Virus record (IMG/VR): IMGVR_UViG_3300045391_003787 | Coordinates: 1-40,131 of that record | Direction: 5' to 3' (one strand) | Source: a virus | Length of the DNA: 40,131 nucleotides | In this document: positions 1 to 40,131 of the stretch, piece by piece | Layout: each line of letters starts with the position of its first letter | Numbering within the stretch: position 1 is the stretch's first letter | Program-made: the position numbers and the translations under genes | Notes under the pieces: model-generated | Databases searched by the model: none | What the model saw: only the letters and a program-made list of their open reading frames with translations | Told to the model about the DNA's origin: nothing

Positions 1-69
1 ACTGTTGATGATGCGGGTGGTGGGGATATTAGCATTACAGCAGGAACAACTACTGCCACTAATGGTTAC
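1..69. repeat. Terminal direct repeat. Nt 1-69 are identical to nt 40063-40131, indicating closure of a circular or circularly permuted genome with a unique length of about 40,062 bp.
   Basis: Direct comparison of both window ends. Both read actgttgatgatgcgggtggtggggatattagcattacagcaggaacaactactgccactaatggttac. Confidence 0.95.
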
Positions 70-411
70 GGGGCAAGTGTAAGTATTTTTGCTTCCAACG
101 GTACAGGAACTGGCGATGGCGGCTATGTCACTATAAAACCCGGTAATTCTACTGGTGGTGCTAAAGGTAAGATAGATTTATATTCGGCTGATGGAACAGG
201 AGTGGCAGAATTAGATGCCGATAATGTCTCTAGTATAAAAAACTTCTCTTTTCCCAATCAAGGTGGTACTTTTTGTGCATTTACGTCCGGCTCCGGCGCC
301 CCGGGGTCCACACCAACTTCTATTGGTCAATTTTATGTCGACACCACTGGTCTTAAATTCTATGGATCTACGGGAACGGCTAGTAGTTCAGACTGGAAAA
401 TACTAAATTAG
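1..411 (+). CDS. Glycine-rich tail fibre protein, C-terminal part. It continues from 39574..40131 across the genome junction, giving 300 codons in total.
   Basis: Frame 1 is open from nt 1 to the TAG at 409-411. With the 69-nt overlap removed, it is in frame with the ATG at 39574 (900 nt in total). The translation is rich in G/T/S/A (GGDISITAGTTTATNGYG...). Confidence 0.8.
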   Translation, partial: TVDDAGGGDISITAGTTTATNGYGASVSIFASNGTGTGDGGYVTIKPGNSTGGAKGKIDLYSADGTGVAELDADNVSSIKNFSFPNQGGTFCAFTSGSGAPGSTPTSIGQFYVDTTGLKFYGSTGTASSSDWKILN

Positions 412-421
412 TAAAGAAATA

Positions 422-430
422 TGGTATAAT
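422..430 (+). promoter_or_regulatory. Extended -10 promoter element TGGTATAAT, one of four identical copies
   Basis: Exact TGnTATAAT match in an intergenic gap, 10 nt before the ATG at 440. No Shine-Dalgarno sequence lies between them. Confidence 0.5.
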
Positions 431-439
431 TAATATAAT

Positions 440-1897
440 ATGGCTCTTACCGCACAACAAACTCAGCAATTAGATATAGCCTCGCAGAGAAAACTGGCTG
501 GCACCGCTACTCCGACTGATCTTGCTAACCTGGCTTACGCTACTAAAACCTATAATTATTCTTATAATCCTTCGGCTCCTACTACCACGACAGGGCCGAC
601 GGCGACTAGTCTTCCCGCTGGAATGACCCAGTTGACCTCTCCGGATCAGATTTCTCAGTACAATATTGCTGGACAGGTTGGGGCTACTGGTACTTCAGGA
701 TCCTATCTTTATGGCACTCCAAAGACTGCTATTCCAGCCGATGGCATTGGTACACAAACCCAGGTTAGTGTTAGTCCTCCTCCGCCTAATACTAATATTG
801 CCGATTCCTCGATTGCTGGGGCTACTAAACAAGCTGATTTAAATACACAAACTATCGATCAAGTGAAGTCTCAACTAGATCCAGTCAGCCAGCAGCTATT
901 TGATCTATATAACCAAGAGTCTGGTAAGTCTGCTTATACCGCTGGTCAGGAAACGGCCAATAATATTCCTGGTTTAAATCAGCAACTTGCCGATATAAAT
1001 GGTCAGATCCAGACCGGCGTGGCTGAGTATAATCAACTCAAAGACTCCATTGAGAAGTCCTATCTTGCAACATCTTTAGATAATCGAGGAAAGGCCATCA
1101 CGATGGATAGGATTATCGGCAATCAGGCCCAGATTGATTACAAAAAGCAGTTAGATAATGCGACTATCTTAAGCACTAAAGCCGGTGATATTGCTTTATT
1201 ACAAGCCAGAGCTTTGGGAGTTCAAGGACAAATTGAGGCAGCGCAAAAAGCGGTAGAGCGGGCAGTTGCTTTAAAATATGGACCAATTGAAGAACAAATT
1301 GCTACTAAGCAAGCTCAACTGCAGTTAATACAGCCTTTGCTTAATAAGCAAGAGAAACTACAGGCTAATGCTTTGCAGTTACAATATGATGCGCAAAAAC
1401 AAGCTCTTGCTGATGCTAAAACCAAGGAAACAGATTTCCAAAACTTATTAATTACAGCGGCAGCTAACGGAGCTCCAGCAGCTCTTATCACTAAAGCTCA
1501 ATTAACCAAAGATCCAGTTACAGCGGCTACCATATTGAGTGCTTATCTAAAATCTTCTTCTGGTGGTTCTCAGACTTCAAGTATTCAGGAGTATGAATAT
1601 TATGTTAAGCAAGAACAAGCAGCCGGTAGGAAACCGTTGAGTTATAATGAGTACCAAAATTTAGATGCCAATAGGAAAAGGTCCTTGTCTACAACCAATA
1701 ATGTTACTTATGGAACTAAATTAGAAGATCAACAGATTGCTGATTTTAATAAGGCGGCTGGTGAATATGTTCTAAAATTAGCTGCTAATGAAATTTCTTG
1801 GGGAGCTGCTTGGAATGCGATGAGAGCCCAATTCCCCCAGGCTTCGAATGATAGAATTGATGCGTCTTTGAATAAGGCTGCTTATTATCCAAAATAA
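440..1897 (+). CDS. Virion-module protein of unknown function, possibly an internal or ejection protein, with a Q-rich coiled-coil centre
   Basis: 485-aa ORF, tightly packed with the downstream genes and located between the fibre genes and the glycosylation cassette. No enzymatic motif recognised. Confidence 0.7.
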   Translation: MALTAQQTQQLDIASQRKLAGTATPTDLANLAYATKTYNYSYNPSAPTTTTGPTATSLPAGMTQLTSPDQISQYNIAGQVGATGTSGSYLYGTPKTAIPADGIGTQTQVSVSPPPPNTNIADSSIAGATKQADLNTQTIDQVKSQLDPVSQQLFDLYNQESGKSAYTAGQETANNIPGLNQQLADINGQIQTGVAEYNQLKDSIEKSYLATSLDNRGKAITMDRIIGNQAQIDYKKQLDNATILSTKAGDIALLQARALGVQGQIEAAQKAVERAVALKYGPIEEQIATKQAQLQLIQPLLNKQEKLQANALQLQYDAQKQALADAKTKETDFQNLLITAAANGAPAALITKAQLTKDPVTAATILSAYLKSSSGGSQTSSIQEYEYYVKQEQAAGRKPLSYNEYQNLDANRKRSLSTTNNVTYGTKLEDQQIADFNKAAGEYVLKLAANEISWGAAWNAMRAQFPQASNDRIDASLNKAAYYPK

Positions 1898-1899
1898 TT

Positions 1900-3330
1900 A
1901 TGGGCTGGGCTGAATTTAATGCACAGGCGACTGGAGGTATAAATGCTCCAGTTACACAGACTAAACCCTCCCAAACTGGCTGGGCAGCCTTTAATGCTGC
2001 TGCTACACCGACTAGACAACAAAAACAACTCGACATTATTAACTCCACTCCAACCCCCCCTCAAGGAATATTGGCCAATTTATGGAGTGGGTTTAAGTCT
2101 GTTTTTACAGAGAAGCAGAAGGTTCCCCAGTCAAAACCTAAGAATATATTTGAGAAAGCGATCGCTCCAATTGCTGATGTTCCAGCCCAGGCATTGATTG
2201 GTTTTACCAACTCTTTGCAAGACACCGTAAGAAAGTGGGCTTCTCCTGCACCTGTTTCGTCTAAGATAGGTTCTACAATTGATACAGCACTTAATGCGGC
2301 TAATGTAGCTTTTTCTCCAGTTACTTCAGCCTTTAGTGTAGCGGAGAATACCCCCTTAATTAAGTATCCTGCTAAAGCAATTGGGTGGGTATTTGGTAAG
2401 GCTGGAGATGTGGGTGGTTTCGTAGCAGACAAAGCCATCGATTCAATGCCGCTCACCCCGATAGCTAAAGAGAATTTAAAAGATCCCGTTCACAATTTAG
2501 GAGGGTTGCTTGGACAGACTATTCTCGGTGGTGGAGTTTTTAAGGGTGGCGAGAAGGTAGTCTTAAAAACCCTAGGGGATCATTTCATTTCTAATGTTCA
2601 AGATGTAGCCGTTAAAACAGAGGCTAAGACTCCTATCACTACACCAGAGATTGCTAAGCAAGTCGTAACGATGGCCGCTCAGAAAACAGTGGGGGAAATC
2701 CAGCAGGGGTTAACTAGTGCTACTGATAATGTTGGTGAAAATATAAAACCAAAAGCAGATACAGTTGCCGTCTCCCGGGGACAACTTCCTGTAGGAACTG
2801 GTAAGGAAAAGGTCTCTAGTTTAGAAGCAAGAATAAAAGAAAAATTGAATGCGGTTTCTCCCGAAGATAGAGCTGGACTTTCTACCTATAATGAAGTGAG
2901 TAAGTCAGAAAACATTAAGGCAGCCGCTAAATTTGTAGCTAAAGATCCAGAAGCGGCCATGGCGGTACTACGAGGAGATAAAGTCGCTCCTAAAGGGTTA
3001 CTCTATAACTCTATTTCTATTGCTTTAGAGGAACACATTAAAAACAATCCAACACTGGATATTGCTCAGCAAGCAGACTTAAACTTACGCCTTGCTTCTT
3101 TGCGTTCTACCCGTGCTGGTCAGGAAATCTCTGTTTTGACAGAACGGGATCCCAATAGTCCGGTGAAATATATGACAGATTTAACTAACGCTAAGGTAGA
3201 GGCATTAGGTGGTAGAGAAAAGCTAAAAACTTTACAGAATCAAGAACTAGGTGGGGCAACTAGAGCAATTAGAAGTAATAATCTTGTTAAAACTGATTGG
3301 AATTCGTTTGTAGAAAGTATAAGATGTTAA
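1900..3330 (+). CDS. Virion-module protein of unknown function
   Basis: 476-aa ORF starting 3 nt after the previous stop. It has a duplicated N-terminal GWA(E/A)FNA motif. Function not recognisable. Confidence 0.7.
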   Translation: MGWAEFNAQATGGINAPVTQTKPSQTGWAAFNAAATPTRQQKQLDIINSTPTPPQGILANLWSGFKSVFTEKQKVPQSKPKNIFEKAIAPIADVPAQALIGFTNSLQDTVRKWASPAPVSSKIGSTIDTALNAANVAFSPVTSAFSVAENTPLIKYPAKAIGWVFGKAGDVGGFVADKAIDSMPLTPIAKENLKDPVHNLGGLLGQTILGGGVFKGGEKVVLKTLGDHFISNVQDVAVKTEAKTPITTPEIAKQVVTMAAQKTVGEIQQGLTSATDNVGENIKPKADTVAVSRGQLPVGTGKEKVSSLEARIKEKLNAVSPEDRAGLSTYNEVSKSENIKAAAKFVAKDPEAAMAVLRGDKVAPKGLLYNSISIALEEHIKNNPTLDIAQQADLNLRLASLRSTRAGQEISVLTERDPNSPVKYMTDLTNAKVEALGGREKLKTLQNQELGGATRAIRSNNLVKTDWNSFVESIRC

Positions 3331-3331
3331 T

Positions 3332-5014
3332 ATGGCCTGGTGTTTAACTAAAGATGCAGAAGAAAAATTCTTAAAAGGTCTCCAAGACGGGTCTATTGAT
3401 CCGGCTAAACTCGTTAATATGACGAGCGAGGATAGACGAGCATTTCTTGGCAAATTTGTAGGCGATTGGAACGCTAAGTTTGTTAATACAGAGTTTGAGT
3501 CTAAACTTCTTCTCAAGAACCAGCAACGAGGACTTATTAACTGGGCATCTAAAGCCGCTGGTTTAAAGGAAGCAGCTAGAACTGATTTAGTTGATAAGAT
3601 AAACAAATTAGATAGAGCTTTAAATCCAGAAACAGAAAAACAATTTCTCTCAGATATTGTCCAACGCAGACTTGGGGTTCAAGTTACTCCAGCCGAAGCA
3701 CAAGTTATAACTCAGTATGCTGACAGGTTGAATCAACTATACGACAAAACAAAAAAACCTTTTGAACAATCTCGTCAGTATTGGGAGACAAGACAAGGAT
3801 TGCAAAAGTATATGCGAGATATAACTCCCGAGGCTCTACCTACGACTAAAATTGGTAAAGCTGGGCAACTTGCTTCGGATACTATTTCTATTTTACGGGC
3901 CGTTAAAACAGGTTTTGATTTATCTGCATTAGGTAGACAAGGACGTGCATATTTTGGAACAAGGGAGTGGAACCAAGCCGGTGCAAATTCACTTAGATAT
4001 GCAAAAAGTCAGTCCGCACTCGATAGTTTGGAGACTGATATGATGAGTTCTCCGTATGCTGATTTGATGTTGAAACCAGAGATTAAAAAAGCTCTTGGGT
4101 TAACTTTATTAGGTGAGAAATTCACGGCTCGAGAGGAAACATTTGCTTCTAAAGCTATTGATAAGATCCCTGGATTAAAGCAATCTGAACGTGCTTATGT
4201 CGGGTTTTTAAACGACTTGCGCTATAACCGTTTTGTTAATATTCTTGATAACCTTAAAGCTGCTGGAAACGATATTACTGGGAACACAAAGGCCGTTAAG
4301 GATTTAGCAGAAGTAATTGGTTCGGCGACAGGGCGAGGACATTTAGGGCCAGCCGAGGGAGCCTCGCAAGCCTTAGCTACGGTTCTCTTTTCTCCTCGTT
4401 GGTATGCCTCTCGTTTTCAAGTATTACTTGATCCAGTAACAAGAAGTGGTCCTGCTAGGGTGGAAGCTGCTAAAAATATTATGAGGTTGGCTGGTACTCA
4501 AGCGGCAATTTTGGGGCTTGCTCACATGGCTGGCGCAAAGACGGAAACCGATCCTCGTAGTTCTGATTTTTTAAAGTCTCTAGTTGGTAATACAAGATTT
4601 GATACGACAGGCGGAATCGGCCCATTTATAACCGCTATTGTTAGAACAGAAAAAGTCTTACGAGACCAACCGGCCGTGAAAAGCTCTACTACTGGGAAAA
4701 TAACTAAATTAAATACTGGCAAGTTTGGATCACAAACTTTATTTGATCTTTGGATAAACTTCTTTGCCGATAGAGCCTCTCCTATTGCAAGCATAGTAAG
4801 AGATATTGGTAAGGGGCATGACTTCAATGGTAATCCTGTCAAAATAAAAGCTAACAAAGACTTTGCTAATTATCTAATTACACAACTTGTTGAACCACTA
4901 TTTGCGTCGGACGTTCTCGGTGCATTTAATGACGCAGCCGGTGGTGTCGCTGGTCCACTAAGTGTTCCTGCTTCTTTATTTGGTGTTGGTGTAAATACCT
5001 ATAAGAATAAATAA
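3332..5014 (+). CDS. Virion-module protein of unknown function
   Basis: 560-aa ORF starting 2 nt after the previous stop, in the same operon. Confidence 0.7.
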   Translation: MAWCLTKDAEEKFLKGLQDGSIDPAKLVNMTSEDRRAFLGKFVGDWNAKFVNTEFESKLLLKNQQRGLINWASKAAGLKEAARTDLVDKINKLDRALNPETEKQFLSDIVQRRLGVQVTPAEAQVITQYADRLNQLYDKTKKPFEQSRQYWETRQGLQKYMRDITPEALPTTKIGKAGQLASDTISILRAVKTGFDLSALGRQGRAYFGTREWNQAGANSLRYAKSQSALDSLETDMMSSPYADLMLKPEIKKALGLTLLGEKFTAREETFASKAIDKIPGLKQSERAYVGFLNDLRYNRFVNILDNLKAAGNDITGNTKAVKDLAEVIGSATGRGHLGPAEGASQALATVLFSPRWYASRFQVLLDPVTRSGPARVEAAKNIMRLAGTQAAILGLAHMAGAKTETDPRSSDFLKSLVGNTRFDTTGGIGPFITAIVRTEKVLRDQPAVKSSTTGKITKLNTGKFGSQTLFDLWINFFADRASPIASIVRDIGKGHDFNGNPVKIKANKDFANYLITQLVEPLFASDVLGAFNDAAGGVAGPLSVPASLFGVGVNTYKNK

Positions 5015-5015
5015 T

Positions 5016-5222
5016 ATGGATAGACTGACACAGATAAGAAAGACGTTGGGATTTGCTAAGGATAAAGACTTGGCGATATTCAACGAGCTTACTAACATCA
5101 CTTCCAAACTTGAAGATCTAACTCAAAAAGAGTATACAGATATGTCTTCAACTAATGATCTTCTACAAGAGGTAGTCTCAGAACTTCAGAAACCCACCAC
5201 TGTTCATTTAATCTTAGACTAA
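5016..5222 (+). CDS. Small hypothetical protein
   Basis: 68-aa ORF packed between neighbours. Its stop overlaps the next start. Confidence 0.6.
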   Translation: MDRLTQIRKTLGFAKDKDLAIFNELTNITSKLEDLTQKEYTDMSSTNDLLQEVVSELQKPTTVHLILD

Positions 5223-5662
5223 TGAGAGACATTGAACTCCACATAAAAGCTGACGAGTTCCGAGCTAAGTTAGGCATTAAAGACGGTAAAGATGGTAAGG
5301 ACGGCAAGCAGGGCCCGCCAGGAGAGTCTATTCAGGGCAATAAAGGGGATACTGGTGAACCAGGACCAATCGGACCACAAGGGCCGGAGGGCAAAGAAGG
5401 ACCGGCTGGAAAAGATGGTTCCCCTGATACACCTTTCCAGGTCAGGGATAAACTAGAATCTCTACAAGAAGACGATCGCTTAGATGCTTCGGCTATCAGA
5501 AACCTACCAGAGATGACGCAAAACCCCGTGACTAAGAAGTATTTCTTTAGTGGCGGTGGTGGGAACAAATGGACAATTGGGGGATCTGGTCAAACCTTAA
5601 CTGTCAGCAACACCGCTCCTACCAATCCTGCGGTTGGGGACTTGTGGGTAGACATTACTTGA
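5222..5662 (+). CDS. Collagen-like (G-X-Y repeat) fibre protein
   Basis: The translation has 5 + 10 Gly-X-Y triplets (GKDGKDGKQGPPGES..GNKGDTGEPGPIGPQGPEGKEGPAGKDGSP), encoded at about 5285..5425. Confidence 0.75.
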   Translation: MRDIELHIKADEFRAKLGIKDGKDGKDGKQGPPGESIQGNKGDTGEPGPIGPQGPEGKEGPAGKDGSPDTPFQVRDKLESLQEDDRLDASAIRNLPEMTQNPVTKKYFFSGGGGNKWTIGGSGQTLTVSNTAPTNPAVGDLWVDIT

Positions 5663-5692
5663 CTTTTTTAACCAAAGTAAGACAATTAATAC

Positions 5693-6502
5693 ATGAAACT
5701 CTCGACAGTTATCCCGTCGTATAAAGATCCGAATCTTTTTAAGACTATCGAGGATATTTTAGAGAACAGCGAACTAGGGGATGAGCTAGAGGTCATAGCA
5801 GTTTTTGATGGATATTGGCCAACCGTTCCAGTAATCCAAGATTCTCACGTTAGATACGTCCATTTAGGTAAAAACCGAGGAATGAGAGGAGCAATTAACG
5901 CCGGGGTCGCTGTGGCCCGAGGCGAATTTTTTATGCGCCTGGACGAACACTGTTCTTTTGGTAAGGGATTTGATCGGATCTTAACTAGAGATTGCCAAGA
6001 GAATGAGGTTATGACGGCTCGTCGTTACTTTTTAGATGTCGACAAGTGGGAAGTGATGAAAGATAAGGGATTTGTTGACCATGAAAAGTTATCAATTCAA
6101 AATGTAACCGACACTGTTAAGAAGTTCTCGGGTCGACCCTGGAAAGAACGAGATGAGAAGCAAAAGGATGTGATGCTTTCCGAGACCCAGGCCATGCAAG
6201 GCTCAATGTGGATTGCGAATCGAGAGTTCTACTTAAAGACAGTTGGCGAAATGCAGACCGAAGGTTATGGACCTTTGATTCAGGACTCAGTAGAGGTTTG
6301 CATGAAATACTGGAAGGCTGGTGGACGGTTAATGCTCAATAAAAATACTTGGTTCGCTCACCGCCATCGTGATTTCGGGCGAACTCACAACAACGGCACC
6401 AAAGAGAATCCCGCTAAACAGGATCAGGGTTATAAATACGCACTAGACGTTTGGGGAGATTATTATACTAACGAACTTCTACCCCAATGGTCTAAGTGGT
6501 AG
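5693..6502 (+). CDS. GT-A fold glycosyltransferase with DxH motif (GT2/GT27-like, polypeptide GalNAc-transferase-like)
   Basis: N-terminal VIPSYKD...EVIAVFDG; metal-site motif RLDEHCSF (DEH at 5942..5950); C-terminal block VEVCMKYWKAGGRLMLNKNTWFAHRHR, colinear with the Gal/GalNAc-T motif. It is a paralog of 10619..11605. Confidence 0.7.
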   Translation: MKLSTVIPSYKDPNLFKTIEDILENSELGDELEVIAVFDGYWPTVPVIQDSHVRYVHLGKNRGMRGAINAGVAVARGEFFMRLDEHCSFGKGFDRILTRDCQENEVMTARRYFLDVDKWEVMKDKGFVDHEKLSIQNVTDTVKKFSGRPWKERDEKQKDVMLSETQAMQGSMWIANREFYLKTVGEMQTEGYGPLIQDSVEVCMKYWKAGGRLMLNKNTWFAHRHRDFGRTHNNGTKENPAKQDQGYKYALDVWGDYYTNELLPQWSKW

Positions 6503-6504
6503 CT

Positions 6505-7269
6505 ATGAAAAACCTCTTGGTATTTATAAATCCTCTAAAGACGTTCGAGGGAGCCGACTACTACAAAGAAATACATATCCTAGCGAAGCTGCAGATTGAT
6601 AATAGCCTAGCTTTTGGCTGGAAGCGTGAGGATATTATGATGGTGACTAACTTTCCTTACGAATATAATGGGGTACAAGCTATCGTGGTTCCTGACGAAA
6701 CTTTTGATGCAACCAAGAACACTGTTAGCAAGATCAATGGGATCTTAGCTTTGTTTGATATGGGGCTTATAACTGACGAACTATTTTGGTTCCATGACTT
6801 TGACGCTTTCCAGAACGCTCCTCTAGGAGAAGTAACACTAGGCGACAAGGTACTGGCTCTAACTAACACTACAGTTGATGATAGCCGTCTAAGCACCGGT
6901 GTTCTGTTTTTCTCACAAAGTGCTAGAGATTTATTTACCCAGTTGCAACAAAAGTGTCAGGAGAACTTAGTGAACGAAGAAGTTGGACTGAGACTTTTAC
7001 TCGCTGACCAACCACAACTGCAAGATCAGTTACTACTTTTAAACATCAGCCATAACTTTGCGATCAGAAAACGTCCGGTGGCCGACCAATATCAACAAGC
7101 CGAGAAACCAATAAAAGTTCTCCATTTCCATCCTACTGATAAACGTCTCTGTGATAGTGAACCCACCAAGAACAGTCTTGAGGTGGTATACGGACATAAT
7201 AGTCTAGGCGAATCTCTTTTGGGGGGTGAGTTAGAAGCAAGTTTTTGCAAATATGGTCTGACGGTATGA
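6505..7269 (+). CDS. Putative DxD nucleotide-sugar transferase, paralog family A, copy 1
   Basis: I place the start at ATG 6505 (MKNLL), 3 nt after the upstream stop. The ORF track opens at GTG 6496. Motifs are FWFHDFDAFQN (DxD) and KPIKVLHFHP. It is clearly paralogous to 7266..7997. Confidence 0.55.
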   Translation: MKNLLVFINPLKTFEGADYYKEIHILAKLQIDNSLAFGWKREDIMMVTNFPYEYNGVQAIVVPDETFDATKNTVSKINGILALFDMGLITDELFWFHDFDAFQNAPLGEVTLGDKVLALTNTTVDDSRLSTGVLFFSQSARDLFTQLQQKCQENLVNEEVGLRLLLADQPQLQDQLLLLNISHNFAIRKRPVADQYQQAEKPIKVLHFHPTDKRLCDSEPTKNSLEVVYGHNSLGESLLGGELEASFCKYGLTV

Positions 7270-7997
7270 AGAACCTTTTGTCCTTTACTAATCCTTCTGG
7301 AGAGTTTACCGACGAGGACAAAACACTCGTTAAGATTCATATTGATAACAGCTTAGATTTGGGTTGGAAAAAAGACGACATCTTACTGTTCACCAACTTC
7401 CCTTACGAGTACAACGGAGTTAAAGCTCTACCAGTTCCGGCCTTTGATATAAAGTGGGACAGAACTTCTAATAAAATTCCAGTCATCGAGTATCTACTCC
7501 TTGAGGGAATGTTCCCTGATCTTTACTGGTATCACGATTTTGATGCTTACCAGAATGAACCTTTCGATGAGGCAGAGTTAAGCGGCTTTGATCTTGGTCT
7601 GACCACTTATGGTTATAAGGATCAGATCAATGGTGGTTCATTCTTTTTTCGGGAGAACACTCATGACTTCTTTGATTATCTACTTAATCGTTTGATTCCT
7701 ACTTATCGCACTAGGGCCGATGAAAAGACTATGACTGATATGTGGCGTGAGGGTACTTTAAATAACTGGAACCACAAGATTTTAAACATCACCTATAATT
7801 TCGGTCAGCGTGGACCCAGTCGATGCTACAAACAAGCTGACAAGCCTCTAAAGGTTTTGCATTTCCACCCTTACTATCAGTTCTATCCCCATGACGACAC
7901 CAACATTAACGTCTTCATGCACGGACATAATCAGTGGGGTATTCCCATGATGTCGCAAAGATTAATTGACGTATTTAAGCATCATGGAGTCCAATGA
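7266..7997 (+). CDS. Putative DxD nucleotide-sugar transferase, paralog family A, copy 2
   Basis: MKNLL start at 7266 forms an ATGA overlap with the upstream stop (the track ORF opens at 7245). Motifs shared with copy 1: IDNSL.(F/L)GWK, TNFPYEYNGV, YWYHDFDAYQN, KPLKVLHFHP. Confidence 0.55.
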   Translation: MKNLLSFTNPSGEFTDEDKTLVKIHIDNSLDLGWKKDDILLFTNFPYEYNGVKALPVPAFDIKWDRTSNKIPVIEYLLLEGMFPDLYWYHDFDAYQNEPFDEAELSGFDLGLTTYGYKDQINGGSFFFRENTHDFFDYLLNRLIPTYRTRADEKTMTDMWREGTLNNWNHKILNITYNFGQRGPSRCYKQADKPLKVLHFHPYYQFYPHDDTNINVFMHGHNQWGIPMMSQRLIDVFKHHGVQ

Positions 7998-8664
7998 TCT
8001 AACACTCATAATGCTGACGGCCAACCGAGTACCGGCTGGCTGGGCTGAATTTCATAAAGAAAAACTCCTAGAAGCGGCCCAAGGTAAGCCAATTATTACT
8101 ATTTCCCGTGAGCCTTTAAATTGGGGTATAAACGTCCTTGATACCGAACGGCAGTCTATATCAAATATCTACTTCCAGCTTCTCAGAGGGGCAAAACTAG
8201 CCTCTACACGCTATATAGGAGTGGTTGAGGACGATTGCCTCTATCCAGCCGAGCATTTTGAGTTTAAACCGGCGGATGATGCCTTTTATTACAATGAGAA
8301 TCGCTTCAATGTCTTCACTTGGGGGCGGTCCATGTTTTGCTACAAGAAACGGGTGAGCAATTCTACCTTAATCGCTAATCGAGAATTAGTAATTAAAGCC
8401 TTAGAGGAAAGATTTGCTAAGTGGCCAGACGGAACGCCGACTGGAAACACGGGAGAATTAGGACGAGATAACATCGCTGATAAGTTAGGACTGCCTCATT
8501 ACCCGATGAGACTGTTTGAAACTTACTTTTCTGTAGTTCGAGTTGATCACCAATTAGGGGTAGATAGATTGTCCCGAACTCGTCGCAAAGGACCAGGAAT
8601 GTTAAAATCTTATGAGATCCCTATGTGGGGACGAGCTAAGGATATAGTTAATAAATTCAAATGA
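7984..8664 (+). CDS. Putative glycosyltransferase-like protein, paralog family B, copy 1
   Basis: Probable start at MESNDL (7984); the track ORF opens at 7966. It shares the pattern PII(T/S)(I/V)...P...G.N and acidic-x-D-x-LYP..(H/Y)F (VVEDDCLYPAEHF) with 8661..9332 and 9951..10622. Confidence 0.45.
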   Translation: MESNDLTLIMLTANRVPAGWAEFHKEKLLEAAQGKPIITISREPLNWGINVLDTERQSISNIYFQLLRGAKLASTRYIGVVEDDCLYPAEHFEFKPADDAFYYNENRFNVFTWGRSMFCYKKRVSNSTLIANRELVIKALEERFAKWPDGTPTGNTGELGRDNIADKLGLPHYPMRLFETYFSVVRVDHQLGVDRLSRTRRKGPGMLKSYEIPMWGRAKDIVNKFK

Positions 8665-9332
8665 CCGCCACAATTGTTTATTGCTCTAGTAATAGGGAAG
8701 ACGAAGCCTTCGAGCGAAGGATAAGAGAGTACTTGTTAAAAAACTGTGGGGGGCTACCAATTATTAGTGTCACCCAAAAGCCTACGGATCTTGGAACTAA
8801 TATTTGTGTAGGTGATGATATCGGGGTGTCAGGTTTTAATTTCTTTCGCCAGTGGCAGATTGGTTTAGAGGTCGCCAAAACGGATCTTGTGATTTCTGCC
8901 GAAGCCGATTGTCTTTACCCACCAGATTATTTCCAGTACCGCCCGCCTCGTTTAGACAAGTGCTATCGAAACTCCAACCTCTATGTGATGCCTGATTTGC
9001 GGAGTTTCTTTTTCAAGAAGTCAGAAGGAGCCACACACGCTCAAGTTATCGGACGAGAATTCTTTCTAAATAGATTAAACGAACTTTTCGTAGGAGCTCC
9101 CGAATGGTCGGCTGAGGAAAAGAACTTTCCTAAAGAGAGATGGAAGCAAGAAGATATTTTTTCTGAAGCCGAGATAGAGATGTATGAATCAGAGAACCCC
9201 GTCTTTCAGGTCAAAACCCATAAAGGGATGCGCTATTACACTCATTCAGATCGAACCCCTATCCCCGAGATAAAATATTGGGGCAATGGTACACCACTTC
9301 GTAATTATTTAATTAAAGGAATAGAAATATGA
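8661..9332 (+). CDS. Putative glycosyltransferase-like protein, paralog family B, copy 2
   Basis: ATGA overlap with the upstream gene. Motifs GLPIISVTQKPTDLGTNI and SAEADCLYPPDYF match copies 1 and 3. Confidence 0.45.
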   Translation: MTATIVYCSSNREDEAFERRIREYLLKNCGGLPIISVTQKPTDLGTNICVGDDIGVSGFNFFRQWQIGLEVAKTDLVISAEADCLYPPDYFQYRPPRLDKCYRNSNLYVMPDLRSFFFKKSEGATHAQVIGREFFLNRLNELFVGAPEWSAEEKNFPKERWKQEDIFSEAEIEMYESENPVFQVKTHKGMRYYTHSDRTPIPEIKYWGNGTPLRNYLIKGIEI

Positions 9333-9949
9333 CATTTAAAGAAGGACTAACACACTACGGCTTGCCTTACGAAATACCCGACTGTTCTCGGAATGGGCTG
9401 CCCCAATTCTTGGTAGACTCTGGTTATAAGGTCGGGGCCGAGGTTGGAGTTTATAAAGCCGAGTACTCCGAACGCTTCGCTAAAGTCGGTTTAAAACATT
9501 ATGCCATTGATCCTTGGATGGCTTTCCCGGGACAAGGACGGACCCAAAAGGTTCAGGAGAGACAAGAATTTTTATACGGTCATGCGCAGCGAGTCTTGGC
9601 TCCTTATCCCAACTGCACCATGATTCGTAAAACTTCGATGGATGCTTTAGCTGATTTTGCAGATAACAGTCTTGATTATGTGTACTTGGACGGCGATCAT
9701 TCCTTTCGCTTTGCAGCCGAGGATATAGTGGAATGGTCTAAGAAAGTCCGCCCGGGTGGAATCGTTGCCGGACATGATTATTGGAACACCGGACCCGATA
9801 AGTGGAACGTAGTTTGTCAGGTTAAAGCTGTTTTGGACGCATACATTAAGGTCTTTGAGATTAAGAGCTTTTACATCTATGGCAAGATGCACCCATTAGA
9901 CGAGCAGAAGAAAGACGATAAATTCCACAGTTGGTTATACATCAAATAA
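9329..9949 (+). CDS. Class I SAM-dependent methyltransferase (Methyltransf_24 / TylF-like O-methyltransferase)
   Basis: Motif I-like VGAEVGVYKAEYS and the characteristic YVYLDGDHSFRFAAEDIVEWSKKVRPGGIVAGHDY block. It is embedded in the glycosyltransferase cluster. Confidence 0.7.
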   Translation: MTFKEGLTHYGLPYEIPDCSRNGLPQFLVDSGYKVGAEVGVYKAEYSERFAKVGLKHYAIDPWMAFPGQGRTQKVQERQEFLYGHAQRVLAPYPNCTMIRKTSMDALADFADNSLDYVYLDGDHSFRFAAEDIVEWSKKVRPGGIVAGHDYWNTGPDKWNVVCQVKAVLDAYIKVFEIKSFYIYGKMHPLDEQKKDDKFHSWLYIK

Positions 9950-9950
9950 T

Positions 9951-10622
9951 ATGGATGGAATCCTGTATTACTCCGACAATACTTTTGAGGGGCCAATCTT
10001 CCAAGAGGTTCAAGACATCTTGAGTGGTACAGGATTACCGATCGTTAGCGTGACACTAAAGCCCCTGAAGTTTGGACAGAATATCGTGATGGATTTGCCT
10101 CGTTGTTATCCGACGATGGTTAAACAAATTATTGCTGGTTTGGAAAGTTTGCGAGTGCAGAATGTATTTTTTACTGAGCATGATGTTTTGTACAGCCCGT
10201 CTCATTTCTCGTTTGTTCCTCCTCGTCACGATATCTTTTATTACGATACTAATGTTTGGCGGTGGGATTATCCCAAAGAGAGGTACTTCACCTATGACCG
10301 CCTGCTTTGCTTGTCGATGATGTGTTGTGATAGAAAATTAGCTCTGGAGCATTACAAGAAGCGGTTGGAGATAATTCAAGATAATGGCTGGGATTTTCCT
10401 ACCAAAGGAGAACCAGCTTGGCAACGACGAATGGGCTATGAACCTGGTACTAAAAAGAAAAAGCGAGGGGGATTTACAGATGACGACTTTGAGACTTGGG
10501 CAGCCCCGCACCCTAGTATAGATGTTCGACACAAAGGGACTTTTTCTCCACCTAAAGTTAATTTACAAGATTTTAAATGGGAACCTACCGGCTGGCAGGA
10601 AACCACTATTAAACCTATATGA
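9951..10622 (+). CDS. Putative glycosyltransferase-like protein, paralog family B, copy 3
   Basis: Motifs GLPIVSVTLKPLKFGQNIV and FFTEHDVLYSPSHF align with copies 1 and 2. Confidence 0.45.
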   Translation: MDGILYYSDNTFEGPIFQEVQDILSGTGLPIVSVTLKPLKFGQNIVMDLPRCYPTMVKQIIAGLESLRVQNVFFTEHDVLYSPSHFSFVPPRHDIFYYDTNVWRWDYPKERYFTYDRLLCLSMMCCDRKLALEHYKKRLEIIQDNGWDFPTKGEPAWQRRMGYEPGTKKKKRGGFTDDDFETWAAPHPSIDVRHKGTFSPPKVNLQDFKWEPTGWQETTIKPI

Positions 10623-11605
10623 GAGATATATCAATCGTTATTCCGGCCAGGAACGAGGAGTTCTTAGCCAGAACTATTCAAGACATCTTAGAACACATTG
10701 AAGCCGATACCGAGATCATCGCTGTGTTAGATGGTCAATGGGCAGCCCCACCTATTGTTCAGCATGAACGAGTTAATGTTATCTATGTTCCAGAAGCTGT
10801 CGGACAAAGGGCCGCTGGGAATATTGGAGCTCGATTGGCGCAAGGAAAGTATATCTGGAAGTCTGACGCTCATTGTTCTTTTGATCAAGGGTTTGACCGT
10901 AAGATGTTAGAGTTCTTTAAAGAGGTGGGTGACGACGTAACAGCCGTGCCGATAATGAAGAACCTCCATGTCTTTGATTGGAAATGTTATTCCTGCGGTC
11001 ATAAAGAATATCAAGACAAGTATCCTCAAGCGGAAGACAATGCTTGTAAAAGTTGTGGGGCAAAGAACGTCAAAAAGAAGATGATTTGGCAACCCAAAAA
11101 AGGTACTCATGCTAGAGCTTACTGCTTTGATGCCTCTCCTAAATTTGGCTACTTCGAGCCATGGGAACACACTCCTGAGTACAAGAAAGACTTAGCAGAG
11201 AAAGGGTATACCGAATCCATGAGTTTACAGGGTAGTTGCTTTGTCTTAACTAAAGAAAAGTACTTCTCTCTACCAATTTGTGATGAAACGCTAGGTAATT
11301 GGGGAAACCAGGGAATCGAAGTTGCCTGTAAAACCTGGCTGTCTGGTGGACGTGTCTTAGTAAACCATAAGACCTGGTACGCTCATTGTTTTAGAACTAA
11401 ATCTGAGTTTGGTTTTCCCTGGCCGGTGTCCGGACGGGATCAAGAGAAAACCAAGAAGAACGTCAGGGATCTTTTGTGGGAAGGAAAGTTCGATAAAGCT
11501 GTCCGTCCAGTGAGTTGGTTGGTAGAAAAGTTCTGGCCAGTGCCAGGTTGGACCGAAGCAGACCTAAAACAGCTCAAAGAACACGAAGCAAATCTTCGTA
11601 AATAG
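10619..11605 (+). CDS. GT-A fold glycosyltransferase with DxH motif (GT2/GT27-like, polypeptide GalNAc-transferase-like) carrying an inserted Cys4 zinc ribbon
   Basis: SIVIPARNEE...EIIAVLDG; KSDAHCSF (DAH at 10865..10873); GNWGNQGIEVACKTWLSGGRVLVNHKTWYAHCFR, resembling WGGENxExSFRxWxCGG...GHxFR; inserted CYSC..(18 aa)..CKSC at 10985..11056. Confidence 0.7.
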   Translation: MRDISIVIPARNEEFLARTIQDILEHIEADTEIIAVLDGQWAAPPIVQHERVNVIYVPEAVGQRAAGNIGARLAQGKYIWKSDAHCSFDQGFDRKMLEFFKEVGDDVTAVPIMKNLHVFDWKCYSCGHKEYQDKYPQAEDNACKSCGAKNVKKKMIWQPKKGTHARAYCFDASPKFGYFEPWEHTPEYKKDLAEKGYTESMSLQGSCFVLTKEKYFSLPICDETLGNWGNQGIEVACKTWLSGGRVLVNHKTWYAHCFRTKSEFGFPWPVSGRDQEKTKKNVRDLLWEGKFDKAVRPVSWLVEKFWPVPGWTEADLKQLKEHEANLRK

Positions 11606-11624
11606 CCCGTAAAATGCTGAAAAA

Positions 11625-11633
11625 TGGTATAAT
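11625..11633 (+). promoter_or_regulatory. Extended -10 promoter element TGGTATAAT
   Basis: Exact copy of the motif in the 59-nt gap upstream of the 957-aa repeat protein gene. Confidence 0.45.
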
Positions 11634-11664
11634 AAAGGGATTGTGACTAATCCTAATCTTTTAA

Positions 11665-14538
11665 ATGGCTAGAATACACCAATCAGGAGCTGAACATAAC
11701 TCAGTTGTTGATGGAATTGACGACATAATTAGTGCTGGTGCAACCATTGTCACGACCCCTGTCTTGGGTAGTCGTTATGCTTGGAAATTAACTAGTGCGT
11801 CAGGAGCTTCATCAGTAGCATCTTACGCTCGTTTCGGTCACGCCAATTCAACCGGAGCAGCGGTTTATTATAAATGGGATTTTCAAGTAGATACTACTGG
11901 AGCGTTCTGGTTGTGTCAGTTTGCTTTTGGAACAACAAAGCGTGGTGGAATTAGATTTACAGGGGGAAAGTTACAATTAGCAACAGATATTACAACGGGC
12001 GTTGGGGCAACTTCGGTATCTGTTACCACTGGAGTTTGGCACACCTGTCAGGCTAAGTATGATGCGGCAACGGGAAATGCAGAATTTTATTTAGATGGGG
12101 TTCTGGTTGATACCGGACAAAACGTAACCACCGCCGGAAATAATGTAGACAATCTTTATATTGGTCAGTTTCAGCCAGTCAATAGCAATATGTACGTTGA
12201 TAATATTATTGTCAACGATACTACTGGTGCTAATGAGACTGGGTATCCGGCAAGGGGTGAGAGATTTGTAATTCTCTACCCCAATGCCGTAATGACCGAA
12301 GCGGCTACCGTGGGTGGTGCGCCTGGAGATGTTTATTTTAGAACCTCGGCAGGTGGTGCAGGGTCCGGTACAACATCTAACTGGAATCAAGTTGAGGAAA
12401 CCGATCCTGATGGTGATACTTCTTACGTTAGGAAAAACGCTAGTGAATCTAACCGTGATTGGTATCCGGTAGAAGATATTGCCACAGTTGGGTTTCCAGC
12501 AACGACAGATGAGGTGAATGTTGTAGCGGTTGGTGGTTATGTTGGAGGGAACGGAACCACCGATAGGTTCTTTAGGTATTTATACGAAACAGCAGCCGGA
12601 GCAACCGGGCTTCAGCGGTCCGCCAGCGTCAACGCCAACGTCAACGCTTATTTCCTATATAAAATTGGCGGTGTTGCTGGTGCTGACCAACAGTTACTTT
12701 CTTATCCTTCGGGTTCCGTTGGATCAGACCTAGATACCTATCAAATTGGTTGGGAAGCTAACGACGCTAACGCCCGTCAAATAAAGGGCTCAGCTTTTTG
12801 GCTGGAAGTTTCTTATATCGCTTCGGGTGTTTCTACTTCCCCTTCAGTCTCACCATCAATCTCTAAATCACCGTCCGTCTCTCCGTCCGTATCCGTCTCC
12901 CCCTCGGTTTCGGTCAGCCCTAGTATTTCTAAATCCCCTTCGGTTTCGCCGTCGGTATCACCATCGGTATCAGTCTCTCCAAGTATCTCCGTCTCTCCAA
13001 GTGTTTCAAAATCACCGTCAATTTCACCTTCCGTAAGTCCGAGTGTCTCCGTGTCCCCCAGCGTAAGTGTTAGTCCCTCGGTTTCTAAATCCCCTTCCAT
13101 CAGTCCGAGCGTTAGCCCCTCGGTATCAGTCTCCCCCTCAGTATCAGTTAGCCCAAGCTCTAGTTTATCTCCCAGCGAATCTCCTTCCGTTTCGCCCTCG
13201 GTTTCCACCTCCCCGTCCGTTAGTGTCTCACCTAGTGGTTCTCTATCACCTAGTATCTCACCAAGCGTTAGTCCCTCAGCTTCGACAAGTCCTTCGATTA
13301 GCGTCTCGCCGTCGTCGTCTTTATCTCCCTCGATCAGTCCTTCCATCTCACCTAGTTCGTCAGAAAGTCCCTCCATCAGTCCAAGTTCTTCGATCAGCCC
13401 GTCGGTGTCCCCATCGGTATCGGTGTCTCCATCAATCAGTGTTTCACCCTCGGTTTCTGTATCTCCCAGTTCTTCTCTATCACCCTCCCTTTCTCCGAGC
13501 GTTAGCCCCTCCGTCAGTGTTTCTCCTTCTGTTTCAACCTCTCCTTCGGTTTCTACTTCCCCATCTGTTTCTGTTTCACCTTCAAGTTCAATATCGCCTA
13601 GCGTATCGCCATCTAGTAGTGCGTCTCCATCTGTTAGCCCTTCGGTTAGTACCTCGCCTAGCGTTTCCACAAGTCCTTCGATTAGTGTTAGCCCTAGCAG
13701 TTCTGAGTCACCCAGTGTCTCACCGTCTTCATCTTTATCACCGTCTGTCTCTCCGAGTGTTTCTACCAGCCCTTCAATCTCTGTATCCCCAAGTTCGTCA
13801 GAGTCTCCTTCCGTTTCGCCTTCCAGTAGTGTCTCTCCTTCCGTAAGTCCAAGCGTAAGTACTTCACCTTCCGTCTCAGTTTCTCCTAGTGTTTCAACCT
13901 CGCCTAGTAGTTCATTAAGCCCCAGCATTAGCCCCTCTGTAAGTCCCAGCTCTAGTGAATCACCATCAGTCAGTCCCTCCTCATCAACTTCGCCCAGTGT
14001 CAGCCCCAGTGTCTCCACTTCCCCATCAGTTAGTACTTCCCCATCAGTAAGTGTCTCACCGTCGTCTTCTATTAGTCCCAGTGTCAGCCCGTCGGTTTCC
14101 ACTTCACCCTCACTTAGCCCTAGTGTCAGCACTAGTCCCTCAGTCTCGGTGTCGCCGAGTAGTTCACTTAGTCCATCTACGTCGCCATCGGTCTCAGTAA
14201 GTCCATCAACATCGCCGAGCGTTTCCGTTTCACCCAGCGTCAGCGAATCCCCCTCCATCAGTCCATCTATTAGTGCTAGTCCCAGTACCTCCCCCTCGGT
14301 ATCAGTATCACCTTCGGAATCCCCAAGTCTCAGTCCCTCAGTCTCTCCGAGTATCTCTTTTAGTCCTTCAATATCCCCATCGCCCTCTGCTCCAGCCTTT
14401 ACAGCTACTTTATATGAATGGAACGGCACTATTTGGATAAAGAAAGTTATGAAGTATTACAATGGGTCAGTTTGGATTAATAAGCCCCTTTACTATTGGG
14501 ACGGGTCAGCGTGGGTTGCTGTAGATAATTTAGGCTAA
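11665..14538 (+). CDS. Large virion surface or fibre protein: N-terminal LamG/concanavalin-like domain, (Ser-X)n tract of about 520 aa, and short aromatic C-terminal repeats
   Basis: 957-aa ORF. The N-terminal roughly 385 aa has a LamG-like pattern (WHTCQAKYD..GNAEFYLDGVLV...NLYIGQF...MYVDNIIVND). Residues about 389-908 have Ser at every second position. The C-terminus has three Y-x-(W/Y)-(N/D)-G-(S/T)-x-W units. Confidence 0.8.
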   Translation: MARIHQSGAEHNSVVDGIDDIISAGATIVTTPVLGSRYAWKLTSASGASSVASYARFGHANSTGAAVYYKWDFQVDTTGAFWLCQFAFGTTKRGGIRFTGGKLQLATDITTGVGATSVSVTTGVWHTCQAKYDAATGNAEFYLDGVLVDTGQNVTTAGNNVDNLYIGQFQPVNSNMYVDNIIVNDTTGANETGYPARGERFVILYPNAVMTEAATVGGAPGDVYFRTSAGGAGSGTTSNWNQVEETDPDGDTSYVRKNASESNRDWYPVEDIATVGFPATTDEVNVVAVGGYVGGNGTTDRFFRYLYETAAGATGLQRSASVNANVNAYFLYKIGGVAGADQQLLSYPSGSVGSDLDTYQIGWEANDANARQIKGSAFWLEVSYIASGVSTSPSVSPSISKSPSVSPSVSVSPSVSVSPSISKSPSVSPSVSPSVSVSPSISVSPSVSKSPSISPSVSPSVSVSPSVSVSPSVSKSPSISPSVSPSVSVSPSVSVSPSSSLSPSESPSVSPSVSTSPSVSVSPSGSLSPSISPSVSPSASTSPSISVSPSSSLSPSISPSISPSSSESPSISPSSSISPSVSPSVSVSPSISVSPSVSVSPSSSLSPSLSPSVSPSVSVSPSVSTSPSVSTSPSVSVSPSSSISPSVSPSSSASPSVSPSVSTSPSVSTSPSISVSPSSSESPSVSPSSSLSPSVSPSVSTSPSISVSPSSSESPSVSPSSSVSPSVSPSVSTSPSVSVSPSVSTSPSSSLSPSISPSVSPSSSESPSVSPSSSTSPSVSPSVSTSPSVSTSPSVSVSPSSSISPSVSPSVSTSPSLSPSVSTSPSVSVSPSSSLSPSTSPSVSVSPSTSPSVSVSPSVSESPSISPSISASPSTSPSVSVSPSESPSLSPSVSPSISFSPSISPSPSAPAFTATLYEWNGTIWIKKVMKYYNGSVWINKPLYYWDGSAWVAVDNLG
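12831..14388 (+). repeat. Coding tract for strictly alternating Ser-X repeats (SPSVSPSVSVSPS...)
   Basis: Read directly from the translation. The DNA copies are degenerate, with all six Ser codons and all four Pro codons used within the first 100 nt. Confidence 0.95.
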
Positions 14539-14541
14539 AGA

Positions 14542-14550
14542 TGGTATAAT
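14542..14550 (+). promoter_or_regulatory. Extended -10 promoter element TGGTATAAT ahead of the lysis cassette
   Basis: Exact copy of the motif, 4 nt after the stop of the 957-aa gene. Confidence 0.45.
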
Positions 14551-14553
14551 TAT

Positions 14554-14730
14554 ATGCATAGAACTAAAGCAGAAAGAATGGCTCATAATCGGCATGTTGT
14601 GCAATTAGGCTGGCTGGTTTACTACCGGAACAAGTTTATCTGTAATTTTTTTTATTTCTTATCAGGAGTTATAAGCCTCTATATCGGGAACCGAATAGCG
14701 GTTTTTTTCTTGACTGTATATGGCCGGTGA
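14554..14730 (+). CDS. Possible small membrane protein (58 aa)
   Basis: Hand-translated ORF MHRTKAERMAHNRH..FICNFFYFLSGVISLYIGNRIAVFFLTVYGR with a hydrophobic C-terminal half. Its ATG lies only 3 nt after the putative -10, so either the ORF or the promoter call may be wrong. Confidence 0.3.
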   Translation: MHRTKAERMAHNRHVVQLGWLVYYRNKFICNFFYFLSGVISLYIGNRIAVFFLTVYGR

Positions 14731-15001
14731 CATCTCAGGGCAAGACATATTTAATGTCATAAATGCCACTCGTTTAGAGTTGAATAATAACCTTACGAGT
14801 GCAGAAAAGGGCTTGACTTTAGCCGTTGAAAATCTAGGTAATAAGCTAGATAAACTACAAGAGGGTCGTTTGGCCGATGTAGAGAAGATGGCCTACGACA
14901 CTCATATAAGGTTCCAGCCGGTGGAAAGAATCGTTTATGGGCTGGTTGCTTTGGTTTTAGTAGCTGTATTTGGCGCAATACTTACCTTAGTGGTCAAATG
15001 A
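14720..15001 (+). CDS. Tail-anchored membrane protein, lysis-cassette component (holin- or spanin-like)
   Basis: 93 aa with a single C-terminal TM segment (IVYGLVALVLVAVFGAILTLVV), lying just upstream of the endolysin. Confidence 0.55.
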   Translation: MAGDISGQDIFNVINATRLELNNNLTSAEKGLTLAVENLGNKLDKLQEGRLADVEKMAYDTHIRFQPVERIVYGLVALVLVAVFGAILTLVVK

Positions 15002-15093
15002 AATTTCTCTCCTTTATATTTGGTATGTTACTGGGATCAGCCCTTTTTCTAATCTCTTTATTAATTTGGAGTAGAATTATATGGGGCTTTTAG
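14998..15093 (+). CDS. Small hydrophobic peptide (31 aa), lysis-cassette component
   Basis: ATGA overlap with the upstream stop. The translation is MKFLSFIFGMLLGSALFLISLLIWSRIIWGF. It overlaps the endolysin start by 13 nt. Confidence 0.4.
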   Translation: MKFLSFIFGMLLGSALFLISLLIWSRIIWGF

Positions 15094-15848
15094 ATTTTCC
15101 AATAAAGGATACTTACTCGATCAGCCAGGGGTTTGGAGAGAACTTAGTAAACTACCAGGCCCTCGGCATGAAGGGTCATAATGGGTTGGATATTGCCTGT
15201 GCGACGGGCTCGGGTCTTTATGCTTGCCAAGATGGAGAGGTCATTGGTGTTAATACGGGGCAGGCTTTGAATGATAAGACTGGCTACGGAAATTATATTC
15301 GCCAACTTACTACCATTGATCCGACTGACACTAATGTTCCTAATGCTGCCTACTACGACATTATTTATGGGCACCTCTTAACGGTGTATGTAAGACCGGG
15401 CGACAAGATTATTAAGGGGCAACTAATTGGTTTAACTGATAACACTGGAAATTCCACTGGTCCCCATTGTCATTGGGGTGTTCGTTACATGGATAACAAT
15501 AAGACTGTCCTTGATTACAACAATGGTTACTTTGGTTATGTAGACGTGAAACCCTTAATAAATCCAACGACCTTGGCTATTGTTTATCCCGTTGATAATC
15601 GCTACGGGCAAGCTCAAGACAAACTTCTGGAAGGATTTTGGGCTCTTAAAAATGAGGCTTATGCTAAACGTAAGTGTGCCGAGAACGCCGTGCCCTATAC
15701 TGATCGAATCAAGAAGGCTTTTGTATACGGGAAATGGGATAGCTTCACCAATTTAGATAAGAAGCAGTATGGGGTTTTTGATGTGGCTATGTACGAGACT
15801 TGGCTGCACCTCACTAAACCGGAATTCCTTAAGAAATTAGGGAGATGA
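15081..15848 (+). CDS. Peptidase M23 (LytM-type) endolysin
   Basis: Canonical M23 motifs HNGLD (HxxxD) and GPHCHWG (HxH), with the intervening GYGNYI block. Confidence 0.85.
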   Translation: MGLLDFPIKDTYSISQGFGENLVNYQALGMKGHNGLDIACATGSGLYACQDGEVIGVNTGQALNDKTGYGNYIRQLTTIDPTDTNVPNAAYYDIIYGHLLTVYVRPGDKIIKGQLIGLTDNTGNSTGPHCHWGVRYMDNNKTVLDYNNGYFGYVDVKPLINPTTLAIVYPVDNRYGQAQDKLLEGFWALKNEAYAKRKCAENAVPYTDRIKKAFVYGKWDSFTNLDKKQYGVFDVAMYETWLHLTKPEFLKKLGR

Positions 15849-15994
15849 CTCTCGTCAGGTGCCAGTTTTGTTTAAAGATTATTCAACGGTCCAAGCCGCC
15901 AGTGGGAATTGTGCGGTGCTTTTCTTGCAAGATGGCTGCTAATCGCAAACGGGCCTTGGATTTTATTAAACGGAAAAAGGAGGTGATTAAGTGA
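15845..15994 (+). CDS. Small Cys4 zinc-ribbon protein (49 aa)
   Basis: ATGA overlap with the endolysin stop. The translation is MTLVRCQFC...VRCFSC followed by a basic tail. Its stop overlaps the GTG start of the next gene. Confidence 0.5.
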   Translation: MTLVRCQFCLKIIQRSKPPVGIVRCFSCKMAANRKRALDFIKRKKEVIK

Positions 15995-16176
15995 ATACGG
16001 ATTTTTTGAAATCAAATAGATTCTGGGCTCTAGTTATTCTGGTCCTGGGTGGTTATCTTCAGGCTCAGGGTTTAATAGCGAGCGATTTTGGCTTGGCAAT
16101 TCAGACTTTGGCTCTCGGATTTGTGACCGTTGGGACAGTCGATAAATTTGCTAAGAGTTTAAGCGGTAAAAAGTAG
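15991..16176 (+). CDS. Small two-TM membrane protein, holin-like
   Basis: GTG start preceded by AAAGGAGGTGA. 61 aa with two hydrophobic segments and a basic C-terminus (SGKK). It is the last gene of the plus-strand module. Confidence 0.55.
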   Translation: MNTDFLKSNRFWALVILVLGGYLQAQGLIASDFGLAIQTLALGFVTVGTVDKFAKSLSGKK

Positions 16177-16302
16177 TACGCTAAGATAAACGACTTTAGT
16201 CTTCCCGGCGTACCGAGATTGGCAATTGGTTTGAGCAGTAAGGCCAATAACATCTGTTAGCTTTAGCTGCGACCAAAACAGAGGTCAGCGAGACACAAAA
16301 AT

Positions 16303-16323
16303 AGCCCTTTTAGGGCTTTTTTG
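16303..16323. terminator. Possible bidirectional rho-independent terminator
   Basis: Stem AGCCC (16303-07) / GGGCT (16313-17), with an A-run upstream and a T-run downstream. It lies at the convergence of the plus and minus modules. Confidence 0.5.
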
Positions 16324-16334
16324 TTTACATGGCA

Positions 16335-16363
16335 AGCCGACCTTTTCAGGGGTCGGCTTTTTT
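16335..16363 (+). terminator. Rho-independent terminator
   Basis: 8-bp stem AGCCGACC / GGTCGGCT with an 8-nt loop, followed by TTTTTT. Confidence 0.75.
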
Positions 16364-16440
16364 GCCTATTGGCTGCAAGCGACAGCTTGCTGTTCGTCCG
16401 AAGACGATTTTACTTACTCGGTGACTGCTAGGTGTGGCTC

Positions 16441-16626
16441 CTAAGCAGTCTTTTTTTCCTTCAGGCCCACAAGGTCGACTAGATTTACTTCAGCACGGAA
16501 GTAATCTTCTTCGTCCGGAGAAACGGTCTTCAGGACTTGTCCGTGACCGTTTTGACACGTCCACCAGCCGGTTTTCGTGTCGTAGAAGGCCGGACAAGGG
16601 CAACTACAACAAGTTACCTTGGCCAT
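16441..16626 (-). CDS. Small Cys-rich protein (61 aa), last gene of the island
   Basis: MAKVTCCSCPCPAFYDTKTGWWTCQNGHG... starts at an internal Met of the 112-aa track ORF. It overlaps the HNH gene end by 23 nt. Confidence 0.4.
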   Translation of the reverse strand: MAKVTCCSCPCPAFYDTKTGWWTCQNGHGQVLKTVSPDEEDYFRAEVNLVDLVGLKEKKTA

Positions 16627-16828
16627 GACTGCCTCCGATCCGCTCCTCGAGGCGTTCCAGCACTTCAATCGCTTCCTTGACCGTTCGGTTCCCGAACAGT
16701 GTGTGGAAAGCGACATGGTGCTTGGCCGAGAGATGGATGATGTTGTTGGGGAGGAAAGAGCCTCCTCTGCTCTTGGCAAGATTGTGATGCCGGGTCAGTT
16801 TCTTGCTTCGCCTGGATCGTTTGCCCAT
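16604..16828 (-). CDS. Small HNH-family nuclease-like protein
   Basis: Motif RHHNLAKSRGGSFLPNNIIHLSAKHHVAFHTLFGN (HH..SRGG...N....HH..H). I place the start at MGKRSRR because it forms a TGATG overlap with the upstream stop. Confidence 0.6.
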   Translation of the reverse strand: MGKRSRRSKKLTRHHNLAKSRGGSFLPNNIIHLSAKHHVAFHTLFGNRTVKEAIEVLERLEERIGGSHGQGNLL

Positions 16829-17034
16829 CAGACAGGGTCTCCGTTGTCCTTGCACTCCAGCACGATGGCGAAGTAGAAGTTGGTGTCATCCTTCTTCCAC
16901 TGGACCCCGTGAACGGTGAAGTCCGTGCAGTCCTTCATGGTGGTGATCGGCACCTCCGTCAGGACAGCCGCCGGGTGAGACGTTGGAGTGGGCACCGCTA
17001 CCAGAGCAGCGGCAATGGCGATTGATTTCATCAT
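16828..17034 (-). CDS. Small secreted protein with signal peptide (68 aa)
   Basis: MMKSIAIAAALVAVPTPTS... has a hydrophobic N-terminal leader. GGAGGTAAGTC lies directly upstream of the ATG. Confidence 0.55.
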   Translation of the reverse strand: MMKSIAIAAALVAVPTPTSHPAAVLTEVPITTMKDCTDFTVHGVQWKKDDTNFYFAIVLECKDNGDPV

Positions 17035-17037
17035 GAC

Positions 17038-17112
17038 TTACCTCCAGCCGATCAATTCGCAGAAAAAGTTGAGCCACTTGGCGATTGCCAGTTCCACTTC
17101 CCAGCGGTTCAT
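17038..17112 (-). CDS. Possible 24-aa peptide
   Basis: MNRWEVELAIAKWLNFFCELIGWR. It has an ATGA overlap with the upstream stop, and its 3' end carries the SD of the next gene. Confidence 0.3.
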   Translation of the reverse strand: MNRWEVELAIAKWLNFFCELIGWR

Positions 17113-17258
17113 TTGTCTGTTTCCTCGACTTGCTTTGAAGACATCGAGATGACGTAGAGCATCACGACACCGATCAAGAACAAGATCGAGACTGTTTCCG
17201 CCGGAAAGAAGTACAGGCCACCGCCGACGAATACGACACCAGCGATTCTCTTTTTCAT
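17109..17258 (-). CDS. Small membrane protein (49 aa)
   Basis: MKKRIAGVVFVGGGLYFFPAETVSILFLIGVVMLYVI..., hand-translated as 50 codons, with a TGATG overlap with the upstream gene. Confidence 0.5.
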   Translation of the reverse strand: MKKRIAGVVFVGGGLYFFPAETVSILFLIGVVMLYVISMSSKQVEETDK

Positions 17259-17431
17259 CAGCAACTCCCGACAGTATCCCAGTCGGTCACTGTCATAGCG
17301 ACGATCACGCCGCTAGTATGCCCATCATCATCTTCCGTGTATTCGATTGTACCGAGCGCATGGAAGGTGAGAGCGGGGTTGAAGTCTGGATGGTATGTAA
17401 ACTCCACATTCTCGACCTGCCATGTTTTCAC
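17258..17431 (-). CDS. Small acidic soluble protein (57 aa)
   Basis: GTG start overlapping the upstream TGA (GTGA). The translation is VKTWQVENVEFTYHPDFNPALTFHALGTIEYTEDDDGHTSG... Confidence 0.45.
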   Translation of the reverse strand: MKTWQVENVEFTYHPDFNPALTFHALGTIEYTEDDDGHTSGVIVAMTVTDWDTVGSC

Positions 17432-17565
17432 GGCCGTTCTCCAAACAGCTTACCCAAGATCTGACAGGCTATAAACCCGAAGATCGCCAGGAAAACTGAT
17501 AAGAAGAACAACAGTATGAATGGAGAGGCGAGAATGAGATGAGTGTAACACTTAAGTTTGTGCAT
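17428..17565 (-). CDS. Small membrane protein (45 aa), first gene of the island
   Basis: GAGGAGG lies 8 nt upstream of the ATG. The translation is MHKLKCYTHLILASPFILLFFLSVFLAIFGFIACQILGKLF... Confidence 0.5.
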   Translation of the reverse strand: MHKLKCYTHLILASPFILLFFLSVFLAIFGFIACQILGKLFGERP

Positions 17566-17592
17566 CTCCCTAACCTCCTCATATTAATTATA

Positions 17593-17979
17593 CTACAGGG
17601 CCAGGTACTTTTCTTTATAAAGGTCAATCCTTTTCCGCAAATCTAAGGCAGAATATTTAACCAGCCGGTACTTTTCCTTGTTTAGAGTCTCTAATATTCG
17701 AGCACCGTATTGTTGTTTTAATTTAATAGAATATTCATCCATGTTTCCTTTTTTAAAAACATTACATCCTACGCATTGAACATGGACATTGCGCTCATCC
17801 CATCTAAGTGATAACCAATTACGAGGGACGTAATGACCTGCCTGCATTTCCTTCCAATTGGCTCGCTTCCCACAGGTATAACAAGTACAAATCAGATCCT
17901 TGGAATTCTTGAGTCGGATGTACTCCGAAAAGATCTTATCTAGTTCTCGTTTAAGTTGGGCGTAGGTTTTCTTTTTCAT
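17593..17979 (-). CDS. ninG: NinG-like recombination protein
   Basis: The pattern LDKIFSEYIRL...CYTCGK...GHYVPR...RWDERNVHVQCVGCN matches my recollection of the lambda NinG family. I place the start at ATG 17979; the track opens at TTG 17985. Confidence 0.6.
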   Translation of the reverse strand: MKKKTYAQLKRELDKIFSEYIRLKNSKDLICTCYTCGKRANWKEMQAGHYVPRNWLSLRWDERNVHVQCVGCNVFKKGNMDEYSIKLKQQYGARILETLNKEKYRLVKYSALDLRKRIDLYKEKYLAL

Positions 17980-18149
17980 TGGCAATGAGAACAGAGTCCT
18001 TTTATATTAGCAAAAATCATCACATGACAAACACAACTGCAAATAGAGGGGATGGGGATTTCAAAAGTGAAAGTCTGTTCTTCAACCATGGGTATTTCTA
18101 CGCCACAGTCTTCGCAGTGGACCTTCTCGTTGCATTTATCGCACAGCAT
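17976..18149 (-). CDS. Cys-rich zinc-finger miniprotein (57 aa)
   Basis: Hand-translated as MLCDKCNEKVHCEDCGVEIP...CSCVCH...LCSHCQ, with an ATGA overlap with the ninG start. Confidence 0.5.
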   Translation of the reverse strand: MLCDKCNEKVHCEDCGVEIPMVEEQTFTFEIPIPSICSCVCHVMIFANIKGLCSHCQ

Positions 18150-18408
18150 CGATTAATTTGCTTAAAACTTCTCTGGCTTTAGTACCGTCTAGGTTATCTA
18201 GATGGGCGATGGCTTCTTGTATCTTAACACGAACAGCCTTCACATAGTGCCAGCTGTCAACTATCTCCTCTTCGATTGCTCCGATAAGATTAGGGCAGTC
18301 TAAAATACTACCGCCGCCGTGTTCATTGCGGCCTTGGTCGAACTTAATCGGAGCACGGTTGGCGAAATCGTCCGCCGCTCCATCTCTAAACTCTTCGGGA
18401 GTGATCAT
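18136..18408 (-). CDS. Hypothetical protein (90 aa)
   Basis: ORF within the tightly overlapped minus-strand operon. No confident family assignment. Confidence 0.6.
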   Translation of the reverse strand: MITPEEFRDGAADDFANRAPIKFDQGRNEHGGGSILDCPNLIGAIEEEIVDSWHYVKAVRVKIQEAIAHLDNLDGTKAREVLSKLIDAVR

Positions 18409-18644
18409 ACGTCTTTTATCTTTCTTATTTTAATAAGCCAATGACGAGGTATGACGGTGATATCTCCTTGTTCTTGATCGTCAGTGATATCAGAGACTAC
18501 GATAACACAGTCTTTATCCTTATAAATCTTTATACCTAGGGTCTTTCTTTTAGAGAGGTGCCTTTTGTAAGGTGGTTTTAAAAACTTAGACAACTCTATA
18601 TTGGAGTGTCCGGTAGCGTCTAACCATGAGACTTCGTAAATCAT
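18405..18644 (-). CDS. Hypothetical protein (79 aa)
   Basis: ORF with 4-nt overlaps on both sides. Confidence 0.6.
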   Translation of the reverse strand: MIYEVSWLDATGHSNIELSKFLKPPYKRHLSKRKTLGIKIYKDKDCVIVVSDITDDQEQGDITVIPRHWLIKIRKIKDV

Positions 18645-19528
18645 ATCGTAGCGTTGATTTTGACGCTAGCATATCCGTGCCAGTTTATATTGGGCTTTGC
18701 GTTAATAGTTGGACTACCCAGGGCCACTGGGACCATCGCCCCTTTTTCAACATATCCCCCTTGAAATCTACCGTCTCGTTTTGAATTTTGCATATAGCCT
18801 TTGAGATAAGACCCCGTAGAGACTAGTGTTATTTCTCTGTCCCTAAGAAATGGTTCTTTACCATGTTCTCCAAATACGGCTTCTACTCTGTTTAATTTTT
18901 TACTCGCTAGTGTATGCGTGTGGGCCATAAGCATCAGGTCGGCGTTAAATGAAGGGCTTAAGTTTATTAATTTACGGATTGGGTCAGAGGCGCTTGAGCC
19001 ATGGTGGCACCAGATTATAAAAGATGGGGTTTTGTGTTTACCTGTATTTTCAAATTCCACCTGAATCATGGCACATTCCCCAAGAAAAGGGGCTTTTAAA
19101 AAGGTGCAAAGTCTAGTGTCGGAAGTTCCTCCAGTTGAGAACTCCCAATAATGATGACCCTGTAGGAGCCCCAACCAGCGTCCACGAGTCGGTTCGAGTA
19201 TCTTTTGGATGAAAGCTAAATGGTCCTCAATTTTAGCCTCCAGAGCGTCATTAAACGAGTCATACTTAACCATAGCCTTATAGTTCTCTCGGTTAGAAGG
19301 ACTGGCTACATCTAAATAATCCCCCATGCCTATATAGTAAACATCGGGGGACTTACTGGTCTCTTTTATTAACTTGTCTAGATCTTCCCAGGCACTTCTG
19401 TTCGTTCCATCGTATTGTATGTCGCCTATCGGTATAATCGTTATTCCACGTTTAGGAAGATGTCTACGCCGGACAGTTTTCTGTGGTCTAAATTCGTCTT
19501 CCAAGTAAGGAAACGATTCTAATTGCAT
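18641..19528 (-). CDS. Calcineurin-like metallophosphoesterase
   Basis: Ordered motifs IPIGDIQYDG, GMGDYLDV, LLQGHHYWEF, WCHHGS and LMAHTHT match the metallophosphatase signature. Confidence 0.75.
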   Translation of the reverse strand: MQLESFPYLEDEFRPQKTVRRRHLPKRGITIIPIGDIQYDGTNRSAWEDLDKLIKETSKSPDVYYIGMGDYLDVASPSNRENYKAMVKYDSFNDALEAKIEDHLAFIQKILEPTRGRWLGLLQGHHYWEFSTGGTSDTRLCTFLKAPFLGECAMIQVEFENTGKHKTPSFIIWCHHGSSASDPIRKLINLSPSFNADLMLMAHTHTLASKKLNRVEAVFGEHGKEPFLRDREITLVSTGSYLKGYMQNSKRDGRFQGGYVEKGAMVPVALGSPTINAKPNINWHGYASVKINATI

Positions 19529-19551
19529 CAGGAAAATCCTTTCATATCTTT

Positions 19552-19560
19552 ATTATATCA
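19552..19560 (-). promoter_or_regulatory. Extended -10 promoter element (TGATATAAT on the minus strand)
   Basis: The reverse complement of attatatca is TGATATAAT. It lies in the 35-nt gap upstream of the phosphoesterase gene. Confidence 0.45.
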
Positions 19561-19563
19561 TAT

Positions 19564-19848
19564 TTAAAGCAAGTAAGCATTTGGCCTAGCTGGCGACAGC
19601 CCCAAAGACGGTTGTGAGTCTAGTATTAAAGGTTGCTCTGGAATGCGAGCAGCCAAGCCAAACACTTCAAATTTACCTTCGCCATGACTGATTAACTTCC
19701 CTGCTTTGCGAAGTTCTCTACATCGTTTAGAGGTCTCAGATCCAAACATCTGACCAAGGTACAGTTTACCCCCCATTTTAGCTGGGGTTATAGACCCGTT
19801 AGCTTCAACGTAGTGGATGATAAGTTCTTTTTGGGTTAGGTCTTTCAT
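19564..19848 (-). CDS. Hypothetical protein (94 aa), possibly a winged-helix DNA-binding protein
   Basis: ORF in the operon. The helix-turn-helix-like character is only a weak impression. Confidence 0.55.
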   Translation of the reverse strand: MKDLTQKELIIHYVEANGSITPAKMGGKLYLGQMFGSETSKRCRELRKAGKLISHGEGKFEVFGLAARIPEQPLILDSQPSLGLSPARPNAYLL

Positions 19849-20204
19849 AATCCTTTAATATTAGTTAAAAGATTATCAAGGTCTATCAAACACCCATCAA
19901 CATCAGCTTCGTGTCCATTAATGGCACTCCCCTCCCTTTCGTGTTTAATAGCAAGTTTTAATCCAAAAAGAATAAAATCTAAATCGGCTTTAATCGGTTC
20001 CAAAGTCTCTGTTCTGACTTGTTGTTCTAGGAGGGAAATGGCTTGAGTTAGGAAAATAACTTTTATAGTTTGGGCAAATGCTCTTATGTTATTTTTAATA
20101 ACTTCTTTTTCTTCTTGGGTTATATCAAAAGTCCAAACAAGCGTAGCTATGTAAGTTTCGGTCTTATCATCAAATTCTTTTAATATTTCTTCAGTGGTTG
20201 TCAT
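19845..20204 (-). CDS. Hypothetical protein (119 aa)
   Basis: ORF with a 4-nt overlap downstream. Confidence 0.6.
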   Translation of the reverse strand: MTTTEEILKEFDDKTETYIATLVWTFDITQEEKEVIKNNIRAFAQTIKVIFLTQAISLLEQQVRTETLEPIKADLDFILFGLKLAIKHEREGSAINGHEADVDGCLIDLDNLLTNIKGL

Positions 20205-20217
20205 ATCAGTCTTGCTT

Positions 20218-20391
20218 TTAGTCCTGTTTATACAGTGTTTGCCGAAAGACCCTACCTAATTCACCCCGTTTATTTTTTGCGGTGCCTGGCACCATTTTAG
20301 TAATCCACTTCTTAAAAAATCTAAATTCCTTATCTGACATTTCTTCGTGTTCGTAGATAGTAAGACGTGCTCGTATTTGTGGTTTTTTCAT
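20218..20391 (-). CDS. Small basic hypothetical protein (57 aa)
   Basis: Hand-translated codon by codon as MKKPQIRARLTIYEHEEMSDKEFRFFKKW.... It fills an otherwise empty gap. Confidence 0.4.
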   Translation of the reverse strand: MKKPQIRARLTIYEHEEMSDKEFRFFKKWITKMVPGTAKNKRGELGRVFRQTLYKQD

Positions 20392-20440
20392 ATAAACTCT
20401 GATTAAGTTAAATTAAATTCTTTCAAAATGTTTTCTTTGG

Positions 20441-20992
20441 TCATATTAGTTCAATGTCATTATTTACTTCATTACCCCATACGTCCCAACCGTCTCTTTT
20501 CAATCTCGCATAAAGTTCTAGCTTGTCCGTGTTAGGATAAAGACTTTCAATTATTTGGTATGCAATTTCTGGCTTTTGGCTGTGTTTCTTAACTTGTTCT
20601 GTAAATACTGAGTGGATTTTCCCTCTTTGCTCTAAAGCTACAGGCAATAATTTATTACGGTACATATATAACAAGTATTCGTGTCCAAATCTTATTGTAA
20701 AAGCGGCTGGTATGCCAGTAACTTTATTCCAAACCATTCTAGCGTGGAGTTTATAACCCAATTTTTTTGCTATTTGCTCTGCTTCAAATAAGTATTTATC
20801 AATAGTCCACAAAAATAAAACGCAGTTTTCTTGTGCTAACAATGTTGCAGAATATAAGTGTTCTTCAATTTCTTCTAGGGATATAGTTTGGTAGTCTAAA
20901 TCAGTGCCAGAGCTATTTGGTCGTACATTCTTTTTACCACCTTTTCTTATTTGCCACGGTGGGTCAGCATAAATTACCTGGTACTTTCTCAT
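20441..20992 (-). CDS. MT-A70 family N6-adenine DNA methyltransferase
   Basis: Catalytic motif YADPPWQ near the N-terminus, with size and layout typical of phage MT-A70 enzymes. Confidence 0.8.
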   Translation of the reverse strand: MRKYQVIYADPPWQIRKGGKKNVRPNSSGTDLDYQTISLEEIEEHLYSATLLAQENCVLFLWTIDKYLFEAEQIAKKLGYKLHARMVWNKVTGIPAAFTIRFGHEYLLYMYRNKLLPVALEQRGKIHSVFTEQVKKHSQKPEIAYQIIESLYPNTDKLELYARLKRDGWDVWGNEVNNDIELI

Positions 20993-21291
20993 ATTTCCTC
21001 TTTAATAGCTGAGATAAGGTCAGCGAGTGCTTTGTTGTAGCCGCTGTCTTGGGCTGTTTCCATTGGATTGTGGCGATAAATAGTTTTCTTGAGTTTGCTA
21101 ATGATTTCTAATATCCTCTCCCTCTCTTCTTTAACCCCTTTCTCATAAGCAGATTGATGGACTTGGGAGATGAACTCAATAACATCTTCAACCCACAACC
21201 CTCTTAATGGTCGCCATTCATCACCGTGGTCGTTAACAAACTTATGTATAAACTCTTTTTCCCAATCAGGGATTTCTTTAGTGTTATTCAT
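20989..21291 (-). CDS. Hypothetical protein (100 aa)
   Basis: ORF with a 4-nt overlap with the methyltransferase gene. Confidence 0.6.
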   Translation of the reverse strand: MNNTKEIPDWEKEFIHKFVNDHGDEWRPLRGLWVEDVIEFISQVHQSAYEKGVKEERERILEIISKLKKTIYRHNPMETAQDSGYNKALADLISAIKEEI

Positions 21292-21296
21292 ATTAT

Positions 21297-21518
21297 TTAT
21301 CTTCTAAACCAATCTAGGATACTTCTTCCAGGCACAGTTTTTAAGTTGCGATGGTTATAAAATTGCTTTTCTTCTTTTATTCTTTCTTCACAATTACATT
21401 CGATTTTAGTCAAATGATTTCTTTGTTCGCATTCTTTATCGTGGTAACCAGTAGTTTTTGTCATATTATCTAGGTTGATAGCTCTCGCACGATTTATTAG
21501 GTAAGACTTGTTTAGCAA
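21297..21518 (-). CDS. Hypothetical protein (73 aa)
   Basis: ORF in the operon. Confidence 0.5.
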   Translation of the reverse strand: MLNKSYLINRARAINLDNMTKTTGYHDKECEQRNHLTKIECNCEERIKEEKQFYNHRNLKTVPGRSILDWFRR

Positions 21519-21577
21519 ACACTTTAGCCCAGCAACTACGGCATCTCTTACTTCCTTTGTAGATTGGTTTGTGGCAA

Positions 21578-22009
21578 TCAGAGCAATTCTGGGTTTTCAT
21601 AGATGTTACCGATTACATCAAGTTCTGCTCCTTCATCATTGAGTTTATCAAATGACCAAAATCCTTTGCTAAATATACAATGGTAACTTCCGTCAGATTC
21701 TACTCCAAAACAACCATCCTTAAATATAACTGGAAGTAGGTGGGCAAATTCTTCTATTGGACCTTGGCCCTCATCTGTTATTGGTACTATTTCTTGGTCC
21801 ATCAGCGTGATGATATCCCCCTCATAAATCTCTTTACCATTCTTATCTTTGAGGCCAGTGTATTGCATCGGTTCGCTAATAACTCCGTGCGGTTTATCTC
21901 TTTCTGGTTGGAGCACTGCCCAACCATCTTTAATCTCAATAAGTTCAAGTGTTGGTTGAAGCATTCTTTTATTAGTCTTGTCGTAAACTCTAAATTTAAT
22001 TTCACGCAT
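21578..22009 (-). CDS. YopX-family protein
   Basis: MREIKFRVYDK...YTGLKDKNGKEIYEGDII...VIGNIYENPELL is the characteristic YopX pattern. Confidence 0.75.
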   Translation of the reverse strand: MREIKFRVYDKTNKRMLQPTLELIEIKDGWAVLQPERDKPHGVISEPMQYTGLKDKNGKEIYEGDIITLMDQEIVPITDEGQGPIEEFAHLLPVIFKDGCFGVESDGSYHCIFSKGFWSFDKLNDEGAELDVIGNIYENPELL

Positions 22010-22015
22010 ATTATT

Positions 22016-22435
22016 CTAAGATAGTTTAATTTTCCCCGAGTGTACTAACCTATGGTGACTTCTACAAAGCCAGGTAATAAACAGCGGTTTTGAGTAATCT
22101 GTGTGGTGGGCGTGTACTTCTTTTATCCCACAAATAATGCAGGGATTTGGGAACAGTTTGTTTGCTTTTTTGGCGTATTTTACTTTATCGTGTGACCTGA
22201 CAGCGAGTTTATTTTTTTCTTTCCAGCTATTAACACGTTGTAAGCACAATTCTTTATTTTGTTCTCGCCAGTTACGAGCGTACTCGACTTGGTAGTCTCT
22301 GTATTTATGGCTATTTTTTGCTACCGCTATATTGTGACAAGTTTTGCATTTTGCAAATAATCCATATTTACCACGTTTGTCCTTATAAAATTCACTATTC
22401 GCCTTTTCTTTTTTACAATTAGTACAGGTTTTCAT
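22016..22435 (-). CDS. HNH endonuclease-like zinc-finger protein
   Basis: N-terminal CxxC...CxxC, and C-terminal CIICG..EVHAHHTDYSKPL..TWLCRSHHRLVH. Confidence 0.65.
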   Translation of the reverse strand: MKTCTNCKKEKANSEFYKDKRGKYGLFAKCKTCHNIAVAKNSHKYRDYQVEYARNWREQNKELCLQRVNSWKEKNKLAVRSHDKVKYAKKANKLFPNPCIICGIKEVHAHHTDYSKPLFITWLCRSHHRLVHSGKIKLS

Positions 22436-22899
22436 TCCAGTATTGTTACTGGTAACACCTTCACACCCCAGGCTAAGGCTTCTCTATAATCTCGTTCAGT
22501 GTATCCCGCAAAGATATCAAAGCGACCGTCGTACCTAATGGCAGTGAAATCGTCGCAAGTGAATAAAATCCCTTCGATTTGGACTTTCGTACCTTTTTTA
22601 ATCCGTCTTGGACAAGCAATACTTCTGCCGACAATAGGGTTACTCCCCGTGGCGTTAATACAATGTTGTGGGCACGTTTCAATGGCGGTGTATTTTGTAA
22701 CTTCGGCATATATTACTTTAGGTTCATTATCACAGACAACATCTGTGAGACCACACGGGTCATTTACTTTTCCTACTCGTCCTTCTGGGTAATAAGGTTT
22801 AGTATCTACTCTCTGTACTGCGAAGCCGAGGATAGCTAGAGCAATACAGATACAGACGGTAAGGAATATTAGTATTTCTATGTTTGTTTTAGATTTCAT
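22432..22899 (-). CDS. Membrane-anchored 3D-domain (MltA/RlpA-like) cell-wall protein
   Basis: N-terminal TM segment (ILIFLTVCICIALAILGFAV), and a C-terminal pattern resembling a 3D domain (GRSIACP..IKKGTKVQIEG..FTCDDFT...RFDIF). Confidence 0.55.
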   Translation of the reverse strand: MKSKTNIEILIFLTVCICIALAILGFAVQRVDTKPYYPEGRVGKVNDPCGLTDVVCDNEPKVIYAEVTKYTAIETCPQHCINATGSNPIVGRSIACPRRIKKGTKVQIEGILFTCDDFTAIRYDGRFDIFAGYTERDYREALAWGVKVLPVTILE

Positions 22900-22977
22900 A
22901 TCTAAGGTTTAAGAGTAAAGTGCGCCACAATCAATCCTAAGACTAAACCAACTATTAACTGAGTGAATATATCCATA

Positions 22978-23421
22978 CTATCTCTTACTCTTCATGTTGC
23001 AGTCGTAGCACTTCTTGTAATTACCTTTAAACCACTGAGCCTTGCCACAACTTTCACACTTACGATAAGTCATCTCATCTCCTGTTTTACCAGTAAAGTG
23101 GTCGCCAATCTTAGGTTCTCTCTTATTTCCGTTGTAAGGCTTCTTGTGGTTGTCGATGTATTCAAGTTCTTCTTCACTGCCAAAGTCTACACCTTTCATT
23201 TCATCTTCTTCTAAAGATTCAGCTAACTCAACAATCTCTGGAGATACTTCATCGGTGGAGTATTTAATAAATAAGTCATCAACTATCTTGTTGCTTATTT
23301 CAACGAATCTTTGCAGGTTAGCAGGAGTTGCTTCTAAGGGATTGAAGCCAGCTTCACCAATTAACGTCCTAAATATACTCAAGAAACTGATTCGTTTATC
23401 TTTATTGTTCCAGTTGGTCAT
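22978..23421 (-). CDS. Hypothetical acidic protein with C-terminal Cys4 zinc ribbon (147 aa)
   Basis: ORF ending with CESCGK...CYDC. Confidence 0.6.
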   Translation of the reverse strand: MTNWNNKDKRISFLSIFRTLIGEAGFNPLEATPANLQRFVEISNKIVDDLFIKYSTDEVSPEIVELAESLEEDEMKGVDFGSEEELEYIDNHKKPYNGNKREPKIGDHFTGKTGDEMTYRKCESCGKAQWFKGNYKKCYDCNMKSKR

Positions 23422-23648
23422 AAATGTTTATTCTTAAAGCAAGTGTCGCAGTACTGCATGAAAGCATTAGGCATTTCTTCCAATCCACAACCCTTGCAAG
23501 GATTAATTAATTCTTCCCATCTAACTTCTATTCCCTCTATTTGGTTAGCGTGCTCTTGAAGCCACTTGAGATCGACTTTATCGACTACCATTTGTTGGAT
23601 AGTGCCGTTGTCTCTGCGATAATCGGCGTAGTATTTTTTAACTTTCAT
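23418..23648 (-). CDS. Hypothetical protein with a Cys cluster (76 aa)
   Basis: ORF with a 4-nt overlap. The C-terminus reads CKGCG...YCDTC. Confidence 0.55.
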   Translation of the reverse strand: MKVKKYYADYRRDNGTIQQMVVDKVDLKWLQEHANQIEGIEVRWEELINPCKGCGLEEMPNAFMQYCDTCFKNKHL

Positions 23649-23649
23649 A

Positions 23650-23895
23650 TTAGTTCTGATGTCTTATTTTGTCTTCTCTAAATAACTTAGCTTCTTGAAT
23701 ACTCATCTCTTGGTTCTCCTCTAAGTAGTTGAAAGTAATGTCTATATGATTGTGGATTCTTTTAACTAGGTCAGCGAACTTATCGGGAGTTTTAGCGAAG
23801 TAAGCTAATTTGTTTATATCCCCGTAGATAGTATGAAGTAACTCTACTTCTTGATCTACGTCGGTGTATTCGAATAGGTCTTTAATAAATGACAT
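23650..23895 (-). CDS. Hypothetical protein (81 aa)
   Basis: I place the start at MSFIKDL (23895), 1 nt after the upstream stop. The track ORF extends to 23949. Confidence 0.5.
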   Translation of the reverse strand: MSFIKDLFEYTDVDQEVELLHTIYGDINKLAYFAKTPDKFADLVKRIHNHIDITFNYLEENQEMSIQEAKLFREDKIRHQN

Positions 23896-23896
23896 A

Positions 23897-24022
23897 TTAT
23901 TTTTGTCTTGGTTTATCCCAATAGGGTGAGCGGCAATTCTTAGCACCACATCTCAGTGGTTTGCCTAAACGTGAGGGCCACTCATAGCCGCAACGTAGGC
24001 ATTTATATATCTTTAGTTTCAT
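23897..24022 (-). CDS. Zinc-ribbon miniprotein (41 aa)
   Basis: MKLKIYKCLRCGYEW...LRCGAKNCRSPYW. The start forms an ATGA overlap with the upstream ORF. Confidence 0.45.
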   Translation of the reverse strand: MKLKIYKCLRCGYEWPSRLGKPLRCGAKNCRSPYWDKPRQK

Positions 24023-24159
24023 AATCCAAAAATTGTTTTTATTATTATCCAAACAGATATTATTAGTCCTACAAGACAGGTGAGAAACATCGTACCGAAA
24101 ATCAGAAAGAATCCTATTGGACTTAATGCGTCTACTTGTTCGTCCCAATTATCCTTCAT
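24019..24159 (-). CDS. Small membrane protein (46 aa)
   Basis: Hand-translated as MKDNWDEQVDALSPIGFFLIFGTMFLTCLVGLIISVWIIIKTIFGL. Confidence 0.4.
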   Translation of the reverse strand: MKDNWDEQVDALSPIGFFLIFGTMFLTCLVGLIISVWIIIKTIFGL

Positions 24160-24160
24160 A

Positions 24161-24319
24161 TTATCTAGTGACTTTGCCTCTCGTGGGCATCCAGACGTGA
24201 CCGTGCTTTAATTCTTTGCATTCTCTGTCGGCGCATAAAGCTCCGTTAGCTCTAGCTCTTTCCCAAATCTTATCCATACGGTCATTGTATCTTTGGGCTC
24301 CGCTCTTAAAGTTTGACAT
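24161..24319 (-). CDS. Small hypothetical protein (52 aa), first gene of the minus-strand module
   Basis: Hand-translated as MSNFKSGAQRYNDRMDKIWERARANGALCADRECKELKHGHVW... Confidence 0.4.
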   Translation of the reverse strand: MSNFKSGAQRYNDRMDKIWERARANGALCADRECKELKHGHVWMPTRGKVTR

Positions 24320-24561
24320 AAATTTATAAGTTATTTGATTAATATTCTAAGGATACCACATCTACGGTACCTGTCAAGGGGGTATAAGCCCAATAAAATA
24401 AGGATATTATAGGGGGCTGTTGATATCTTTTAACTATAATACTTAAATGTCACAAACGGCTTCTAAGTATGGATTTAACCGACGCCAATATAAAAGACCC
24501 CACCATAGGCTATACATCCTGGGAAGACATAGAAATAGACTTAGGCACCCATAAGGTATAC

Positions 24562-24591
24562 TTGACAGTGAAAAAGGGTAGGATATATAAT
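24562..24591 (+). promoter_or_regulatory. Consensus sigma70-type promoter (TTGACA-N18-TATAAT)
   Basis: TTGACA at 24562-67 and TATAAT at 24586-91. Both hexamers are perfect and point towards the packaging and late genes. Confidence 0.7.
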
Positions 24592-24633
24592 TAATTCATC
24601 ATCATTGTTGGGCGGTGGTGGACAATCTACTCG

Positions 24634-24659
24634 CTCGCCCAACGGGCGAGTTTTTGTTT
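24634..24659 (+). terminator. Rho-independent terminator about 45 nt downstream of the consensus promoter, with a competing upstream hairpin
   Basis: Stem CTCGCCC (24634-40) / GGGCGAG (24644-50) with loop AAC, followed by TTTTTGTTT. GTTGGGCG (24607-14) can instead pair with CGCCCAAC (24636-43). Confidence 0.7.
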
Positions 24660-25028
24660 CTTAATAACTGTTAATCGTAGGATTTTATATACAGGGATAA
24701 GAACCCTGGATATTCATAGCTACCTACCTTTAGCAGTTGCTAGCAAACAAGCTAGGCCACCAGCCTTATCTGGTGAATAGTTCATTCATAAAGGCTATCT
24801 TTGAAGGGAAATATATTTTAAATGAGCTTTTAGGTGAGTCTTTGAGCGGATGAACCCTTAAGTTAGCCTTTACGAGTGAATTATTGAAGGGATAAGGCCC
24901 GAAGCGACAACACGATACCCGTACGGCATAATATAGGGCAACGATTCGTCGTAATCCTATGCCGGGGGGAGGAGTGGAGGAAGCGAAGGGGGCTCGGAGA
25001 GCATAGTATTACTAATGTAACCATTATT

Positions 25029-25205
25029 ATGAGAACATTACATTATACGGTTAGAGCTGTGAGAGTATCGGATGAGGTATGGCAAAGTCTCAAGGAATTA
25101 AGGCGTAAAGGTCGAGAGGACGGGGAGATGAGTTGGAATACACTATTTAAATTATTAATAGAAGCATATGGGAATGAGACCTTGCGAAGAGTGCCTAGAG
25201 AATAA
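25029..25205 (+). CDS. Small hypothetical protein (58 aa)
   Basis: Hand-checked ORF MRTLHYTVRAVRVSDEVWQSLKELRRKGRE.... It is the first plus-strand ORF after the long leader. Confidence 0.4.
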   Translation: MRTLHYTVRAVRVSDEVWQSLKELRRKGREDGEMSWNTLFKLLIEAYGNETLRRVPRE

Positions 25206-25416
25206 TTGGGGCAACTTTAAAAAGGGAGATGATGGATTTGTAACTGCAATTTGTCAGAATTGTGGCAAAGAAGTTAGTTGGAAAGCCAAGAAACAAGAGA
25301 AATCAATGAGCTGGAGTGAGATAACCCAAGCAATTTTAAAGATTGAATCCATGCTCAGAGATTTTGAGAAGAGATTAGAGCATTTAGAAAGACCTAAATT
25401 GATAGACGAGTACTAA
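25168..25416 (+). CDS. Zinc-ribbon protein with C-terminal coiled coil (82 aa)
   Basis: CEEC...(19 aa)...CQNC motif. The start could be 25168 or 25174. Confidence 0.55.
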   Translation: MGMRPCEECLENNWGNFKKGDDGFVTAICQNCGKEVSWKAKKQEKSMSWSEITQAILKIESMLRDFEKRLEHLERPKLIDEY

Positions 25417-25418
25417 TC

Positions 25419-25427
25419 TGGTATAAT
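25419..25427 (+). promoter_or_regulatory. Extended -10 promoter element TGGTATAAT
   Basis: Exact copy of the motif. The ATG at 25434 begins 7 nt after the -10, which would fit a leaderless transcript. Confidence 0.45.
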
Positions 25428-25433
25428 CTAGGT

Positions 25434-25586
25434 ATGGTATACATCCTAGGTATTTGGCTCCTTGGATTAGGGCTGTTTAGGCTAATAGATATAATGACTA
25501 AACAAGGCTTTTATTTGAAACAATATCTAATTTGGAGTATTTTGATAGCAGTATTACTAATAGCCGCAGCTTATGTTCAAAGTTGA
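25434..25586 (+). CDS. Small two-TM membrane protein (50 aa)
   Basis: Hand-translated codon by codon as MVYILGIWLLGLGLFRLI...YLIWSILIAVLLIAAAYVQS. Confidence 0.45.
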   Translation: MVYILGIWLLGLGLFRLIDIMTKQGFYLKQYLIWSILIAVLLIAAAYVQS

Positions 25587-25737
25587 AGTAGATTTTAATA
25601 AGTGGAATCCAGCAGCCGAGGAGGGGTGCTATACTCTCAAGTTTACAACTCAGGAGATACCAGACGATCTATTACTCTTAATTAAAGCCCATAAAGGTGG
25701 ACATGGGACTATTGAATTCAACGAAGATGGAGGGTGA
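25573..25737 (+). CDS. Small hypothetical protein (54 aa)
   Basis: Hand-translated as MFKVEVDFNKWNPAAEEGCYTLKF.... It overlaps both neighbours by a few codons. Confidence 0.4.
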   Translation: MFKVEVDFNKWNPAAEEGCYTLKFTTQEIPDDLLLLIKAHKGGHGTIEFNEDGG

Positions 25738-26116
25738 GGAAACTGAAATAAACAGTAATTTAACTGGGCCTTTTGTTAAGAATGATCCCAGGATTAATCG
25801 TGAAGGTAGGCCCAAAGAAACCGAGGAAACTAAGGCTAAACGTAAGTTAATCAAAGATTTAGTAGCCGAGTACAGACAGGCATTAGCTGAGGCATTACCA
25901 GTTATTACGCCAGTGTTATTAAAACAGGCCGCAAAGGGTGATATACAGGCGATAAAAGAGGTTAATGATCGAGTTATGGGTAAAGCTCCCCAATCTACGG
26001 ATATAACATCAGGCGGTGAGAAAATAACCCCTATTTATGGCGGGCTTTCAAACTTTAGCGATGTTCAAGAACACAACAGCAACCAAACGGATATTCAGCC
26101 TCAACAAGAGGATTAG
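25727..26116 (+). CDS. Putative terminase small subunit
   Basis: It lies immediately upstream of the large terminase. It has a basic N-terminal segment (NDPRINREGRPKETEE) followed by a helical region. The track ORF opens at GTG 25697. Confidence 0.45.
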   Translation: MEGEETEINSNLTGPFVKNDPRINREGRPKETEETKAKRKLIKDLVAEYRQALAEALPVITPVLLKQAAKGDIQAIKEVNDRVMGKAPQSTDITSGGEKITPIYGGLSNFSDVQEHNSNQTDIQPQQED

Positions 26117-27260
26117 AGCAGTCGCTGGTGGTACATCAGCCTCGAAGACTATCTCTATTTTGGTTTGGCTGATTGATTACGGCCAGACTACTAAGAACGA
26201 GATTTTAACAGTCGTCGCAGAGTCTTTTCCGCACCTACAATTAGGTGCGATCAGAGACTTTAGGACTATTATGGTCGCCCAAGGATATTGGGATGATGCT
26301 CGTTGGAATGACTCTAAACACGAATATACCTTTGAAAATGGGACTAAGTTAGAGTTCATATCGTTTGATAAGTTCGGTAAAGCCCACGGTCCTCGTCGAG
26401 ACGTCTTATTTATCAACGAGGCCAATAACATCCCCTATAACATTGCCGATCAGCTCATTACTCGTACGAGAAAGATAGTCTGGTTGGACTGGAACCCAAC
26501 AACTGAGTTCTGGTTTTATACAGAAATGCTTAATAAACGTCAGGACATAGACTTCATTACCCTGACTTATCTCGATAACGAGGCGCTAGACAACAATACG
26601 AAGCTTGAGATCGAGGCTCACAAAGCTAATAAGTCCTGGTGGACAGTGTATGGACTCGGGCAGTTGGGTGAAGTTGAGGGATTAATCTATAAAGGCTGGC
26701 AGGTTATTGATGAAATACCTCATGAGGCCCGTATAACACGCACAGGATTAGACTTTGGGTATACAAATGATGAATCAGCCATAGTGGATGTCTACTACCT
26801 CAATGGAGGCTATATTTTGGACGAGATCCTGTATCGCAAAGGCATGACCAACAAGCAATTAGTAGACACCTTGCAGTACAAAGAACAACAGGCTCTGGTA
26901 ATAGCTGATTCCGCCGAGCCTAAATCAATTGATGAGCTCAAAGCTTATGGGATAAACATCATGCCAGCGAAGAAAGGACCAGGATCGGTGGAGCGAGGGA
27001 TAGACTATGTTCGATCACAACGGATAAGTGTCACCAGACGGTCAGCAAATATCCTCAAAGAGTACAGGAATTATTTGTTTCTAGTCGATAAAGATGGTAA
27101 AATTACTAATGAGGAAGACCCGGCTTGTAAAAACCACTCCATGAGTGCCATTCGCTATGCGCTGGACTCACTCAGACCAAACGAGCAGGCCGTCCTCACT
27201 AAATTGAACCAAACCTTTAACCGAAACGAGCTGCGGTTTGTTAACAGTTCCAATAAATAA
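26037..27260 (+). CDS. terL: Terminase large subunit (PBSX/Terminase_3-like)
   Basis: Walker A-like AGGTSASKT, Walker B-like VLFINEA, and a C-terminal nuclease-like GLDFGYTNDESAIV. The start is uncertain (26037 or the Met at 26061). Confidence 0.8.
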   Translation: MAGFQTLAMFKNTTATKRIFSLNKRIRAVAGGTSASKTISILVWLIDYGQTTKNEILTVVAESFPHLQLGAIRDFRTIMVAQGYWDDARWNDSKHEYTFENGTKLEFISFDKFGKAHGPRRDVLFINEANNIPYNIADQLITRTRKIVWLDWNPTTEFWFYTEMLNKRQDIDFITLTYLDNEALDNNTKLEIEAHKANKSWWTVYGLGQLGEVEGLIYKGWQVIDEIPHEARITRTGLDFGYTNDESAIVDVYYLNGGYILDEILYRKGMTNKQLVDTLQYKEQQALVIADSAEPKSIDELKAYGINIMPAKKGPGSVERGIDYVRSQRISVTRRSANILKEYRNYLFLVDKDGKITNEEDPACKNHSMSAIRYALDSLRPNEQAVLTKLNQTFNRNELRFVNSSNK

Positions 27261-27262
27261 CT

Positions 27263-29110
27263 ATGACCTACGAGCAAGATTCAGTGTGTGAGTTAGTCCG
27301 GAAAGCGGAGCAGAACTATATTACCGGCACGACGACCATTGGGAAGTATGTGGAGTTCTCCCAGTACGAGAACATTGAAAAGATTGACGCTTACCTTAAC
27401 TCCAAGCACATTTCTGGCGACACCGACTCAATGGGCCGAGAAAAGCCCTTTTTTAACATAGTAACGAGTGCGGTAAATATCTGGTTTAGGGCGACCGACA
27501 TTGATCGCAAAGATATTAGAATAAAACCAACTAAGAAGTCTGACGTTGTACCAGCCTTTTTGGCTTCAATTCACCTACAGGAATGGATGAAACGAGAGGG
27601 CTTTGGCACCTTTTTAAATGACTGGGGACGCACACTGGCTCGTTATGGCTCAGCGGTTATTAAGTTTGTAGAATCAGGTGGGGAACTGCATTGTTCAGTC
27701 ATCCCCTGGAACCGCATGATCTCTGACACTATTGATTTTGAGAACAACCTAAAGATTGAGAAGCTCTACTACACACCAGCGCAGCTAAGAAAGAACAAGA
27801 ATTATGACCAGGAGGTGGTCGAGGCTTTGATTGAATCTCGATCCAAGAGACAAACACAAGGCAAACAGCACAAAGACAATATTAGTGAGTACATTGAGAT
27901 CTACGAGGTACACGGGGAACTACCGCTGTCTTATCTGACTGACAACGAGGAGGACGATGACGTGTACCAGCAGCAGATGCACATCATTTCCTTTAGTGGT
28001 AAGAAATACGGCTCTCGTTACTCCAAAGGATCATCGGATGACTATACGCTCTACAAAGGACGAGAGGCCAAAGATCCTTACATGATTACGCACTTAATTA
28101 AAGAGGACGGTCGAGCGCAGGCTATTGGAGCGGTTGAACACTTATTCGAAGCTCAGTGGATGCAAAACCACACCGCCAAACAGATCAAGGACCAATTAGA
28201 CTTGGCTTCTAAATTAGTATTCCAGACATCTGACGGCAATTACGCTGGTCGGAATGTCCTAACCTCTATCGAGAATGGCGATATACTTGTTTACAACACT
28301 AATGAACCTCTTACCCAGTTGGCGAACACTTCGCACGACATCACGTCGCTCCAAAACTTCGCCCAACAATGGAAGCAATTAGGTAACGAGATCAATGGAA
28401 TAAGTGAGTCATTGATGGGTGAGAACCCACCTTCGGGGACGGCGTGGCGACAGACTCAGGCTTTACTCCAAGAGTCACACTCGTTGTTTGAAATCATGAC
28501 TGAGAACAAAGGCTTGCACCTTGAGGATATGCTTCGTAAGTACATTATTCCTTACTTGAAGAAGCAACTTGATACGACAGACGAGATTGTAACGACCCTA
28601 GATGAGCAGGGAATCGCTCAGTTTGACGCAATGTATGTGCCGAGTGAGGTTATTAAGCAGTCCAATGAAATTATTAAGCAGCAGATTTTATCAGGCCAGA
28701 TCGCCTCACAACCTGATGCTCAACAGCTAGAGGCCGGAATTAAAGGCACGCTTGCTCAAGACGGCAACCAAAGGTTTATTAAGCCGTCTGATATACCAAC
28801 TAAAACTTGGAAGGATATATTCAAGGATATAGAATGGGAAGTAGAATGCGAAATAACACCAGAGAACAGCAACAAGGAAGCTGTACTAACAACTTTATCA
28901 ACGGTCTTACAGACTGTGGCAACGAATCCTTTAGTTTTACAGGACCCGAACATGAGATTAGTATTCAACCAGATTCTAACCGAGACCGGCAACATTTCTC
29001 CCCTACAATTGGCTCAAGTAGCCGCTCAACCACAGCCACAGACCCAGCCGCAACCACAAGCTCAACAGCCACAGCAGGTATTACAACCGCTAACTCAATC
29101 TAATAAATAA
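27263..29110 (+). CDS. Portal protein
   Basis: 615-aa ORF directly after terL, with size and position typical of a portal. It has a Q/P-rich C-terminal tail (QPQPQTQPQPQAQQPQQ). Confidence 0.65.
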   Translation: MTYEQDSVCELVRKAEQNYITGTTTIGKYVEFSQYENIEKIDAYLNSKHISGDTDSMGREKPFFNIVTSAVNIWFRATDIDRKDIRIKPTKKSDVVPAFLASIHLQEWMKREGFGTFLNDWGRTLARYGSAVIKFVESGGELHCSVIPWNRMISDTIDFENNLKIEKLYYTPAQLRKNKNYDQEVVEALIESRSKRQTQGKQHKDNISEYIEIYEVHGELPLSYLTDNEEDDDVYQQQMHIISFSGKKYGSRYSKGSSDDYTLYKGREAKDPYMITHLIKEDGRAQAIGAVEHLFEAQWMQNHTAKQIKDQLDLASKLVFQTSDGNYAGRNVLTSIENGDILVYNTNEPLTQLANTSHDITSLQNFAQQWKQLGNEINGISESLMGENPPSGTAWRQTQALLQESHSLFEIMTENKGLHLEDMLRKYIIPYLKKQLDTTDEIVTTLDEQGIAQFDAMYVPSEVIKQSNEIIKQQILSGQIASQPDAQQLEAGIKGTLAQDGNQRFIKPSDIPTKTWKDIFKDIEWEVECEITPENSNKEAVLTTLSTVLQTVATNPLVLQDPNMRLVFNQILTETGNISPLQLAQVAAQPQPQTQPQPQAQQPQQVLQPLTQSNK

Positions 29111-29112
29111 AC

Positions 29113-29646
29113 ATGGAAGATAAAAAACCACAACGCCGTGAGCGATTTGTTCTGGATAGGGAAAGAGACCTATTACAGTCTTATTTTAAAGACAATGAAG
29201 ACTTGCTATTGGCGTTGCGGAATTTACTGTTTGGATTTGATCTTGATGAAAGGGAGACGGCCATGTTAGCCCCAATGCTTAAGAGCCAGGAAACAATTGC
29301 CTTGTTAAATAAGATGTTTTTCCCACAACTAGGTAAAGATATTCCTGTAGGACAGTCAATTGATTTATGGATGATTATTAAACTAGAAGATCCTCAGCAG
29401 TATGATGTAAATCTCAAGGCCCATGAAGTTTTTCTAGCTAAAATAGACTCAGCTCTTAAAAGATTATTAGACCCAAAGGTTAAAGTAGATCTGACCTGTA
29501 AACAATCGCCCGCTGATATTAAAGGACGGAACACTTTTATCCAGCATATTGAGGGCCAGCTGACAGCTATTAGGGTACTAGCCAACGAGAAGGTAGAAAC
29601 TCCTGAAGAACGTATTATGAAACAAGCTAAAGATTCACTTAAATAA
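29113..29646 (+). CDS. Head-module hypothetical protein (177 aa)
   Basis: ORF between the portal and scaffold genes. Confidence 0.65.
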   Translation: MEDKKPQRRERFVLDRERDLLQSYFKDNEDLLLALRNLLFGFDLDERETAMLAPMLKSQETIALLNKMFFPQLGKDIPVGQSIDLWMIIKLEDPQQYDVNLKAHEVFLAKIDSALKRLLDPKVKVDLTCKQSPADIKGRNTFIQHIEGQLTAIRVLANEKVETPEERIMKQAKDSLK

Positions 29647-29647
29647 T

Positions 29648-29908
29648 ATGGCCAAGAAACTAACAATCAAAGGACGTACAAACAGCGAGGGTAAAGAATT
29701 GCCAGTCTATGCTGAGAAAGCCAAGGGCTGGGGACTGACACGAAGTGTTGGTAATCCTGTGCGATCACCAAGAGCGGCGGCCATGCAGGTTGCCAGTGTT
29801 CCTAGTAACGACTACTCCAAGGGAGTCGGAATGATAAATATGTCTCAAGGAGATATGCTGAAACGTGGTATTAAAAATATGGCAAAGAAACTCAAATTGA
29901 TTAAATAA
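29648..29908 (+). CDS. Small basic head-module protein (86 aa)
   Basis: ORF starting 2 nt after the previous stop. Confidence 0.55.
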   Translation: MAKKLTIKGRTNSEGKELPVYAEKAKGWGLTRSVGNPVRSPRAAAMQVASVPSNDYSKGVGMINMSQGDMLKRGIKNMAKKLKLIK

Positions 29909-29909
29909 T

Positions 29910-30074
29910 ATGAAAGCTAAACTAGGTTCCGGTAAAAGATTCGATCAATTGGCTAGTAAACTAGCAGCCAAAGGTGCTTCTAACCCTAAAGGTTTGGCAG
30001 CCTATATTGGTCGAAAGAAATACGGCAAGAAGAAGTTTCAGTCTTTGGCAGCAAAAGGAAATCCAGGTTACTAA
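29910..30074 (+). CDS. Small basic protein (54 aa)
   Basis: Hand-translated as MKAKLGSGKRFDQLASKLAAKGASNPKGLAAYIGRKKYGKKKFQSLAAKG. The pattern resembles small conserved proteins I recall from phage head modules. Confidence 0.5.
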   Translation: MKAKLGSGKRFDQLASKLAAKGASNPKGLAAYIGRKKYGKKKFQSLAAKGNPGY

Positions 30075-30159
30075 GCGCTAGATAGCTGTCCCTACTAAGC
30101 CGGGGCCAGCGATGTATCGCTTAGATACACTTAGGTCGAGCTAGACCATTAAATAGCTT

Positions 30160-30729
30160 ATGTCTTACCAAGACGACGAGGAGTTGGACTCTCAAAACCA
30201 ACCGACAGAGGAAGTCGTAAACACCGAAGTAGTCGAGACAACTGACGCAGAGCCAGAAGTCGAGGACACCCAGCCCGAGTACACGGAAGCCGAAAAGAAG
30301 GCTTATGCTCGAGCGAAGAAGGCGGAAGCTGAATTGAAAGCCTTAAAAGCACAATTAAAGCCCGCACCAAAAGAACCAGTACCCACCCCATCGGGGCTCG
30401 GTTCACTCTCACCAGTACAACTTGCCAGAGATTCTAAAGCCATAGCTGATCTCGTAGACGAAGACGTAGATTACGTCGCTACCTATGCGGATAAGTTTGG
30501 CGTAACACTCTCGGAAGCACGCAAAAATAAAGACGTGCAAGCGGTACTAAGAGTTAGAGCTGAAGAACGTCGTACCGCCGAGGCTACCTCAACAGGTAAT
30601 GCTCGACGGGGAACGAGTAAAATGTCTGATGATTCTTTAATGGCGAAAGCTGAGGCTGGTGACATACCAACTGATACCGACTCCTTAATGAGAATTGCTC
30701 AGGCTAGGCTCAAAAAAATGAAGCAGTAA
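30160..30729 (+). CDS. Scaffolding protein
   Basis: 189 aa with an acidic N-terminus and charged helical repeats (AEKKAYARAKKAEAELKALKAQLK), lying directly upstream of the capsid gene. Confidence 0.6.
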   Translation: MSYQDDEELDSQNQPTEEVVNTEVVETTDAEPEVEDTQPEYTEAEKKAYARAKKAEAELKALKAQLKPAPKEPVPTPSGLGSLSPVQLARDSKAIADLVDEDVDYVATYADKFGVTLSEARKNKDVQAVLRVRAEERRTAEATSTGNARRGTSKMSDDSLMAKAEAGDIPTDTDSLMRIAQARLKKMKQ

Positions 30730-30829
30730 CTTGCAGATGGGGGCTTAATAAAAATTAACCCCTAAATATACGGCTAACACATTATCAACCAAAACCCTAC
30801 GAGATAAGTACCGTTCCGCTTCTTTAGAA

Positions 30830-31639
30830 GTGGCCCTGCGTACCGCTCTTGTAGCGGAGAAGATCTGTGAAGTAGACCGCTCGGATGCTAAAACTATCCA
30901 GGCTCCTTACTTAACAGCTCCTTCGACCGTAGTTCAGGCCTTGGCGGGTACTTACACCCCTAACGCCGTAACTACCACCGACGACACATTAACAGTTTCC
31001 GACGAAGTAGTGGTCGCCACCCACGTCTTTGGCTTTGAGGATATAATCTCGAAGTTTGACTTGTTTGCGGCCTTTACTGAGGAACAGAACTTTGCGGTGG
31101 CCAAAGCTATCGATAAGTACGTTCTAAACGTAATCTTAGAAGCGGGTACTGGTTCCTACACCACGCCTGCTGGTGGTTTCACAACCGCCGCTAACATCAA
31201 CGTAATCATGTCTAACCTTATCGCTAAGGTGGCTGGTTACTCAGACTCTTACAAGGGTCTATTCCTCGTCATTGAAAACACTGACGTTCCTGGATTCATC
31301 CAGGCTCAGGCGACCAATGGTTTCTCCTTCGCTGACGCTGCGCTAAACAACGGTTGGATGACTTCCTACATGGGAGTCGACATCTACGTTGTCCGGGCTG
31401 CCACCTTCGAAGATGACACCACGACCAGTGATTCTGGATCGCAGACTTGGACCAACCTTGGCCACCGTTTGTTCGGTGTTAAGGGTGTCGCCACTTATGC
31501 TGCACCTCGAGGTCTTCAATTCGAGGAAAAAGGTGTTACTGGAAAGACAGGTAAGGAAATTGTCACTTACGGCTTGATTGGTGCCAAAGTTTGGACCCCA
31601 AAGTCTGATTTGATTGTCGATATTACTTTGACTTCCTAG
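30830..31639 (+). CDS. Major capsid protein (start uncertain; the reading frame is open from 30752)
   Basis: The gene follows the scaffold, and its size and composition fit a capsid subunit. GTG 30830 is the first canonical start, but it lacks an SD and 26 in-frame sense codons precede it. Confidence 0.6.
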   Translation: MALRTALVAEKICEVDRSDAKTIQAPYLTAPSTVVQALAGTYTPNAVTTTDDTLTVSDEVVVATHVFGFEDIISKFDLFAAFTEEQNFAVAKAIDKYVLNVILEAGTGSYTTPAGGFTTAANINVIMSNLIAKVAGYSDSYKGLFLVIENTDVPGFIQAQATNGFSFADAALNNGWMTSYMGVDIYVVRAATFEDDTTTSDSGSQTWTNLGHRLFGVKGVATYAAPRGLQFEEKGVTGKTGKEIVTYGLIGAKVWTPKSDLIVDITLTS

Positions 31640-31672
31640 TCCTTAGTATCTTAGTCATTTAACTAAAATACT

Positions 31673-32095
31673 ATGGCACTACCACAAGGAAATAACCCTA
31701 CATTAGATGGAATCTGGTTCCGTCCGGCGGTGCTGACGGCTGATGACGCAACGCCAACAGTTGTTGGCCAGAACACAATCCCGATGGGTTGTCGCTCAGT
31801 CAACGTCACGGCAGTTCAAAACGATGCGAATGATTGGATTACTTTGCCAGCTCTTTCGTCTGTTCCAACGGGTCATCGTATAGTCATTTGTTGTAATGCG
31901 GCCTCTAACTTCGAGTTAAGAACCCCCGCCACTTCCAACGAAAAGATTAACAACGTGGACTCCGATGGCACGAATGAATATCTGTGTACTGATACCGATG
32001 TCGTTATTGTTACCAAAATGAGTGATACCGCAGGCTGGATGGCTTACGAGTACACCAAATTAGGCGCCGTCGTTTCGGCTGTTATTCCTGATTAA
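31673..32095 (+). CDS. Putative capsid decoration or head-surface protein, paralog 1 (no repeat tail)
   Basis: 140 aa, colinear with the first 140 aa of the next gene (MAL..G.NP.LDG..., LP.LS.VP.GH.I, LRTPA.SN.KIN.VD.DG.N, GW.A.E.T.LGAVV.AV.P). Confidence 0.55.
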   Translation: MALPQGNNPTLDGIWFRPAVLTADDATPTVVGQNTIPMGCRSVNVTAVQNDANDWITLPALSSVPTGHRIVICCNAASNFELRTPATSNEKINNVDSDGTNEYLCTDTDVVIVTKMSDTAGWMAYEYTKLGAVVSAVIPD

Positions 32096-32106
32096 TTGCA
32101 TTACCT

Positions 32107-32844
32107 ATGGCACTCTCAAGTGGAACTAACCCGGTATTAGACGGAGTGAGGGTGACTGCAAATGGAATCACAGCTACTAACGTCGAATCCGGTCTAAACC
32201 AAATCTATCCTCAAGTACAATCGGTTAATATTAGTGGAATCACTAACGCTGAGTCAGACTTTGTTGTCCTGCCTTTGCTTAGTGACGTACCGGTAGGTCA
32301 TCACATCATCATCAACAATCAATCTGGCTATAACATTTATTTGCGAACGCCAGCTTCAAGTAATAACAAGATTAATGATGTCGACTGTGACGGTGCTAAC
32401 CAGTACCCCCTAACTAAAACGAATGTCTTAGAGTTAATCAAAAGAGATGGTACGGGTGGTTGGGTTGCTTTAGAGCACACCAACTTGGGTGCGGTGGTAA
32501 CAGCGGTGGTTCCGGCGGCTCATTCCTTGAGTCCGTCGGCTTCACCGTCGGCTTCACCATCTGTCTCACCTTCCGTGTCAGCGTCGCCTTCTAGGAGTCC
32601 AAGTATCTCACCATCAGTGTCACCGTCAGCGTCTTTGTCGCCAAGCGTGTCACCATCAGTCTCGGTCTCTCCGTCGGTTTCGCTATCACCAAGTAAATCG
32701 CCGTCCGTCTCACCAAGTGCGTCAACTTCACCAAGTTCTTCGGCTTCTCCGTCCGTGTCACCGTCGGTGTCAAAATCACCTTCTCTGTCACCTTCAATTT
32801 CGCCGTCGATCTCGCCAAGTTTCTCGCCCTCACAAAATCCGTAA
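32107..32844 (+). CDS. Putative capsid decoration or head-surface protein, paralog 2, with a 105-aa C-terminal (Ser-X)n tail
   Basis: The first 140 aa are paralogous to 31673..32095. The C-terminus reads SLSPSASPSASPSVSPSVSASPS...SPSFSPSQNP. Confidence 0.6.
   Translation: MALSSGTNPVLDGVRVTANGITATNVESGLNQIYPQVQSVNISGITNAESDFVVLPLLSDVPVGHHIIINNQSGYNIYLRTPASSNNKINDVDCDGANQYPLTKTNVLELIKRDGTGGWVALEHTNLGAVVTAVVPAAHSLSPSASPSASPSVSPSVSASPSRSPSISPSVSPSASLSPSVSPSVSVSPSVSLSPSKSPSVSPSASTSPSSSASPSVSPSVSKSPSLSPSISPSISPSFSPSQNP
32527..32841 (+). repeat. Coding tract for alternating Ser-X repeats
   Basis: Read from the translation of 32107..32844. Confidence 0.9.
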
Positions 32845-32921
32845 ACAACTTAATATCTTCTTTGGGCTGGGCAGTCACCTGGTCAGCCCTCTAGAGGACA
32901 TTAACCTCTTAAATAACTCTT

Positions 32922-33635
32922 ATGCAGTTTAATTCTAATGCGGACAGCCAAGATATAGTCCACGAAGTCTTGAAAATTTGTGATACCAGCACGAACAGCT
33001 ATCCGGTGGTTGATATCACTCGTCGCTGTAACACCGCCTTGGATCGTTTCTGGTTTTTAGCCATGACCTCTAATGGGTTGTGGCAGGTTGATGATCTAAA
33101 TAACTCCACCACTCTGCCGATTGGCACGACTAACGTGGTTTCTGGGCAGTATGATTACTCCCTGGCCTCCGATGTACTATTGATTGAGAAGGTTTTATGC
33201 AAAGATGCTAATGGAAATTGGCAAGAACTCGAGCCAGTCGACGTAACTGACTCCAAAAACGAGTCTCGAAACATCTGGACTCGTCCTTCTAGCAACTCTG
33301 GCTCGCCAACTAAGTACGATTTGGTGGCTAATTCCTTGTTACTTGATCCAGTCCCTAACTATAACTCGACCAATGGCTTAAAAGTGGTCTTCCAACGAGG
33401 CCCAAGTTACTTCGATACTGATGACAATACTAAAACTCCAGGCATTCCGGTTATTTTCCATACTTATATCGCTCGCTATGCTGCTCTGCAGTTTTTGATA
33501 GAAAAAAGACTCCCGGCTGTGCAAGGAATCGCTCAATTAGTAGCGGAAGATGAAGCCGCTATCAAAGATTGGTACGCTTTTAGAAATAAAGCTACTCGTA
33601 CTCGCTTAACAGTGCGGCAAGAAAGTAATAGGTAA
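32922..33635 (+). CDS. Virion structural protein of unknown role (237 aa)
   Basis: ORF between the head and tail genes. An adaptor or connector role is only a positional guess. Confidence 0.6.
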   Translation: MQFNSNADSQDIVHEVLKICDTSTNSYPVVDITRRCNTALDRFWFLAMTSNGLWQVDDLNNSTTLPIGTTNVVSGQYDYSLASDVLLIEKVLCKDANGNWQELEPVDVTDSKNESRNIWTRPSSNSGSPTKYDLVANSLLLDPVPNYNSTNGLKVVFQRGPSYFDTDDNTKTPGIPVIFHTYIARYAALQFLIEKRLPAVQGIAQLVAEDEAAIKDWYAFRNKATRTRLTVRQESNR

Positions 33636-33636
33636 T

Positions 33637-36600
33637 ATGCGAATGGCCAAGAAGAACATTGGCCCATTCCTCGCTTTCAACAGGGTTTGGTTCGTAATCA
33701 ACCAAAAGCGATTACTCTGGTTACTTAACTCCAAGTTAACCCGGCGATGGTTCCGCCGGGTACTTTGCATTGATGAAACTTTAGACATTGAGGAGATCTT
33801 CCCCAATTCTTATAAGGTTCATTTGATTGGAAACGTCTATAAGCAAGATTTCAGAACTCACGCAAAATATGGGAAGCGTATTTATCTTGCCTTTAAACCT
33901 TTATGGTGGGTAATTCACTACTGGGATGAACTTTTTGCTGATAGATATGCTCCTGAATGGAGTTATGGATTTACTACTTTAACAGTATTTCCTGACCCCA
34001 ACGCAGAGACTACCTCTGTCGATGGTTCTACGACAAGAAGTACTGCCGAGGCATGGGCTACCAAACGAGCAGCGGCCGCATCTAACACCGCCCAAGATAG
34101 TGCTACTACTGCTTACTTTGCACGCCTCACTTCCAATGGAACCCCTCAGTGGACAAACATGGATAGGGGATTCTTTTTGTTTGATACTTCTGCATTAGGT
34201 GCAACAGCCATTGTCGCTAGTGCAACATTTTCTATTTCCGGCGATAGTGGTGGTACTACCTTAGATCAATATAGTCAGGATTATTGTTTAGTTAGTTCTT
34301 CTCCGGCATCTAATACAGTTATTTCTACTGGGGATTACGACCAAGTGGGATCAACAGATTTTATAACCCGCGTTTCTTGTGGGTCTTGGAATGATACGGC
34401 GTATAATGATCACGCTTTAAATTCAAGTGGTATCGCAGCGATTTCGTTGACGGGTGTAACTAAGTTTGGAACTCGTCTTTCTGGAGATTTAGATAATGTA
34501 GAACCTAGTATTGGCGCTGGTGGGTTGAACTCTCGTGTAAGGTGTATTTTTGCAGACAACGCAGGAACAGCTAGTGATCCTAAGTTGGTAATTACTTATA
34601 CGTTGTCGTCTACCTCTCCTTCCGTCTCACCGTCTGTTAGCGTAAGTCCGTCTGTTTCCGTATCCCCATCCGTTTCAGTTTCTCCTAGCTCGTCTCTATC
34701 GCCCTCGGTTTCTCCGAGTGTGTCACCCAGTGTCTCAGTCTCCCCCTCGATAAGTGTGTCACCCAGTGTCAGTACCAGTCCATCAATTTCCGTTTCACCT
34801 AGCAGTTCTTTATCGCCGTCTGTTTCCCCTAGTAGCTCGGCTAGCCCGTCGGTGTCGCCTTCCGTTAGTGTATCGCCTAGCGTATCAAAGTCACCATCCA
34901 TATCACCCTCCATTTCCCCATCAGTGTCAGTAAGTCCATCAATTTCCGTTAGCCCCTCGGTATCAGTTTCACCTAGTATCTCTGTTTCACCTTCAGTTTC
35001 CGTTTCACCATCTAGTAGTCTATCTCCCTCCATCAGCCCGTCTGTTTCCCCAAGTGCAAGTGTATCTCCATCTGTCTCGGTATCCCCGTCAAGTTCTTTA
35101 TCACCATCTATCTCACCATCGGTATCACCCAGCGTTTCAGTATCACCTTCTGCTTCTGTTAGTCCTAGTAGCTCTTTAAGTCCCTCAATCAGTCCAAGTA
35201 TCTCACCATCAGTAAGTGTTAGCCCGTCTGTTTCCGTTTCACCATCTTCATCACTCTCACCATCTGTAAGCCCCTCGGTATCCCCTTCCGTCAGTGTTTC
35301 ACCGAGTGTCAGTGTTTCACCTTCTTCCTCTCTATCGCCATCCATCAGTCCGTCTGTCTCTCCTTCGGTATCTACTAGCCCATCAATTTCCGTTAGCCCC
35401 TCATCTTCTTTATCTCCATCAATATCACCTAGCGTTAGTCCGAGCGTTTCTGTGTCTCCGAGTGTTAGTGTTAGTCCATCCTCGAGTTTATCGCCAAGTG
35501 TTTCACCATCGGTCTCTCCCTCAGTATCAACTTCTCCAAGTGTTAGCGTCTCACCGTCGTCTTCACTTTCTCCATCAATAAGTCCGTCGGTGTCACCGTC
35601 GGTATCGGTCAGTCCATCAGTCTCAGTTAGCCCCTCTTCAAGTTTATCACCGAGCATATCGCCCTCCATCAGTCCATCCGTTTCGGTATCTCCATCGACC
35701 TCGGTGAGTCCATCTGTAAGTGTATCTCCATCGGTTTCTACTTCTCCATCAGTCTCAGTCTCCCCCAGCGTTTCCGTATCACCATCCTCTTCATTATCTC
35801 CCTCGATCTCACCGTCGGTTTCCCCGAGTGCTAGTACATCACCTAGTGCTTCTGTTTCTCCTTCTGAAAGTGTCTCTCCCAGCTCCTCGCTTAGTCCGAG
35901 TATTTCGCCCTCTGTATCACCCTCGGTTAGTACCTCACCTTCTGTTTCAGTCTCACCTTCTGTTAGTGTATCGCCAAGTTCTAGTTTGTCCCCTAGCATT
36001 TCTCCTAGTGTAAGCCCTTCTGTTTCTACAAGCCCAAGCGTCTCCGTCAGCCCTTCGGTAAGCACTTCCCCCTCCTCATCATTATCACCGTCCATAAGTC
36101 CATCAGTATCGCCCTCAGTTTCAATCAGCCCATCGGTATCACCCTCTGTCTCCGCTAGTCCGTCAGTAAGTCCTTCATCGTCACTCTCACCTTCCATTTC
36201 GCCATCAGTAAGCCCCAGTGTTAGTGTTTCACCTAGTGCTTCAGTATCTCCCAGCGTCTCAACTTCGCCTTCCGTTAGTACCTCACCATCCGTGTCGACT
36301 AGTCCTTCCGTTTCACCTTCCGTTAGTGTTTCTCCGTCAGTTTCACCGTCAGTCAGTAAATCTCCCAGTATTAGTCCATCAGTGTCTCCTTCGGTGTCGG
36401 TATCACCTAGTGTTTCCGTCTCTCCCTCTGTTAGCGTCAGTCCATCCGTTAGTCCGTCGGCCTCTCGGAGTCCCTCAGCTTCGCCTTCTTTCTCACCATC
36501 CAAGAGTCCAAGTATCTCCCCGTCCTTCTCGCCCTCTAGGAGTCCGTCGGTCTCCGTTTCTCCATCCGTCTCTACTAGTCCGACACCCTCATCTTCGGTT

Positions 36601-37032
36601 TCGCCTAGCATCAGTGTCTCCCCATCTATTTCGGTATCACCTAGTTCCTCTCCTTCACCCTCTCCAGGTGGGCATAATTGGACAAATCAAGACCAAAACC
36701 ACAGTTCGTGGACCAATCAAGATAAGAATTCAAGTAGTTGGACTAATCAGGATAAAGTAACAAGTACCTGGGAGAATCAGAGTAAAGTAACCAGTAACTG
36801 GGAGAATCAAGATAAGAATTCGAGTGCCTGGAGTAACCAAGTAAAGGTTGTTAGTACTTGGGAGAATCAGGATAAAATGGCAAGTTCGTGGACTAATCAG
36901 GATAAAAACTCGTCTAATTGGTCAAATCAGAGTAAAATTACTAGTAGTTGGTCTAATCAAAGCAAGAATCCAAGTACCTGGGAGAATCAAGATAAGGACC
37001 CTAGCACTTGGGATAACCAGGATAAAAGTTAA
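33637..37032 (+). CDS. Very large virion surface or fibre protein: N-terminal globular domain of about 320 aa, (Ser-X)n tract of about 690 aa, then about 12 Trp-containing decapeptide repeats
   Basis: 1131-aa ORF. The repeat organisation was read directly from the translation. Confidence 0.8.
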   Translation: MRMAKKNIGPFLAFNRVWFVINQKRLLWLLNSKLTRRWFRRVLCIDETLDIEEIFPNSYKVHLIGNVYKQDFRTHAKYGKRIYLAFKPLWWVIHYWDELFADRYAPEWSYGFTTLTVFPDPNAETTSVDGSTTRSTAEAWATKRAAAASNTAQDSATTAYFARLTSNGTPQWTNMDRGFFLFDTSALGATAIVASATFSISGDSGGTTLDQYSQDYCLVSSSPASNTVISTGDYDQVGSTDFITRVSCGSWNDTAYNDHALNSSGIAAISLTGVTKFGTRLSGDLDNVEPSIGAGGLNSRVRCIFADNAGTASDPKLVITYTLSSTSPSVSPSVSVSPSVSVSPSVSVSPSSSLSPSVSPSVSPSVSVSPSISVSPSVSTSPSISVSPSSSLSPSVSPSSSASPSVSPSVSVSPSVSKSPSISPSISPSVSVSPSISVSPSVSVSPSISVSPSVSVSPSSSLSPSISPSVSPSASVSPSVSVSPSSSLSPSISPSVSPSVSVSPSASVSPSSSLSPSISPSISPSVSVSPSVSVSPSSSLSPSVSPSVSPSVSVSPSVSVSPSSSLSPSISPSVSPSVSTSPSISVSPSSSLSPSISPSVSPSVSVSPSVSVSPSSSLSPSVSPSVSPSVSTSPSVSVSPSSSLSPSISPSVSPSVSVSPSVSVSPSSSLSPSISPSISPSVSVSPSTSVSPSVSVSPSVSTSPSVSVSPSVSVSPSSSLSPSISPSVSPSASTSPSASVSPSESVSPSSSLSPSISPSVSPSVSTSPSVSVSPSVSVSPSSSLSPSISPSVSPSVSTSPSVSVSPSVSTSPSSSLSPSISPSVSPSVSISPSVSPSVSASPSVSPSSSLSPSISPSVSPSVSVSPSASVSPSVSTSPSVSTSPSVSTSPSVSPSVSVSPSVSPSVSKSPSISPSVSPSVSVSPSVSVSPSVSVSPSVSPSASRSPSASPSFSPSKSPSISPSFSPSRSPSVSVSPSVSTSPTPSSSVSPSISVSPSISVSPSSSPSPSPGGHNWTNQDQNHSSWTNQDKNSSSWTNQDKVTSTWENQSKVTSNWENQDKNSSAWSNQVKVVSTWENQDKMASSWTNQDKNSSNWSNQSKITSSWSNQSKNPSTWENQDKDPSTWDNQDKS
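34606..36666 (+). repeat. Coding tract for alternating Ser-X repeats with a 26-residue super-repeat (SPSSSLSPS[IV]SPS[VI]SPSVS[VT]SPS[VIA]SV)
   Basis: The central part shows at least eight consecutive 26-aa units, each beginning SPSSSL. There is a single Thr-for-Ser exception near the end. Confidence 0.95.
36679..37029 (+). repeat. About 11.7 tandem 30-bp (10-aa) repeats, W-[TESD]-N-Q-[DSV]-K-x-x-S-x
   Basis: WTNQDQNHSS WTNQDKNSSS WTNQDKVTST WENQSKVTSN WENQDKNSSA WSNQVKVVST WENQDKMASS WTNQDKNSSN WSNQSKITSS WSNQSKNPST WENQDKDPST WDNQDKS. Confidence 0.95.
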
Positions 37033-37037
37033 TTTTT

Positions 37038-38504
37038 ATGCAAGCAAAAGATTTAGTTATTAATCAATGGTATAAGGGAATCGCTCAAAGCCCTCATGTG
37101 GGTTTTGGCAACATGACGAACCTAGATATCCGGAGCTTTCCCGGCGTTGTCAGGTTGAACTTTGCCCTAGAAAATAAAGGTAGTACGGTTGTGACCGACC
37201 ATATCCTCTGGCTAGTCAGAAATCGTGGTAATAACCATGAATTCTATGGCCTAGGCAGTAGCGGCAAAGTCTATACCTCAGCTGACGGGAGTTCGTGGAC
37301 CAACATCTCTGGAGTTGGGGCAGGGCAAGGACAGGGACTAGCAGTTTGGAAGAACTATCTATTCGTGGCTGCTGGTTCCACGGCGATTGATGTATATGGA
37401 CCCTTAAGTGGTTCTCCATCTTGGACGAATGGCTGGAAAACGGTGGATTCTGATTCTGCTGGACATCCCATGTTTATTAACAAAGACGACACTCTATATA
37501 TTGGGGCAGGTCAGTATCTAGCTAGTTTAGAAGAAAATTCTGGGCAGACATTTGCGCCTGGCACAGCAGCTTCCTATACCTGGATTTCTCAAGCCCTTGA
37601 TCTGCCAGCCGGGTATAGGATTCGGTGTTTAGAAGAATTAGGTAATAACTTAATGATTGGAACCTTTGTTGGAGCCAATACTTATGATTTTAGGATTGCT
37701 GATATCTTTCCTTGGAACGGAACCGACCCTTCTTTTGGTATCCCAATTCATCTAAATGAAACTGGGGTCAACGCCATGATTACAGTTAATAACCTACTTT
37801 ATGTCTTTGCTGGAAATGGTGGGCGGATTTATGTAACTAACGGGACGACGGCTACCCAGATTGGTAATATCCCTAAATACATCGCTAACACCGAGGGTGG
37901 AGCACAAATTTATACTTTACCTGGGGCTGTCATGAATCATGCCGGACGCATTTATTTCGGACTGTCTACTGCTAACAGCGTAGCGGGCATGGGAATTTGG
38001 AGCATTGATCCCAATCCAAGTGACGGGAATGTTTTAGTGCGAGAGCATTTAATCTCCACAGGCAACGAAGGAGCTACAAACGCTTTACAGGTAGGGGCTT
38101 TGATTTCCTATACTAACGAAGTTTTCTTTGCCAGTTGGATTGATAACTCTAGTTATGGAATTGATAAATTAAATAATAGTCTTAGAGTTACAAGCTATGG
38201 CGGTTACGCTGAAACTGCTTTATTTCCTGTCGGAACAAATTTAAACAAAGCGACTTTCCAACAAGGAGAGTTTAGTTTGTCTAGGCCACTGGCTACCGGA
38301 CAAGGAATTAGACTTAAGTACCGTAAGAACTTAACCGATAGTTTTACCACCATTGGAACGTGGATTTATTCACAACTCGGAGCCGTGGTTAGTCATAATT
38401 TCTTCACCGACATTTCTGATGCTGAATATTTACAAATTAGAGTGGAACTGACTACCGGAGAATTTAACGCTACCCCTGAGTTAAGAGAAATAAGATTACG
38501 GTAA
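37038..38504 (+). CDS. Tail or baseplate-associated structural protein (488 aa), possibly beta-propeller-like
   Basis: Long ORF between the giant repeat protein and the fibre genes. It has recurring G-x-hydrophobic strand-like motifs. The fold assignment is speculative. Confidence 0.6.
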   Translation: MQAKDLVINQWYKGIAQSPHVGFGNMTNLDIRSFPGVVRLNFALENKGSTVVTDHILWLVRNRGNNHEFYGLGSSGKVYTSADGSSWTNISGVGAGQGQGLAVWKNYLFVAAGSTAIDVYGPLSGSPSWTNGWKTVDSDSAGHPMFINKDDTLYIGAGQYLASLEENSGQTFAPGTAASYTWISQALDLPAGYRIRCLEELGNNLMIGTFVGANTYDFRIADIFPWNGTDPSFGIPIHLNETGVNAMITVNNLLYVFAGNGGRIYVTNGTTATQIGNIPKYIANTEGGAQIYTLPGAVMNHAGRIYFGLSTANSVAGMGIWSIDPNPSDGNVLVREHLISTGNEGATNALQVGALISYTNEVFFASWIDNSSYGIDKLNNSLRVTSYGGYAETALFPVGTNLNKATFQQGEFSLSRPLATGQGIRLKYRKNLTDSFTTIGTWIYSQLGAVVSHNFFTDISDAEYLQIRVELTTGEFNATPELREIRLR

Positions 38505-39568
38505 TGGAGTTTGATCCACAATATATCTCAACTCGGAAAGGGCAGGCCACTTCGCCTTTAGATGAACCGGTCATTCCTCACACGCATAATGGGATTGATA
38601 GCCCACTTTTAAGTGGTTCAGGTGGTGGTATACCGGCGGGAAGTGATAAGGATATTCAGTTTAACGACCAGGGGTACTTAGGTGGTGATGATAACTTCCA
38701 ATGGGATAAAACAACTAGAACTTTATCTATTGGTGATGCTAATTATGGAATAGGAATTATTCAGGGTCCAAATGCTTCAGTAAATTCAGGGGATAACGGT
38801 ACAGATGTAGATATTATTGCGGGTAATGGTTCGACAGGAACGAGCACCGGAGATGGTGGGGTAGTTTTGTTGCAAGGGGGGCAAGGGGATGCGGGTGGAG
38901 ACGTTGAACTAGATGCAGGAGTGGGTCTAACCGATGATGGTGGCGAAGTGAAAATATTCGGCGGTTCTACTTCTGCGACTAACGGCGGAAGGGGTGGGGG
39001 AGTAACGATTTATGCAGGAAATTCAGGACCTGGTACTGATGCGGAAGGTGGAAGGTTAGATATAGGAACAGGAAATGGGGATGGAAGTGCGAACGGAGGA
39101 GATTTAAGAATTGTTTTAGGGTCAGGAGGAAGCACTGCACAAAGACCAGGTTTTATACAAATTCTCTGTCAGCCTTATGGACAACAACCAGTTGAAAGAA
39201 TACAACAAGTAAATGCGATAAACACGACAGATGCTACACCAACTACATTACTTTCAATAGATACTAATAATTTTAGGGCTTATCATGTAGAAGCCAGGGT
39301 CATCGGTCATCGCACTGGTGGCAGCGCCGGTACAAACCACGATAGTGCGTCCTATTTAATAATAGGAACATTTAAGGCTACGAGTTTAACTACCGTATCT
39401 CAAGTTGGCTCGACCATGAATCTTTATAGTAATGAAGATCAAGTTGGGTGGGATGTTAATTTTGTAATATCTGCGGATAAAATATTAGTTCAAGTAACTG
39501 GAGCGGTTAATAATGATATTACTTGGACGGGTTGGGTCGAACATCAATTAAGCTATTTAACTAATTAG
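38504..39568 (+). CDS. Glycine-rich tail fibre protein
   Basis: The N-terminal motif DKDIQFNDQGYLGGDDNFQWDKTTRTLSIG is typical of phage fibre N-termini. It is followed by long G/D/T-rich stretches. Confidence 0.7.
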   Translation: MEFDPQYISTRKGQATSPLDEPVIPHTHNGIDSPLLSGSGGGIPAGSDKDIQFNDQGYLGGDDNFQWDKTTRTLSIGDANYGIGIIQGPNASVNSGDNGTDVDIIAGNGSTGTSTGDGGVVLLQGGQGDAGGDVELDAGVGLTDDGGEVKIFGGSTSATNGGRGGGVTIYAGNSGPGTDAEGGRLDIGTGNGDGSANGGDLRIVLGSGGSTAQRPGFIQILCQPYGQQPVERIQQVNAINTTDATPTTLLSIDTNNFRAYHVEARVIGHRTGGSAGTNHDSASYLIIGTFKATSLTTVSQVGSTMNLYSNEDQVGWDVNFVISADKILVQVTGAVNNDITWTGWVEHQLSYLTN

Positions 39569-39573
39569 TATTT

Positions 39574-40131
39574 ATGTCCATTTTCCATGCAGGTCTAAAA
39601 GGCATATTAAAGATAATGGCAAATTCTTCTAGCAAACAAGCAACTCTTGATGCCTCGGCAATCACTAATGATAGAACGTATACACTTCCTGATACAGCTG
39701 GAACATTAGTTCTGACATCGGATATTCCCGTTGTCACAGGAGATATTACAGCGGTTGGTGACGTCACTTCAGGAGCAGCTTTTGATGGCACCCAAGGCAA
39801 AACATTAACTTTATTAAAAGAGAATGAGGGTACAATTAAAGTTGGGAATTCCACTACGTCTAATACAATAGGTGGTAAGTTAGTAATTAGAGCTGGTGAT
39901 GGAAACGGGGCCGCCAATGGTGGGGATATTCAAATAAGCAGTGGATCCGGTGGAAGTACTAAAGATGCCGGAAGTATTATTTTATTAGGTGGAACCGGAG
40001 GATCTTCGGGGACAGGTGGCGATGGTTATGGTGGGGGCATTACTTTAATAGGTGGCACTAGTACTGTTGATGATGCGGGTGGTGGGGATATTAGCATTAC
40101 AGCAGGAACAACTACTGCCACTAATGGTTAC
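39574..40131 (+). CDS. Glycine-rich tail fibre protein, N-terminal part (continues at 1..411 across the genome junction)
   Basis: ATG at 39574, with the frame open to the window end and in phase with the frame-1 ORF at the window start. Confidence 0.8.
   Translation, partial: MSIFHAGLKGILKIMANSSSKQATLDASAITNDRTYTLPDTAGTLVLTSDIPVVTGDITAVGDVTSGAAFDGTQGKTLTLLKENEGTIKVGNSTTSNTIGGKLVIRAGDGNGAANGGDIQISSGSGGSTKDAGSIILLGGTGGSSGTGGDGYGGGITLIGGTSTVDDAGGGDISITAGTTTATNGY
40063..40131. repeat. Second copy of the 69-bp terminal repeat
   Basis: Identical to nt 1-69. Confidence 0.95.

Follow-up and report, generated by a model that had tools for sequence, protein, structure and literature searches.

An eight-gene cassette lies within the late structural operon of a circular phage genome

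The window (the whole 40,131-nt stretch of DNA analyzed, IMG/VR record IMGVR_UViG_3300045391_003787) holds a complete 40-kb phage genome, and a 69-bp exact overlap between its ends indicates that this genome is circular. A Patescibacteria (CPR) bacterium is the probable host. The gene order begins with TerL, portal, and major head protein and, after further genes, continues with fibers, the cassette, the Ser-X repeat gene SX1, a holin-like gene, and an M23 endolysin. The cassette, part of the late operon, comprises eight tightly packed genes (g1 to g8) at positions 5693-11605; all eight open reading frames were found on the + strand where an earlier note on this DNA had placed them, and the surrounding gene order bears out its view that they sit inside the virion module. 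As that note had also described, the cassette is bordered upstream by a collagen-like fiber gene (5222-5662, + strand; Pfam Collagen, 5.5e-7, and PHROG tail fiber families) and downstream by the gene for the first Ser-X protein (11665-14538), and most of its genes overlap at stop and start: neighboring genes either overlap by 4 nt (ATGA type) or are separated by 1 to 2 nt. The cassette is thus translationally coupled within the operon. The likely true starts of g2, g3, and g4 are ATG 6505, ATG 7266, and ATG 7984, respectively. Read from ATG 7266, g3 is database protein P0241; the g4 frame is open from TTG 7966, and its start was picked by comparing orthologues in alignment A2.

No membrane segments were found in any of the eight proteins, and the cassette contains no undecaprenyl-phosphate priming enzyme, lipid-carrier, flippase, or polymerase gene, which disfavors lipopolysaccharide (LPS) or teichoic-acid chemistry. 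Genes for a hydroxymethylase or for nucleotide modification were not observed next to it. The phage does not encode nucleotide-sugar synthesis; thus, the cassette must use host donors and is not fully the self-contained pathway that had been proposed.

The end genes resemble polypeptide GalNAc-transferases

The products of g1 (5693-6502, + strand; Pfam Glycos_transf_2, 2.7e-13) and g8 (10619-11605, + strand) are predicted to be soluble DxH glycosyltransferases of the GT-A type. They are paralogs, as had been suggested (30% identity; E = 2e-29), and among relatives g1 is always the first gene of the cassette and g8 always the last. The metal motifs were correctly located beforehand, with D84-E85-H86 at 5942-5950 in g1 and D83-A84-H85 at 10865-10873 in g8. 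Each protein has a downstream histidine (H223 in g1 and H256 in g8), and g8 also carries a WGNQGIE..WLSGG block. The D and H of the motif are invariant, together with H256, among 30 g8-type sequences, while D84, H86, and H223 are at least 95% conserved among 77 g1-type sequences.

A phmmer search of the Protein Data Bank (PDB) with g8 returned almost only polypeptide GalNAc-transferases (ppGalNAc-Ts; best E = 4.4e-8), as did the g8 family profile, and the g1 family profile matched GalNAc-T4 (7e-12) over residues 3-257, the whole catalytic domain. When an AF2 model of g8 (pLDDT 90.8) was compared to the PDB with Foldseek, the top 50 matches were all ppGalNAc-Ts of family GT27 (E = 9e-18 to 1e-14; TMq 0.57-0.69), the eukaryotic enzymes that initiate O-glycosylation of the mucin type. 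The proposed likeness to this family therefore holds in sequence for both end genes and in predicted fold for g8 as well, and the best full-length matches are protein O-GalNAc transferases rather than the DNA-base, LPS, or teichoic-acid glycosyltransferases that the earlier note had named as counterevidence.

Like GT27 enzymes, g1 and g8 combine a GT-A catalytic domain in which the DxH is followed by a Cys (D-A/E-H-C) with a Gal/GalNAc-T block (WG..G.E...K.W..GG) and a downstream His-x-F/H-R, and their presumed acceptors are dense, Pro-rich Ser tracts. The eukaryotic family differs from these prokaryotic or viral proteins, whose donor and acceptor are putative, in several respects. The phage enzymes are soluble, about 270 to 330 amino acids long, and only 15 to 20% identical to GT27 members; they lack the C-terminal ricin-type lectin domain, signal anchor, and Golgi topology. 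In addition, g8 is interrupted by a zinc ribbon with four Cys (C123, C126, C143, and C146; about 10985-11056), an insertion that occurs in no ppGalNAc-T. No g8 homologue was matched by tblastn in 50,697 deposited phage genomes. In domain architecture and inferred location, both proteins match what has been published for the GT60 polypeptide alpha-GlcNAc-transferases of protists; these GT27-related initiators lack the ricin domain, and some, including Skp1 Gnt1, are soluble and cytosolic (PMC8724618). However, GT60 enzymes come from eukaryotes, and the one for Skp1 modifies hydroxyproline. A GT-A fold gives no reading of acceptor specificity, and the acceptor of a GT27-like enzyme could be a glycan.

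The inner genes encode two further glycosyltransferase-like families and a methyltransferase

The tandem DxD paralogs that had been noted are g2 (6505-7269, + strand), which carries the motif as HDFD, and g3 (7266-7997, + strand), with 36% identity (E = 5e-47). Paralogy and the invariant H-D-x-D of their family suggest putative GT-A, GT77/Nucleotid_trans-like elongating transferases. The GT77-like signal is weak: PF03407 was matched weakly in 9 of 34 family members (best, 2.8e-4), g3 itself falls under the Pfam cut-off (E = 0.07), and no confident fold assignment was obtained for either protein.

The third family of paralogs was likewise recovered, comprising g4 (7984-8664), g5 (8661-9332), and g7 (9951-10622), all on the + strand (20 to 26% identity by MAFFT; pairwise phmmer E = 1e-11 to 1e-16). 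The AF2 model of g7 (pLDDT 94.6) matched BoGT6a, alpha3GalT, PBCV-1 A64R, and SpsA in Foldseek, with E values in the 1e-4 range and TM scores of about 0.5, and an E76-x-D78 motif is invariant. On this modeling, the ExD family is predicted to adopt a GT-A fold, a prediction extended from g7 to g4 and, by paralogy, to g5. g7 is a core component that usually adjoins g8; its family was found in 75/80 viral loci and, with g7 as the query, in 71/80 CPR loci.

The remaining gene, g6 (9329-9949, + strand), encodes a class I SAM-dependent methyltransferase, presumably a sugar O-methylase, and is present in 63/80 CPR and 68/80 viral loci. Its assignment to Methyltransf_24 was upheld (Pfam, 1.4e-13), but no match backs the TylF likeness proposed with it, and its sequence matched nothing in the PDB.

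PHROGs labels the g6 family "DNA methyltransferase," and phage glycosyltransferases classically modify DNA or O-antigen. Furthermore, the N-terminal halves of the enzymes weakly match generic GT2 polysaccharide enzymes. These points would fit a non-protein acceptor, through either DNA hypermodification or synthesis of a cell-wall or LPS/teichoic-acid-type polymer. We consider this highly improbable, given the full-length sequence and fold matches of the end genes, the lack of hydroxymethylase or nucleotide-modifying neighbors, and the lack of a priming enzyme, flippase, or transmembrane protein. Moreover, the cassette belongs to the structural rather than the replication module, and its chromosomal copies, described below, adjoin Ser-X proteins.

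Three phage proteins carry long Ser-X tracts

The candidate substrates are three proteins encoded on the + strand. SX1 (11665-14538) is fiber-like, with an N-terminal globular domain (phrog_14065), an unbroken 520-residue Ser-X tract (amino acids 390-909; nt 12832-14391), and, at its C-terminal end, an xxWNGxxW repeat. SX2 (32107-32844), a small protein from the structural module whose gene lies two genes past that of the major head protein, ends in a 104-residue Ser-X tail (nt 32524-32835) and is 46% identical to a tail-less paralog encoded next to it in the head gene cluster (31673-32095). SX3 (33637-37032) has 1131 amino acids and is encoded after an adaptor-like gene; its Ser-X region spans 686 residues (nt 34609-36666), and its C terminus holds repeats that contain Trp.

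The alternation is perfect over all 520, 104, and 686 residues, with a Ser content of 51 to 53%. Pro occupies position -1, +1, or +3 relative to 94 to 98% of the serines, and these are positions at which ppGalNAc-Ts prefer Pro around an acceptor Ser. All six Ser codons are in use and the tracts contain no long DNA tandem repeats, indicating that the alternation is maintained at the level of the protein.

The cassette is linked to Ser-X genes in viruses and CPR bacteria

The pairing of cassette and Ser-X gene recurs in about 130 other phage contigs and many CPR chromosomes. The earlier note had held that relatives with the cassette but no Ser-X protein would speak against its reading; in loci that extend 8 kb or more downstream, the g8-type gene is followed by a same-strand Ser/Thr-X repeat ORF in 30/31 viral and 27/31 CPR genome loci. 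None of 80 CPR loci has such an ORF in the 10 kb upstream. In L170 and L169, the nearest relatives readable there, an SX1 orthologue directly adjoins the cassette. A close relative, L001, has no SX gene in the 20 kb examined, with 17.7 kb of its contig outside the search. The linkage is shared by phages that differ in virion architecture and by several classes of CPR bacteria. In viral loci, genes for an SU10 adaptor, portal, tail tube, and capsid lie close to the cassette.

This linkage is correlative, and the two gene sets might simply travel together, the tracts serving as unmodified flexible or extended linkers while the enzymes build a free or otherwise anchored oligosaccharide. Unglycosylated Ser/Pro-rich linkers do occur, close relatives with experimental characterization are lacking for five of the eight proteins, and co-transfer could account for part of the adjacency. 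A purely passive association nevertheless seems quite unlikely: it would have to persist across these architectures and classes, membrane, lipid-carrier, and export components are absent, and the conserved enzymes are those most like peptide-glycosylating GT27. Unbroken Ser-X tracts of 500 to 2000 residues are seen, and their length together with scrambled codons suggests a selected chemical function of the serines.

In many CPR chromosomes, the cassette and giant Ser-X proteins, which lack signal peptides, have no phage genes within 10 kb, and tatC often comes next after this chromosomal island. Hence, the cassette is not phage specific, and we rejected the idea that it is a phage invention. 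Because it is also found in host chromosomes, the phage copy could act on host proteins. As an auxiliary (moron-type) module, it would remodel the host surface, glycosylating host Ser-X giants or other envelope components rather than the virion, so as to exclude superinfection or alter adhesion. In Patescibacteria phages, ConA-like lectins and sugar genes have been taken as host-surface auxiliary metabolic genes (PMC12911398), and L001 has an integrase. Such a role in place of a virion role appears unlikely, however, since the coupled cassette lies in the late structural operon, between fiber genes and before the lysis genes, and late expression fits virion assembly better than seroconversion. 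Three Ser-X proteins are also encoded by the phage itself, including a paralog of a head-cluster neighbor, and a viral SX gene adjoins the cassette in almost every viral locus. The host-surface and virion roles are not mutually exclusive.

A proposed pathway for glycosylation of virion proteins

The GT27-like end genes, the GT-A inner family, and the Ser-X linkage support the overall reading of the earlier note, in which an O-glycan is built on virion proteins. From sequence and predicted structure, we favor a cassette that is probably a cytoplasmic O-glycosylation pathway for the phage's own SX1, SX2, and SX3. Late in infection, the eight soluble enzymes would be made alongside the structural proteins and fed by host nucleotide sugars. 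g8 and/or g1 would place a first sugar on serine hydroxyls of the (S-P/V/I)n tracts, the five other GT-A-type proteins (g2/g3, DxD; g4/g5/g7, ExD) would extend the glycan, and g6 would methylate a sugar; the assignments of Ser as acceptor, the initiating enzyme, the sugars, and the methylation target are inferred. The products would be mucin-like "bottle-brush" stalks on fibers, roughly 130 to 170 nm if extended, and a glycosylated tail on a protein from the head gene cluster. They may serve in stiffening, in shielding from proteases or antibodies, or in adhesion.

Virus-encoded, host-independent soluble GT-A enzymes and a methyltransferase also glycosylate a virion protein in chlorovirus PBCV-1 (A064R), whose A64R is among the g7 fold matches. 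Glycosylation in PBCV-1 is N-linked and on the capsid protein of a eukaryotic virus, and that system is not known to involve a Ser-repeat substrate or a GT27-like enzyme. Closer in setting, mycobacteriophages (Che8, Rita, and others; Freeman et al. 2023) encode glycosyltransferases that covalently glycosylate their own structural proteins; as summarized in PMC11256854, the glycans are on the major capsid protein, in contrast to the kilobase-scale Ser-X fibers here.

The serine-rich repeat protein (SRRP) systems of Gram-positive bacteria (Fap1, GspB, and PsrP) similarly place several soluble glycosyltransferase genes beside a very long Ser-X dipeptide repeat protein, and they combine GtfA/B, accessory glycosyltransferases, and aSec export, with glycosylation occurring inside the cell before export (PMC6973325, PMC7948813, and PMC5207161). 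The SRRP enzymes GalT1 and GlyE are among the PDB matches of the cassette proteins. However, the SRRP initiator is a GT4 (GT-B) GtfA/GtfB pair rather than a GT27-like GT-A enzyme, and we saw neither SecA2/SecY2 nor an LPXTG motif or signal peptide in the present system. Its repeat proteins are parts of phage virions or are CPR proteins that lack signal peptides. The recurring pairing points to an undescribed prokaryotic mucin-like glycoprotein system, of which we found no description in the literature searched. Accessory genes vary among relatives and include those for an aminotransferase, a C-methyltransferase, UDP-Glc dehydrogenase, and radical SAM enzymes, a variation that would be expected of a surface glycan undergoing diversification.

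The cassette lies in the late operon of a complete circular genome

We consider it probable that the eight-gene cassette (g1 to g8, 5693 to 11605, + strand) encodes a cytoplasmic pathway for protein O-glycosylation that acts on Ser-X repeat proteins; the evidence is entirely computational. Bases 1 to 69 and 40063 to 40131 of the window are identical, and this exact 69-bp terminal overlap indicates that the genome is complete, ~40,062 bp long, and circular (or circularly permuted). The cassette consequently falls close to the 3' terminus of a single uninterrupted late operon, which begins at the large terminase gene (26037 to 27260) and proceeds around the circle through head and fibre genes, including that of the major head protein (30830 to 31639; phrog_267), to the cassette, a 957-residue Ser-X protein, and the lysis genes. 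Other genes in the window encode portal-like, adaptor-like, collagen-like fibre, and holin-like proteins and an M23 endolysin; no tRNA genes were found in it. All eight cassette open reading frames (ORFs) sit exactly where the earlier note had placed them, with junctions that are either 4-nt overlaps or gaps of 1 to 2 nt. Likelier start codons are ATG 6505 for g2, ATG 7266 for g3, and ATG 7984 for g4; from ATG 7266, g3 is identical to database protein P0241. An early region on the opposite strand (17593 to 23949) encodes a DNA methyltransferase-like protein (20441 to 20992; phrog_359, 6e-46) and a repair exonuclease-like protein (18641 to 19528).

The end enzymes g1 and g8 resemble polypeptide GalNAc-transferases

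The genes at the two ends of the cassette, g1 (5693 to 6502; 269 aa) and g8 (10619 to 11605; 328 aa), encode paralogs with 30% identity (E = 2e-29). Both match Pfam Glycos_transf_2 (50.6 bits for g1 and 60.2 bits for g8; cut-off, 23.3), which covers the N-terminal half only. D83-A84-H85 and H256 of g8 are invariant across 30 family sequences, and D84, H86, and H223 of g1 are at least 95% conserved across 77 orthologues. In both proteins, the DxH aligns with the DAHCE motif of polypeptide GalNAc-transferases (ppGalNAc-Ts), so that each carries, within a GT-A catalytic domain, the DxH Mn2+-binding motif of CAZy family GT27. A PDB sequence search with g8 returned almost exclusively ppGalNAc-Ts (best E = 4.4e-8) in alignments spanning the DAHC motif, the WG..G.E...W..GG block, and the H-x-FR histidine, and a profile built from 30 g8 family sequences gave the same outcome. 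By HMMER, g8 residues 194 to 289 (WGNQGIEVACKTWLSGG ... YAHCFR) align to the Gal/GalNAc-T motif region of GalNAc-T1, T2, T4, T7, and TgT3; both this motif and the third metal-ligand histidine of GT27 (GHVFR region) are therefore present. The g1 family profile (16 sequences) aligns with human GalNAc-T4 across its entire catalytic domain (residues 3 to 257; E = 7e-12). When an AlphaFold2 model of g8 (pLDDT 90.8, pTM 0.89) was compared to the PDB with Foldseek, the top 50 matches were all ppGalNAc-Ts (E = 9e-18 to 1e-14; TMq 0.57 to 0.69), among them human T2, T4, T7, T10, and T12, mouse T1, fly PGANT9, and Toxoplasma T3. The closest overall catalytic-domain fold is thus that of GT27, as judged from the model for g8 and from the profile for g1. 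The "GT27-like" recognition made in the earlier note is upheld by PDB sequence, family profiles, and the g8 fold.

Two features of GT27 are absent. Neither g1 nor g8 has a Pfam match to Ricin_B_lectin, and neither contains a hydrophobic segment (maximum KD19, 0.72) that would correspond to the type II membrane or secretory topology of GT27; their context is prokaryotic or phage. Because the lectin domain and secretory topology are GT27 defining, we refer to g1 and g8 as GT27-like and not as members of the family. As lectin-less and anchor-less enzymes, they resemble the GT60 enzymes of protists, which also lack a lectin domain and are partly cytosolic (PMC8724618), and GT27/GT60 is enzymatically the closest family to both. 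The part of the g8 model beyond the catalytic core is helical and family specific. Within the GT-A core, g8 also has an inserted four-cysteine zinc ribbon (aa 123 to 146; window 10985 to 11056), which is absent from g1 and distinguishes g8 from ppGalNAc-Ts; its four cysteines are invariant in 30 g8 family members. This ribbon might bind the acceptor or stand in for the missing lectin domain.

The inner genes encode candidate glycosyltransferases and a methyltransferase

The three ExD paralogs g4, g5, and g7 belong to a family without a match in Pfam, NCBIfam, PHROG, or PDB sequences. The predicted model of g7 (pLDDT 94.6) has a GT-A fold, and Foldseek matches to it include GT6 enzymes, SpsA, and the capsid-glycosylating enzyme A64R of PBCV-1 (E ~1e-4, TM ~0.5). 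E76-x-D78 of g7 is invariant in sets of 35 and of 13 sequences. Based on this model, g4, g5, and g7 are predicted to share a Rossmann-like fold of the GT-A type, in which an acidic DxD-type motif follows the fourth strand. The DxD paralogs g2 and g3 are 36% identical, and H-D-x-D is invariant in their family. The match of g3 to the GT77-like Pfam family Nucleotid_trans (PF03407; 13.5 bits) is below the cut-off of 22, and this family, the sole recurrent one, was weakly matched by 9 of 34 g2/g3 family members (best E = 2.8e-4). No PDB or profile-profile link was found for the g2/g3 family, and hhalign revealed no relation to the g7 and g8 families. From sequence, g2 and g3 are probable glycosyltransferases.

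The earlier note had described g6 as a Methyltransf_24/TylF-like methyltransferase. The first part of that description is sound (Methyltransf_24, 52.1 bits; Pfam cut-off, 26.3), and the second is unsupported, as TylF (PF05711) is not among the Pfam matches. PDB sequence and profile searches with the g4/g5/g7, g2/g3, and g6 families returned nothing significant. Hydrophobic segments are absent from all eight cassette proteins, and no lipid-carrier priming enzyme, flippase, or polymerase is present with the cassette; thus, the acceptor is expected to be soluble. It is very improbable, in our judgment, that this acceptor is something other than protein.

Ser-X repeat proteins of the phage are candidate substrates

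Three proteins of the window carry Ser-X repeats. SX1 (11665 to 14538; 957 aa), encoded directly after g8, contains an unbroken 520-residue Ser-X alternation (nt 12832 to 14391). SX3 (33637 to 37032; 1131 aa), encoded after the adaptor-like gene, has a Ser-X region of 686 residues (nt 34609 to 36666), and SX2 (32107 to 32844; 245 aa) ends in a 104-residue Ser-X tail (nt 32524 to 32835). The tracts consist of 51 to 53% Ser and 19 to 21% Pro, with Pro at position -1, +1, or +3 of 94 to 98% of the tract serines; such a Pro-flanked Ser context is favoured by ppGalNAc-Ts. Signal peptides and transmembrane segments are absent from the Ser-X proteins. SX2 is the second of two tandem paralogs encoded just after the major head protein gene (31673 to 32095 and 32107 to 32844; 46% identity), and only this second copy bears a tail. 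The two therefore form a natural tail-bearing and tail-less pair that is ideal for testing glycosylation.

All six Ser codons occur in the tracts in comparable numbers, and Tandem Repeats Finder detected short, weak repeats only and no long DNA tandem repeats. The Ser-X pattern is thus kept at the protein level, and we rejected recent DNA slippage as its source. These properties suggest selection for the amino acid pattern and against recombination-prone DNA repeats.

With these proteins as substrates, GT27-like g8 and/or g1 would initiate on serine with host UDP-sugars, the five other GT-A-type proteins would elongate the glycan, and g6 would methylate a sugar. The outcome for the phage would be fibres with mucin-like stalks, together with a protein, encoded in the head gene cluster, whose tail is glycosylated. 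Alternatively, the cassette might remodel the host surface, which is how sugar genes have been interpreted in published surveys of CPR phages (PMC12911398). The late-operon position of the cassette and the presence of candidate substrates encoded by the phage itself both weaken this explanation, and we regard it as unlikely.

The C terminus of SX3 (36703 to 36912) has short Trp-containing repeats of the SSWTNQDKN type, and that of SX1 (14392 to 14538) has the Trp-containing repeats YEWNGTIW, YYNGSVW, and YYWDGSAW. Such C-terminal repeats and modules of Ser-X proteins are possibly binding or anchoring modules. Long antisense ORFs at 12813 to 14429 (-) and 34596 to 36611 (-) were dismissed as composition artefacts, as the Ser-X frame is the one that continues into the globular domains on either side; a further spurious ORF crosses a Ser-X region at 13067 to 13846 (+). 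Sharp negative GC-skew dips at 13 to 14 kb and 35 to 36 kb arise from the same regions. At the chromosomal locus L007, a public gene caller had called antisense fragments (L007:12554-13357 [-]) in place of an 883-aa Ser-X ORF, indicating that Ser-X proteins are probably under-annotated in databases.

Viral relatives keep the module beside Ser-X genes

The g8 family comprises 4685 database proteins, the best 120 of which are 60 to 83% identical to g8; g7 and g3 have 630 and 388 relatives, respectively. Among 50,697 deposited phage genomes, there was no match by blastn of positions 5000 to 12000 or by tblastn of g8. In BFVD, the viral protein A0A516LS96 matches g8 (E = 1.5e-18), and the remaining matches are generic GT-A proteins from uncultured phages. 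In IMG/VR, 131 viral contigs were found by a profile scan. In phage-like contigs, g1-type and g8-type genes always bracket the module, and g7-type and Methyltransf_24 genes almost always lie within it, alongside a variable content of aminotransferase, C-methyltransferase, AsnB-like enzyme, UDP-glucose dehydrogenase, radical SAM/SPASM enzymes, and extra glycosyltransferases. SU10-adaptor, portal, tail-tube, and capsid genes adjoin the cassette in viral contigs, so the module is embedded in the structural regions of phages of differing architectures. The closest relative (L170; g8 83% identical) has a window-like layout including an SX1 orthologue. In L169 that orthologue lies directly upstream of the cassette, and no SX1 orthologue was found within the 20 kb examined of L001.

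Among the viral loci retained, 31 extend for 8 kb or more beyond the g8-type gene. A Ser/Thr-X repeat ORF follows that gene on the same strand in 30 of these, within 1.5 kb in 24, and no well-covered viral locus was found without one. A long Ser-X repeat substrate encoded beside glycosyltransferases is the arrangement of the SRRP system of Gram-positive bacteria, in which Ser-X repeat adhesins are glycosylated intracellularly by a clustered set of glycosyltransferases (PMC6973325, PMC7948813). Functionally, SRRP is the closest bacterial counterpart of the cassette. The two differ in that SRRP initiates with a GT4 pair (GtfA/GtfB) and exports via aSec (SecA2/SecY2), neither of which the cassette has; no GT4 or Sec family match was found among its eight proteins.

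Virus-encoded virion glycosylation is also known from chloroviruses, and, to our knowledge, there are very few systems in which phage enzymes glycosylate phage virions. In mycobacteriophages, such glycosylation is reported to be on the capsid protein (PMC11256854). If our reading is true, the catalogue of virion glycosylation gains a large, environmentally abundant group, with thousands of homologues and ~130 IMG/VR contigs, from phages whose hosts would belong to the least understood bacterial radiation.

L001 carries ERF and tyrosine integrase genes (L001:17251-19754), so that some members of the lineage are temperate. In L007, a 199-aa protein (L007:422-1021) is encoded immediately before the chromosomal cassette, and its C terminus (…IYFNPSADYLTHA) resembles that of the 978-aa collagen-like fibre of L001 (L001:2-2938; …LYFAPSNDYVTHT), which hints at fibre-module exchange between phages and chromosomal islands.

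Related modules occur on CPR chromosomes

The module had been presented as a phage system, and this specificity was not borne out: when GTDB was scanned with a single genome for each species, at least 80 genomes carried chromosomal g8 relatives that are 51 to 63% identical. Many of these records are labelled Patescibacteria/CPR (Davies-, Levy-, Woese-, and Roizmanbacteria, WWE3, several Parcubacteria groups, and Saccharibacteria), and the cassette-bearing genomes include two complete chromosomes of ~0.9 Mb each. Loci that bear the label "uncultured Gammaproteobacteria/Pseudomonadales" are similarly numerous. For four loci so labelled (L030, L033, L058, and L060), TatC is 54 to 71% identical to that of a Woesebacteria chromosome, suggesting that these labels are wrong. 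One of the four records is a "chromosome" of 938 kb, a length usual for CPR genomes.

A search around 80 CPR loci revealed no TerL, portal, or capsid genes like those of the window; the flanks are cellular, with TatC, sensor and regulator genes, dockerin/cohesin, and ComM. PHROG scans of ten cellular Ser-X N-terminal domains gave a single match, to a family of unknown function, and a phage derivation of the chromosomal islands is thus not supported. A Ser/Thr-X ORF follows the g8-type gene in 27 of the 31 chromosomal loci with at least 8 kb downstream and was found in the 10 kb upstream in none of 80. The cassette kept without a Ser-X protein, which the earlier note would have counted against itself, was therefore not the pattern on either viral or chromosomal loci. 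Linkage of the cassette to Ser-X genes without any enzyme-substrate relation is also unlikely, and we rank it just below host-surface remodelling.

The cellular Ser-X proteins are 560 to 2660 aa long and lack a signal peptide. Their N-terminal domain is globular, and they end in one of two conserved modules of ~60 aa (IPSWN..GRPK..GFN.ET..LE.W.G..W..LPMKKI or ELKTINGL..SIKTVNGL). In nine CPR loci, the gene immediately after that of the giant Ser-X protein, in the same orientation, is tatC (L034:16892-17635, L030:18883-19725, L033:15632-16381, L042:18309-19040, L051:19728-20492, L058:10502-11257, L060:16936-17709, L065:18660-19457, and L053:12070-12825). Overall, 12 of 80 CPR loci and 0 of 80 viral loci have tatC within 10 kb, and TatA is encoded at L007:1-148. 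This linkage could reflect conserved synteny or Tat exit of cytoplasmically glycosylated Ser-X proteins; a twin-arginine signal peptide was not seen in the cellular Ser-X proteins.

Mucin-type O-glycosylation is treated as a eukaryotic innovation, and our full-text literature search found no paper that connects Ser-repeat glycoproteins or GT27-like enzymes with CPR bacteria or with phages of these bacteria. We tentatively propose, at slightly less than even odds, that CPR bacteria and their phages have a genuine prokaryotic mucin-type system, in which soluble GT27-like enzymes, possibly near the ancestry of GT27/GT60, densely O-glycosylate Ser-X tracts of 100 to 2000 residues. Glycan-coated fibres would then occur on virions and on cells, where several lineages encode them immediately before tatC, and phages would build or disguise their fibres with a variable version of the pathway that they carry themselves. 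A prokaryotic family with GT27 as its best structural match and linked mucin-like substrates makes the origin testable by phylogeny and enzymology. The giant Ser-X proteins and the cassette probably represent a major feature of the surface of uncultivated CPR cells, of relevance to episymbiotic attachment, and small, soluble, lectin-free putative peptide glycosyltransferases could be useful for glycoengineering in E. coli.

Many cellular g8 homologues are 550 to 670 aa long, with an uncharacterised C-terminal extension of ~250 aa. The g8-type ORF of a Woesebacteria MAG (L050:10001-13543; 1181 aa) contains an intein (Intein_splicing, 1.4e-12; Hint), and a stop-to-stop ORF at L013:9992-11998 fuses a glycosyltransferase with UDP-glucose dehydrogenase.

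Follow-up and report, generated by a model that had tools for sequence, protein, structure and literature searches.

The serine-rich repeat proteins (SRRPs) Fap1, GspB, SraP and PsrP combine long Ser-X tracts, made up of S[AVTE] repeats, with a folded binding domain, and are glycosylated in the cytoplasm ahead of export by dedicated glycosyltransferases (GTs) encoded at the same locus. In animal mucin-type O-glycosylation the acceptors are long Ser/Pro-rich repeats of mixed Thr/Ser/Pro composition, and the initiating polypeptide GalNAc-transferases (GT27) carry a ricin-type lectin domain and a membrane anchor and act in the Golgi lumen. Hardly any CPR bacteria have been cultured, and little is known of their surface biology. 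[quoted passage not shown] 2023, in PMC12363180), and phages assigned to Patescibacteria have been reported to carry genes for a ‘concanavalin A-like lectin/glucanase’, which are treated as auxiliary metabolic genes (PMC12911398). The locus described here lies in the window, the whole stretch of 40,131 nucleotides of viral DNA that was analysed (IMG/VR record IMGVR_UViG_3300045391_003787), in which three proteins of a complete 40.06-kb genome carry a Ser-X tract.

The target gene (11665-14538, + strand) is a complete open reading frame (ORF) with an ATG start that encodes 957 aa arranged as a two-domain lectin-like head, a (Ser-X)n stalk and an aromatic tip. The strictly alternating tract, with its estimated 260 or so serines, had been described in an initial annotation of this DNA and was confirmed here, with measured limits at aa 390-908 (12832..14388, + strand). 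This is the longest strictly alternating run of the protein; it spans 519 aa, Ser occupies all 260 of the alternate positions, and the protein as a whole contains 306 Ser. The x positions are occupied by P (100), V (78), I (21), T (18), S (16), L (10), E (7), K (4), A (3), G (1) and F (1), so that the residues named in the initial annotation are all present and only the single F had been left out; 38% of the positions are Pro. The tract divides into 98 units, 60 of SPSxSx and 38 of SPSx. At the DNA level just three short arrays of tandem repeats were detected in the gene by TRF, and 15-mers occurring more than once amount to 1.8% in the tract. Ser codons of the AGY class (92) and the TCN class (184) are interleaved, with 118 switches between classes and all six codons mixed. 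The strict alternation, together with the interleaved codon classes and the lack of a DNA repeat, indicates selection at the protein level for Ser at every second position. An origin of the tract as an assembly artefact or DNA repeat was ruled out by the codon diversity, by the presence of three separate tracts in the genome and by the many independent metagenome contigs that carry homologous tracts. No other public assembly was found to contain the exact protein, and a Pfam scan of its full length returned no family at E <= 0.01, including no LamG/Laminin_G membership.

The N-terminal 389 aa, previously described as one concanavalin/LamG-like domain, were found to form two. The first is a ConA/LamG-type beta-sandwich (aa ~1-205; 11665..12279, + strand) and the second a further beta-rich domain, confidently modelled, that closes with the motif FWLEVSYI (aa ~206-389; 12280..12831, + strand). 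The head was modelled by AF2 on a 71-sequence alignment at pLDDT 93.3 and pTM 0.92, and Foldseek matched this model in the PDB to lectin/CBM domains at E values down to 6e-8. Stand-alone lectin domains aligned at TMt 0.5-0.59 (0.59 for 2w68, 0.51 for legume lectins), and further matches were to the trans-sialidase lectin domain and to BoNT Hc-N. Although Pfam gave no sequence match, the lectin-like character of the N-terminus is therefore borne out at the structural level, and the model supports a ConA/LamG-type lectin fold, which may bind carbohydrate. Foldseek of the same high-confidence model against the PDB returned no phage structural protein and no two-domain match, the second domain (aa ~206-389) had no solved structural counterpart there, and searching the PDB with the head's sequence gave no match.

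No match to the head was obtained by tblastn against 50,697 GenBank phages. In the BFVD, the head was matched over its full length by phage proteins that are either uncharacterised or virion structural (Sphingomonas phage Kharn, E 2e-15), and the profile of PHROG 14065, a phage family annotated without a function to which the head belongs, matched aa 99-387 at E 5.3e-19. The head family comprises 4673 representative clusters, 751 of them at E <= 1e-30, and residues M1, A2, R3, G8 and E10 at its N-terminus are almost invariant. Among the 150 head-family matches listed, about half consist of the domain alone and the remainder carry variable extensions; the C-terminal extensions of the PHROG 14065 family are highly variable. 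Domain-only homologs of the head sit in structural modules 3' of capsid genes. Since a second, 245-aa Ser-X protein of this genome and many Ser-X ORFs of other loci end in the tract itself, we infer that it is the head that most likely anchors the protein on the virion.

At the other end of the tract the protein terminates in an aromatic tip (aa 909-957; 14389..14535, + strand) with three units of the form [YW]-x-[ND]-G-[ST]-x-W-[IV], read from the sequence; these had been noted previously and were located at aa 912-957. The same type of tip terminates other family members that have different stalks (P0086, L048, L064). A Pfam scan of the recurrent tips found no family, and the alignment of DUF2510 to the target tip covered just 8 residues (YWDGSAWV) and scored 19.7 bits, below the gathering cut-off of 24.

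The target gene begins directly downstream of a glycosylation cassette (5693-11605), as the initial annotation had it, with a gap of 59 nt from the end of the last GT gene at 11605. All genes of the cassette are on the + strand, and they encode a GT2 (5693-6502), a protein without a recognised family (6496-7269), a weak nucleotide-diphospho-sugar-transferase-like protein (7245-7997), three paralogous modules of 223-232 aa (7966-8664, 8661-9332 and 9951-10622), a SAM methyltransferase (9329-9949) and a 328-aa GalNAc-transferase-like GT-A enzyme with a Zn-ribbon insert (10619..11605), the last identified by Pfam and by profile search of the PDB. A homolog of 8661-9332 was recovered by a GT2 HMM, and in four other loci (L009, L012, L025 and L036) a 223-aa module is fused to the GalNAc-T-like enzyme. 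TM segments and signal peptides were found in none of the eight cassette proteins nor in the target, no flippase, polymerase, lipid-carrier or priming transferase gene is present among the cassette genes, and PHROGs hold no family for any of the cassette GTs.

The only Pfam matches of 10619-11605 are to Glycos_transf_2 and, weakly, to Zn_ribbon. In a profile search against the PDB its best 15 matches were all polypeptide GalNAc-transferases, at E values from 1.9e-11 (GalNAc-T2) to 3e-5. The DxH motif is present as DAHC, which aligns with DSHC of GalNAc-T2 and is invariant (D83-A84-H85-C86) in the alignment of homologs. The Gal/GalNAc-T motif and the third metal-binding His are also aligned (WG..G.E...WLSGG...YAHMFR with WGGENLE..WQCGG..VGHVFR), SWGQQG.EVACKTWLSGGR...YAHMFR of the phage enzyme pairing with VWGGENLEISFRVWQCGGS...VGHVFR of the GalNAc-transferases. 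This likeness is at the level of motifs and profiles (E ~1e-11), and a different acceptor could apply. Unlike the animal enzymes, whose catalytic domains are homologous to it, 10619-11605 has neither a C-terminal ricin-type lectin domain nor a type II membrane anchor (by Pfam and TM prediction), is cytoplasmic with no Golgi lumen to act in, and contains the Zn-ribbon insert. We propose it as the initiating O-glycosyltransferase for the Ser-X tracts.

Further evidence tying the tract to the neighbouring cassette, as had been suggested for this locus, came from comparison with other loci. The enzyme is encoded by 304 environmental viral contigs. In the 80 loci inspected among them, chosen only by the presence of a homolog of 10619-11605, a Ser-X ORF was found on the same strand in 72, as a rule directly adjoining the GT and at a median of 88 nt downstream of it, and in 32 of the 37 loci with at least 5 kb of downstream sequence. 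Approached from the side of the N-domain, GT2 genes were present at all eight Ser-X-positive loci vs 4 of 24 Ser-X-negative ones (Fisher p = 4.7e-5, kinship ignored), although such p-values are optimistic because related elements inherit gene order and the counts are not phylogenetically independent; one of the four GT2-bearing ‘negatives’ (L011) has a poly-Ser/Thr stalk. Homologs of the window cassette are restricted to Ser-X-positive loci, where they lie directly 5' of the Ser-X gene, and the pairing of GT and Ser-X protein spans loci with different N-domains and tips. Some related loci also hold nucleotide-sugar synthesis genes. The reverse test and the GT2 counts together strongly back the association.

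The same pairing was seen in cellular genomes, where 52 of 80 GT-anchored loci had a Ser-X ORF, with tracts of up to 2024 aa, and where the loci with informative titles were mostly from CPR/Patescibacteria. Phage and CPR GTs are 51-63% identical. The CPR chromosomal loci, with GT and giant Ser-X genes, are flanked by housekeeping genes, which rules out a prophage origin for them. Judging by the homology of the GT to those of CPR MAGs, many of which have uninformative titles, the host of the phage is probably a CPR/Patescibacteria bacterium. Text searches of the literature found no description of an enzyme-plus-stalk system, and its occurrence in phages and CPR genomes looks undescribed; the Ser-X stalk, the GalNAc-T-like enzyme and their linkage are unreported in the literature on the ConA-like genes of Patescibacteria phages.

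Within the genome, the terminase, portal and capsid genes are on the same strand as the target, lysis genes follow directly after it, and the cassette lies within the late operon, so that the phage late-operon setting attributed to the gene holds good. The other two Ser-X proteins, which had escaped the initial annotation, sit between the capsid and tail genes. The 245-aa protein (32107..32844, + strand) is located two genes past the major capsid gene and has a 138-aa N-domain followed by 104 aa of tract that reach the C-terminus. The third protein (33637..37032, + strand) is 1131 aa long and has an unrelated N-domain of ~322 aa, a tract of ~684 aa and a tip of ~12 ‘SSWTNQDKN’-type repeats. 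PHROGs hold no family for the head of either. An extended -10-like element, TGGTATAAT, is found at 11625..11633 (+ strand), 31 nt 5' of the target ATG. Four exact copies occur in the window (at 422, 11625, 14542 and 25419), all on the + strand and all in intergenic gaps 5' of + strand genes, against 0.45 expected by chance; none of 100 shuffles reached four. This suggests that the copy at 11625..11633 is probably the target gene's own late promoter.

We consider it fairly probable that the target is a modular, mucin-like tailed-phage fibre that is incorporated into the virion after O-glycosylation in the cytoplasm by the phage's own soluble cassette. The 519-residue tract is proposed as a candidate O-glycosylation substrate and as an extended stalk, of ~130-175 nm at full extension. 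Late in infection the GalNAc-transferase-like enzyme would act in the cytoplasm and add the first sugar to the tract serines, and the remaining GT-A enzymes and the methyltransferase would lengthen and cap the glycan. The product would be a stiff, hydrated, protease-resistant bottle-brush of more than 100 nm with the small aromatic tip at its end, and the three Ser-X proteins together may coat the particle with glycan or provide it with adhesive fibres of long reach. We infer the glycosylation of the tract, the identity of the sugar and a binding or shielding role of the fibre from the genes. Beside homologous enzymes, the host lineage too encodes Ser-X glycoproteins, which the phage fibres would then resemble.

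Like the mycobacteriophages, the phage would have GTs encoded beside structural genes and acting on its own structural proteins. In the mycobacteriophages, as presented in the source cited above, the modification was shown experimentally and affects capsid and tail-tube subunits, whereas here the substrates are deduced from the genes alone and would be dedicated stalk proteins offering hundreds of serines as acceptors; the cassette enzymes are unrelated to those of the mycobacteriophages by the searches run (no PHROG match). If the tract is glycosylated, the modification of phage particles by phage-encoded GTs would have a second example, very unlike the first, and would extend beyond a few mycobacteriophages to take in at least 72 of the 80 loci inspected among the 304 enzyme-encoding contigs. 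The PTS domains of mucins are a closer analogy than the SRRPs because the neighbouring enzyme is homologous to mucin-type polypeptide GalNAc-transferases. Shared with the mucins are a long Ser/Pro-rich repeat acceptor and the expected bottle-brush form of the stalk, but the target tract is strictly Ser-X and the carriers of the system are phages and CPR bacteria. The locus would provide bacterial and viral relatives of the animal mucin-type initiating enzymes with obvious natural substrates adjacent; how these enzymes arose and how specific they are could then be tested in vitro.

A broader and more tentative reading, which we regard as possible but somewhat short of probable, is that a prokaryotic form of mucin-type O-glycosylation is common to CPR/Patescibacteria and their phages and that the phage dresses its virion in host-like mucin fibres. 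If so, it would be the first example outside eukaryotes, with a soluble initiating enzyme and Ser-X stalks of hundreds to more than 2000 residues, and the fibres would help the particle to adhere to the surfaces of its ultra-small host and the host's partner cell, or to be camouflaged among them. The giant Ser-X glycoproteins beside GalNAc-T-like enzymes are candidate surface or adhesion structures of the CPR, and the phage copies hint at the features that these phages recognise or mimic.

Envelope-modifying GT2 enzymes are common in phages, and the tract could instead be an unmodified disordered spacer beside an auxiliary module that remodels the host envelope by way of O-antigen-like or other surface glycans. 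ConA-like and nucleotide-sugar genes of Patescibacteria phages have been interpreted as acting on the host surface in this manner (PMC12911398), and the nucleotide-sugar synthesis genes at some related loci are consistent with it. We consider this explanation unlikely: the pairing of GT and Ser-X gene is near-universal and tight in viruses and in cells, 10619-11605 resembles polypeptide and not lipid-linked GTs, the cassette enzymes are all soluble, with no flippase, polymerase or priming transferase, and are encoded in the late structural operon, and the strict Ser periodicity is hard to account for in a spacer. On the mucin-type reading the ‘ConA-like’ and sugar ‘auxiliary metabolic genes’ of CPR phages would be parts of a structural glycoprotein system, and GT and ConA-like genes of these phages should not receive the auxiliary label by default.

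It is also conceivable that the target is glycosylated but is not a virion protein, being a phage-borne copy of a host Ser-X surface glycoprotein that is produced in the course of infection and, once released or displayed, alters the adhesion of the infected episymbiotic host cell. This would fit the homologous GT and giant Ser-X loci among CPR housekeeping genes, the degree of identity between phage and CPR GTs, and the position of the target, with its own promoter-like element, next to the lysis genes where the late operon ends. The target lacks both a signal peptide and a TM segment, however, its head family occurs inside the structural modules of other phages and includes a virion structural protein among the BFVD matches, and the other two Ser-X proteins are encoded between capsid and tail genes, all of which makes a non-virion protein decidedly unlikely and favours the virion fibre.

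DNA glycosylation is frequent among phage GTs (10.1101/2023.12.21.572611, PMC13326640) and the genome encodes a DNA methyltransferase, but it is very improbable that the cassette hypermodifies phage DNA (as glycosylated hydroxymethyl-pyrimidines) and lies close to the Ser-X gene by coincidence. The methyltransferase is an MT-A70 adenine methylase, and the possibility was downgraded because no hydroxymethyl-pyrimidine pathway was found, the annotated early genes including no dCMP/dUMP hydroxymethylase, TET/JBP or thymidylate-synthase-like gene. Moreover, the cassette belongs to the late operon, its GT has Ser-X partners in cellular genomes too and the PDB relatives of the GT are protein O-glycosyltransferases.

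That the target is a phage-borne SRRP, as its alternating Ser dipeptides and GT-rich locus might suggest, is scarcely credible, and membership was rejected since it has no extended signal peptide (N-terminus MARIHQSGAEHN; top 19-residue hydropathy 1.11, no TM-like segment), no SRR1-BR-SRR2 layout or LPXTG (a single tract, an N-terminal folded domain from a phage protein family and the end ...AWVAVDNLG), no SecA2/SecY2/Asp (aSec) genes, with no Sec-like gene in a scan of most larger ORFs of the 40-kb genome, no GT4 GtfA/GtfB but GT-A enzymes related to GT27, and Pro/Val-rich x positions in place of S[AVTE] repeats; the comparison with SRRPs made in the initial annotation stands as a functional analogy, in that a glycosylated stalk, presumably modified in the cytoplasm ahead of assembly, is encoded with its own enzymes. 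A 538-aa ORF antisense to the tract (12813-14429) is not a gene and is free of stops because the codon composition of the tract is periodic.

The ORF at 11665-14538 (+) encodes a 957-aa product made up of a head (aa 1-389), a serine-rich stalk and an aromatic tip. Within the stalk (aa 390-908) serine occupies 260 of 260 alternate positions, bearing out the strictly alternating (Ser-X)n tract (Ser-X tract) described in the initial annotation. The three aromatic C-terminal units reported there are present as described, and the gene does lie just downstream of a glycosylation cassette, 59 nt past the last glycosyltransferase gene. The intervening positions of the tract are filled by P (100), V (78), I (21), T (18), S (16), L (10), E (7), K (4), A (3), G (1) and F (1), and the units comprise 60 SPSxSx and 38 SPSx. 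At the DNA level Tandem Repeats Finder detected three short arrays only, recurring 15-mers amounted to only 1.8%, and the two classes of Ser codon (AGY, 92; TCN, 184) are intermixed with 118 class switches. The tract is thus not a repeat at the DNA level, and its pattern is that of long-standing protein-level selection for Ser and not of slippage or mis-assembly. A 538-aa antisense ORF at 12813-14429 (-) was rejected as a gene because the periodic codons of the tract keep the antisense frame free of stops. A second long antisense ORF (34596-36611 (-), 671 aa) lies opposite the other long Ser-X tract of the genome and the same artefact is assumed to explain it.

The association between tract and cassette was followed in 32 IMG/VR loci encoding the head family, of which 8 carry a Ser-X tract in the homologue (the longest being 658 residues) and 24 do not. 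Homologues of the window glycosyltransferases were found in six of the eight positive loci, on the same strand and directly upstream, and in the remaining two this position is taken by GT2 and nucleotide-sugar cassettes of another kind. When the 24 negative loci were searched with the window cassette no glycosyltransferase homologue was found, the methyltransferase alone giving weak matches at four loci. A family-wide GT2 HMM matched 8/8 Ser-X-positive versus 4/24 negative loci (Fisher p = 4.7e-5; p = 2.8e-4 with duplicates removed), and one of the four GT2-bearing 'negatives', L011, encodes a poly-Ser/Thr stalk. A second set was anchored on the GalNAc-transferase-like glycosyltransferase that is the last gene of the cassette (10619-11605 (+), hereafter the enzyme). 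Relatives of the enzyme occur on 304 viral contigs, the best 80 of which (49-65% identity) were inspected. At least one Ser-X ORF was present in 72 of these best 80, always on the enzyme's strand, and where at least 5 kb lies downstream of the enzyme a Ser-X ORF falls within 5 kb in 32 of 37 (median gap 88 nt). The eight loci that are Ser-X-negative mostly have little sequence past the enzyme. The 113 Ser-X ORFs of this set have diverse heads, only five belonging to the LamG-like family; a few small tips recur among them, and the longest tract has 1506 residues. The counts of both sets are not phylogenetically independent; even so, enzyme and tract stay paired however much heads, tips and contig sizes differ and however far the enzyme has diverged, which favours a functional connection between the two. 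Two loci, L018 (345-9526) and L019 (3742-9008), have nucleotide-sugar enzymes and GT2 genes directly upstream of the Ser-X gene. These include UDP-glucose dehydrogenase, GDP-mannose 4,6-dehydratase, epimerases and asparagine-synthase-like amidotransferases, which suggests that glycan composition varies from phage to phage.

When a profile of the enzyme was compared with all PDB sequences, the top 15 matches were polypeptide N-acetylgalactosaminyltransferases (GalNAc-T1, 2, 4, 7, 9, 10 and 12; E 1.9e-11 to 3e-5). The alignment places DAHC over DSHC and runs through the Gal/GalNAc-T motif to YAHMFR over VGHVFR, and D83, H85 and H256 are invariant across the family. Generic GT2 structures align with the N-terminal half of the enzyme only. 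The enzyme shares its catalytic motifs with GT27-like enzymes yet differs from them in domain architecture, having neither ricin lectin domain nor membrane anchor and carrying a CxxC...CxxC insert. Animal GalNAc-Ts prefer Pro close to the acceptor; Pro makes up 38% of the x positions in the target tract and 37% over the 113 Ser-X ORFs. The cassette also encodes three paralogues of a 223-aa module (7966-8664, 8661-9332 and 9951-10622). In the window the last of these and the enzyme are encoded by two genes that overlap. In other phages they form a single protein of 515-556 aa in reversed order, enzyme first, as seen in L009 (8442-10001), L012 (8296-9966), L025 (7447-8994) and L036 (5814-7463). 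Neither TM-like segments in the eight cassette proteins nor a flippase, polymerase or priming transferase in the cassette (5693-11605) were found, and for this reason the gene content fits cytoplasmic protein glycosylation better than synthesis of an envelope glycan. The alternative that the cassette glycosylates phage DNA is weakened, since the annotated early genes (MT-A70 adenine methylase, NinG, YopX and a phosphoesterase) offer no route to hydroxymethyl-pyrimidines.

The closest homologues of the head (27-75% identity, 391-402 aa) correspond to the head without a stalk, stopping 10-17 residues past a conserved FWLEVSYI motif, and are encoded within structural modules downstream of capsid genes. 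The phages concerned have no further protein detectably in common with the window genome. This includes L001-L006, whose heads are 68-75% identical to that of the window, which points to recent exchange of the head module between unrelated phages. A head profile search returned 4673 representative clusters, and 751 reached E <= 1e-30. Roughly half of the best 150 consist of the domain alone; the remainder have C-terminal extensions of 100 to >1000 residues or hold the domain within giant proteins. The extensions are highly variable and mostly repetitive, with Ser-X tracts in P0046, P0116, P0070 and P0138, and the C-terminus of P0086 is the same aromatic tip as that of the target. An AlphaFold2 model of the head (71-sequence alignment; pLDDT 93.3, pTM 0.92) predicts a ConA-type sandwich (aa ~1-205) followed by a second beta domain (aa ~206-389). 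In the PDB, Foldseek matched solely lectin or carbohydrate-binding ConA-like domains, in agreement with the ConA/LamG-like domain first proposed, to which the second beta domain is now added. In BFVD the full-length matches came from cultured phages and were either uncharacterised or labelled 'virion structural'. The family spread, the model and these matches together identify the head as a conserved phage domain, modular in its use and predicted to have a lectin fold. A C-terminal domain of ~135 aa ('...EWEGQT...LQIYN...W(E/D)T(V/L)DSDN...DTDF.LT...LTNYKD...ISCRVYQ') that had no match in Pfam recurs in Ser-X and non-Ser-X family members (L044, L046, L049, L072, L080, L081, L089, L100, L113 and L018; P0046, P0070, P0077 and P0090).

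A 69-bp exact terminal direct repeat (1-69 and 40063-40131) shows that the assembly is circular and complete at 40,062 bp (43% G+C); an ORF of about 300 aa rich in Gly/Ser/Thr spans the junction. The phage or its relatives occur in samples such as SRR9009773 and the ERR30942xx series. The order in the late operon (+) is terminase (26037), portal (27263-29110), major capsid protein (30830-31639) and other structural genes. Past the junction come three large unannotated proteins, a 146-aa collagen-like (Gly-X-Y) fibre similar to phage tail-fibre families (5222-5662), the eight-gene cassette, the target gene and finally a holin-like protein and an M23 peptidase. The extended -10-like motif TGGTATAAT occurs four times (422-430, 11625-11633, 14542-14550 and 25419-25427, all +; 0.45 expected), each time intergenic and upstream of + strand genes, and is probably the late promoter motif of the phage. 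As its copies bracket the target gene, this gene probably has its own promoter. Two further Ser-X proteins with unrelated N-terminal domains are encoded in the genome. One, of 245 aa (32107-32844), lies two genes past the capsid gene and has a 104-aa tract that reaches the C-terminus. The other, of 1131 aa (33637-37032), has ~684 tract residues and a tip of about 12 'SSWTNQDKN'-type repeats, a tip that recurs in P0113, L048 and L064.

A search of 185,579 species-representative genomes identified 124 relatives of the enzyme, of which the best 80 (51-63% identity) were inspected. Many third-party titles are uninformative; among those of the best 80 that are informative, CPR/Patescibacteria MAGs form the majority (Woese-, Levy-, Davies-, Roizman-, Zambryski- and Saccharibacteria, WWE3 and others), including closed chromosomes of 0.74-0.94 Mb. 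A same-strand Ser-X ORF lies downstream in 52 of these best 80 of the 124, with tracts of up to 2024 residues. On the closed chromosomes the loci are flanked by housekeeping genes and showed no phage hallmarks, which identifies them, from gene content, as cellular. The phage thus has its own form of a system that its probable host lineage possesses natively. The cellular Ser-X proteins have small C-terminal tips, and neither signal peptide nor TM segment was found in them. In the CPR chromosomes L140 (11125-18243), L144 (12433-16228) and L152 (13099-17739) a run of glycosyltransferases precedes giant Ser-X proteins of up to 2372 aa; TatC is directly downstream in L140 and L144, and L152 has a same-sized ORF there. 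Many enzyme-bearing third-party MAGs among the genome loci (L119-L198) are titled 'uncultured Gammaproteobacteria', including the closed 938-kb chromosome OZ246401.1, titles that are probably placeholders since size and gene content look CPR-like.

The initial annotation had read the target as a phage counterpart of the serine-rich repeat adhesins (SRRPs; Fap1, GspB, SraP). The logic of a glycosylated stalk is upheld by the pairing of enzyme and tract, and the system would work like both SRRPs and mucins, but the target does not belong to the SRRP family, because it lacks a signal peptide, LPXTG and the SRR1-BR-SRR2 layout and the locus has neither aSec nor GtfA/B. The nearest phage precedent is virion glycosylation in mycobacteriophages, where capsid and tail-tube subunits are glycosylated (Freeman et al., 2023, as cited in PMC12363180); by the searches made here, the enzymes are unrelated to those of the window cassette. 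In surveys of Patescibacteria phages, ConA-like lectin and nucleotide-sugar genes have been interpreted as host-surface auxiliary genes (PMC12911398). A literature search found no report of Ser-X tracts, of the GalNAc-T-like enzyme or of a linkage of the two, and the finding leads to an enzyme-substrate system that is widespread in CPR bacteria and their phages and has apparently not been described.

From the protein anatomy, head fold, enzyme homology and gene pairing we infer a glycosylated virion fibre, a model that we regard as moderately probable. Late in infection the soluble cassette would act in the cytoplasm, O-glycosylating the three Ser-X proteins at their serines. The GalNAc-T-like enzyme would initiate the glycan, which the remaining GT-A enzymes, together with the methyltransferase, would extend and cap. 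The folded heads would fix the Ser-X proteins onto the particle, an arrangement favoured because many of these proteins, including that of 245 aa, terminate in the tract. Surface glycans may be the ligands of the lectin head and the aromatic tip, and an equally possible role of the coat is to screen the particle or to mimic the host's own Ser-X glycoproteins. Once glycosylated, the tract may form an extended, hydrated, protease-resistant stalk, for which 519 residues at 0.25-0.34 nm each give a computed length of about 130-175 nm.

Follow-up and report, generated by a model that had tools for sequence, protein, structure and literature searches.

The nin region of phage lambda, made up of small genes that are not essential, among them NinG/Rap and the NinI phosphoesterase, separates the replication genes from the late/lysis genes. 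Other phages express small membrane or periplasmic proteins early, and T4 Imm, Sp/Spackle and T5 Llp are superinfection-exclusion or envelope proteins of this kind. Deviant base composition is part of the definition of morons given by Juhala and Hendrix (PMC4378225). Homing endonucleases of the Mob class combine an HNH domain with a zinc finger, and phage nuclease genes mark the boundaries of genetic exchange (PMC10448857). Finally, the stand-alone mini-HNH protein HlpB of B. subtilis has been reported to bind DNA, cleavage not being detected, and is linked genetically to AddAB end resection (PMC3765158).

We analyzed a viral DNA stretch of 40,131 nucleotides, hereafter the window, which carries seven miniature genes, p1 to p7, on the minus strand. 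They form a conserved accessory block in a new 40-kb phage, and the block is probably neither an assembly error nor a fresh foreign insert. Directly upstream of p1 lies a gene for a NinG/Rap-family recombination endonuclease (17593..17985, minus strand; Pfam NinG 2.3e-19, phrog_5034 2.5e-28), and the upstream genes also include MT-A70, YopX and a gene with a weak Metallophos match that also matches phrog_7339. On the plus strand a lysis cassette (15081..16176) converges on the block. It consists of an M23 peptidase (15081-15848; Pfam Peptidase_M23 3.7e-17), a 49-aa basic Cys protein (15845-15994) and a 61-aa protein that is holin-like by hydropathy, with two hydrophobic segments (15991-16176). 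The pairing of M23 with a small membrane protein recurs in contigs L018, L032, L056 and L133. The proposed location at the convergence of early and late modules was thereby supported. As in the lambda nin region, tightly packed and often overlapping accessory genes follow the early genes and end by the lysis genes, and both NinG and a metallophosphoesterase are present. In contrast to nin, the block is convergent with the lysis genes, p1-p7 are not homologous to nin genes, and the membrane and secreted miniproteins are not a nin-region feature.

Right after the NinG stop codon lies a -10-like element, GTATAATTA (17585..17593, minus strand, with TATAAT at 17592..17587), followed by the Shine-Dalgarno sequence GAGGAGG (17574..17580) located 8 nt upstream of the p1 ATG. 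No acceptable -35 element was found upstream of p1 and a consensus promoter scan found no promoter. p1 (17428..17565, 45 aa) overlaps the GTG start of p2 (17258..17431, 57 aa) in the sequence GTGA. The ATG of p3 (17109..17258, 49 aa) overlaps the p2 stop codon in TGATG, and that of p4 (17038..17112, 24 aa) overlaps the p3 stop codon in ATGA. p5 (16828..17034, 68 aa) is followed by p6 (16604..16828, 74 aa), again through TGATG, and p7 (16441..16626, 61 aa) overlaps the 3' end of p6 by 23 nt. The remaining stop/start overlaps are 1-4 nt, and the junctions are conserved in relatives. Downstream, a convergent terminator region was predicted from hairpins at 16303..16359. It contains a bidirectional hairpin at 16303-16317, with an A-run before and a T-run after it, and a second hairpin at 16334-16359 with its T-run on the plus strand. 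The first-pass annotation had described seven open reading frames, four coupling overlaps, both upstream signals and a downstream terminator; all were found where it placed them, and translational coupling is supported.

For each of the seven reading frames a homologue was found in one or more of the related contigs L015, L179 and L182. Between the window and these contigs, pN was 0.09-0.47 and pS 0.38-0.83 over the seven frames. Because homologues occur in related phage contigs and pN is well below pS, p1-p7 are judged from sequence comparison to be real coding genes. Automatic gene callers run on independent contigs called five of the seven, missing p1 and p4, and placed the five on the minus strand; this and the excess of pS over pN bear out that strand as the coding one. 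A chimeric assembly is very unlikely because independent assemblies cross both junctions. L001, assembled in Logan from run SRR8549365, matches window positions 15609-18110 with 100% identity, and L015 and L179 carry the same arrangement. The JGI contig L002 covers 15576-17266 and may share the window's source sample.

The block occupies an equivalent position in L015 and L179, with its gene order preserved. The pS values relative to the window, about 0.6-0.8, equal those of the flanking genes and are saturated. The terminator hairpin is kept with compensatory changes in both contigs, and GTATAATTA, GAGGAGG and the p1 ATG are invariant, though the gene upstream differs: in L015 three other genes stand in the place of NinG, one of them a 97-aa reading frame that is VRR-NUC-like by eye. 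L015 also lacks p2 and p4, and p2, p4 and p7 or its paralogue p7par behave individually as insertions or deletions between relatives. L182 shares p2-p5 only, lacks p6 and p7/p7par, and has flanks unrelated to the window. Since L182 has p2-p5 alone, and members of the p6 family were found, unaccompanied by p1-p5, in 42 viral contigs and 29 protein clusters, the block is by these distributions composed of two sub-modules, p1-p5 and p6-p7. The earlier description of one seven-gene cassette is thus not supported. Because it is present in an otherwise unrelated contig, p2-p5 behaves as a mobile module.

The region had been noted as a GC-rich island with abrupt edges near 16380 and 17570. Positions 16441-17565 were found to have a GC content of 52.1%, compared to 43.4% for the whole window, and the richest 1.1-kb window in the genome is 16351-17475 (52.9%, z=2.3). 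The value of the block is reached by 0.8% of the 1.1-kb windows. Sliding windows of 200 nt gave 48-59% GC from approximately 16300 to 17500 and 35-44% on both sides, so that the proposed edges were right to within roughly 100 nt. The expected deviation in composition was found for GC and GC3, whereas the tetranucleotide deviation was modest (z=1.4) and was exceeded in two other regions, 13.2-14.3 kb and 35.5-36.6 kb, where it is driven by GC2 and hence amino-acid composition. The block is the sole compositional anomaly in the window that is driven by third codon positions. In p1-p6 GC3 was 0.57-0.78, and no other gene exceeded 0.54; p5 is the GC-richest gene (58% GC, GC3 0.78).

Every copy of the block, in the window and its relatives, has a GC3 of 0.6-0.8 despite saturated synonymous sites. 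Synonymous sites that had already turned over were GC-richer than those in the flanks, and the changes were symmetric between lineages. GC3 is thus kept up where synonymous divergence is saturated, and the GC excess is a property of synonymous sites that has been maintained for long, not the footprint of a fresh transfer. In the lineage of the window the GC-rich patch peaks on p4 and p5 and not on p6, and p2-p5 remains GC-rich in the unrelated context of L182. The mini-HNH gene stands out in GC3 over a set of 38 phage loci, with a family-wide peak centred on the HNH gene and extending within about 150 bp on either side. A single GC-rich donor is not supported, as the GC content of the mini-HNH gene tracks that of its own phage in these loci (r=0.81, slope ~1.2); a local process fits better.

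p1 has one long hydrophobic segment at about residues 6-42 by hydropathy and no family match in profile-library searches; its homologues are 66% identical in L015 (pN 0.23, pS 0.77) and 55% identical in L179. p2 is acidic (net charge -9) and predicted to be soluble. It is the best conserved of p1-p5, with 82-84% identity in L179 and L182, pN of about 0.1 and pS of about 0.55, and it had neither a family match nor a PDB match. p3 begins with MKKR, followed by hydrophobic segments with a conserved GxxLY motif and a polar tail, and is 30-50% identical in L015, L179 and L182 with pN below pS. p4 is a Trp-rich amphipathic micropeptide whose core W-E-[VI]-ELAIAKWL-x-FF is kept in L179 (61% identity) and L182 (87%), with pN of 0.12-0.25 compared to pS of 0.38-0.46. 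The N-terminus of p5 resembles a signal sequence, and the mature part, some 45-50 aa long, contains two invariant Cys (MKDC...LEC). Only three true relatives of p5 were found in a set of 1.84 billion representative proteins. Two of these, P0032 and P0033, have canonical signal peptides; in p5 and its three homologues the signal peptide ends AxG/E, the cleavage site lacks a Cys and there is no lipobox. The AF2 model of p5 was moderate (pLDDT 72), with a short helix and a beta-hairpin, and gave no fold match.

p5 is probably the precursor of a secreted miniprotein, putatively with a disulfide bond. The assignment of p1 and p3 to the membrane and of p5 to the secreted fraction, proposed before, was inferred from hydropathy and inspection of homologues and is supported by the signal peptides in the p5 homologues. 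p5 could be likened to Spackle as a small signal-peptide protein, a likeness that is a functional analogy only; it differs from T5 Llp in having no lipobox, and p1-p5 have no sequence or fold similarity to T4 Imm, Spackle or T5 Llp. p1-p5 are near-orphan proteins, and neither homology nor experiment assigns them a function.

p6, which the first-pass annotation had called HNH-like, is a stand-alone protein of 74 aa with a basic N-terminal tail. Profile searches matched the NCBIfam family HlpB (E=1.4e-4; 22.2 bits against a cutoff of 130) and the IscB HNH (E=0.014), and a profile of the p6 family matched IscB (E=0.0025) among PDB HNH cores. p6 is thus related to the HlpB equivalog NF058586 below its membership cutoff. 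It had no match to Pfam HNH (PF01844) at E<0.1, and precomputed PF01844 matches were present in only 2 of 29 p6-family clusters. The AF2 model, built on an alignment of 25 sequences, had a pLDDT of 85 (>95 in the core), with two strands (residues 11-15 and 30-34) ahead of a helix (35-45). Its informative fold matches in the PDB were HNH nucleases, i.e., McrA, pyocin S2, ColE9/E7, Gme HNH and Cas9 HNH, with an rmsd of 0.8 Å over 35 aa to pyocin S2 (prob 0.97). With so small a domain, the E-values reached only 0.26-2. In BFVD the model matched an uncultured marine virus protein (E=6.5e-6) and then HNHc proteins.

Over 25 family members H14, H38 and F45 were invariant and H15, R21, G23, N29 and N47 nearly so, and the motif residues align with the catalytic motif of IscB and of Cas8f-HNH. 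H42 is changed to N in one sub-branch of the family; HNN is a known variant of the HNH motif. p6 is 76-87% identical to its counterparts in L015 and L179. From its predicted fold and its motif, and not from a curated profile, p6 is considered a minimal HNH (beta-beta-alpha-metal) fold protein, and motif residues, profile matches and the AF2 fold all support the original call. The closest described proteins, HlpB and the Geobacter Gme HNH (PDB 4h9d), share with p6 the beta-beta-alpha core, the HH motif, the structural Asn and the helix His, and are likewise stand-alone proteins of about 70-100 aa found by profile and fold matches. p6 differs from Gme HNH by lacking the CxxC zinc site, and from both by a family-specific HTLFGN-x-T-x-x-E motif and C-terminal helix, by being phage-borne and by having a separate Zn-ribbon gene adjacent.

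The p6 family appears to be restricted to phages, as a pattern scan of one genome each of 185,579 bacterial and archaeal species revealed no relatives. Sampled flanks contained mostly helicase, exonuclease and DnaD-like genes, and a phrog_7339-like exonuclease was found in 9 of 38 loci. For loci of at least 6 kb the frequency was 8/31 compared to 2/60 in controls (p=0.002), the controls having been selected differently, as loci chosen by M23 gene. The family thus tends, in the loci sampled, to sit beside recombination nucleases, which may be compared with the link of HlpB to AddAB resection (PMC3765158).

p7 is Cys-rich with a Zn-ribbon-like pattern (CxxC ... TGWWTCxxGH) and had no family match in profile-library searches. 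Its homologue in L015 is 76% identical (pN 0.16, pS 0.69). p7par is found in L015 and L179, its presence being variable, and a p7-type gene (p7 or p7par) lies beside p6 in 3/3 p6-bearing relatives. In P0023 a Zn ribbon and an HNH domain are naturally fused, and in L136 the HNH gene is followed by an overlapping 75-aa Cys-rich reading frame with a TGEWRC motif. Under a stricter control there was no significant excess of Cys-rich neighbours of the HNH family (9/38 compared to 40/233, p=0.36), and the p7-like partners in distant phages have a generic zinc-ribbon pattern in common and nothing more.

It had been suggested that the block is a moron-like acquisition, and in its full form this reading takes it as a foreign moron recently received from a GC-richer donor, an autonomous promoter-to-terminator cassette acting in exclusion or host modulation. 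Much of what was expected is present. GC and GC3 are anomalous and deviant composition belongs to the published definition (PMC4378225); a conserved -10-like element and a terminator bracket a set of small accessory genes at a module junction; single genes (p2, p4, p7par) come and go between relatives; and p2-p5 recurs, GC-rich, in the unrelated L182. What is not supported is the recent import. A moron is inserted between genes that are adjacent in relatives, whereas here L015 and L179 both carry the block as a whole, with site and gene order unchanged, GC3 is undecayed at a synonymous divergence as saturated as that of the flanks, and no empty-site relative, with NinG abutting the terminator, was found among the related contigs. 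The GC of the HNH gene follows the resident phage and not one donor value, and the pattern scan found no source for the p6 family among bacteria and archaea. Unlike morons, the block is a chain of seven genes and not a single gene, has no -35 element, maintains its composition and resides in a phage where no integrase, repressor or other lysogeny gene was detected. We consider a recently acquired moron unlikely. Equally doubtful is a second reading, by which p6 and p7 constitute a minimal free-standing homing endonuclease, a split HNH and zinc-finger pair resembling T4 Mob that cuts genomes without it, repeated break repair and conversion then leading to mosaicism and, the conversion being GC-biased, to a local rise in GC3. 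It draws on the HNH fold of p6, on a domain combination known from T4 Mob and ICP1 IPA-HNH (PMC10448857), on the mosaic, variable location, on the apparent phage restriction, on the family-wide GC3 peak centred on the HNH gene and on variable neighbour genes. p6 is missing from L182, which however differs throughout its flanks; it is present in 3 of the 4 contigs that carry p5, conserved and syntenic in three relatives and not sporadic. p6 lacks a DNA-recognition domain of its own, family members have 65-100 aa, far below the characterised enzymes, and p6 and p7 are separate tiny genes whose combined size of about 135 aa is also below that of known homing endonucleases. No sign of homing and no target site was identified for p6/p7, and the GC patch peaks on p4/p5 and persists in L182 without p6.

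The neighbouring lysis genes raise the question whether p1-p5 functionally belong to the M23/holin cassette, as accessory lysis proteins of an antiholin, spanin-like or lysis-timing kind. The two gene sets converge within 270 bp, p1-p5 are membrane and secreted miniproteins, no spanin pair is recognisable in the plus-strand cassette, and the mini-HNH block lies repeatedly less than 1 kb from M23/holin in M23-selected loci. That adjacency is partly a selection artefact, as the loci were chosen by M23, and L182 has no recognisable lysis cassette beside its block. p1-p5 are moreover located on the early strand, coupled with DNA-metabolism genes and separated from the lysis operon by a terminator; p5 and its homologues lack the lipobox Cys, so p5 is not an o-spanin, and p1 and p3 are too short to hold a periplasmic domain. 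A lysis role is accordingly improbable. p6 as a packaging-associated HNH protein of the HK97 gp74 type, assisting terminase cleavage, is very improbable. It is a small stand-alone phage HNH protein, and TerL lies within about 2.5 kb of the family gene in 2 of 20 sampled flanks (2.3-2.5 kb downstream, in L154 and L156). In the window, however, p6 (16.6-16.8 kb) lies inside the early operon, ~9 kb from TerS/TerL (25.7-27.3 kb) and on the opposite strand, and most sampled family neighbours are replication or recombination genes. We regard a toxin-immunity or abortive/defence module built on a colicin-like HNH DNase, consisting of p6/p7 or the whole cassette, as extremely improbable. The HNH core superposes on the DNases of pyocin S2 and colicin E9/E7 at about 0.8 Å over 33-35 residues, but this core is common to all HNH enzymes. 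The toxin/immunity-like function floated earlier found no backing: none of p1-p7 matched a PADLOC defence or toxin profile at E<=0.1, there is no partner resembling an immunity protein, and for HlpB, the closest characterised stand-alone relative by profile, DNA binding without detected cleavage has been reported (PMC3765158).

The explanation that we find reasonably probable is that the block represents the accessory genes farthest from the promoter in the leftward early operon. This operon carries the metallophosphoesterase/exonuclease, MT-A70 methylase, YopX and NinG and would run up to the terminator shared with the lysis genes. The seven mini-genes would be translated together, in tight coupling, from a single strong ribosome-binding site, and the chain may also be transcribed from a putative, conserved -10-only promoter. 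Of the two sub-modules with maintained GC3, p1-p5 would act at the cell envelope early in infection, the likeliest roles being superinfection exclusion or control of the envelope or of lysis timing, by analogy with T4 Imm and Spackle. As a secondary reading, p1-p5 may be a new five-part envelope-acting miniprotein module. p6-p7 would bind or nick DNA, with the Zn-ribbon protein supplying the DNA contact, and would work alongside recombination nucleases or act as a minimal selfish nuclease. It is a rather unlikely proposal that GC3 is kept 10-30 points above the phage genome by GC-biased repair or conversion, or by synonymous selection, at nuclease-driven recombination hot spots where the mini-HNH genes and their immediate neighbours are located. 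GC-biased conversion is, to our knowledge, not established in phages.

Altogether, these observations have implications for how micro-genes and GC islands of phages are read. Micro-ORFs read by hand, down to the 24-aa p4, were found to be conserved coding genes, and p1 and p4 had been missed by automatic callers. Among the near-orphan envelope miniproteins, p2 and p5 in particular are reasonable, putative candidates where new functions in superinfection exclusion or anti-defence are sought. A GC island is not necessarily recent foreign DNA: the anomaly of this block is confined to third positions and outlasts saturated divergence, and in many unrelated phages it recurs around mini-HNH genes, scaled to the GC content of each phage. 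The recurring GC3 peak thus offers an inexpensive, testable hint that gene conversion is biased, or that selection acts, at phage nuclease loci. If the hot-spot proposal were true, a local GC3 peak would be a general signature of minimal nuclease genes and not of recent transfer.

The window begins and ends with an exact 69-bp direct repeat (1-69 and 40063-40131), which marks the assembly of about 40,062 bp as circularly closed and probably a complete phage genome. The genes for the terminase large subunit (26037-27260) and a portal or adaptor-like protein (27263-29110) are accompanied by structural genes on the plus strand, which run on across the start of the window as far as 14538. The lysis group, also on the plus strand (14720-16176), includes an M23 peptidase gene (15081-15848) and a gene for a 61-aa holin-like membrane protein. 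Between these two and overlapping both, a plus-strand gene (15845-15994) encodes a very basic 49-aa protein (net charge +12) with a CxxC...CxxC motif, and its GC at third codon positions (GC3) of 0.54 is the top value outside the GC-rich island. The leftward early operon runs on the minus strand from about 24 kb down to 16.4 kb and encodes YopX, an MT-A70 methylase, a metallophosphoesterase/exonuclease (phrog_7339) and NinG/Rap. The island (16441-17565) forms the extreme end of this operon and converges on the lysis genes. Neither an integrase nor a repressor was detected in the genome, the tRNA scan returned zero tRNAs, and Rfam gave nothing near gathering scores for 15.8-18.2 kb. No DNA-level relatives of the window, near or distant, were found among 50,697 GenBank phage records, and the 485-aa ORF at 440-1897 had no match when searched as protein. 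When viral and metagenome contigs were searched with NinG and with M23, all phages retrieved were distant (at most 49% identity) and uninformative on synteny; the sequence pool from these searches was found to contain genes resembling p6, the 74-aa HNH-like gene of the island.

The island has a GC content of 52.1% compared to 43.4% overall, and the top-GC 1.1-kb window of the whole genome is found at 16351-17475 (52.9%). In a sliding 200-nt GC profile the rise falls near 16300-16400 and the drop near 17450-17550, in agreement with the GC-rich island described in the first-pass annotation. The GC3 of p1-p6 (0.57-0.78) exceeds that of all other genes of the genome (maximum 0.54). All synonymous classes are shifted in the island relative to the rest of the genome, with C/(C+T) in NNY codons being 0.67 against 0.40, G/(A+G) in NNR codons 0.54 against 0.38, and G+C at four-fold sites 0.64 against 0.37. 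GC contents almost as high are found in two blocks at about 12.5-14.5 kb and 34.5-36.6 kb, the tetranucleotide deviation of which is larger than that of the island. These blocks (12500-14500 and 34500-36600) sit inside two very large ORFs of 957 and 1131 aa, and have a GC at second codon positions of 0.64-0.65, a GC3 of 0.36-0.38 and a strong pyrimidine skew. Their high GC thus stems from second codon positions and so from a bias in amino-acid composition, which sets them apart from the island. Fibre-like repeats may lie behind this bias, and the long antisense ORFs at 12813..14429 and 34596..36611 are probably artefacts of the amino-acid-driven composition. The proximal early region (19800-24500) is AT-rich (33-39% GC), with a GC3 as low as 0.23-0.30 for the MT-A70 methylase and its neighbours, so that the early operon holds both the lowest- and the highest-GC parts of the genome.

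The seven minus-strand ORFs from p1 (17565..17428) to p7 (16626..16441), their overlapping stop/start signals, the GAGGAGG, the TATAAT and the terminator hairpins were all found at the positions first read from the sequence. Each ORF has at least one homologue among three related phage contigs (L015, L179 and L182), and for p1-p7 the non-synonymous change (pN, 0.09-0.47) was well below the synonymous change (pS, 0.38-0.83). Together with the GC3 signal in the minus-strand frames this places the genes on the minus strand; plus-strand ORFs of the island are not conserved, which rules out that the true genes lie there. The core W-E-[VI]-ELAIAKWL-x-FF is retained in three phages even in p4, which is only 24 aa long. 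The GTGA overlap is kept between p1 and p2 in L179 and between p5 and p6 in L015, while p6 and the p7 paralogue of the relatives overlap by an ordinary 8 nt, ATGGCTAA, ruling out a p6-p7 frameshift fusion. The public 161-aa call P0031 (L015 1556-2041) is a miscall that runs in the wrong frame across p1, p3 and p5 and ends in the p5 frame. A 2502-bp Logan contig (L001, run SRR8549365) is 100% identical to window 15609-18110 and therefore spans both compositional junctions, and a JGI contig (L002) covers window 15576-17266. On these assembled contigs a chimera is rejected as very unlikely, and the assembly is taken to be sound. In L001, p1 and p4 were missed by automatic callers.

L015 (SRR21686423) was recovered via its p6 homologue, whereas L179 (ERZ27247789, a 30.7-kb contig) and L182 (SRR14194029) were recovered via p5 homologues in an exhaustive HMMER search. 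L179 is syntenic with the window and carries the Metallophos gene, genes of 79 and 90 aa, NinG, p1-p6, a p7 paralogue, the terminator and the converging holin. L015 carries p1, p3, p5, p6, the p7 paralogue and p7. NinG/Rap (window 17593-17985, also in L179) is replaced at the same place in L015 (847-1507) by three genes. They encode a Cys-rich protein of 60 aa, a DUF2061 membrane protein and a protein of 97 aa that by eye resembles VRR-NUC; if this reading is right, one recombination nuclease would have been swapped for another. L182 carries only p2, p3, p4 and p5. This segment alone is common to L182 and the window, at about 70% nucleotide identity and still GC-rich, and both L182 flanks are unrelated; sub-module A (p1-p5) thus travels as a unit. 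The view of the block as a single seven-gene system is therefore not borne out, and we distinguish two sub-modules, A and B (p6-p7).

At the start of the block, the order GTATAATTA, 4-6 nt, GAGGAGG, 7-8 nt and ATG does not vary among the window, L015 and L179 despite the different upstream gene, and the DNA similarity of L015 to the window restarts exactly at the GTATAATTA element. A consensus scan there identified no -35 element and no promoter; an independent promoter would be plausible at most. Downstream of the block the hairpin terminator is conserved with compensatory changes. Between the end of the holin-like gene and the terminators (16178-16295), two non-coding blocks, TGTCTCGCTGACCTCTG and TGCCAATCTCGGTACGCCG(A/G)G.AGACTA.AGTCGTTTA.CTTAGC, are invariant in the window, L015 and L179, against an identity of only about 70-76% in the coding DNA beside them. 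The second of them holds a CUCGG-UACG-CCGAG hairpin. These blocks could represent a small RNA, a regulatory 3' UTR, a cos/pac element or an origin element.

p1-p5 are near-orphans, none of them having a match in Pfam, PHROGs, NCBIfam, PADLOC or the PDB. p1 and p3 consist mostly of hydrophobic segments, p2 is acidic (net charge -9) and the best conserved of the five (82-84% identity), and p4 is an amphipathic Trp-rich peptide. The p5 homologues have a canonical signal peptide followed by about 45-50 residues with two invariant Cys. For p2 a PDB sequence search gave nothing meaningful, and viral contigs gave one weak, probably spurious match. p5 was found to have three true relatives among 1.84 billion representative proteins; the 2485-aa P0034 was judged spurious as a relative, since it matched through a Cys-rich repeat. 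The AF2 model of p5, of moderate confidence, shows a short helix and a beta-hairpin, and a fold search with it gave no meaningful match. For p1-p5, the simplest reading would be an envelope-directed function in the early phase of infection.

The 74-aa p6 had been read as HNH-like, and this is upheld by fold, family profile and catalytic-type residues, although it falls below every curated family threshold. Pfam, PHROGs, NCBIfam and PADLOC gave weak HNH signals only, the weak profile matches being to HlpB (E=1.4e-4) and the IscB HNH domain. The p6-family profile matches HNH cores in the PDB (IscB, Cas8f-HNH, a group II intron maturase, McrA and colicin E7; best E=0.0025). The AlphaFold model, made from a 25-sequence alignment, is confident (pLDDT 85) and runs beta, beta, alpha, alpha; its informative PDB fold matches are HNH nucleases with a core rmsd of about 0.8 A, the E-values of 0.26-2 being weak because the domain is so small. 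Among viral predicted structures the best matches were uncharacterised uncultured-marine-virus proteins (50% identity, E=6.5e-6), with many HNHc proteins ranking next. Residues of the catalytic type are conserved in the family. p6 is not a member of HlpB or of the packaging HNH group, and belongs to none of the characterised homing-endonuclease classes; it is best placed in a so far undescribed sub-family of phage-borne, stand-alone mini-HNH proteins. This sub-family comprises 29 protein clusters and is present in 42 viral contigs. No relatives were found with a single degenerate pattern in one genome from each of 185,579 species, and as only one such pattern was scanned, absence from cells falls short of proven.

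The 61-aa Cys-rich p7 had no match in Pfam, PHROGs, NCBIfam or PADLOC, found only itself in an indexed protein search, and gave nothing meaningful in a PDB sequence search. A p7-type Zn-ribbon gene lies beside p6 in all three p6-bearing relatives, and in the phage contig L136 the HNH gene overlaps a Cys-rich ORF downstream of it, which has a p7-like TGEWRC motif. P0023 (163 aa, from a 1370-bp Logan contig) is a natural fusion of an N-terminal Cys-rich Zn-ribbon and a C-terminal p6-family mini-HNH, a Rosetta-stone hint that the two may work together. A general association of the HNH family with Cys-rich neighbours is statistically insecure, as the 26% vs 7.5% of a crude test was not upheld by a cleaner gene set (p=0.36), and p7-like partners in distant phages have only a generic ribbon pattern in common.

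Members of the mini-HNH family are usually found in replication and recombination neighbourhoods. phrog_7339, a metallophosphoesterase labelled 'DNA repair exonuclease', adjoins (often directly) or nears the mini-HNH gene in 9 of 38 family loci (L145, L149, L174, L134-L136, L056 and the window, at 18641-19528, carry it). For loci of at least 6 kb the proportion was 8/31 compared to 2/60 in controls (p=0.002), the controls having been selected differently; the two genes may form a recombination or end-processing module. In several phages (L032, L133) the mini-HNH gene is, like in the window, the last early-operon gene and converges on M23/holin. A terminase gene was nearby in only two of 20 sampled family flanks, and this speaks against p6 acting in packaging as HK97 gp74 does. 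Two unrelated phages of 41-42% GC have GC-rich patches (52-59%) centred on the mini-HNH gene (L032 7200-8000 and L132 5001-5492). The L032 patch also spans two Zn-ribbon miniproteins, and its block faces M23/holin in just the convergent arrangement seen in the window.

The GC excess had been taken as a mark of horizontal acquisition. After a recent import, synonymous sites should decay toward the composition of the phage, and the island sites do not. Between the window, L015 and L179 the island has diverged as much as the flanking genes (pS about 0.6-0.8, saturated), and its GC3 is nevertheless 0.6-0.8 in every copy. Codons for the same amino acid with a changed third base have a GC of 0.55 in the island compared to 0.46 in the flanks (p=0.004), and the GC/AT differences between lineages are symmetric (82 vs 73). 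With GC3 kept at saturated divergence and lineage changes symmetric, recent insertion is not borne out. Nor does a fixed GC-rich donor explain the excess, since the offset scales with each genome: the GC of the mini-HNH gene follows that of the phage carrying it (r=0.81, slope 1.2). Over 38 non-redundant phage loci this gene was on average 5.4 GC points and 12 GC3 points above its own phage, whereas other small ORFs were below it (-1.5 GC, -1.2 GC3; p about 1e-12). In 24 of the 38 loci it surpassed every other ORF in GC3, and with the window's lineage excluded it was in the top 10% for GC3 in 24 of 36 (p=4e-16). On average, the GC excess is greatest within about 150 bp to each side of the gene.

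These observations would be better accounted for by a local process, be it biased repair at a nuclease locus prone to recombination or selection acting on synonymous sites. That the GC3 excess is generated in place is a minority possibility, and a purely HNH-centred cause is at odds with the GC peak of the window's lineage being on p4 and p5, and with the peak remaining in L182, which lacks p6. Translational selection for high GC3 is unlikely, since G is favoured over A and all four-fold sites shift too, and since the capsid, portal and terminase genes have a GC3 of 0.53 or less.

In placement and working the block resembles the accessory, nin-type end of an early operon. Features in common with morons are an unusual base composition, a terminator, perhaps a promoter, and the insertion or deletion of single genes, but not an empty site in relatives. 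Of the moron-like cassette originally suggested, an accessory, partly mobile small-gene cassette with an HNH gene remains; recent insertion from a foreign source and one system of seven genes are readings that the data do not bear out. No defence, toxin-immunity or RNA family matches were found, and nothing links the block to a toxin/immunity role. The main interest of the locus is the maintained GC3 anomaly, which is common to the whole family of phage mini-HNH genes, together with the conserved orphan miniproteins p1-p5.

What the first reader, a model, noticed from the sequence alone, without database searches (positions are those of the whole stretch)
24562..24659. Perfect consensus promoter followed within about 45 nt by a terminator that competes with an alternative hairpin, resembling a lambda PR'/tR'-type late-gene gate
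TTGACA-N18-TATAAT (24562..24591) is the only perfect two-hexamer promoter I found, and it points into the packaging and late module.

About 45 nt downstream sits a GC-rich terminator: CTCGCCC-AAC-GGGCGAG followed by TTTTTGTTT. Its 5' arm (CGCCC) is also part of an 8-bp alternative pairing, GTTGGGCG (24607-14) with CGCCCAAC (24636-43). The two structures are therefore mutually exclusive.

This architecture has two plausible readings. One is a processive antitermination target, as with lambda Q acting at PR' with the 6S RNA terminated at tR'. The other is an attenuator or riboswitch-like switch controlling late transcription, which would also produce a roughly 60-nt small RNA by default.
Basis: partly seen in the sequence, partly recalled or inferred. 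Interest (0 to 1): 0.62.

Follow-up and report, generated by a model that had tools for sequence, protein, structure and literature searches.

The report
Bistable terminator leader behind phage promoter
The only perfect promoter of an uncultured 40-kb phage is followed at once by an RNA leader that can fold either into a transcription terminator or into a longer competing hairpin. It is most likely an attenuator choosing between a ~60-nt RNA and read-through into the rightward genes; the kind of device is known, but its trigger here is not.

Summary
TTGACA-N18-TATAAT (24562-24591) is the only 12/12 promoter in this complete 40,131-bp phage genome (0.017 expected per shuffled genome). It is followed 38 nt later by one of only three strong intrinsic terminators (24629-24651 plus UUUUUGUUU).

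The alternative pairing is larger than reported. It is a 16-bp antiterminator (24607-24643, -23.8 kcal/mol) that no shuffle of the leader matched (0 of 2000). A 5' hairpin (24600-20, -8.5) can hold it back. This is the classic three-hairpin attenuator layout, and it is kinetically poised.

The lambda Q reading is not supported:
- No Q or Com-like family is encoded.
- The late region has no internal terminators.
- Four TGGTATAAT promoters feed the late genes independently.

The only things the switch alone controls are a 370-nt highly structured leader (z -5.8) and two orphan small ORFs.

The best reading is a promoter-proximal transcription attenuator with an unknown trigger. It is a new variant of a known kind.

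Covariation could not be tested because no relative covers the site.

This scan has noted similar promoter-hairpin-terminator gates on other phage DNA. TerL relatives carry a separate conserved promoter-box-terminator element in front of the portal gene.

The parts
24562..24591 (+). Sigma-70-type promoter: TTGACA, 18-nt spacer, TATAAT. The predicted start is A24598.
   Evidence: This is the only 12/12 site in the genome. Shuffled genomes give 0.017 on average. The start site is inferred from spacing, not measured.
24600..24620 (+). Hairpin 1:2, the anti-antiterminator. It has 9 bp (4 of them G.U) and a UGG loop. It ties up the G-rich strand GGGCGGUGGUGG.
   Evidence: Its energy is -8.5 kcal/mol, and it is the MFE of the nascent RNA up to about 24633. 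Shuffles of segment 1 reach it in 21 of 3000 trials; random genomic 11-mers in 195 of 3000.
24607..24643 (+). Antiterminator hairpin 2:3: 16 bp, two single-base bulges, two G.U pairs. It covers the whole 5' arm of the terminator.
   Evidence: Its energy is -23.8 kcal/mol. 0 of 2000 leader shuffles and 0 of 2000 genomic 31-mers reach it. It makes up 65% of the equilibrium ensemble of the 63-nt RNA and 97% of the 438-nt read-through RNA.
24629..24660 (+). Intrinsic terminator 3:4: a 9-bp stem with 6 G-C pairs and loop CCCAA, followed by UUUUUGUUU.
   Evidence: Found. The core is -13.9 kcal/mol. It is one of three strong terminators in the genome. It is not a terminator on the - strand, because no T run follows there.
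24660..25028 (+). ORF-poor 370-nt leader that only read-through transcripts would contain. It includes a 39-nt-arm inverted repeat (24763-24801 / 24860-24898).
   Evidence: MFE -121.5 kcal/mol, z -5.8, 0 of 100 shuffles as stable. No Rfam match even at E<=10. No homologue was found in the phage records or in the fetched loci of TerL relatives.
25029..25416 (+). Two overlapping small ORFs, the first genes behind the switch. One is 58 aa (25029-25205), with a strand-helix-helix pattern like ribbon-helix-helix regulators. The other is 82 aa (25168-25416), a CxxC...CxxC zinc ribbon plus a coiled-coil tail.
   Evidence: ORFs. Both are orphans among 5.8 billion proteins, with no Pfam or PHROG match. 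The AF2 model of the 58-aa protein is E-E-H-H at pLDDT 63 and has no Foldseek hit. The regulator assignment is therefore inference only.
25399..25427 (+). Next rightward promoter, TTGATA-17-(TG)TATAAT, 7 nt ahead of the ATG at 25434. It bypasses the switch for the downstream packaging genes.
   Evidence: Scores 11/12 with TG. It is one of four exact TGGTATAAT copies, where 0.45 are expected by chance.
24350..24433 (-). Leftward promoter-like sites for the divergent early operon: TTGACA-16-TATCCT with TG (24377..24350) and TTAAAA-16-TATAAT (24433..24406).
   Evidence: They do not overlap the rightward transcript. They are consensus matches only.

Best explanation
This is a promoter-proximal transcription attenuator at the head of the rightward transcription unit, in the divergent control region of a phage.

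Host RNA polymerase starts at about 24598 from a consensus promoter. The first 46 nt of RNA contain four segments.
- **1:2 then 3:4.** Segments 1 and 2 fold first (24600-20). If that hairpin persists, segment 3 stays free. It then pairs with segment 4 to form the terminator, and a roughly 60-nt RNA is released at the U tract.
- **2:3.** If segment 3 displaces segment 1, the 16-bp antiterminator (24607-43) forms. The terminator cannot fold, and polymerase runs on. It transcribes a 370-nt structured leader, two small ORFs that may be regulators, and the genes beyond.

The two end states are separated by about 20 kcal/mol, so the choice is made during transcription. The 1:2-to-2:3 exchange costs about 7 kcal/mol. 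That puts it on the same time scale as transcribing the last 10-20 nt. The ratio should therefore respond to anything that does one of three things:
- stabilises hairpin 1:2;
- binds the G-rich strand;
- changes elongation or pausing.

**Shown:** the promoter, the terminator, the three competing helices and their statistics.

**Inferred:** the start site; that the choice is regulated rather than a fixed leak; and that the effector is a phage early protein or a modified polymerase.
For: - The promoter is unique in the genome and unlikely by chance.
- The terminator is one of three strong ones and lies 38 nt after the -10.
- No + strand gene lies upstream that would clearly need it. The only candidate is an uncertain 41-aa ORF.
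- The antiterminator is -23.8 kcal/mol and was matched by 0 of 2000 shuffles.
- Hairpin 1:2 is -8.5 kcal/mol and was matched by 21 of 3000 shuffles.
- Energies, barriers and growing-chain snapshots show the order 1:2, then 2:3, then 3:4.
- The structure favours the + strand RNA, -25.7 versus -16 kcal/mol.
- The read-through RNA is itself strongly structured and keeps the antiterminator. This argues that read-through is a used product.
- Canonical CTTGACA-N17-TATAAT promoters are conserved in related phages, so this promoter type is under selection in the group.
- Terminator-like hairpins are enriched 0-79 nt downstream of strong promoters in 673 kb of related loci: 11 against about 1.3 per 40-nt bin.
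Against:
- No relative covers the site, so there is no covariation test. The only other contig that covers it is identical.
- No effector was identified. There is no leader peptide, no aptamer-sized region, no Rfam hit, no antisense promoter and no known RNA-binding antiterminator family.
- The host is unknown, so promoter and terminator function are assumed from consensus.
- Because the antiterminator is so stable, the terminator might rarely form, and the element could be a mostly open leader.
- Promoter-terminator pairs in distant relatives have much weaker alternative hairpins. Most are not significant on their own.
Confidence: 0.5

Rival explanations
1. Stand-alone small RNA gene. The promoter and terminator exist to make an abundant RNA of about 60 nt that acts in trans, on phage or host messages. 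Read-through would be incidental.
For: A strong promoter plus a strong terminator and a 60-nt product is the standard anatomy of an sRNA gene. The leader segment 24603-14 has a 12-nt exact complement inside the portal mRNA at 28360-71, with a duplex energy of -26.8 kcal/mol. Short terminated PR' RNAs can acquire sRNA functions, as StxS did (PMC7547250).
Against: A 16-bp hairpin that masks the terminator, and that 0 of 2000 shuffles match, would be counter-productive for a dedicated sRNA gene. The portal match has a BLAST E-value of about 0.1. No homologue or Rfam family was found. The downstream leader is highly structured, which suggests read-through matters.
Confidence: 0.2
2. Lambda-type late gate. 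A phage early protein loads onto polymerase at or near this promoter and makes it terminator-resistant, so the short RNA is made early and read-through comes late.
For: A constitutive-looking consensus promoter with a terminator directly behind it sits at the border between the early and late modules. A -10-like CATCAT lies at +3 to +8 and could cause a sigma-dependent pause (read; 4 of 6 matches, not significant). There are many uncharacterised zinc-ribbon miniproteins in the early operon. Earlier scan notes link such leaders to small zinc-ribbon proteins in other phages (not checked here).
Against: None of the three Pfam Q families, nor the Com zinc-ribbon family, is present in six frames at E<=10. 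No PHROG antiterminator hit was found. No other strong terminators lie in the 31-kb late region. Four independent extended -10 promoters feed the late genes. The strong antiterminator hairpin has no role in this model.
Confidence: 0.12
3. Fixed leaky terminator, or the terminator of a tiny upstream gene. The hairpin either ends transcripts of the 41-aa ORF (24469-24594) or simply damps an over-strong promoter at a constant ratio, with no regulation.
For: A gene caller called the 41-aa ORF on the identical Logan contig. The equilibrium split is 65:34, which would give partial termination without any factor.
Against: The 41-aa ORF has no homologue or family, and no strong promoter lies ahead of it. 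A three-helix arrangement, with each helix beyond chance, is more than a leaky terminator needs.
Confidence: 0.1
4. DNA-level or replication role. The short transcript would prime or activate an origin in the 709-bp non-coding region, or the inverted repeat would be a protein-binding site.
For: No recognisable replication genes or origin are present in the genome. This is the longest non-coding region, and it has a large inverted repeat. A G-rich tract lies in the transcript.
Against: G.U pairs and the strand asymmetry point to RNA. GC skew is uninformative here. There is no iteron-like repeat family.
Confidence: 0.05

Closest known systems
Classical terminator/antiterminator attenuators with an anti-antiterminator: the E. 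coli trp-type 1:2/2:3/3:4 leaders, the B. subtilis pyr (PyrR) and trp (TRAP) leaders (from established knowledge)
   Same: Four RNA segments directly behind the promoter. The terminator and antiterminator are mutually exclusive. An upstream hairpin decides which one forms. The decision is made during transcription, and a short terminated leader RNA is released.
   Different: There is no leader peptide; the first helix starts at +3, and there is no AUG. There are no (G/U)AG repeats or PyrR-type box. The antiterminator is far more stable than in those systems (-23.8 versus -8.5 for 1:2). It sits in a phage control region, and the effector is unknown.
Lambda PR' - tR' - Q late switch: 6S RNA, and StxS in Stx phages (PMC7547250; Q loading at a QBE plus a sigma-dependent pause, doi 10.1101/2022.03.25.485794)
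   Same: A strong constitutive-type promoter with a terminator close behind it, at the start of rightward or late transcription in a phage, with a short RNA as by-product.
   Different: No Q homologue is present. No processivity is needed, because there are no further terminators. The terminator starts 31 nt from the predicted start, compared with a 194-nt 6S RNA in lambda. A competing RNA hairpin is present here, and Q does not use one. The late genes have other promoters.
Antisense-RNA-driven attenuation (pT181, pIP501, pAD1) and P4 CI RNA-mediated premature termination (from established knowledge)
   Same: By default a 'preemptor' antiterminator blocks a leader terminator. Binding of the upstream strand by another molecule lets the terminator form.
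   Different: No antisense promoter lies in or after the leader. No second copy or complement of the segments lies elsewhere in the genome beyond a 12-mer at chance level.
Protein-stabilised antiterminator hairpins (BglG/SacY/LicT RAT, ANTAR targets)
   Same: An imperfect hairpin overlaps the 5' arm of a terminator.
   Different: Those hairpins are weak and need the protein. This one is stronger than the terminator. No CAT or ANTAR protein is encoded, and the leader does not show the two-hexaloop ANTAR pattern (read).
Promoter-hairpin-terminator leaders noted earlier by this scan in other uncultured (often CPR-associated) phages (e1-5156741, e1-1144379, e1-1040593, e1-3277488)
   Same: The same layout and the same inferred role, ahead of phage structural or packaging genes.
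   Different: There is no sequence similarity to anything retrievable here. Those reports describe conserved, often duplicated boxes, whereas this one is single-copy and an orphan. Their claims were not checked here.

Membership tests
Lambda-type Q antitermination cassette | A Q-family protein is encoded by the phage | tested here: not met
   PF03589, PF06530 and PF06323 give no match at E<=10 in six frames. No PHROG antiterminator hit was found.
Lambda-type Q antitermination cassette | A strong promoter with a promoter-proximal intrinsic terminator ahead of the late genes | tested here: met
   The 12/12 promoter is at 24562-91 and the terminator at 24629-60.
Lambda-type Q antitermination cassette | A Q-binding element and a sigma-dependent pause element in the initial transcribed region | tested here: inconclusive
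   CATCAT at +3..+8 matches 4 of 6 positions of a -10, which is common by chance. A QBE cannot be recognised without a known Q.
Lambda-type Q antitermination cassette | Processive read-through of further terminators in a long late operon | tested here: not met
   No other strong + strand terminator occurs before the convergent end at 16303-16359. Four internal TGGTATAAT promoters are present.
Terminator/antiterminator transcription attenuator | An intrinsic terminator in the leader, directly behind the promoter | tested here: met
Terminator/antiterminator transcription attenuator | A mutually exclusive alternative helix using the terminator's 5' arm, beyond chance | tested here: met
   The helix is -23.8 kcal/mol and was matched by 0 of 2000 shuffles.
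Terminator/antiterminator transcription attenuator | Conservation or covariation of both helices in relatives | not testable with these tools
   The intergenic region shows no DNA similarity in the phage records or in the loci of TerL relatives fetched up to (at most 74% TerL identity). The closest relative found later (85% TerL identity) starts to the right of the site. The only other contig that covers the site is identical.
Terminator/antiterminator transcription attenuator | An identified sensor (leader peptide, aptamer, tRNA, RNA-binding protein or antisense RNA) | tested here: not met
   There is no AUG or usable leader ORF. The leader is only 31 nt. There is no Rfam hit, no antisense promoter, and no known RNA-binding antiterminator family among the proteins scanned.
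Terminator/antiterminator transcription attenuator | Condition-dependent termination observed | not testable with these tools
Com-like zinc-ribbon / box-terminator late switch (earlier scan notes) | A Com-type zinc-ribbon gene (PF10122) beside the leader | tested here: not met
   No PF10122 match at E<=10 in six frames. Other zinc-ribbon miniproteins exist but are unclassified.

The most novel reading that the evidence does not exclude
The leader is a new, very small regulatory RNA switch. Its G-rich strand, four NGG triplets (GGGCGGUGGUGG, also a two-tier G-quadruplex motif), would be the sensor. It could be bound by one of the phage's orphan early zinc-ribbon miniproteins, or it could read polymerase speed or the host's nucleotide state. 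That would set the timing of a cascade: read-through yields a ~430-nt structured RNA and two small regulators, which then act on the TGGTATAAT late promoters.
Probability: 0.15. Interest if true: 0.7.

Novelty: new variant of a known kind. Interest (0 to 1): 0.42.

Why it matters
Almost nothing is known about how phages of uncultured lineages time their gene expression. This phage has no cultured relative; the best TerL identity to a cultured phage is 43.5%. Its gene starts lack Shine-Dalgarno sequences, and it encodes no recognisable regulators.

A compact three-hairpin leader behind the strongest promoter is a concrete control point that can be tested in vitro. If it responds to a phage miniprotein, it would define a new antitermination or attenuation factor. 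If it does not, it is an example of a purely kinetic RNA switch.

Together with the separate conserved promoter-box-terminator element found in related phages, it suggests that promoter-proximal termination control is common in this phage group.

Tried and rejected
**Known RNA classes**
- Rfam at gathering thresholds on the whole window, and at E<=10 on 24200-25200, gave only noise.
- There are no tRNA or tmRNA genes.

**Homologues for a covariation test**
- blastn against the phage collection found none.
- An exact 41-mer scan of IMG/VR found none.
- blastn and nhmmer of the intergenic region against 160 TerL-related loci found none.
- TerL searches of the metagenome and genome collections gave at most 74% identity.
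- In the 5.8-billion-protein search, the best non-self TerL (85%) sits on a contig that starts to the right of the site. The 100% hit is an identical contig.
- The neighbouring ORFs are orphans.
- The 147-aa early protein has no IMG/VR relative.

**Candidate factors**
- The Q families and the Com zinc ribbon are absent.

**Other attenuator types**
- Leader-peptide attenuation was rejected. Helix 1 starts at +3, and the only frame is a UUG at +8 with no initiation signal.
- Antisense-RNA attenuation was rejected because no - strand promoter lies nearby.
- A trans RNA from elsewhere in the genome was rejected. The only match is a 12-mer in the portal gene at E 0.1.

**Nearby proteins**
- The ribbon-helix-helix assignment of the 58-aa ORF has no tool support. 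PDB sequence hits are only to designed helical repeats. The AF2 pLDDT is 63, and there is no Foldseek hit.
- The window's 41-aa and 54-aa ORFs are not homologous to the ~80-aa protein that precedes the relatives' element (hhalign probability below 1%).

**Comparative architecture**
- A promoter-terminator pair at the divergent junction is not generally conserved among relatives.
- The leader of L029 is not structured (z -0.96).
- Pairing of the U tract with the purine tract at 24978-95 is not significant (57 of 8021 genome windows).

**Other**
- GC skew gave no origin signal.
- My first simple gene caller gave spurious junctions and was replaced.

Full report
**Context**

The window is a complete IMG/VR phage genome of 40,131 bp. 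Its first and last 69 nt are identical, which looks like an assembly overlap.

The genes form three blocks:
- A + strand block from 25029, through the end and start of the record, to about 16300. It holds a DUF5681 terminase-small-like gene (25697-26116), TerL (26037-27260), the gene in the portal position (27263-29110; no family match), virion genes and an M23 peptidase (15081-15848).
- A - strand early block from 24319 down to 16441. It is made mostly of miniproteins, plus a NinG-like nuclease, an MT-A70 methylase, an HNH nuclease and a YopX-like protein.
- A 709-bp divergent non-coding region (24320-25028) between them.

The finding lies in that region. The closest cultured phages have only 43.5% TerL identity (Flavobacterium phages). 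The host is unknown. Gene starts have no Shine-Dalgarno motif.

- TTGACA-N18-TATAAT at 24562-24591 is the only 12/12 promoter match in the genome. Dinucleotide shuffles give 0.017 per genome.
- The terminator stem (24629-24651) has 9 bp with 6 G-C pairs and is followed by UUUUUGUUU. It is one of only three strong terminators. The other two mark the convergent end at 16303-16359.
- It is the only promoter-then-terminator pair within 130 nt on either strand.
- The hairpin is not followed by a T run on the - strand.
- The only + strand ORF upstream is an uncertain 41-aa frame.
- The terminator therefore serves transcripts from this promoter.

The 8-bp pairing 24607-14/24636-43 is the base of a 16-bp hairpin (24607-24643) worth -23.8 kcal/mol. 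The terminator core is worth -13.9.
- With the terminator kept fixed, 0 of 2000 shuffles of the 31-nt leader gave an alternative this stable (mean -10.5, sd 2.7). The same was true for 0 of 2000 random genomic 31-mers.
- A third helix (24600-24620, -8.5 kcal/mol) pairs the extreme 5' end with the G-rich strand. Shuffles of segment 1 reach it in 21 of 3000 trials.
- The + strand RNA folds to -25.7 kcal/mol (z -4.2), the - strand to only -16 (z -2.45). Two G.U pairs in the antiterminator would be C.A mismatches on the other strand.
- So this is an RNA feature of the rightward transcript. Its topology is that of a classical attenuator: 1:2 plus 3:4, or 2:3.

**Which fate is the default cannot be decided by calculation**

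- At equilibrium the 63-nt RNA is 65% antiterminator and 34% terminator.
- The direct-path barrier between the two is about 20 kcal/mol, so the choice is kinetic.
- Growing-chain snapshots show 1:2 forming first. The antiterminator becomes more stable only once about 24637-43 has emerged, a few nucleotides before the terminator's 3' arm.
- The 1:2-to-2:3 exchange has a barrier of about 7 kcal/mol.
- By inference, that is roughly the time scale of transcribing the remaining 10-20 nt. The system looks poised and should respond to pausing, elongation rate, or any ligand of segment 1 or 2.

**What lies downstream**

- Read-through RNA would carry a 370-nt ORF-poor leader with exceptional predicted structure (z -5.8; z -6.5 with the switch included). 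In it the antiterminator has 97% probability.
- Two orphan small ORFs follow, of 58 and 82 aa. The first has a strand-helix-helix pattern like ribbon-helix-helix regulators, but no tool supports that.
- A second near-perfect promoter then follows (TTGATA-17-TGGTATAAT, 25399-25427), placed to start a leaderless message at 25434.
- It is one of four exact TGGTATAAT copies on the late strand, where 0.45 are expected by chance.
- The switch is therefore not the sole entrance to the late genes. What it alone controls is the leader and the two small ORFs.

**Testing the lambda reading**

- No Q family, Com-type zinc ribbon or PHROG antiterminator is encoded.
- No internal late terminators exist that would call for a processive factor.
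- The competing hairpin has no place in the Q mechanism, which loads at a QBE and a sigma-dependent pause (doi 10.1101/2022.03.25.485794).
- A -10-like CATCAT at +3..+8 is too weak a match to count.
- The element works somewhat like PR'-tR', with a short RNA or read-through, as in PMC7547250. It is not a member of that system.

**Other attenuator types**

- There is no room for a leader peptide.
- The leader is too short for an aptamer, and Rfam finds nothing.
- There is no antisense promoter.
- There is no second copy or complement in the genome beyond a 12-mer inside the portal gene at E 0.1.
- The trigger remains unknown.

**Relatives**

- No sequence relative of the element exists in the collections reached. 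Covariation is untestable for now.
- Divergent junctions of distant relatives do carry consensus-type divergent promoters, but usually no terminator behind them.
- Across 673 kb of related loci, terminator-like hairpins are enriched 0-79 nt downstream of strong promoters: 11 against about 1.3 per 40-nt bin.
- One set forms a true family in at least seven distinct IMG/VR phages (L170-L178; L176 and L177 are identical over the element). It consists of CTTGACAAG-N17-TATAAT, an AT-rich stretch, the box CTAACCRAAAYMAAMGGGGG, a terminator, a U tract, and the ATG of the next large gene, which sits in the portal position. The terminator stem sequences differ completely between phages yet stay complementary: AACUC/GAGUU, GCUCA/UGAGC, AGUGC/GCACU, AAGCU/AGCUU, AUGCCA/UGGCAU, GAGUG/CACUC, GAGGUG/CACCUC.
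- That element always follows a conserved ~80-aa protein. The window does not encode this protein.
- The alternative hairpins of these elements are weak.
- This shows that promoter-proximal terminators are a recurring, selected feature of the group. The window's switch is a different, single-copy and much more bistable version.

**Verdict**

- The element is real, and each of its parts is beyond chance.
- It is best read as a transcription attenuator with an unidentified effector (confidence about 0.5).
- The rivals are a stand-alone sRNA (0.2), a Q-like gate (0.12), a fixed leaky terminator (0.1) and a DNA-level role (0.05).
- It is a new variant of a known kind.
- Earlier notes of this scan describe similar gates in other uncultured phages. 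I did not check them.

Noticed in passing
L170-L178 (e.g. L175:5560-5700, L173 = L022:2245-2365, L174 = L046:6701-6830, L178 = L063:6751-6880): A conserved non-coding element occurs in at least seven distinct related phages (L176 and L177 are identical over it). It consists of a consensus promoter, the box CTAACCRAAAYMAAMGGGGG, a terminator whose stem covaries completely, a U tract, and then the ATG of the next large gene, in the portal position. It always follows a conserved ~80-aa protein (DFxVMGLD..FLNWC..NRxNLEFIK..VLHxDHL..IxRIDD) that has no Pfam family. It is a candidate gate with its own factor.
   Followed up: partly
window 24660-25028: The 370-nt ORF-poor stretch behind the terminator folds far better than shuffles (z -5.8). 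It has a 39-nt-arm inverted repeat (24763-24801 / 24860-24898) and a purine tract GGGGGGAGGAGUGGAGGAAGCGAAGGGGG (24956-24984). There is no Rfam match and no homologue. It could be an undescribed structured RNA or an origin.
   Followed up: partly
window 422-430, 11625-11633, 14542-14550, 25419-25427: There are four exact TGGTATAAT extended -10 motifs, all intergenic on the late strand (0.45 expected by chance). The one at 25419 sits 7 nt before the ATG at 25434, as for a leaderless mRNA.
   Followed up: partly
window 28360-28371: The portal-position gene contains CGCCCAACAATG, an exact 12-nt complement of leader 24603-14 (duplex -26.8 kcal/mol, BLAST E about 0.1). It is a possible target of the short RNA, or it is chance.
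   Followed up: no
window, all gene starts (e.g. 26037, 27263, 29113, 24319): Gene starts are preceded by A/T-rich sequence with no Shine-Dalgarno motif, while the promoters are of canonical sigma-70 type. This is a clue to a host with SD-independent initiation.
   Followed up: no
window 24506-24523 and 25433-25450: An imperfect direct repeat, TAGGCTATACATCCTGGG and TATGGTATACATCCTAGG. One copy is about 40 nt upstream of the -35 of the perfect promoter. The other is at the start site of the 25399 promoter. It may be a shared operator, or it may be chance.
   Followed up: no
window 24610-24621: GGGCGGTGGTGG fits a two-tier G-quadruplex motif with 1-nt loops. Only five loci of this type occur in the genome. 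If it forms in RNA, it would sequester the antiterminator strand.
   Followed up: no
L029:1725-1848 (= L115): Another relative has a 12/12 promoter (TTGACA-16-TATAAT) followed 40 nt later by a 27-bp hairpin with a U-rich tail, about 300 nt ahead of its terminase-small-like gene. Its alternative upstream pairing is -12.7 kcal/mol, matched by 18 of 1000 shuffles.
   Followed up: partly
L168 (Logan SRR8549365 contig, 4969 bp): A contig from a public run is 100% identical to window 23812-28780, so the phage was sampled in that run.
   Followed up: no

Follow-up and report, generated by a model that had tools for sequence, protein, structure and literature searches.

A knob protein and its Ser-X-tailed paralogue beside the capsid gene of an uncultured podophage: probable accessory proteins of the virion surface

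The T7 head protein exists in two forms, 10A and 10B, which differ by a C-terminal extension, are made from adjacent coding information and occur together on one capsid. A dispensable appendage of the phi29 capsid, the head fibre gp8.5, is encoded after the capsid gene. Long strict Ser-X repeats are a feature of Gram-positive proteins such as Fap1, GspB, serine-rich repeat proteins (SRRPs; for the family, PMC5866549), ClfA and SdrC/D; these repeats are O-glycosylated by dedicated linked glycosyltransferases and form extended stalks. Phage GT2 genes commonly modify host O-antigen, and GT2 enzymes of temperate phages often modify host surface polysaccharide. In mycobacteriophages, as reportedly described by Freeman et al. 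in 2023 (cited in PMC11256854), the C-terminal extensions of virion subunits are the presumed targets of phage-encoded glycosyltransferases.

Several recently described structures are of the kind considered here. The auxiliary cement protein gp25 of Anabaena cyanopodophage A4 has an N-terminal anchor and a CBM-like beta-sandwich, resides on the exterior of the podophage capsid and was proposed to stabilise the capsid as well as to bind host glycans (PMC12002296). The capsid spike gp52 of Pseudomonas phage Pa223 has its first ∼40 residues as the sole capsid anchor (PDB 9ny6; 10.1101/2025.06.11.659172), and its distal C-terminal knob was described as a TNF fold (10.1101/2025.06.11.659172). The protein gp10 of the Kuravirus SU10 is a putative minor capsid protein that was not seen on the SU10 capsid (PMC9509320). 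In the TLP-2 glycofibril from pond water (CryoSeek), the core consists of one linear polypeptide built from dipeptide repeats; in each repeat one residue, conserved and modelled as Ser, bears a glycan, and the other varies. The glycan is phosphodiester-linked, and the helical rise and twist are 6.2 Å and 108.7 degrees (10.1101/2025.09.30.679562).

Here we analyse two adjacent genes of an uncultured short-tailed phage (podophage). They are located in a DNA stretch of 40,131 nt (IMG/VR record IMGVR_UViG_3300045391_003787), referred to as the window. The features of the window used below are as follows (coordinates, strand, description and basis).

5693..11605, +, nine-gene cluster, candidate modification machinery (Pfam PF00535 twice, PF13578 once)
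11665..14538, +, gene of a 957-aa protein, immediately 3′ of the glycosyltransferase cluster (ORF list)
12832..14391, +, (Ser-X)260 tract of the 957-aa protein (tract scan)
30830..31639, +, major capsid protein gene (phrog_267 major head protein, E 2.4e-8)
31673..32095, +, short paralogue, 140 aa (ORF confirmed at this position)
31673..31720, +, N-terminal arm of the short copy (MALPQGNNPTLDGIWF), putative anchor (P9 and G13 nearly invariant; NPxLDG motif)
31943..31969, +, KINNVDSDG loop of the short copy (I92, N93, D96 and D98 invariant, K91 and G99 nearly so, in 54 sequences)
32107..32844, +, long paralogue, 245 aa, a knob followed by a (Ser-X)n tail (BLASTP, family HMM, tract count)
32107..32514, +, knob domain of the long copy, aa 1–136 (HMM positions 1–139, E 1.8e-54)
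32368..32394, +, KINDVDCDG loop, kept in the long copy (comparison of conserved positions)
32524..32835, +, strict (Ser-X)52 tract, aa 140–243, then C-terminal NP (52/53 Ser in register, six Ser codons)
32922..33635, +, head-to-tail adaptor (Pfam PF24175 SU10_adaptor, E 3.7e-7, above the gathering score)
33637..37032, +, gene of a 1131-aa protein at the SU10 long tail fibre position (gene order compared with SU10 gp11/gp12)
34609..36582, +, (Ser-X)329 tract of the 1131-aa protein (tract scan)

The short and the long paralogue genes are separated by 11 nt. Residues 1–131 of the short copy were aligned by BLASTP with residues 1–128 of the long copy at 61/133 identities (46%, E = 5e-35), and a family HMM covered both paralogues end to end (E 7.7e-74 and 1.8e-54). 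The paralogy claimed in a preliminary description of this DNA is thus confirmed; equally correct was its statement that the Ser-X tail is present on the second copy only, as the first copy stops at ...SAVIPD, while the second has 109 further residues past ...GAVVTAVVP. A short copy followed by a long copy carrying a Ser-X tail of 96–126 aa was also found in four relatives (L001, L002, L003 and L009); since the arrangement recurs, the pair is neither an assembly artefact nor a product of chance ORFs. A relation of the T7 10A/10B type, produced by a −1 frameshift in one major capsid gene, was considered and rejected: the window has two diverged genes of accessory proteins, that is, two independent ORFs, both having a start codon and an N-terminal arm of their own.

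Downstream of the capsid gene the genomic slot of the pair is well conserved. The order capsid gene, knob gene(s), SU10-type adaptor gene is kept in ∼45 related podophage loci, where the knob gene is nearly always a single untailed copy, and the capsid genes of relatives (56–89% identical) lie immediately upstream of the knob gene. As the relatives' capsid proteins are 288–301 aa long, the true start of the window capsid gene may be located further upstream; in the PDB the window capsid protein had a weak match to the P-SCSP1u capsid protein. Several relatives (L136, L137, L139 and L141) have the slot without a knob gene, which speaks for an accessory nature of the knob proteins. The same slot, between major capsid protein gp9 and adaptor gp11, is occupied in SU10 by gp10 (PMC9509320). 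SU10 gp10 and the phi29 gp8.5 base are Ig-like (PMC9509320), whereas the window knob has a different all-beta fold.

The domain shared by the two paralogues belongs to a large family, known from metagenomes only and comprising 421 cluster representatives; the short copy has 311 homologues, all of ∼135–145 aa. Searches of both paralogues against Pfam, PHROGs and NCBIfam gave no family model; apart from matches of the tail by composition, all that appeared was noise below threshold (Cj1289-like_C, phrog_4770). Neither blastn nor tblastn found a match in GenBank phages for the region, for the capsid protein, for the short paralogue or for a cement-fusion homologue; hence there is no isolate or annotation from which a function could be borrowed. 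A scan of genome contigs for host assignment yielded four MAG contigs whose phyla are unrelated; it is uninformative on the phage host. No relative was found by the family profile among PDB sequences; a PDB profile match to FMDV VP3 (40 residues, E 0.05) was at chance level and was discarded as evidence.

The AF2 model of the short copy (pLDDT 89) is all-beta, with an N-terminal arm preceding an all-beta knob; residues 1–20 have low pLDDT. The NPxLDG motif of the arm is common to the short and long copies. In longer, fused homologues the family profile starts at about position 8–38, i.e. the arm is excluded. The conserved N-x-D-x-D-G loop appears, from its residues, to resemble a Ca2+ loop of the DxDxDG type. 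No Ig-like fold was present among the significant PDB or BFVD matches of the model, and there was no Pfam Ig or BIG match. Fold matches of the knob were weak (TM 0.4–0.6), the closest structural neighbours being mostly distal knobs of tail fibres (TMq 0.5–0.6 against the knob regions of fibre proteins). The Pa223 gp52 chain was among the best PDB matches of both models, as a weak match (E 9e-3, TMq 0.45; rmsd 3.8 Å over 123 columns for the second model). This likeness is structural only, and gp52 differs in that a triple beta-helix shaft separates its anchor from its knob and in lacking a Ser-X tract. A4 gp25, like the window proteins, is small and combines an N-terminal anchor or arm with a beta domain; however, no sequence similarity to it was detected (family profile, PDB), the A4 gene is located away from the capsid gene, and A4 has neither a paralogue pair nor a Ser-X tail.

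Most relatives have the gene once and without a tail, and the short copy is its conserved orthologue. As a reference we took the 42 positions conserved among single-copy orthologues. Short copies keep 40–42 of them (40 in the window), whereas tailed copies keep 24–36 (31 in the window long copy, with motif changes such as NDANDW>NAESDF, NFELRTP>NIYLRTP and EYLCTDT>QYPLTKT). The tailed copies, the window long copy included, form one diverged clade (bootstrap 78). The long copy descends from an old duplication; arm, fold and DxDG loop have all been kept, and the presumed functional surface has changed. The pair had been regarded as a natural experiment with and without a tag. A tract-free paralogue does stand alongside the tailed one, but tailed knobs differ at 6–18 of the 42 conserved positions; a comparison of tagged and untagged protein thus needs a control, since the knobs themselves have diverged. 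The further idea of a tunable mix of bare and tailed subunits found nothing in its support: the genes are 11 nt apart, and a consensus scan showed no promoter or terminator between them.

In the long protein, with the knob at its N terminus and ...SPSQNP at its C terminus, the 52-dipeptide tract begins straight after the last conserved residues (...VVP). Within residues 140–243, Ser occupies 52/53 alternate positions in a single register, far above chance; the other register contains P (23), V (10), A (6), L (4), I (3) and K (2), plus singletons. All six Ser codons are in use, and Tandem Repeats Finder reported for the tail DNA two 2-copy 12-nt repeats and nothing more. Mixed Ser codons and few DNA repeats indicate that the periodicity is maintained at the protein level. 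DNA slippage and assembly error were rejected as origins of the tail because its codons are mixed and it is conserved in relatives: the junction VVPxAHSLSPS and the ending SPSFSPSxNP are common to the window, L001, L003 and P0123. Long reverse-strand ORFs across the Ser-X regions were rejected as genes, being mirror-image artefacts of the repeat.

Tracts of the same type occur in two large proteins of the window. In the 1131-aa protein an N-domain is followed by (Ser-X)329 and then by C-terminal WxNQDK repeats; the 957-aa protein carries (Ser-X)260. The make-up of the variable residue X is alike across all three tracts. In the set of related loci, Ser-X tracts were confined to five tailed loci and each time included the gene at the fibre position (5/5 versus 0/80).

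The cluster preceding the 957-aa gene consists, in order, of a GT2 gene, five ORFs without family matches, Methyltransf_24, one ORF and a GT2 gene with a zinc ribbon. For the five unannotated ORFs, Pfam, PHROGs, NCBIfam and phmmer against the PDB were all empty. In 34 of 38 other viral contigs a Ser-X gene was located within 10 kb of a homologue of a window GT2, compared with 1 of 80 control loci (Fisher p = 5e-24), and in 27 of the 38 the Ser-X gene started no more than 2.5 kb downstream of the GT2 homologue. Of the tailed relatives, two could be checked (L089 and L090), and both retain the cluster. At the syntenic place in L134 and L141, relatives without tracts, it was not found, the region being partly covered in untailed relatives. 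As anchors for the relatives' glycosyltransferase region, p485 was partly successful and the M23 peptidase retrieved no relatives. In the literature searched there was no description of phage Ser-X repeat proteins linked to GT2 and methyltransferase genes, the CryoSeek lead aside. Because the Ser-X repeat adjoins a glycosyltransferase gene cluster in many phages, the tail is probably sugar-coated; on gene linkage and analogy together, we consider its glycosylation plausible.

Serine-rich repeat glycoproteins resemble the window tail in having a long Ser-X region (52/53 Ser over 104 residues in the window), and in NCBIfam the ClfA/Sdr and ser_rich models matched the tail weakly, by composition only, with scores far below cut-offs. 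In contrast to these glycoproteins, the window proteins lack a signal peptide, an LPXTG anchor and the accessory Sec system (no Sec genes were found among the window ORFs scanned); X is mainly Pro or Val in place of Ala, Glu or Asp; the genetic linkage is to GT2 and methyltransferase genes rather than to GtfA/B or SdgA/B; and the context is a phage. The mycobacteriophage systems are similar in that the window, too, combines glycosyltransferases (two GT2 genes) with candidate virion targets (three Ser-X-tract proteins). The targets in mycobacteriophages are short C-terminal stretches of capsid or tail-tube subunits, whereas the window candidates are a duplicated accessory protein and fibres with tracts of 100–650 residues; the host group and the enzymes differ as well.

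Fusions of the knob to other domains bear on the location of the pair. In P0139, P0146, L043 and L081 a knob is C-terminal to a PF09956 Phage_cement_2 domain scoring above the gathering threshold; L044 is just below. The fusion gene of L004 is flanked by the ClpP prohead protease gene and, in the position of the capsid gene, by a 325-aa gene; this is the place of the lambda decoration gene gpD. The top PDB matches of the fusion model were capsid decoration proteins (HFTV1, phi29 gp8.5 base, phiCD508, Sf11, TW1 and YSD1); the profile of the fusion alignment had no significant match in the PDB. The two window proteins themselves did not match PF09956 at E ≤ 0.1; where other phages have the cement domain before the homologous knob, they have a short arm. 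The fusions show that the knob domain can be displayed on a capsid, which does not establish display of the two window proteins. The knob is also the C-terminal tip of P0222, a beta-helix tailspike-like protein, and of P0264, a 1072-aa fibre-like protein; as fibre- and tailspike-like proteins also end in the knob, the domain alone cannot fix a location. Given the cement-domain fusions at the lambda gpD position, a capsid-surface role of both paralogues is likely. Head decoration, suggested in the preliminary description from the position after the capsid gene, is supported indirectly by the slot and the Phage_cement_2 fusions; the same domain at the ends of fibre- and tailspike-like proteins speaks against it.

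On balance we lean towards a reading in which both paralogues are accessory proteins of the virion surface, with the arm anchoring the knob on the capsid and the tail of the long copy forming an O-glycosylated filament. The module comprises an N-terminal arm of ∼20 residues (NPxLDG) and an all-beta knob of ∼115 residues with an invariant RTP...KINxxDxDG loop. The arm would most likely fix the knob to the capsid exterior, as in A4 gp25 and the Pa223 capsid spike gp52. Since both copies share the arm, they may be expected to occupy equivalent sites or to co-assemble, and the particle would then mix bare knobs with knobs bearing glycan-coated filaments. The enzymes of the cluster may O-glycosylate the tract inside the infected cell, giving a stiff sugar-coated filament of predicted length ∼32 nm (at 6.2 Å per dipeptide, a value from a glycosylated dipeptide-repeat fibril). 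A tract of the same type makes up the long middle part of both large fibre-like proteins of the phage.

An association of both proteins with the tail or neck is a different possibility, which we judge unlikely: the arm would dock on the adaptor, the nozzle or the fibres, and the proteins would serve as small side fibres or receptor-binding tips. The genes are indeed at the boundary of the head and tail modules, immediately 5′ of the adaptor; the knob tips of P0222 and P0264 and the predominance of tail-fibre distal knobs among structural neighbours speak for such a location, and gp10, which fills this slot in SU10, was not observed on the SU10 capsid (PMC9509320). A tail or neck function is harder to reconcile with at least four cement-domain fusions above the Pfam gathering score in several loci, including L004 at the gpD position; moreover, the gene always follows the capsid gene and precedes the adaptor gene, is never amid fibre genes, and separate fibre-like proteins are already encoded downstream. 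It is highly improbable that the proteins stay outside the virion, as assembly factors of capsid or fibres or as lysis-released binders of host or environmental glycans. Small size and the absence of the gene from some relatives would suit such roles, but the gene is inside the structural late operon, between two virion genes, with no promoter or terminator in the interval; besides, the domain is covalently joined to cement, fibre and spike proteins, and what a chaperone would gain from a long Ser-X tail is not obvious.

Whatever the location, the tail might carry no glycans and act as a flexible hydrophilic spacer or bristle, with the cluster acting elsewhere, for example on host surface polysaccharide (seroconversion, superinfection exclusion). 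Such a division of roles appears doubtful to us. It is in agreement with the common use of phage GT2 genes for altering host O-antigen, with a temperate close relative (integrase and ERF on one contig) and with the second GT2, whose nearest named homologues are cellular enzymes of Patescibacteria. What it leaves unexplained is a linkage both strong and position-specific (within 10 kb in 34/38 contigs, directly downstream in 27/38). Protein-level periodicity with mixed codons also suggests a recognised motif rather than a generic linker, and heavily glycosylated Ser-dipeptide proteins have precedents in serine-rich repeat and Sdr proteins and in TLP-2. The putative glycosylation of the tail, already suggested from the sequence, thus acquires genomic linkage in its favour (34/38 versus 1/80 and the cluster in L089 and L090), the remainder being analogy.

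A bolder version of the favoured reading, quite unlikely in our estimate, is that the Ser-X tracts of this phage group are protein cores of TLP-2-type glycofibrils, each a single extended chain with a large glycan at every second residue; such fibrils are so far known only as orphan filaments from pond water. The sequence pattern of the window tail fits the dipeptide description of TLP-2; TLP-2 has no link to phages, and the resemblance is a lead rather than a test. If this version were true, the fibril core and the nine genes for its modification would both be phage-encoded, and through the tailed knob paralogue glycan filaments of ∼30 nm would cover the particle beside fibres of 160–200 nm. 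A bacteriophage would thereby possess a virus-made mucin-like glycocalyx, and one class of environmental glycofibrils would have a genetic source.

Should the reading of the pair as virion-surface accessory proteins hold, a large family known from metagenomes only, without a Pfam or PHROG model, would gain a working assignment. The pair would also be an experimental handle, in which a defined nine-gene cluster accompanies a small soluble domain with a 104-residue substrate tract and its paralogue without a tract. The knob would be a mobile surface module that phages mount on capsids by means of an arm or of a cement domain, or place at fibre tips. Ser-X tracts linked to the GT2/methyltransferase cluster are present in dozens of viral contigs and reach ∼1500 residues. 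If they are glycosylated, virion glycosylation would extend beyond mycobacteriophages to a mucin-like or serine-rich-repeat-like scale, and dipeptide-core glycofibrils would have a candidate genetic origin.

The contig is complete at 40,131 bp, the whole window, and has the layout of a short-tailed phage. The portal gene matches phrog_332, which PHROGs labels 'head-tail adaptor' (category connector).

Features of the window (coordinates, strand, description)
5693-11605, +, nine-gene cluster: GT2, five ORFs, Methyltransf_24, one ORF, GT2 with zinc ribbon
11665-14538, +, 957-aa protein directly 3' of the cluster; Ser-X tract of 260 dipeptides
26037-27260, +, terminase large subunit (Pfam Terminase_3/3C)
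27263-29110, +, portal (phrog_332, E = 2.3e-5; 51-81% identity to the relatives' gene in the same position)
30160-30729, +, scaffold-like protein, named from position alone, without significant family match
30830-31639, +, major capsid protein (phrog_267, E = 2.4e-8)
31673-32095 and 32107-32844, +, paralogue pair of the knob family
32922-33635, +, SU10-type head-to-tail adaptor (PF24175, E = 3.7e-7)
33637-37032, +, 1131-aa protein in the position of SU10 gp12; Ser-X tract of 329 dipeptides

The two ORFs behind the capsid gene encode a short copy (140 aa) and a long copy (245 aa) with 46% identity over 133 residues (BLASTP, E = 5e-35), which confirms the paralogy noticed in the preliminary description at these coordinates. 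In the long copy 109 residues follow the sequence ...GAVVTAVVP, and 104 of them form a strict alternation, with Ser at 52 of the 53 positions of one register and Pro (23), Val (10), Ala (6), Leu (4), Ile (3), Lys (2) and single other residues in the second register. All six Ser codons are present in the tract, and Tandem Repeats Finder (TRF) reported just two 2-copy 12-nt units; the periodicity is thus kept at the protein level, and an origin of the tail as a DNA slippage array was rejected on the same evidence. The two genes have the same orientation and are separated by 11 nt, and a consensus scan detected neither a promoter nor a terminator between them, an arrangement that lends no support to the earlier idea of a tunable mix of the two proteins. 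A GC-rich hairpin (GGGCTG ... CAGCCC, 32864-32889) is located 20 nt past the stop codon of the long copy; it has no T-run and was not called by the terminator scan.

A word-indexed protein search with the short copy produced 311 homologues, all of ~135-145 aa and none annotated. An exhaustive profile search delivered 421 cluster representatives at E <= 1e-3 (121 of them at E <= 1e-30). Pfam, PHROGs and NCBIfam contain no model of this family; no relative was found among GenBank phages or, at the sequence level, in the PDB. The AlphaFold2 model of the common domain, the knob (54 sequences; pLDDT 89, pTM 0.82), is all-beta, with lower confidence for the first 20 residues (pLDDT 56-77). Foldseek detected only weak neighbours of the model; those in the PDB include 6o38, a Mu tail-fibre/chaperone complex, one component of a phage baseplate and a chain from the Pa223 capsid spike. 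Neighbours in BFVD (TMq 0.5-0.6) were many regions of tail-fibre/collagen-repeat proteins, probably C-terminal knobs, as well as small orphan phage and giant-virus proteins; no Ig-like proteins were among the significant fold matches. The C-terminal knob of the Pa223 spike has a TNF fold according to its authors (10.1101/2025.06.11.659172), and a TNF-like fold is possible for the knob of the window proteins. Invariant residues of the family concentrate in RTP...S..KIN..D.DG, where the N-x-D-x-D-G loop looks, by its sequence, like a DxDxDG-type calcium site.

We scanned 80 IMG/VR loci and several loci from Logan, NCBI and ENA with the family HMM and the window proteins. In ~45 loci, having portal, capsid protein and/or adaptor in common with the window, the knob gene lies after the capsid gene and before the adaptor. 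In SU10 this slot belongs to gp10 (putatively a minor capsid protein, though the SU10 map does not show it), with the adaptor encoded as gp11 and the long tail fibre as gp12 (PMC9509320). Four loci with homologous portal/capsid/adaptor genes (L136, L137, L139 and L141) have other content in this slot and no knob gene; the knob gene is therefore accessory. Across relatives the content of the slot is variable and accessory.

Outside this phage group the knob is nearly always located at the extreme C-terminus of longer proteins. A recurrent partner is PF09956 Phage_cement_2, a family that does not include the window's two copies; it scores above the gathering cut-off in P0139, P0146, L043 and L081 and just below it in L044, while phrog_20430 covers the Phage_cement_2 region in L012, L017, L020 and L021. 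In L004 the gene of the cement-knob fusion is flanked by the gene of a ClpP-type prohead protease and by a 325-aa gene in the capsid-gene position; this corresponds to the place of lambda gpD. The fusion was modelled with medium confidence (pLDDT 69); the top PDB hits of the model (HFTV1, the phi29 gp8.5 base, phiCD508, Sf11, Adjutor, TW1 and YSD1) are capsid decoration proteins, and it also aligns with the Pa223 spike chain with rmsd 3.8 A over 123 columns. Other homologues carry the knob C-terminally on a right-handed beta-helix/pectate-lyase-like, tailspike-type protein (P0222) or on a 1072-aa repetitive fibre-like protein (P0264), or have two knob domains in tandem (P0167). With such partners (cement, spike, fibre, second knob), the knob is thus a mobile module that sits distally on the surface of phage particles. 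In the longer fused homologues the match to the family profile begins only at about position 8-38; the ~20-residue N-terminal arm with the NPxLDG motif, present in both window copies, is therefore specific to stand-alone forms.

Head decoration, proposed earlier for the pair, is favored by the conserved head-module slot and the cement fusions, although fusions to fibre and spike proteins also occur. Capsid decoration is the best-supported location of the knob proteins and is, on balance, probable.

Among the first 85 sources, a short copy with a Ser-X-tailed copy behind it was found only in the window and in L001, L002, L003 and L009; L008 has two copies, both untailed. In a neighbour-joining tree the tailed copies, including the orphans P0121-P0123, P0181 and P0282, form one clade (bootstrap 78); P0265, also tailed, is placed next to L008's untailed second copy (bootstrap 83), thus tails were gained or lost more than once. 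The tail always starts directly behind ...VVP and in several relatives ends with SPSFSPSxNP. As a reference we used 42 positions at least 85% conserved in single-copy orthologues. Divergence is asymmetric: short copies keep 40-42 of these positions and tailed copies 24-36, with recurrent changes NDANDW>NAESDF, NFELRTP>NIYLRTP and EYLCTDT>QYPLTKT; the arm, RTP and the DxDG loop are retained. The long copy thus represents a duplicate that has diverged, rather than a short copy to which a tag was added. The pair had been put forward as a natural with-tag and without-tag experiment; only the long copy is indeed tailed, but since the knobs have diverged as well the comparison is imperfect.

The window encodes three Ser-X proteins, with 52, 329 and 260 dipeptides in the 245-, 1131- and 957-aa proteins, respectively. 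The variable residue is alike in all three tracts (Pro 0.38-0.42, Val 0.19-0.35), with Pro at each second or third dipeptide. Both large proteins have a globular N-domain of ~325-390 aa, then the tract and a small C-terminal domain; the C-terminus has about twelve 10-residue W-x-N-Q-[DS]-K repeats in the 1131-aa protein (TRF periods 30/60/90 at 36703-36912) and an aromatic-rich 48-residue segment in the 957-aa protein. Long reverse-strand ORFs at 34596-36611 (-, 671 aa) and 12813-14429 (-, 538 aa), with translations of the type GETEGDTDG..., mirror the tracts and are almost certainly not genes. GC and AT skews are strongly negative at 13-14 kb and 35-36 kb, which the tracts likewise explain.

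Within the 85 sources, tracts with 10 or more dipeptides are restricted to the five tailed loci; in all five, the gene behind the adaptor carries a tract as well, vs 0 of the 80 others. The nine-gene cluster, in which the five ORFs behind the first GT2 had no family match, is conserved in L089 (same contig as L001) and in L090 (the NCBI assembly holding L003), where a Ser-X gene again lies 3' of it. In tract-free relatives no cluster homologue was found at the syntenic place in the available sequence of L134 and L141 and, in part, of L131 and L139. A homologue of the second GT2 is encoded in 38 IMG/VR contigs; a Ser-X tract lies within 10 kb of it in 34 of the 38, vs 1 of 80 knob-family loci (Fisher p = 5e-24), and 27 of the 38 have a tract gene in the same orientation whose start is no more than 2.5 kb downstream of the GT2 homologue. 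The longest tract takes up ~1500 residues of a 1919-aa protein (L097 14718-20477). These loci are L091-L128, on contigs of 10-113 kb. Glycosylation of the long-copy tail, as the preliminary description supposed, is plausible from this strong gene linkage.

None of the 38 loci has a knob-family member within 10 kb of the GT2 homologue, hence the repeat-plus-enzyme system extends far beyond this pair of paralogues. The same phages have C-terminal Ser-X tails of 76-174 residues on unrelated small globular domains (L107 2729-3658, L109 3644-4423, L117 3479-4264, L120 3237-3929, L121 683-1549, L124 750-1619 and L125 4477-5445), of several different types by eye and with no apparent similarity to the knob. 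The Ser-X tail behaves like a portable module on different virion proteins.

The second GT2 (10619-11605) has 4681 homologues at E <= 1e-20, many 60-68% identical. The few named ones come from Patescibacteria/CPR MAGs (Patescibacteria group bacterium, Candidatus Curtissbacteria), which could indicate a CPR host or a GT2 widespread in CPR-associated phages. Directly upstream of the cluster is a 146-aa collagen-triple-helix protein (5222-5662); much larger collagen-like genes occupy this place in L135 (12982-16957) and L138 (13290-15692). L089 (17251-19754) encodes a phage integrase and an ERF recombinase on the L001 contig, the closest relative (short copy 77% identical), so the phage group is probably temperate.

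Stand-alone knobs may bind the capsid exterior via the N-terminal arm, as do A4 gp25 (PMC12002296) and Pa223 gp52 (10.1101/2025.06.11.659172), the anchor-plus-beta-sandwich capsid accessories nearest in design to the window proteins; phi29 gp8.5 and SU10 gp10, head appendages encoded after the capsid gene, are likewise near. Given the common arm, both copies would use equivalent sites. The tract may be O-glycosylated by the cluster enzymes and, once modified, would form an extended filament; taking 6.2 A per dipeptide, the value measured in TLP-2, a dipeptide-core glycofibril (10.1101/2025.09.30.679562), the tail would be ~32 nm long and the two large tracts ~160 and 200 nm. Adhesion, shielding and spacing are candidate functions of such a coat.

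The tail resembles the Ser-X regions of bacterial serine-rich repeat/Sdr adhesins but comes without their signal peptide, anchor, export system and enzyme families; it is thus an analogue and not a member. In mycobacteriophages, virions are glycosylated by phage-encoded enzymes on short extensions of capsid/tail-tube subunits. Virion glycosylation of this kind is mentioned in PMC11256854. The literature searched yielded no description of Ser-X dipeptide tracts in phage proteins. What is new is a family of surface knob proteins and a repeat-plus-enzyme arrangement for putative virion modification; the Ser-X/glycosyltransferase system reaches beyond the paralogue pair and is the larger story.
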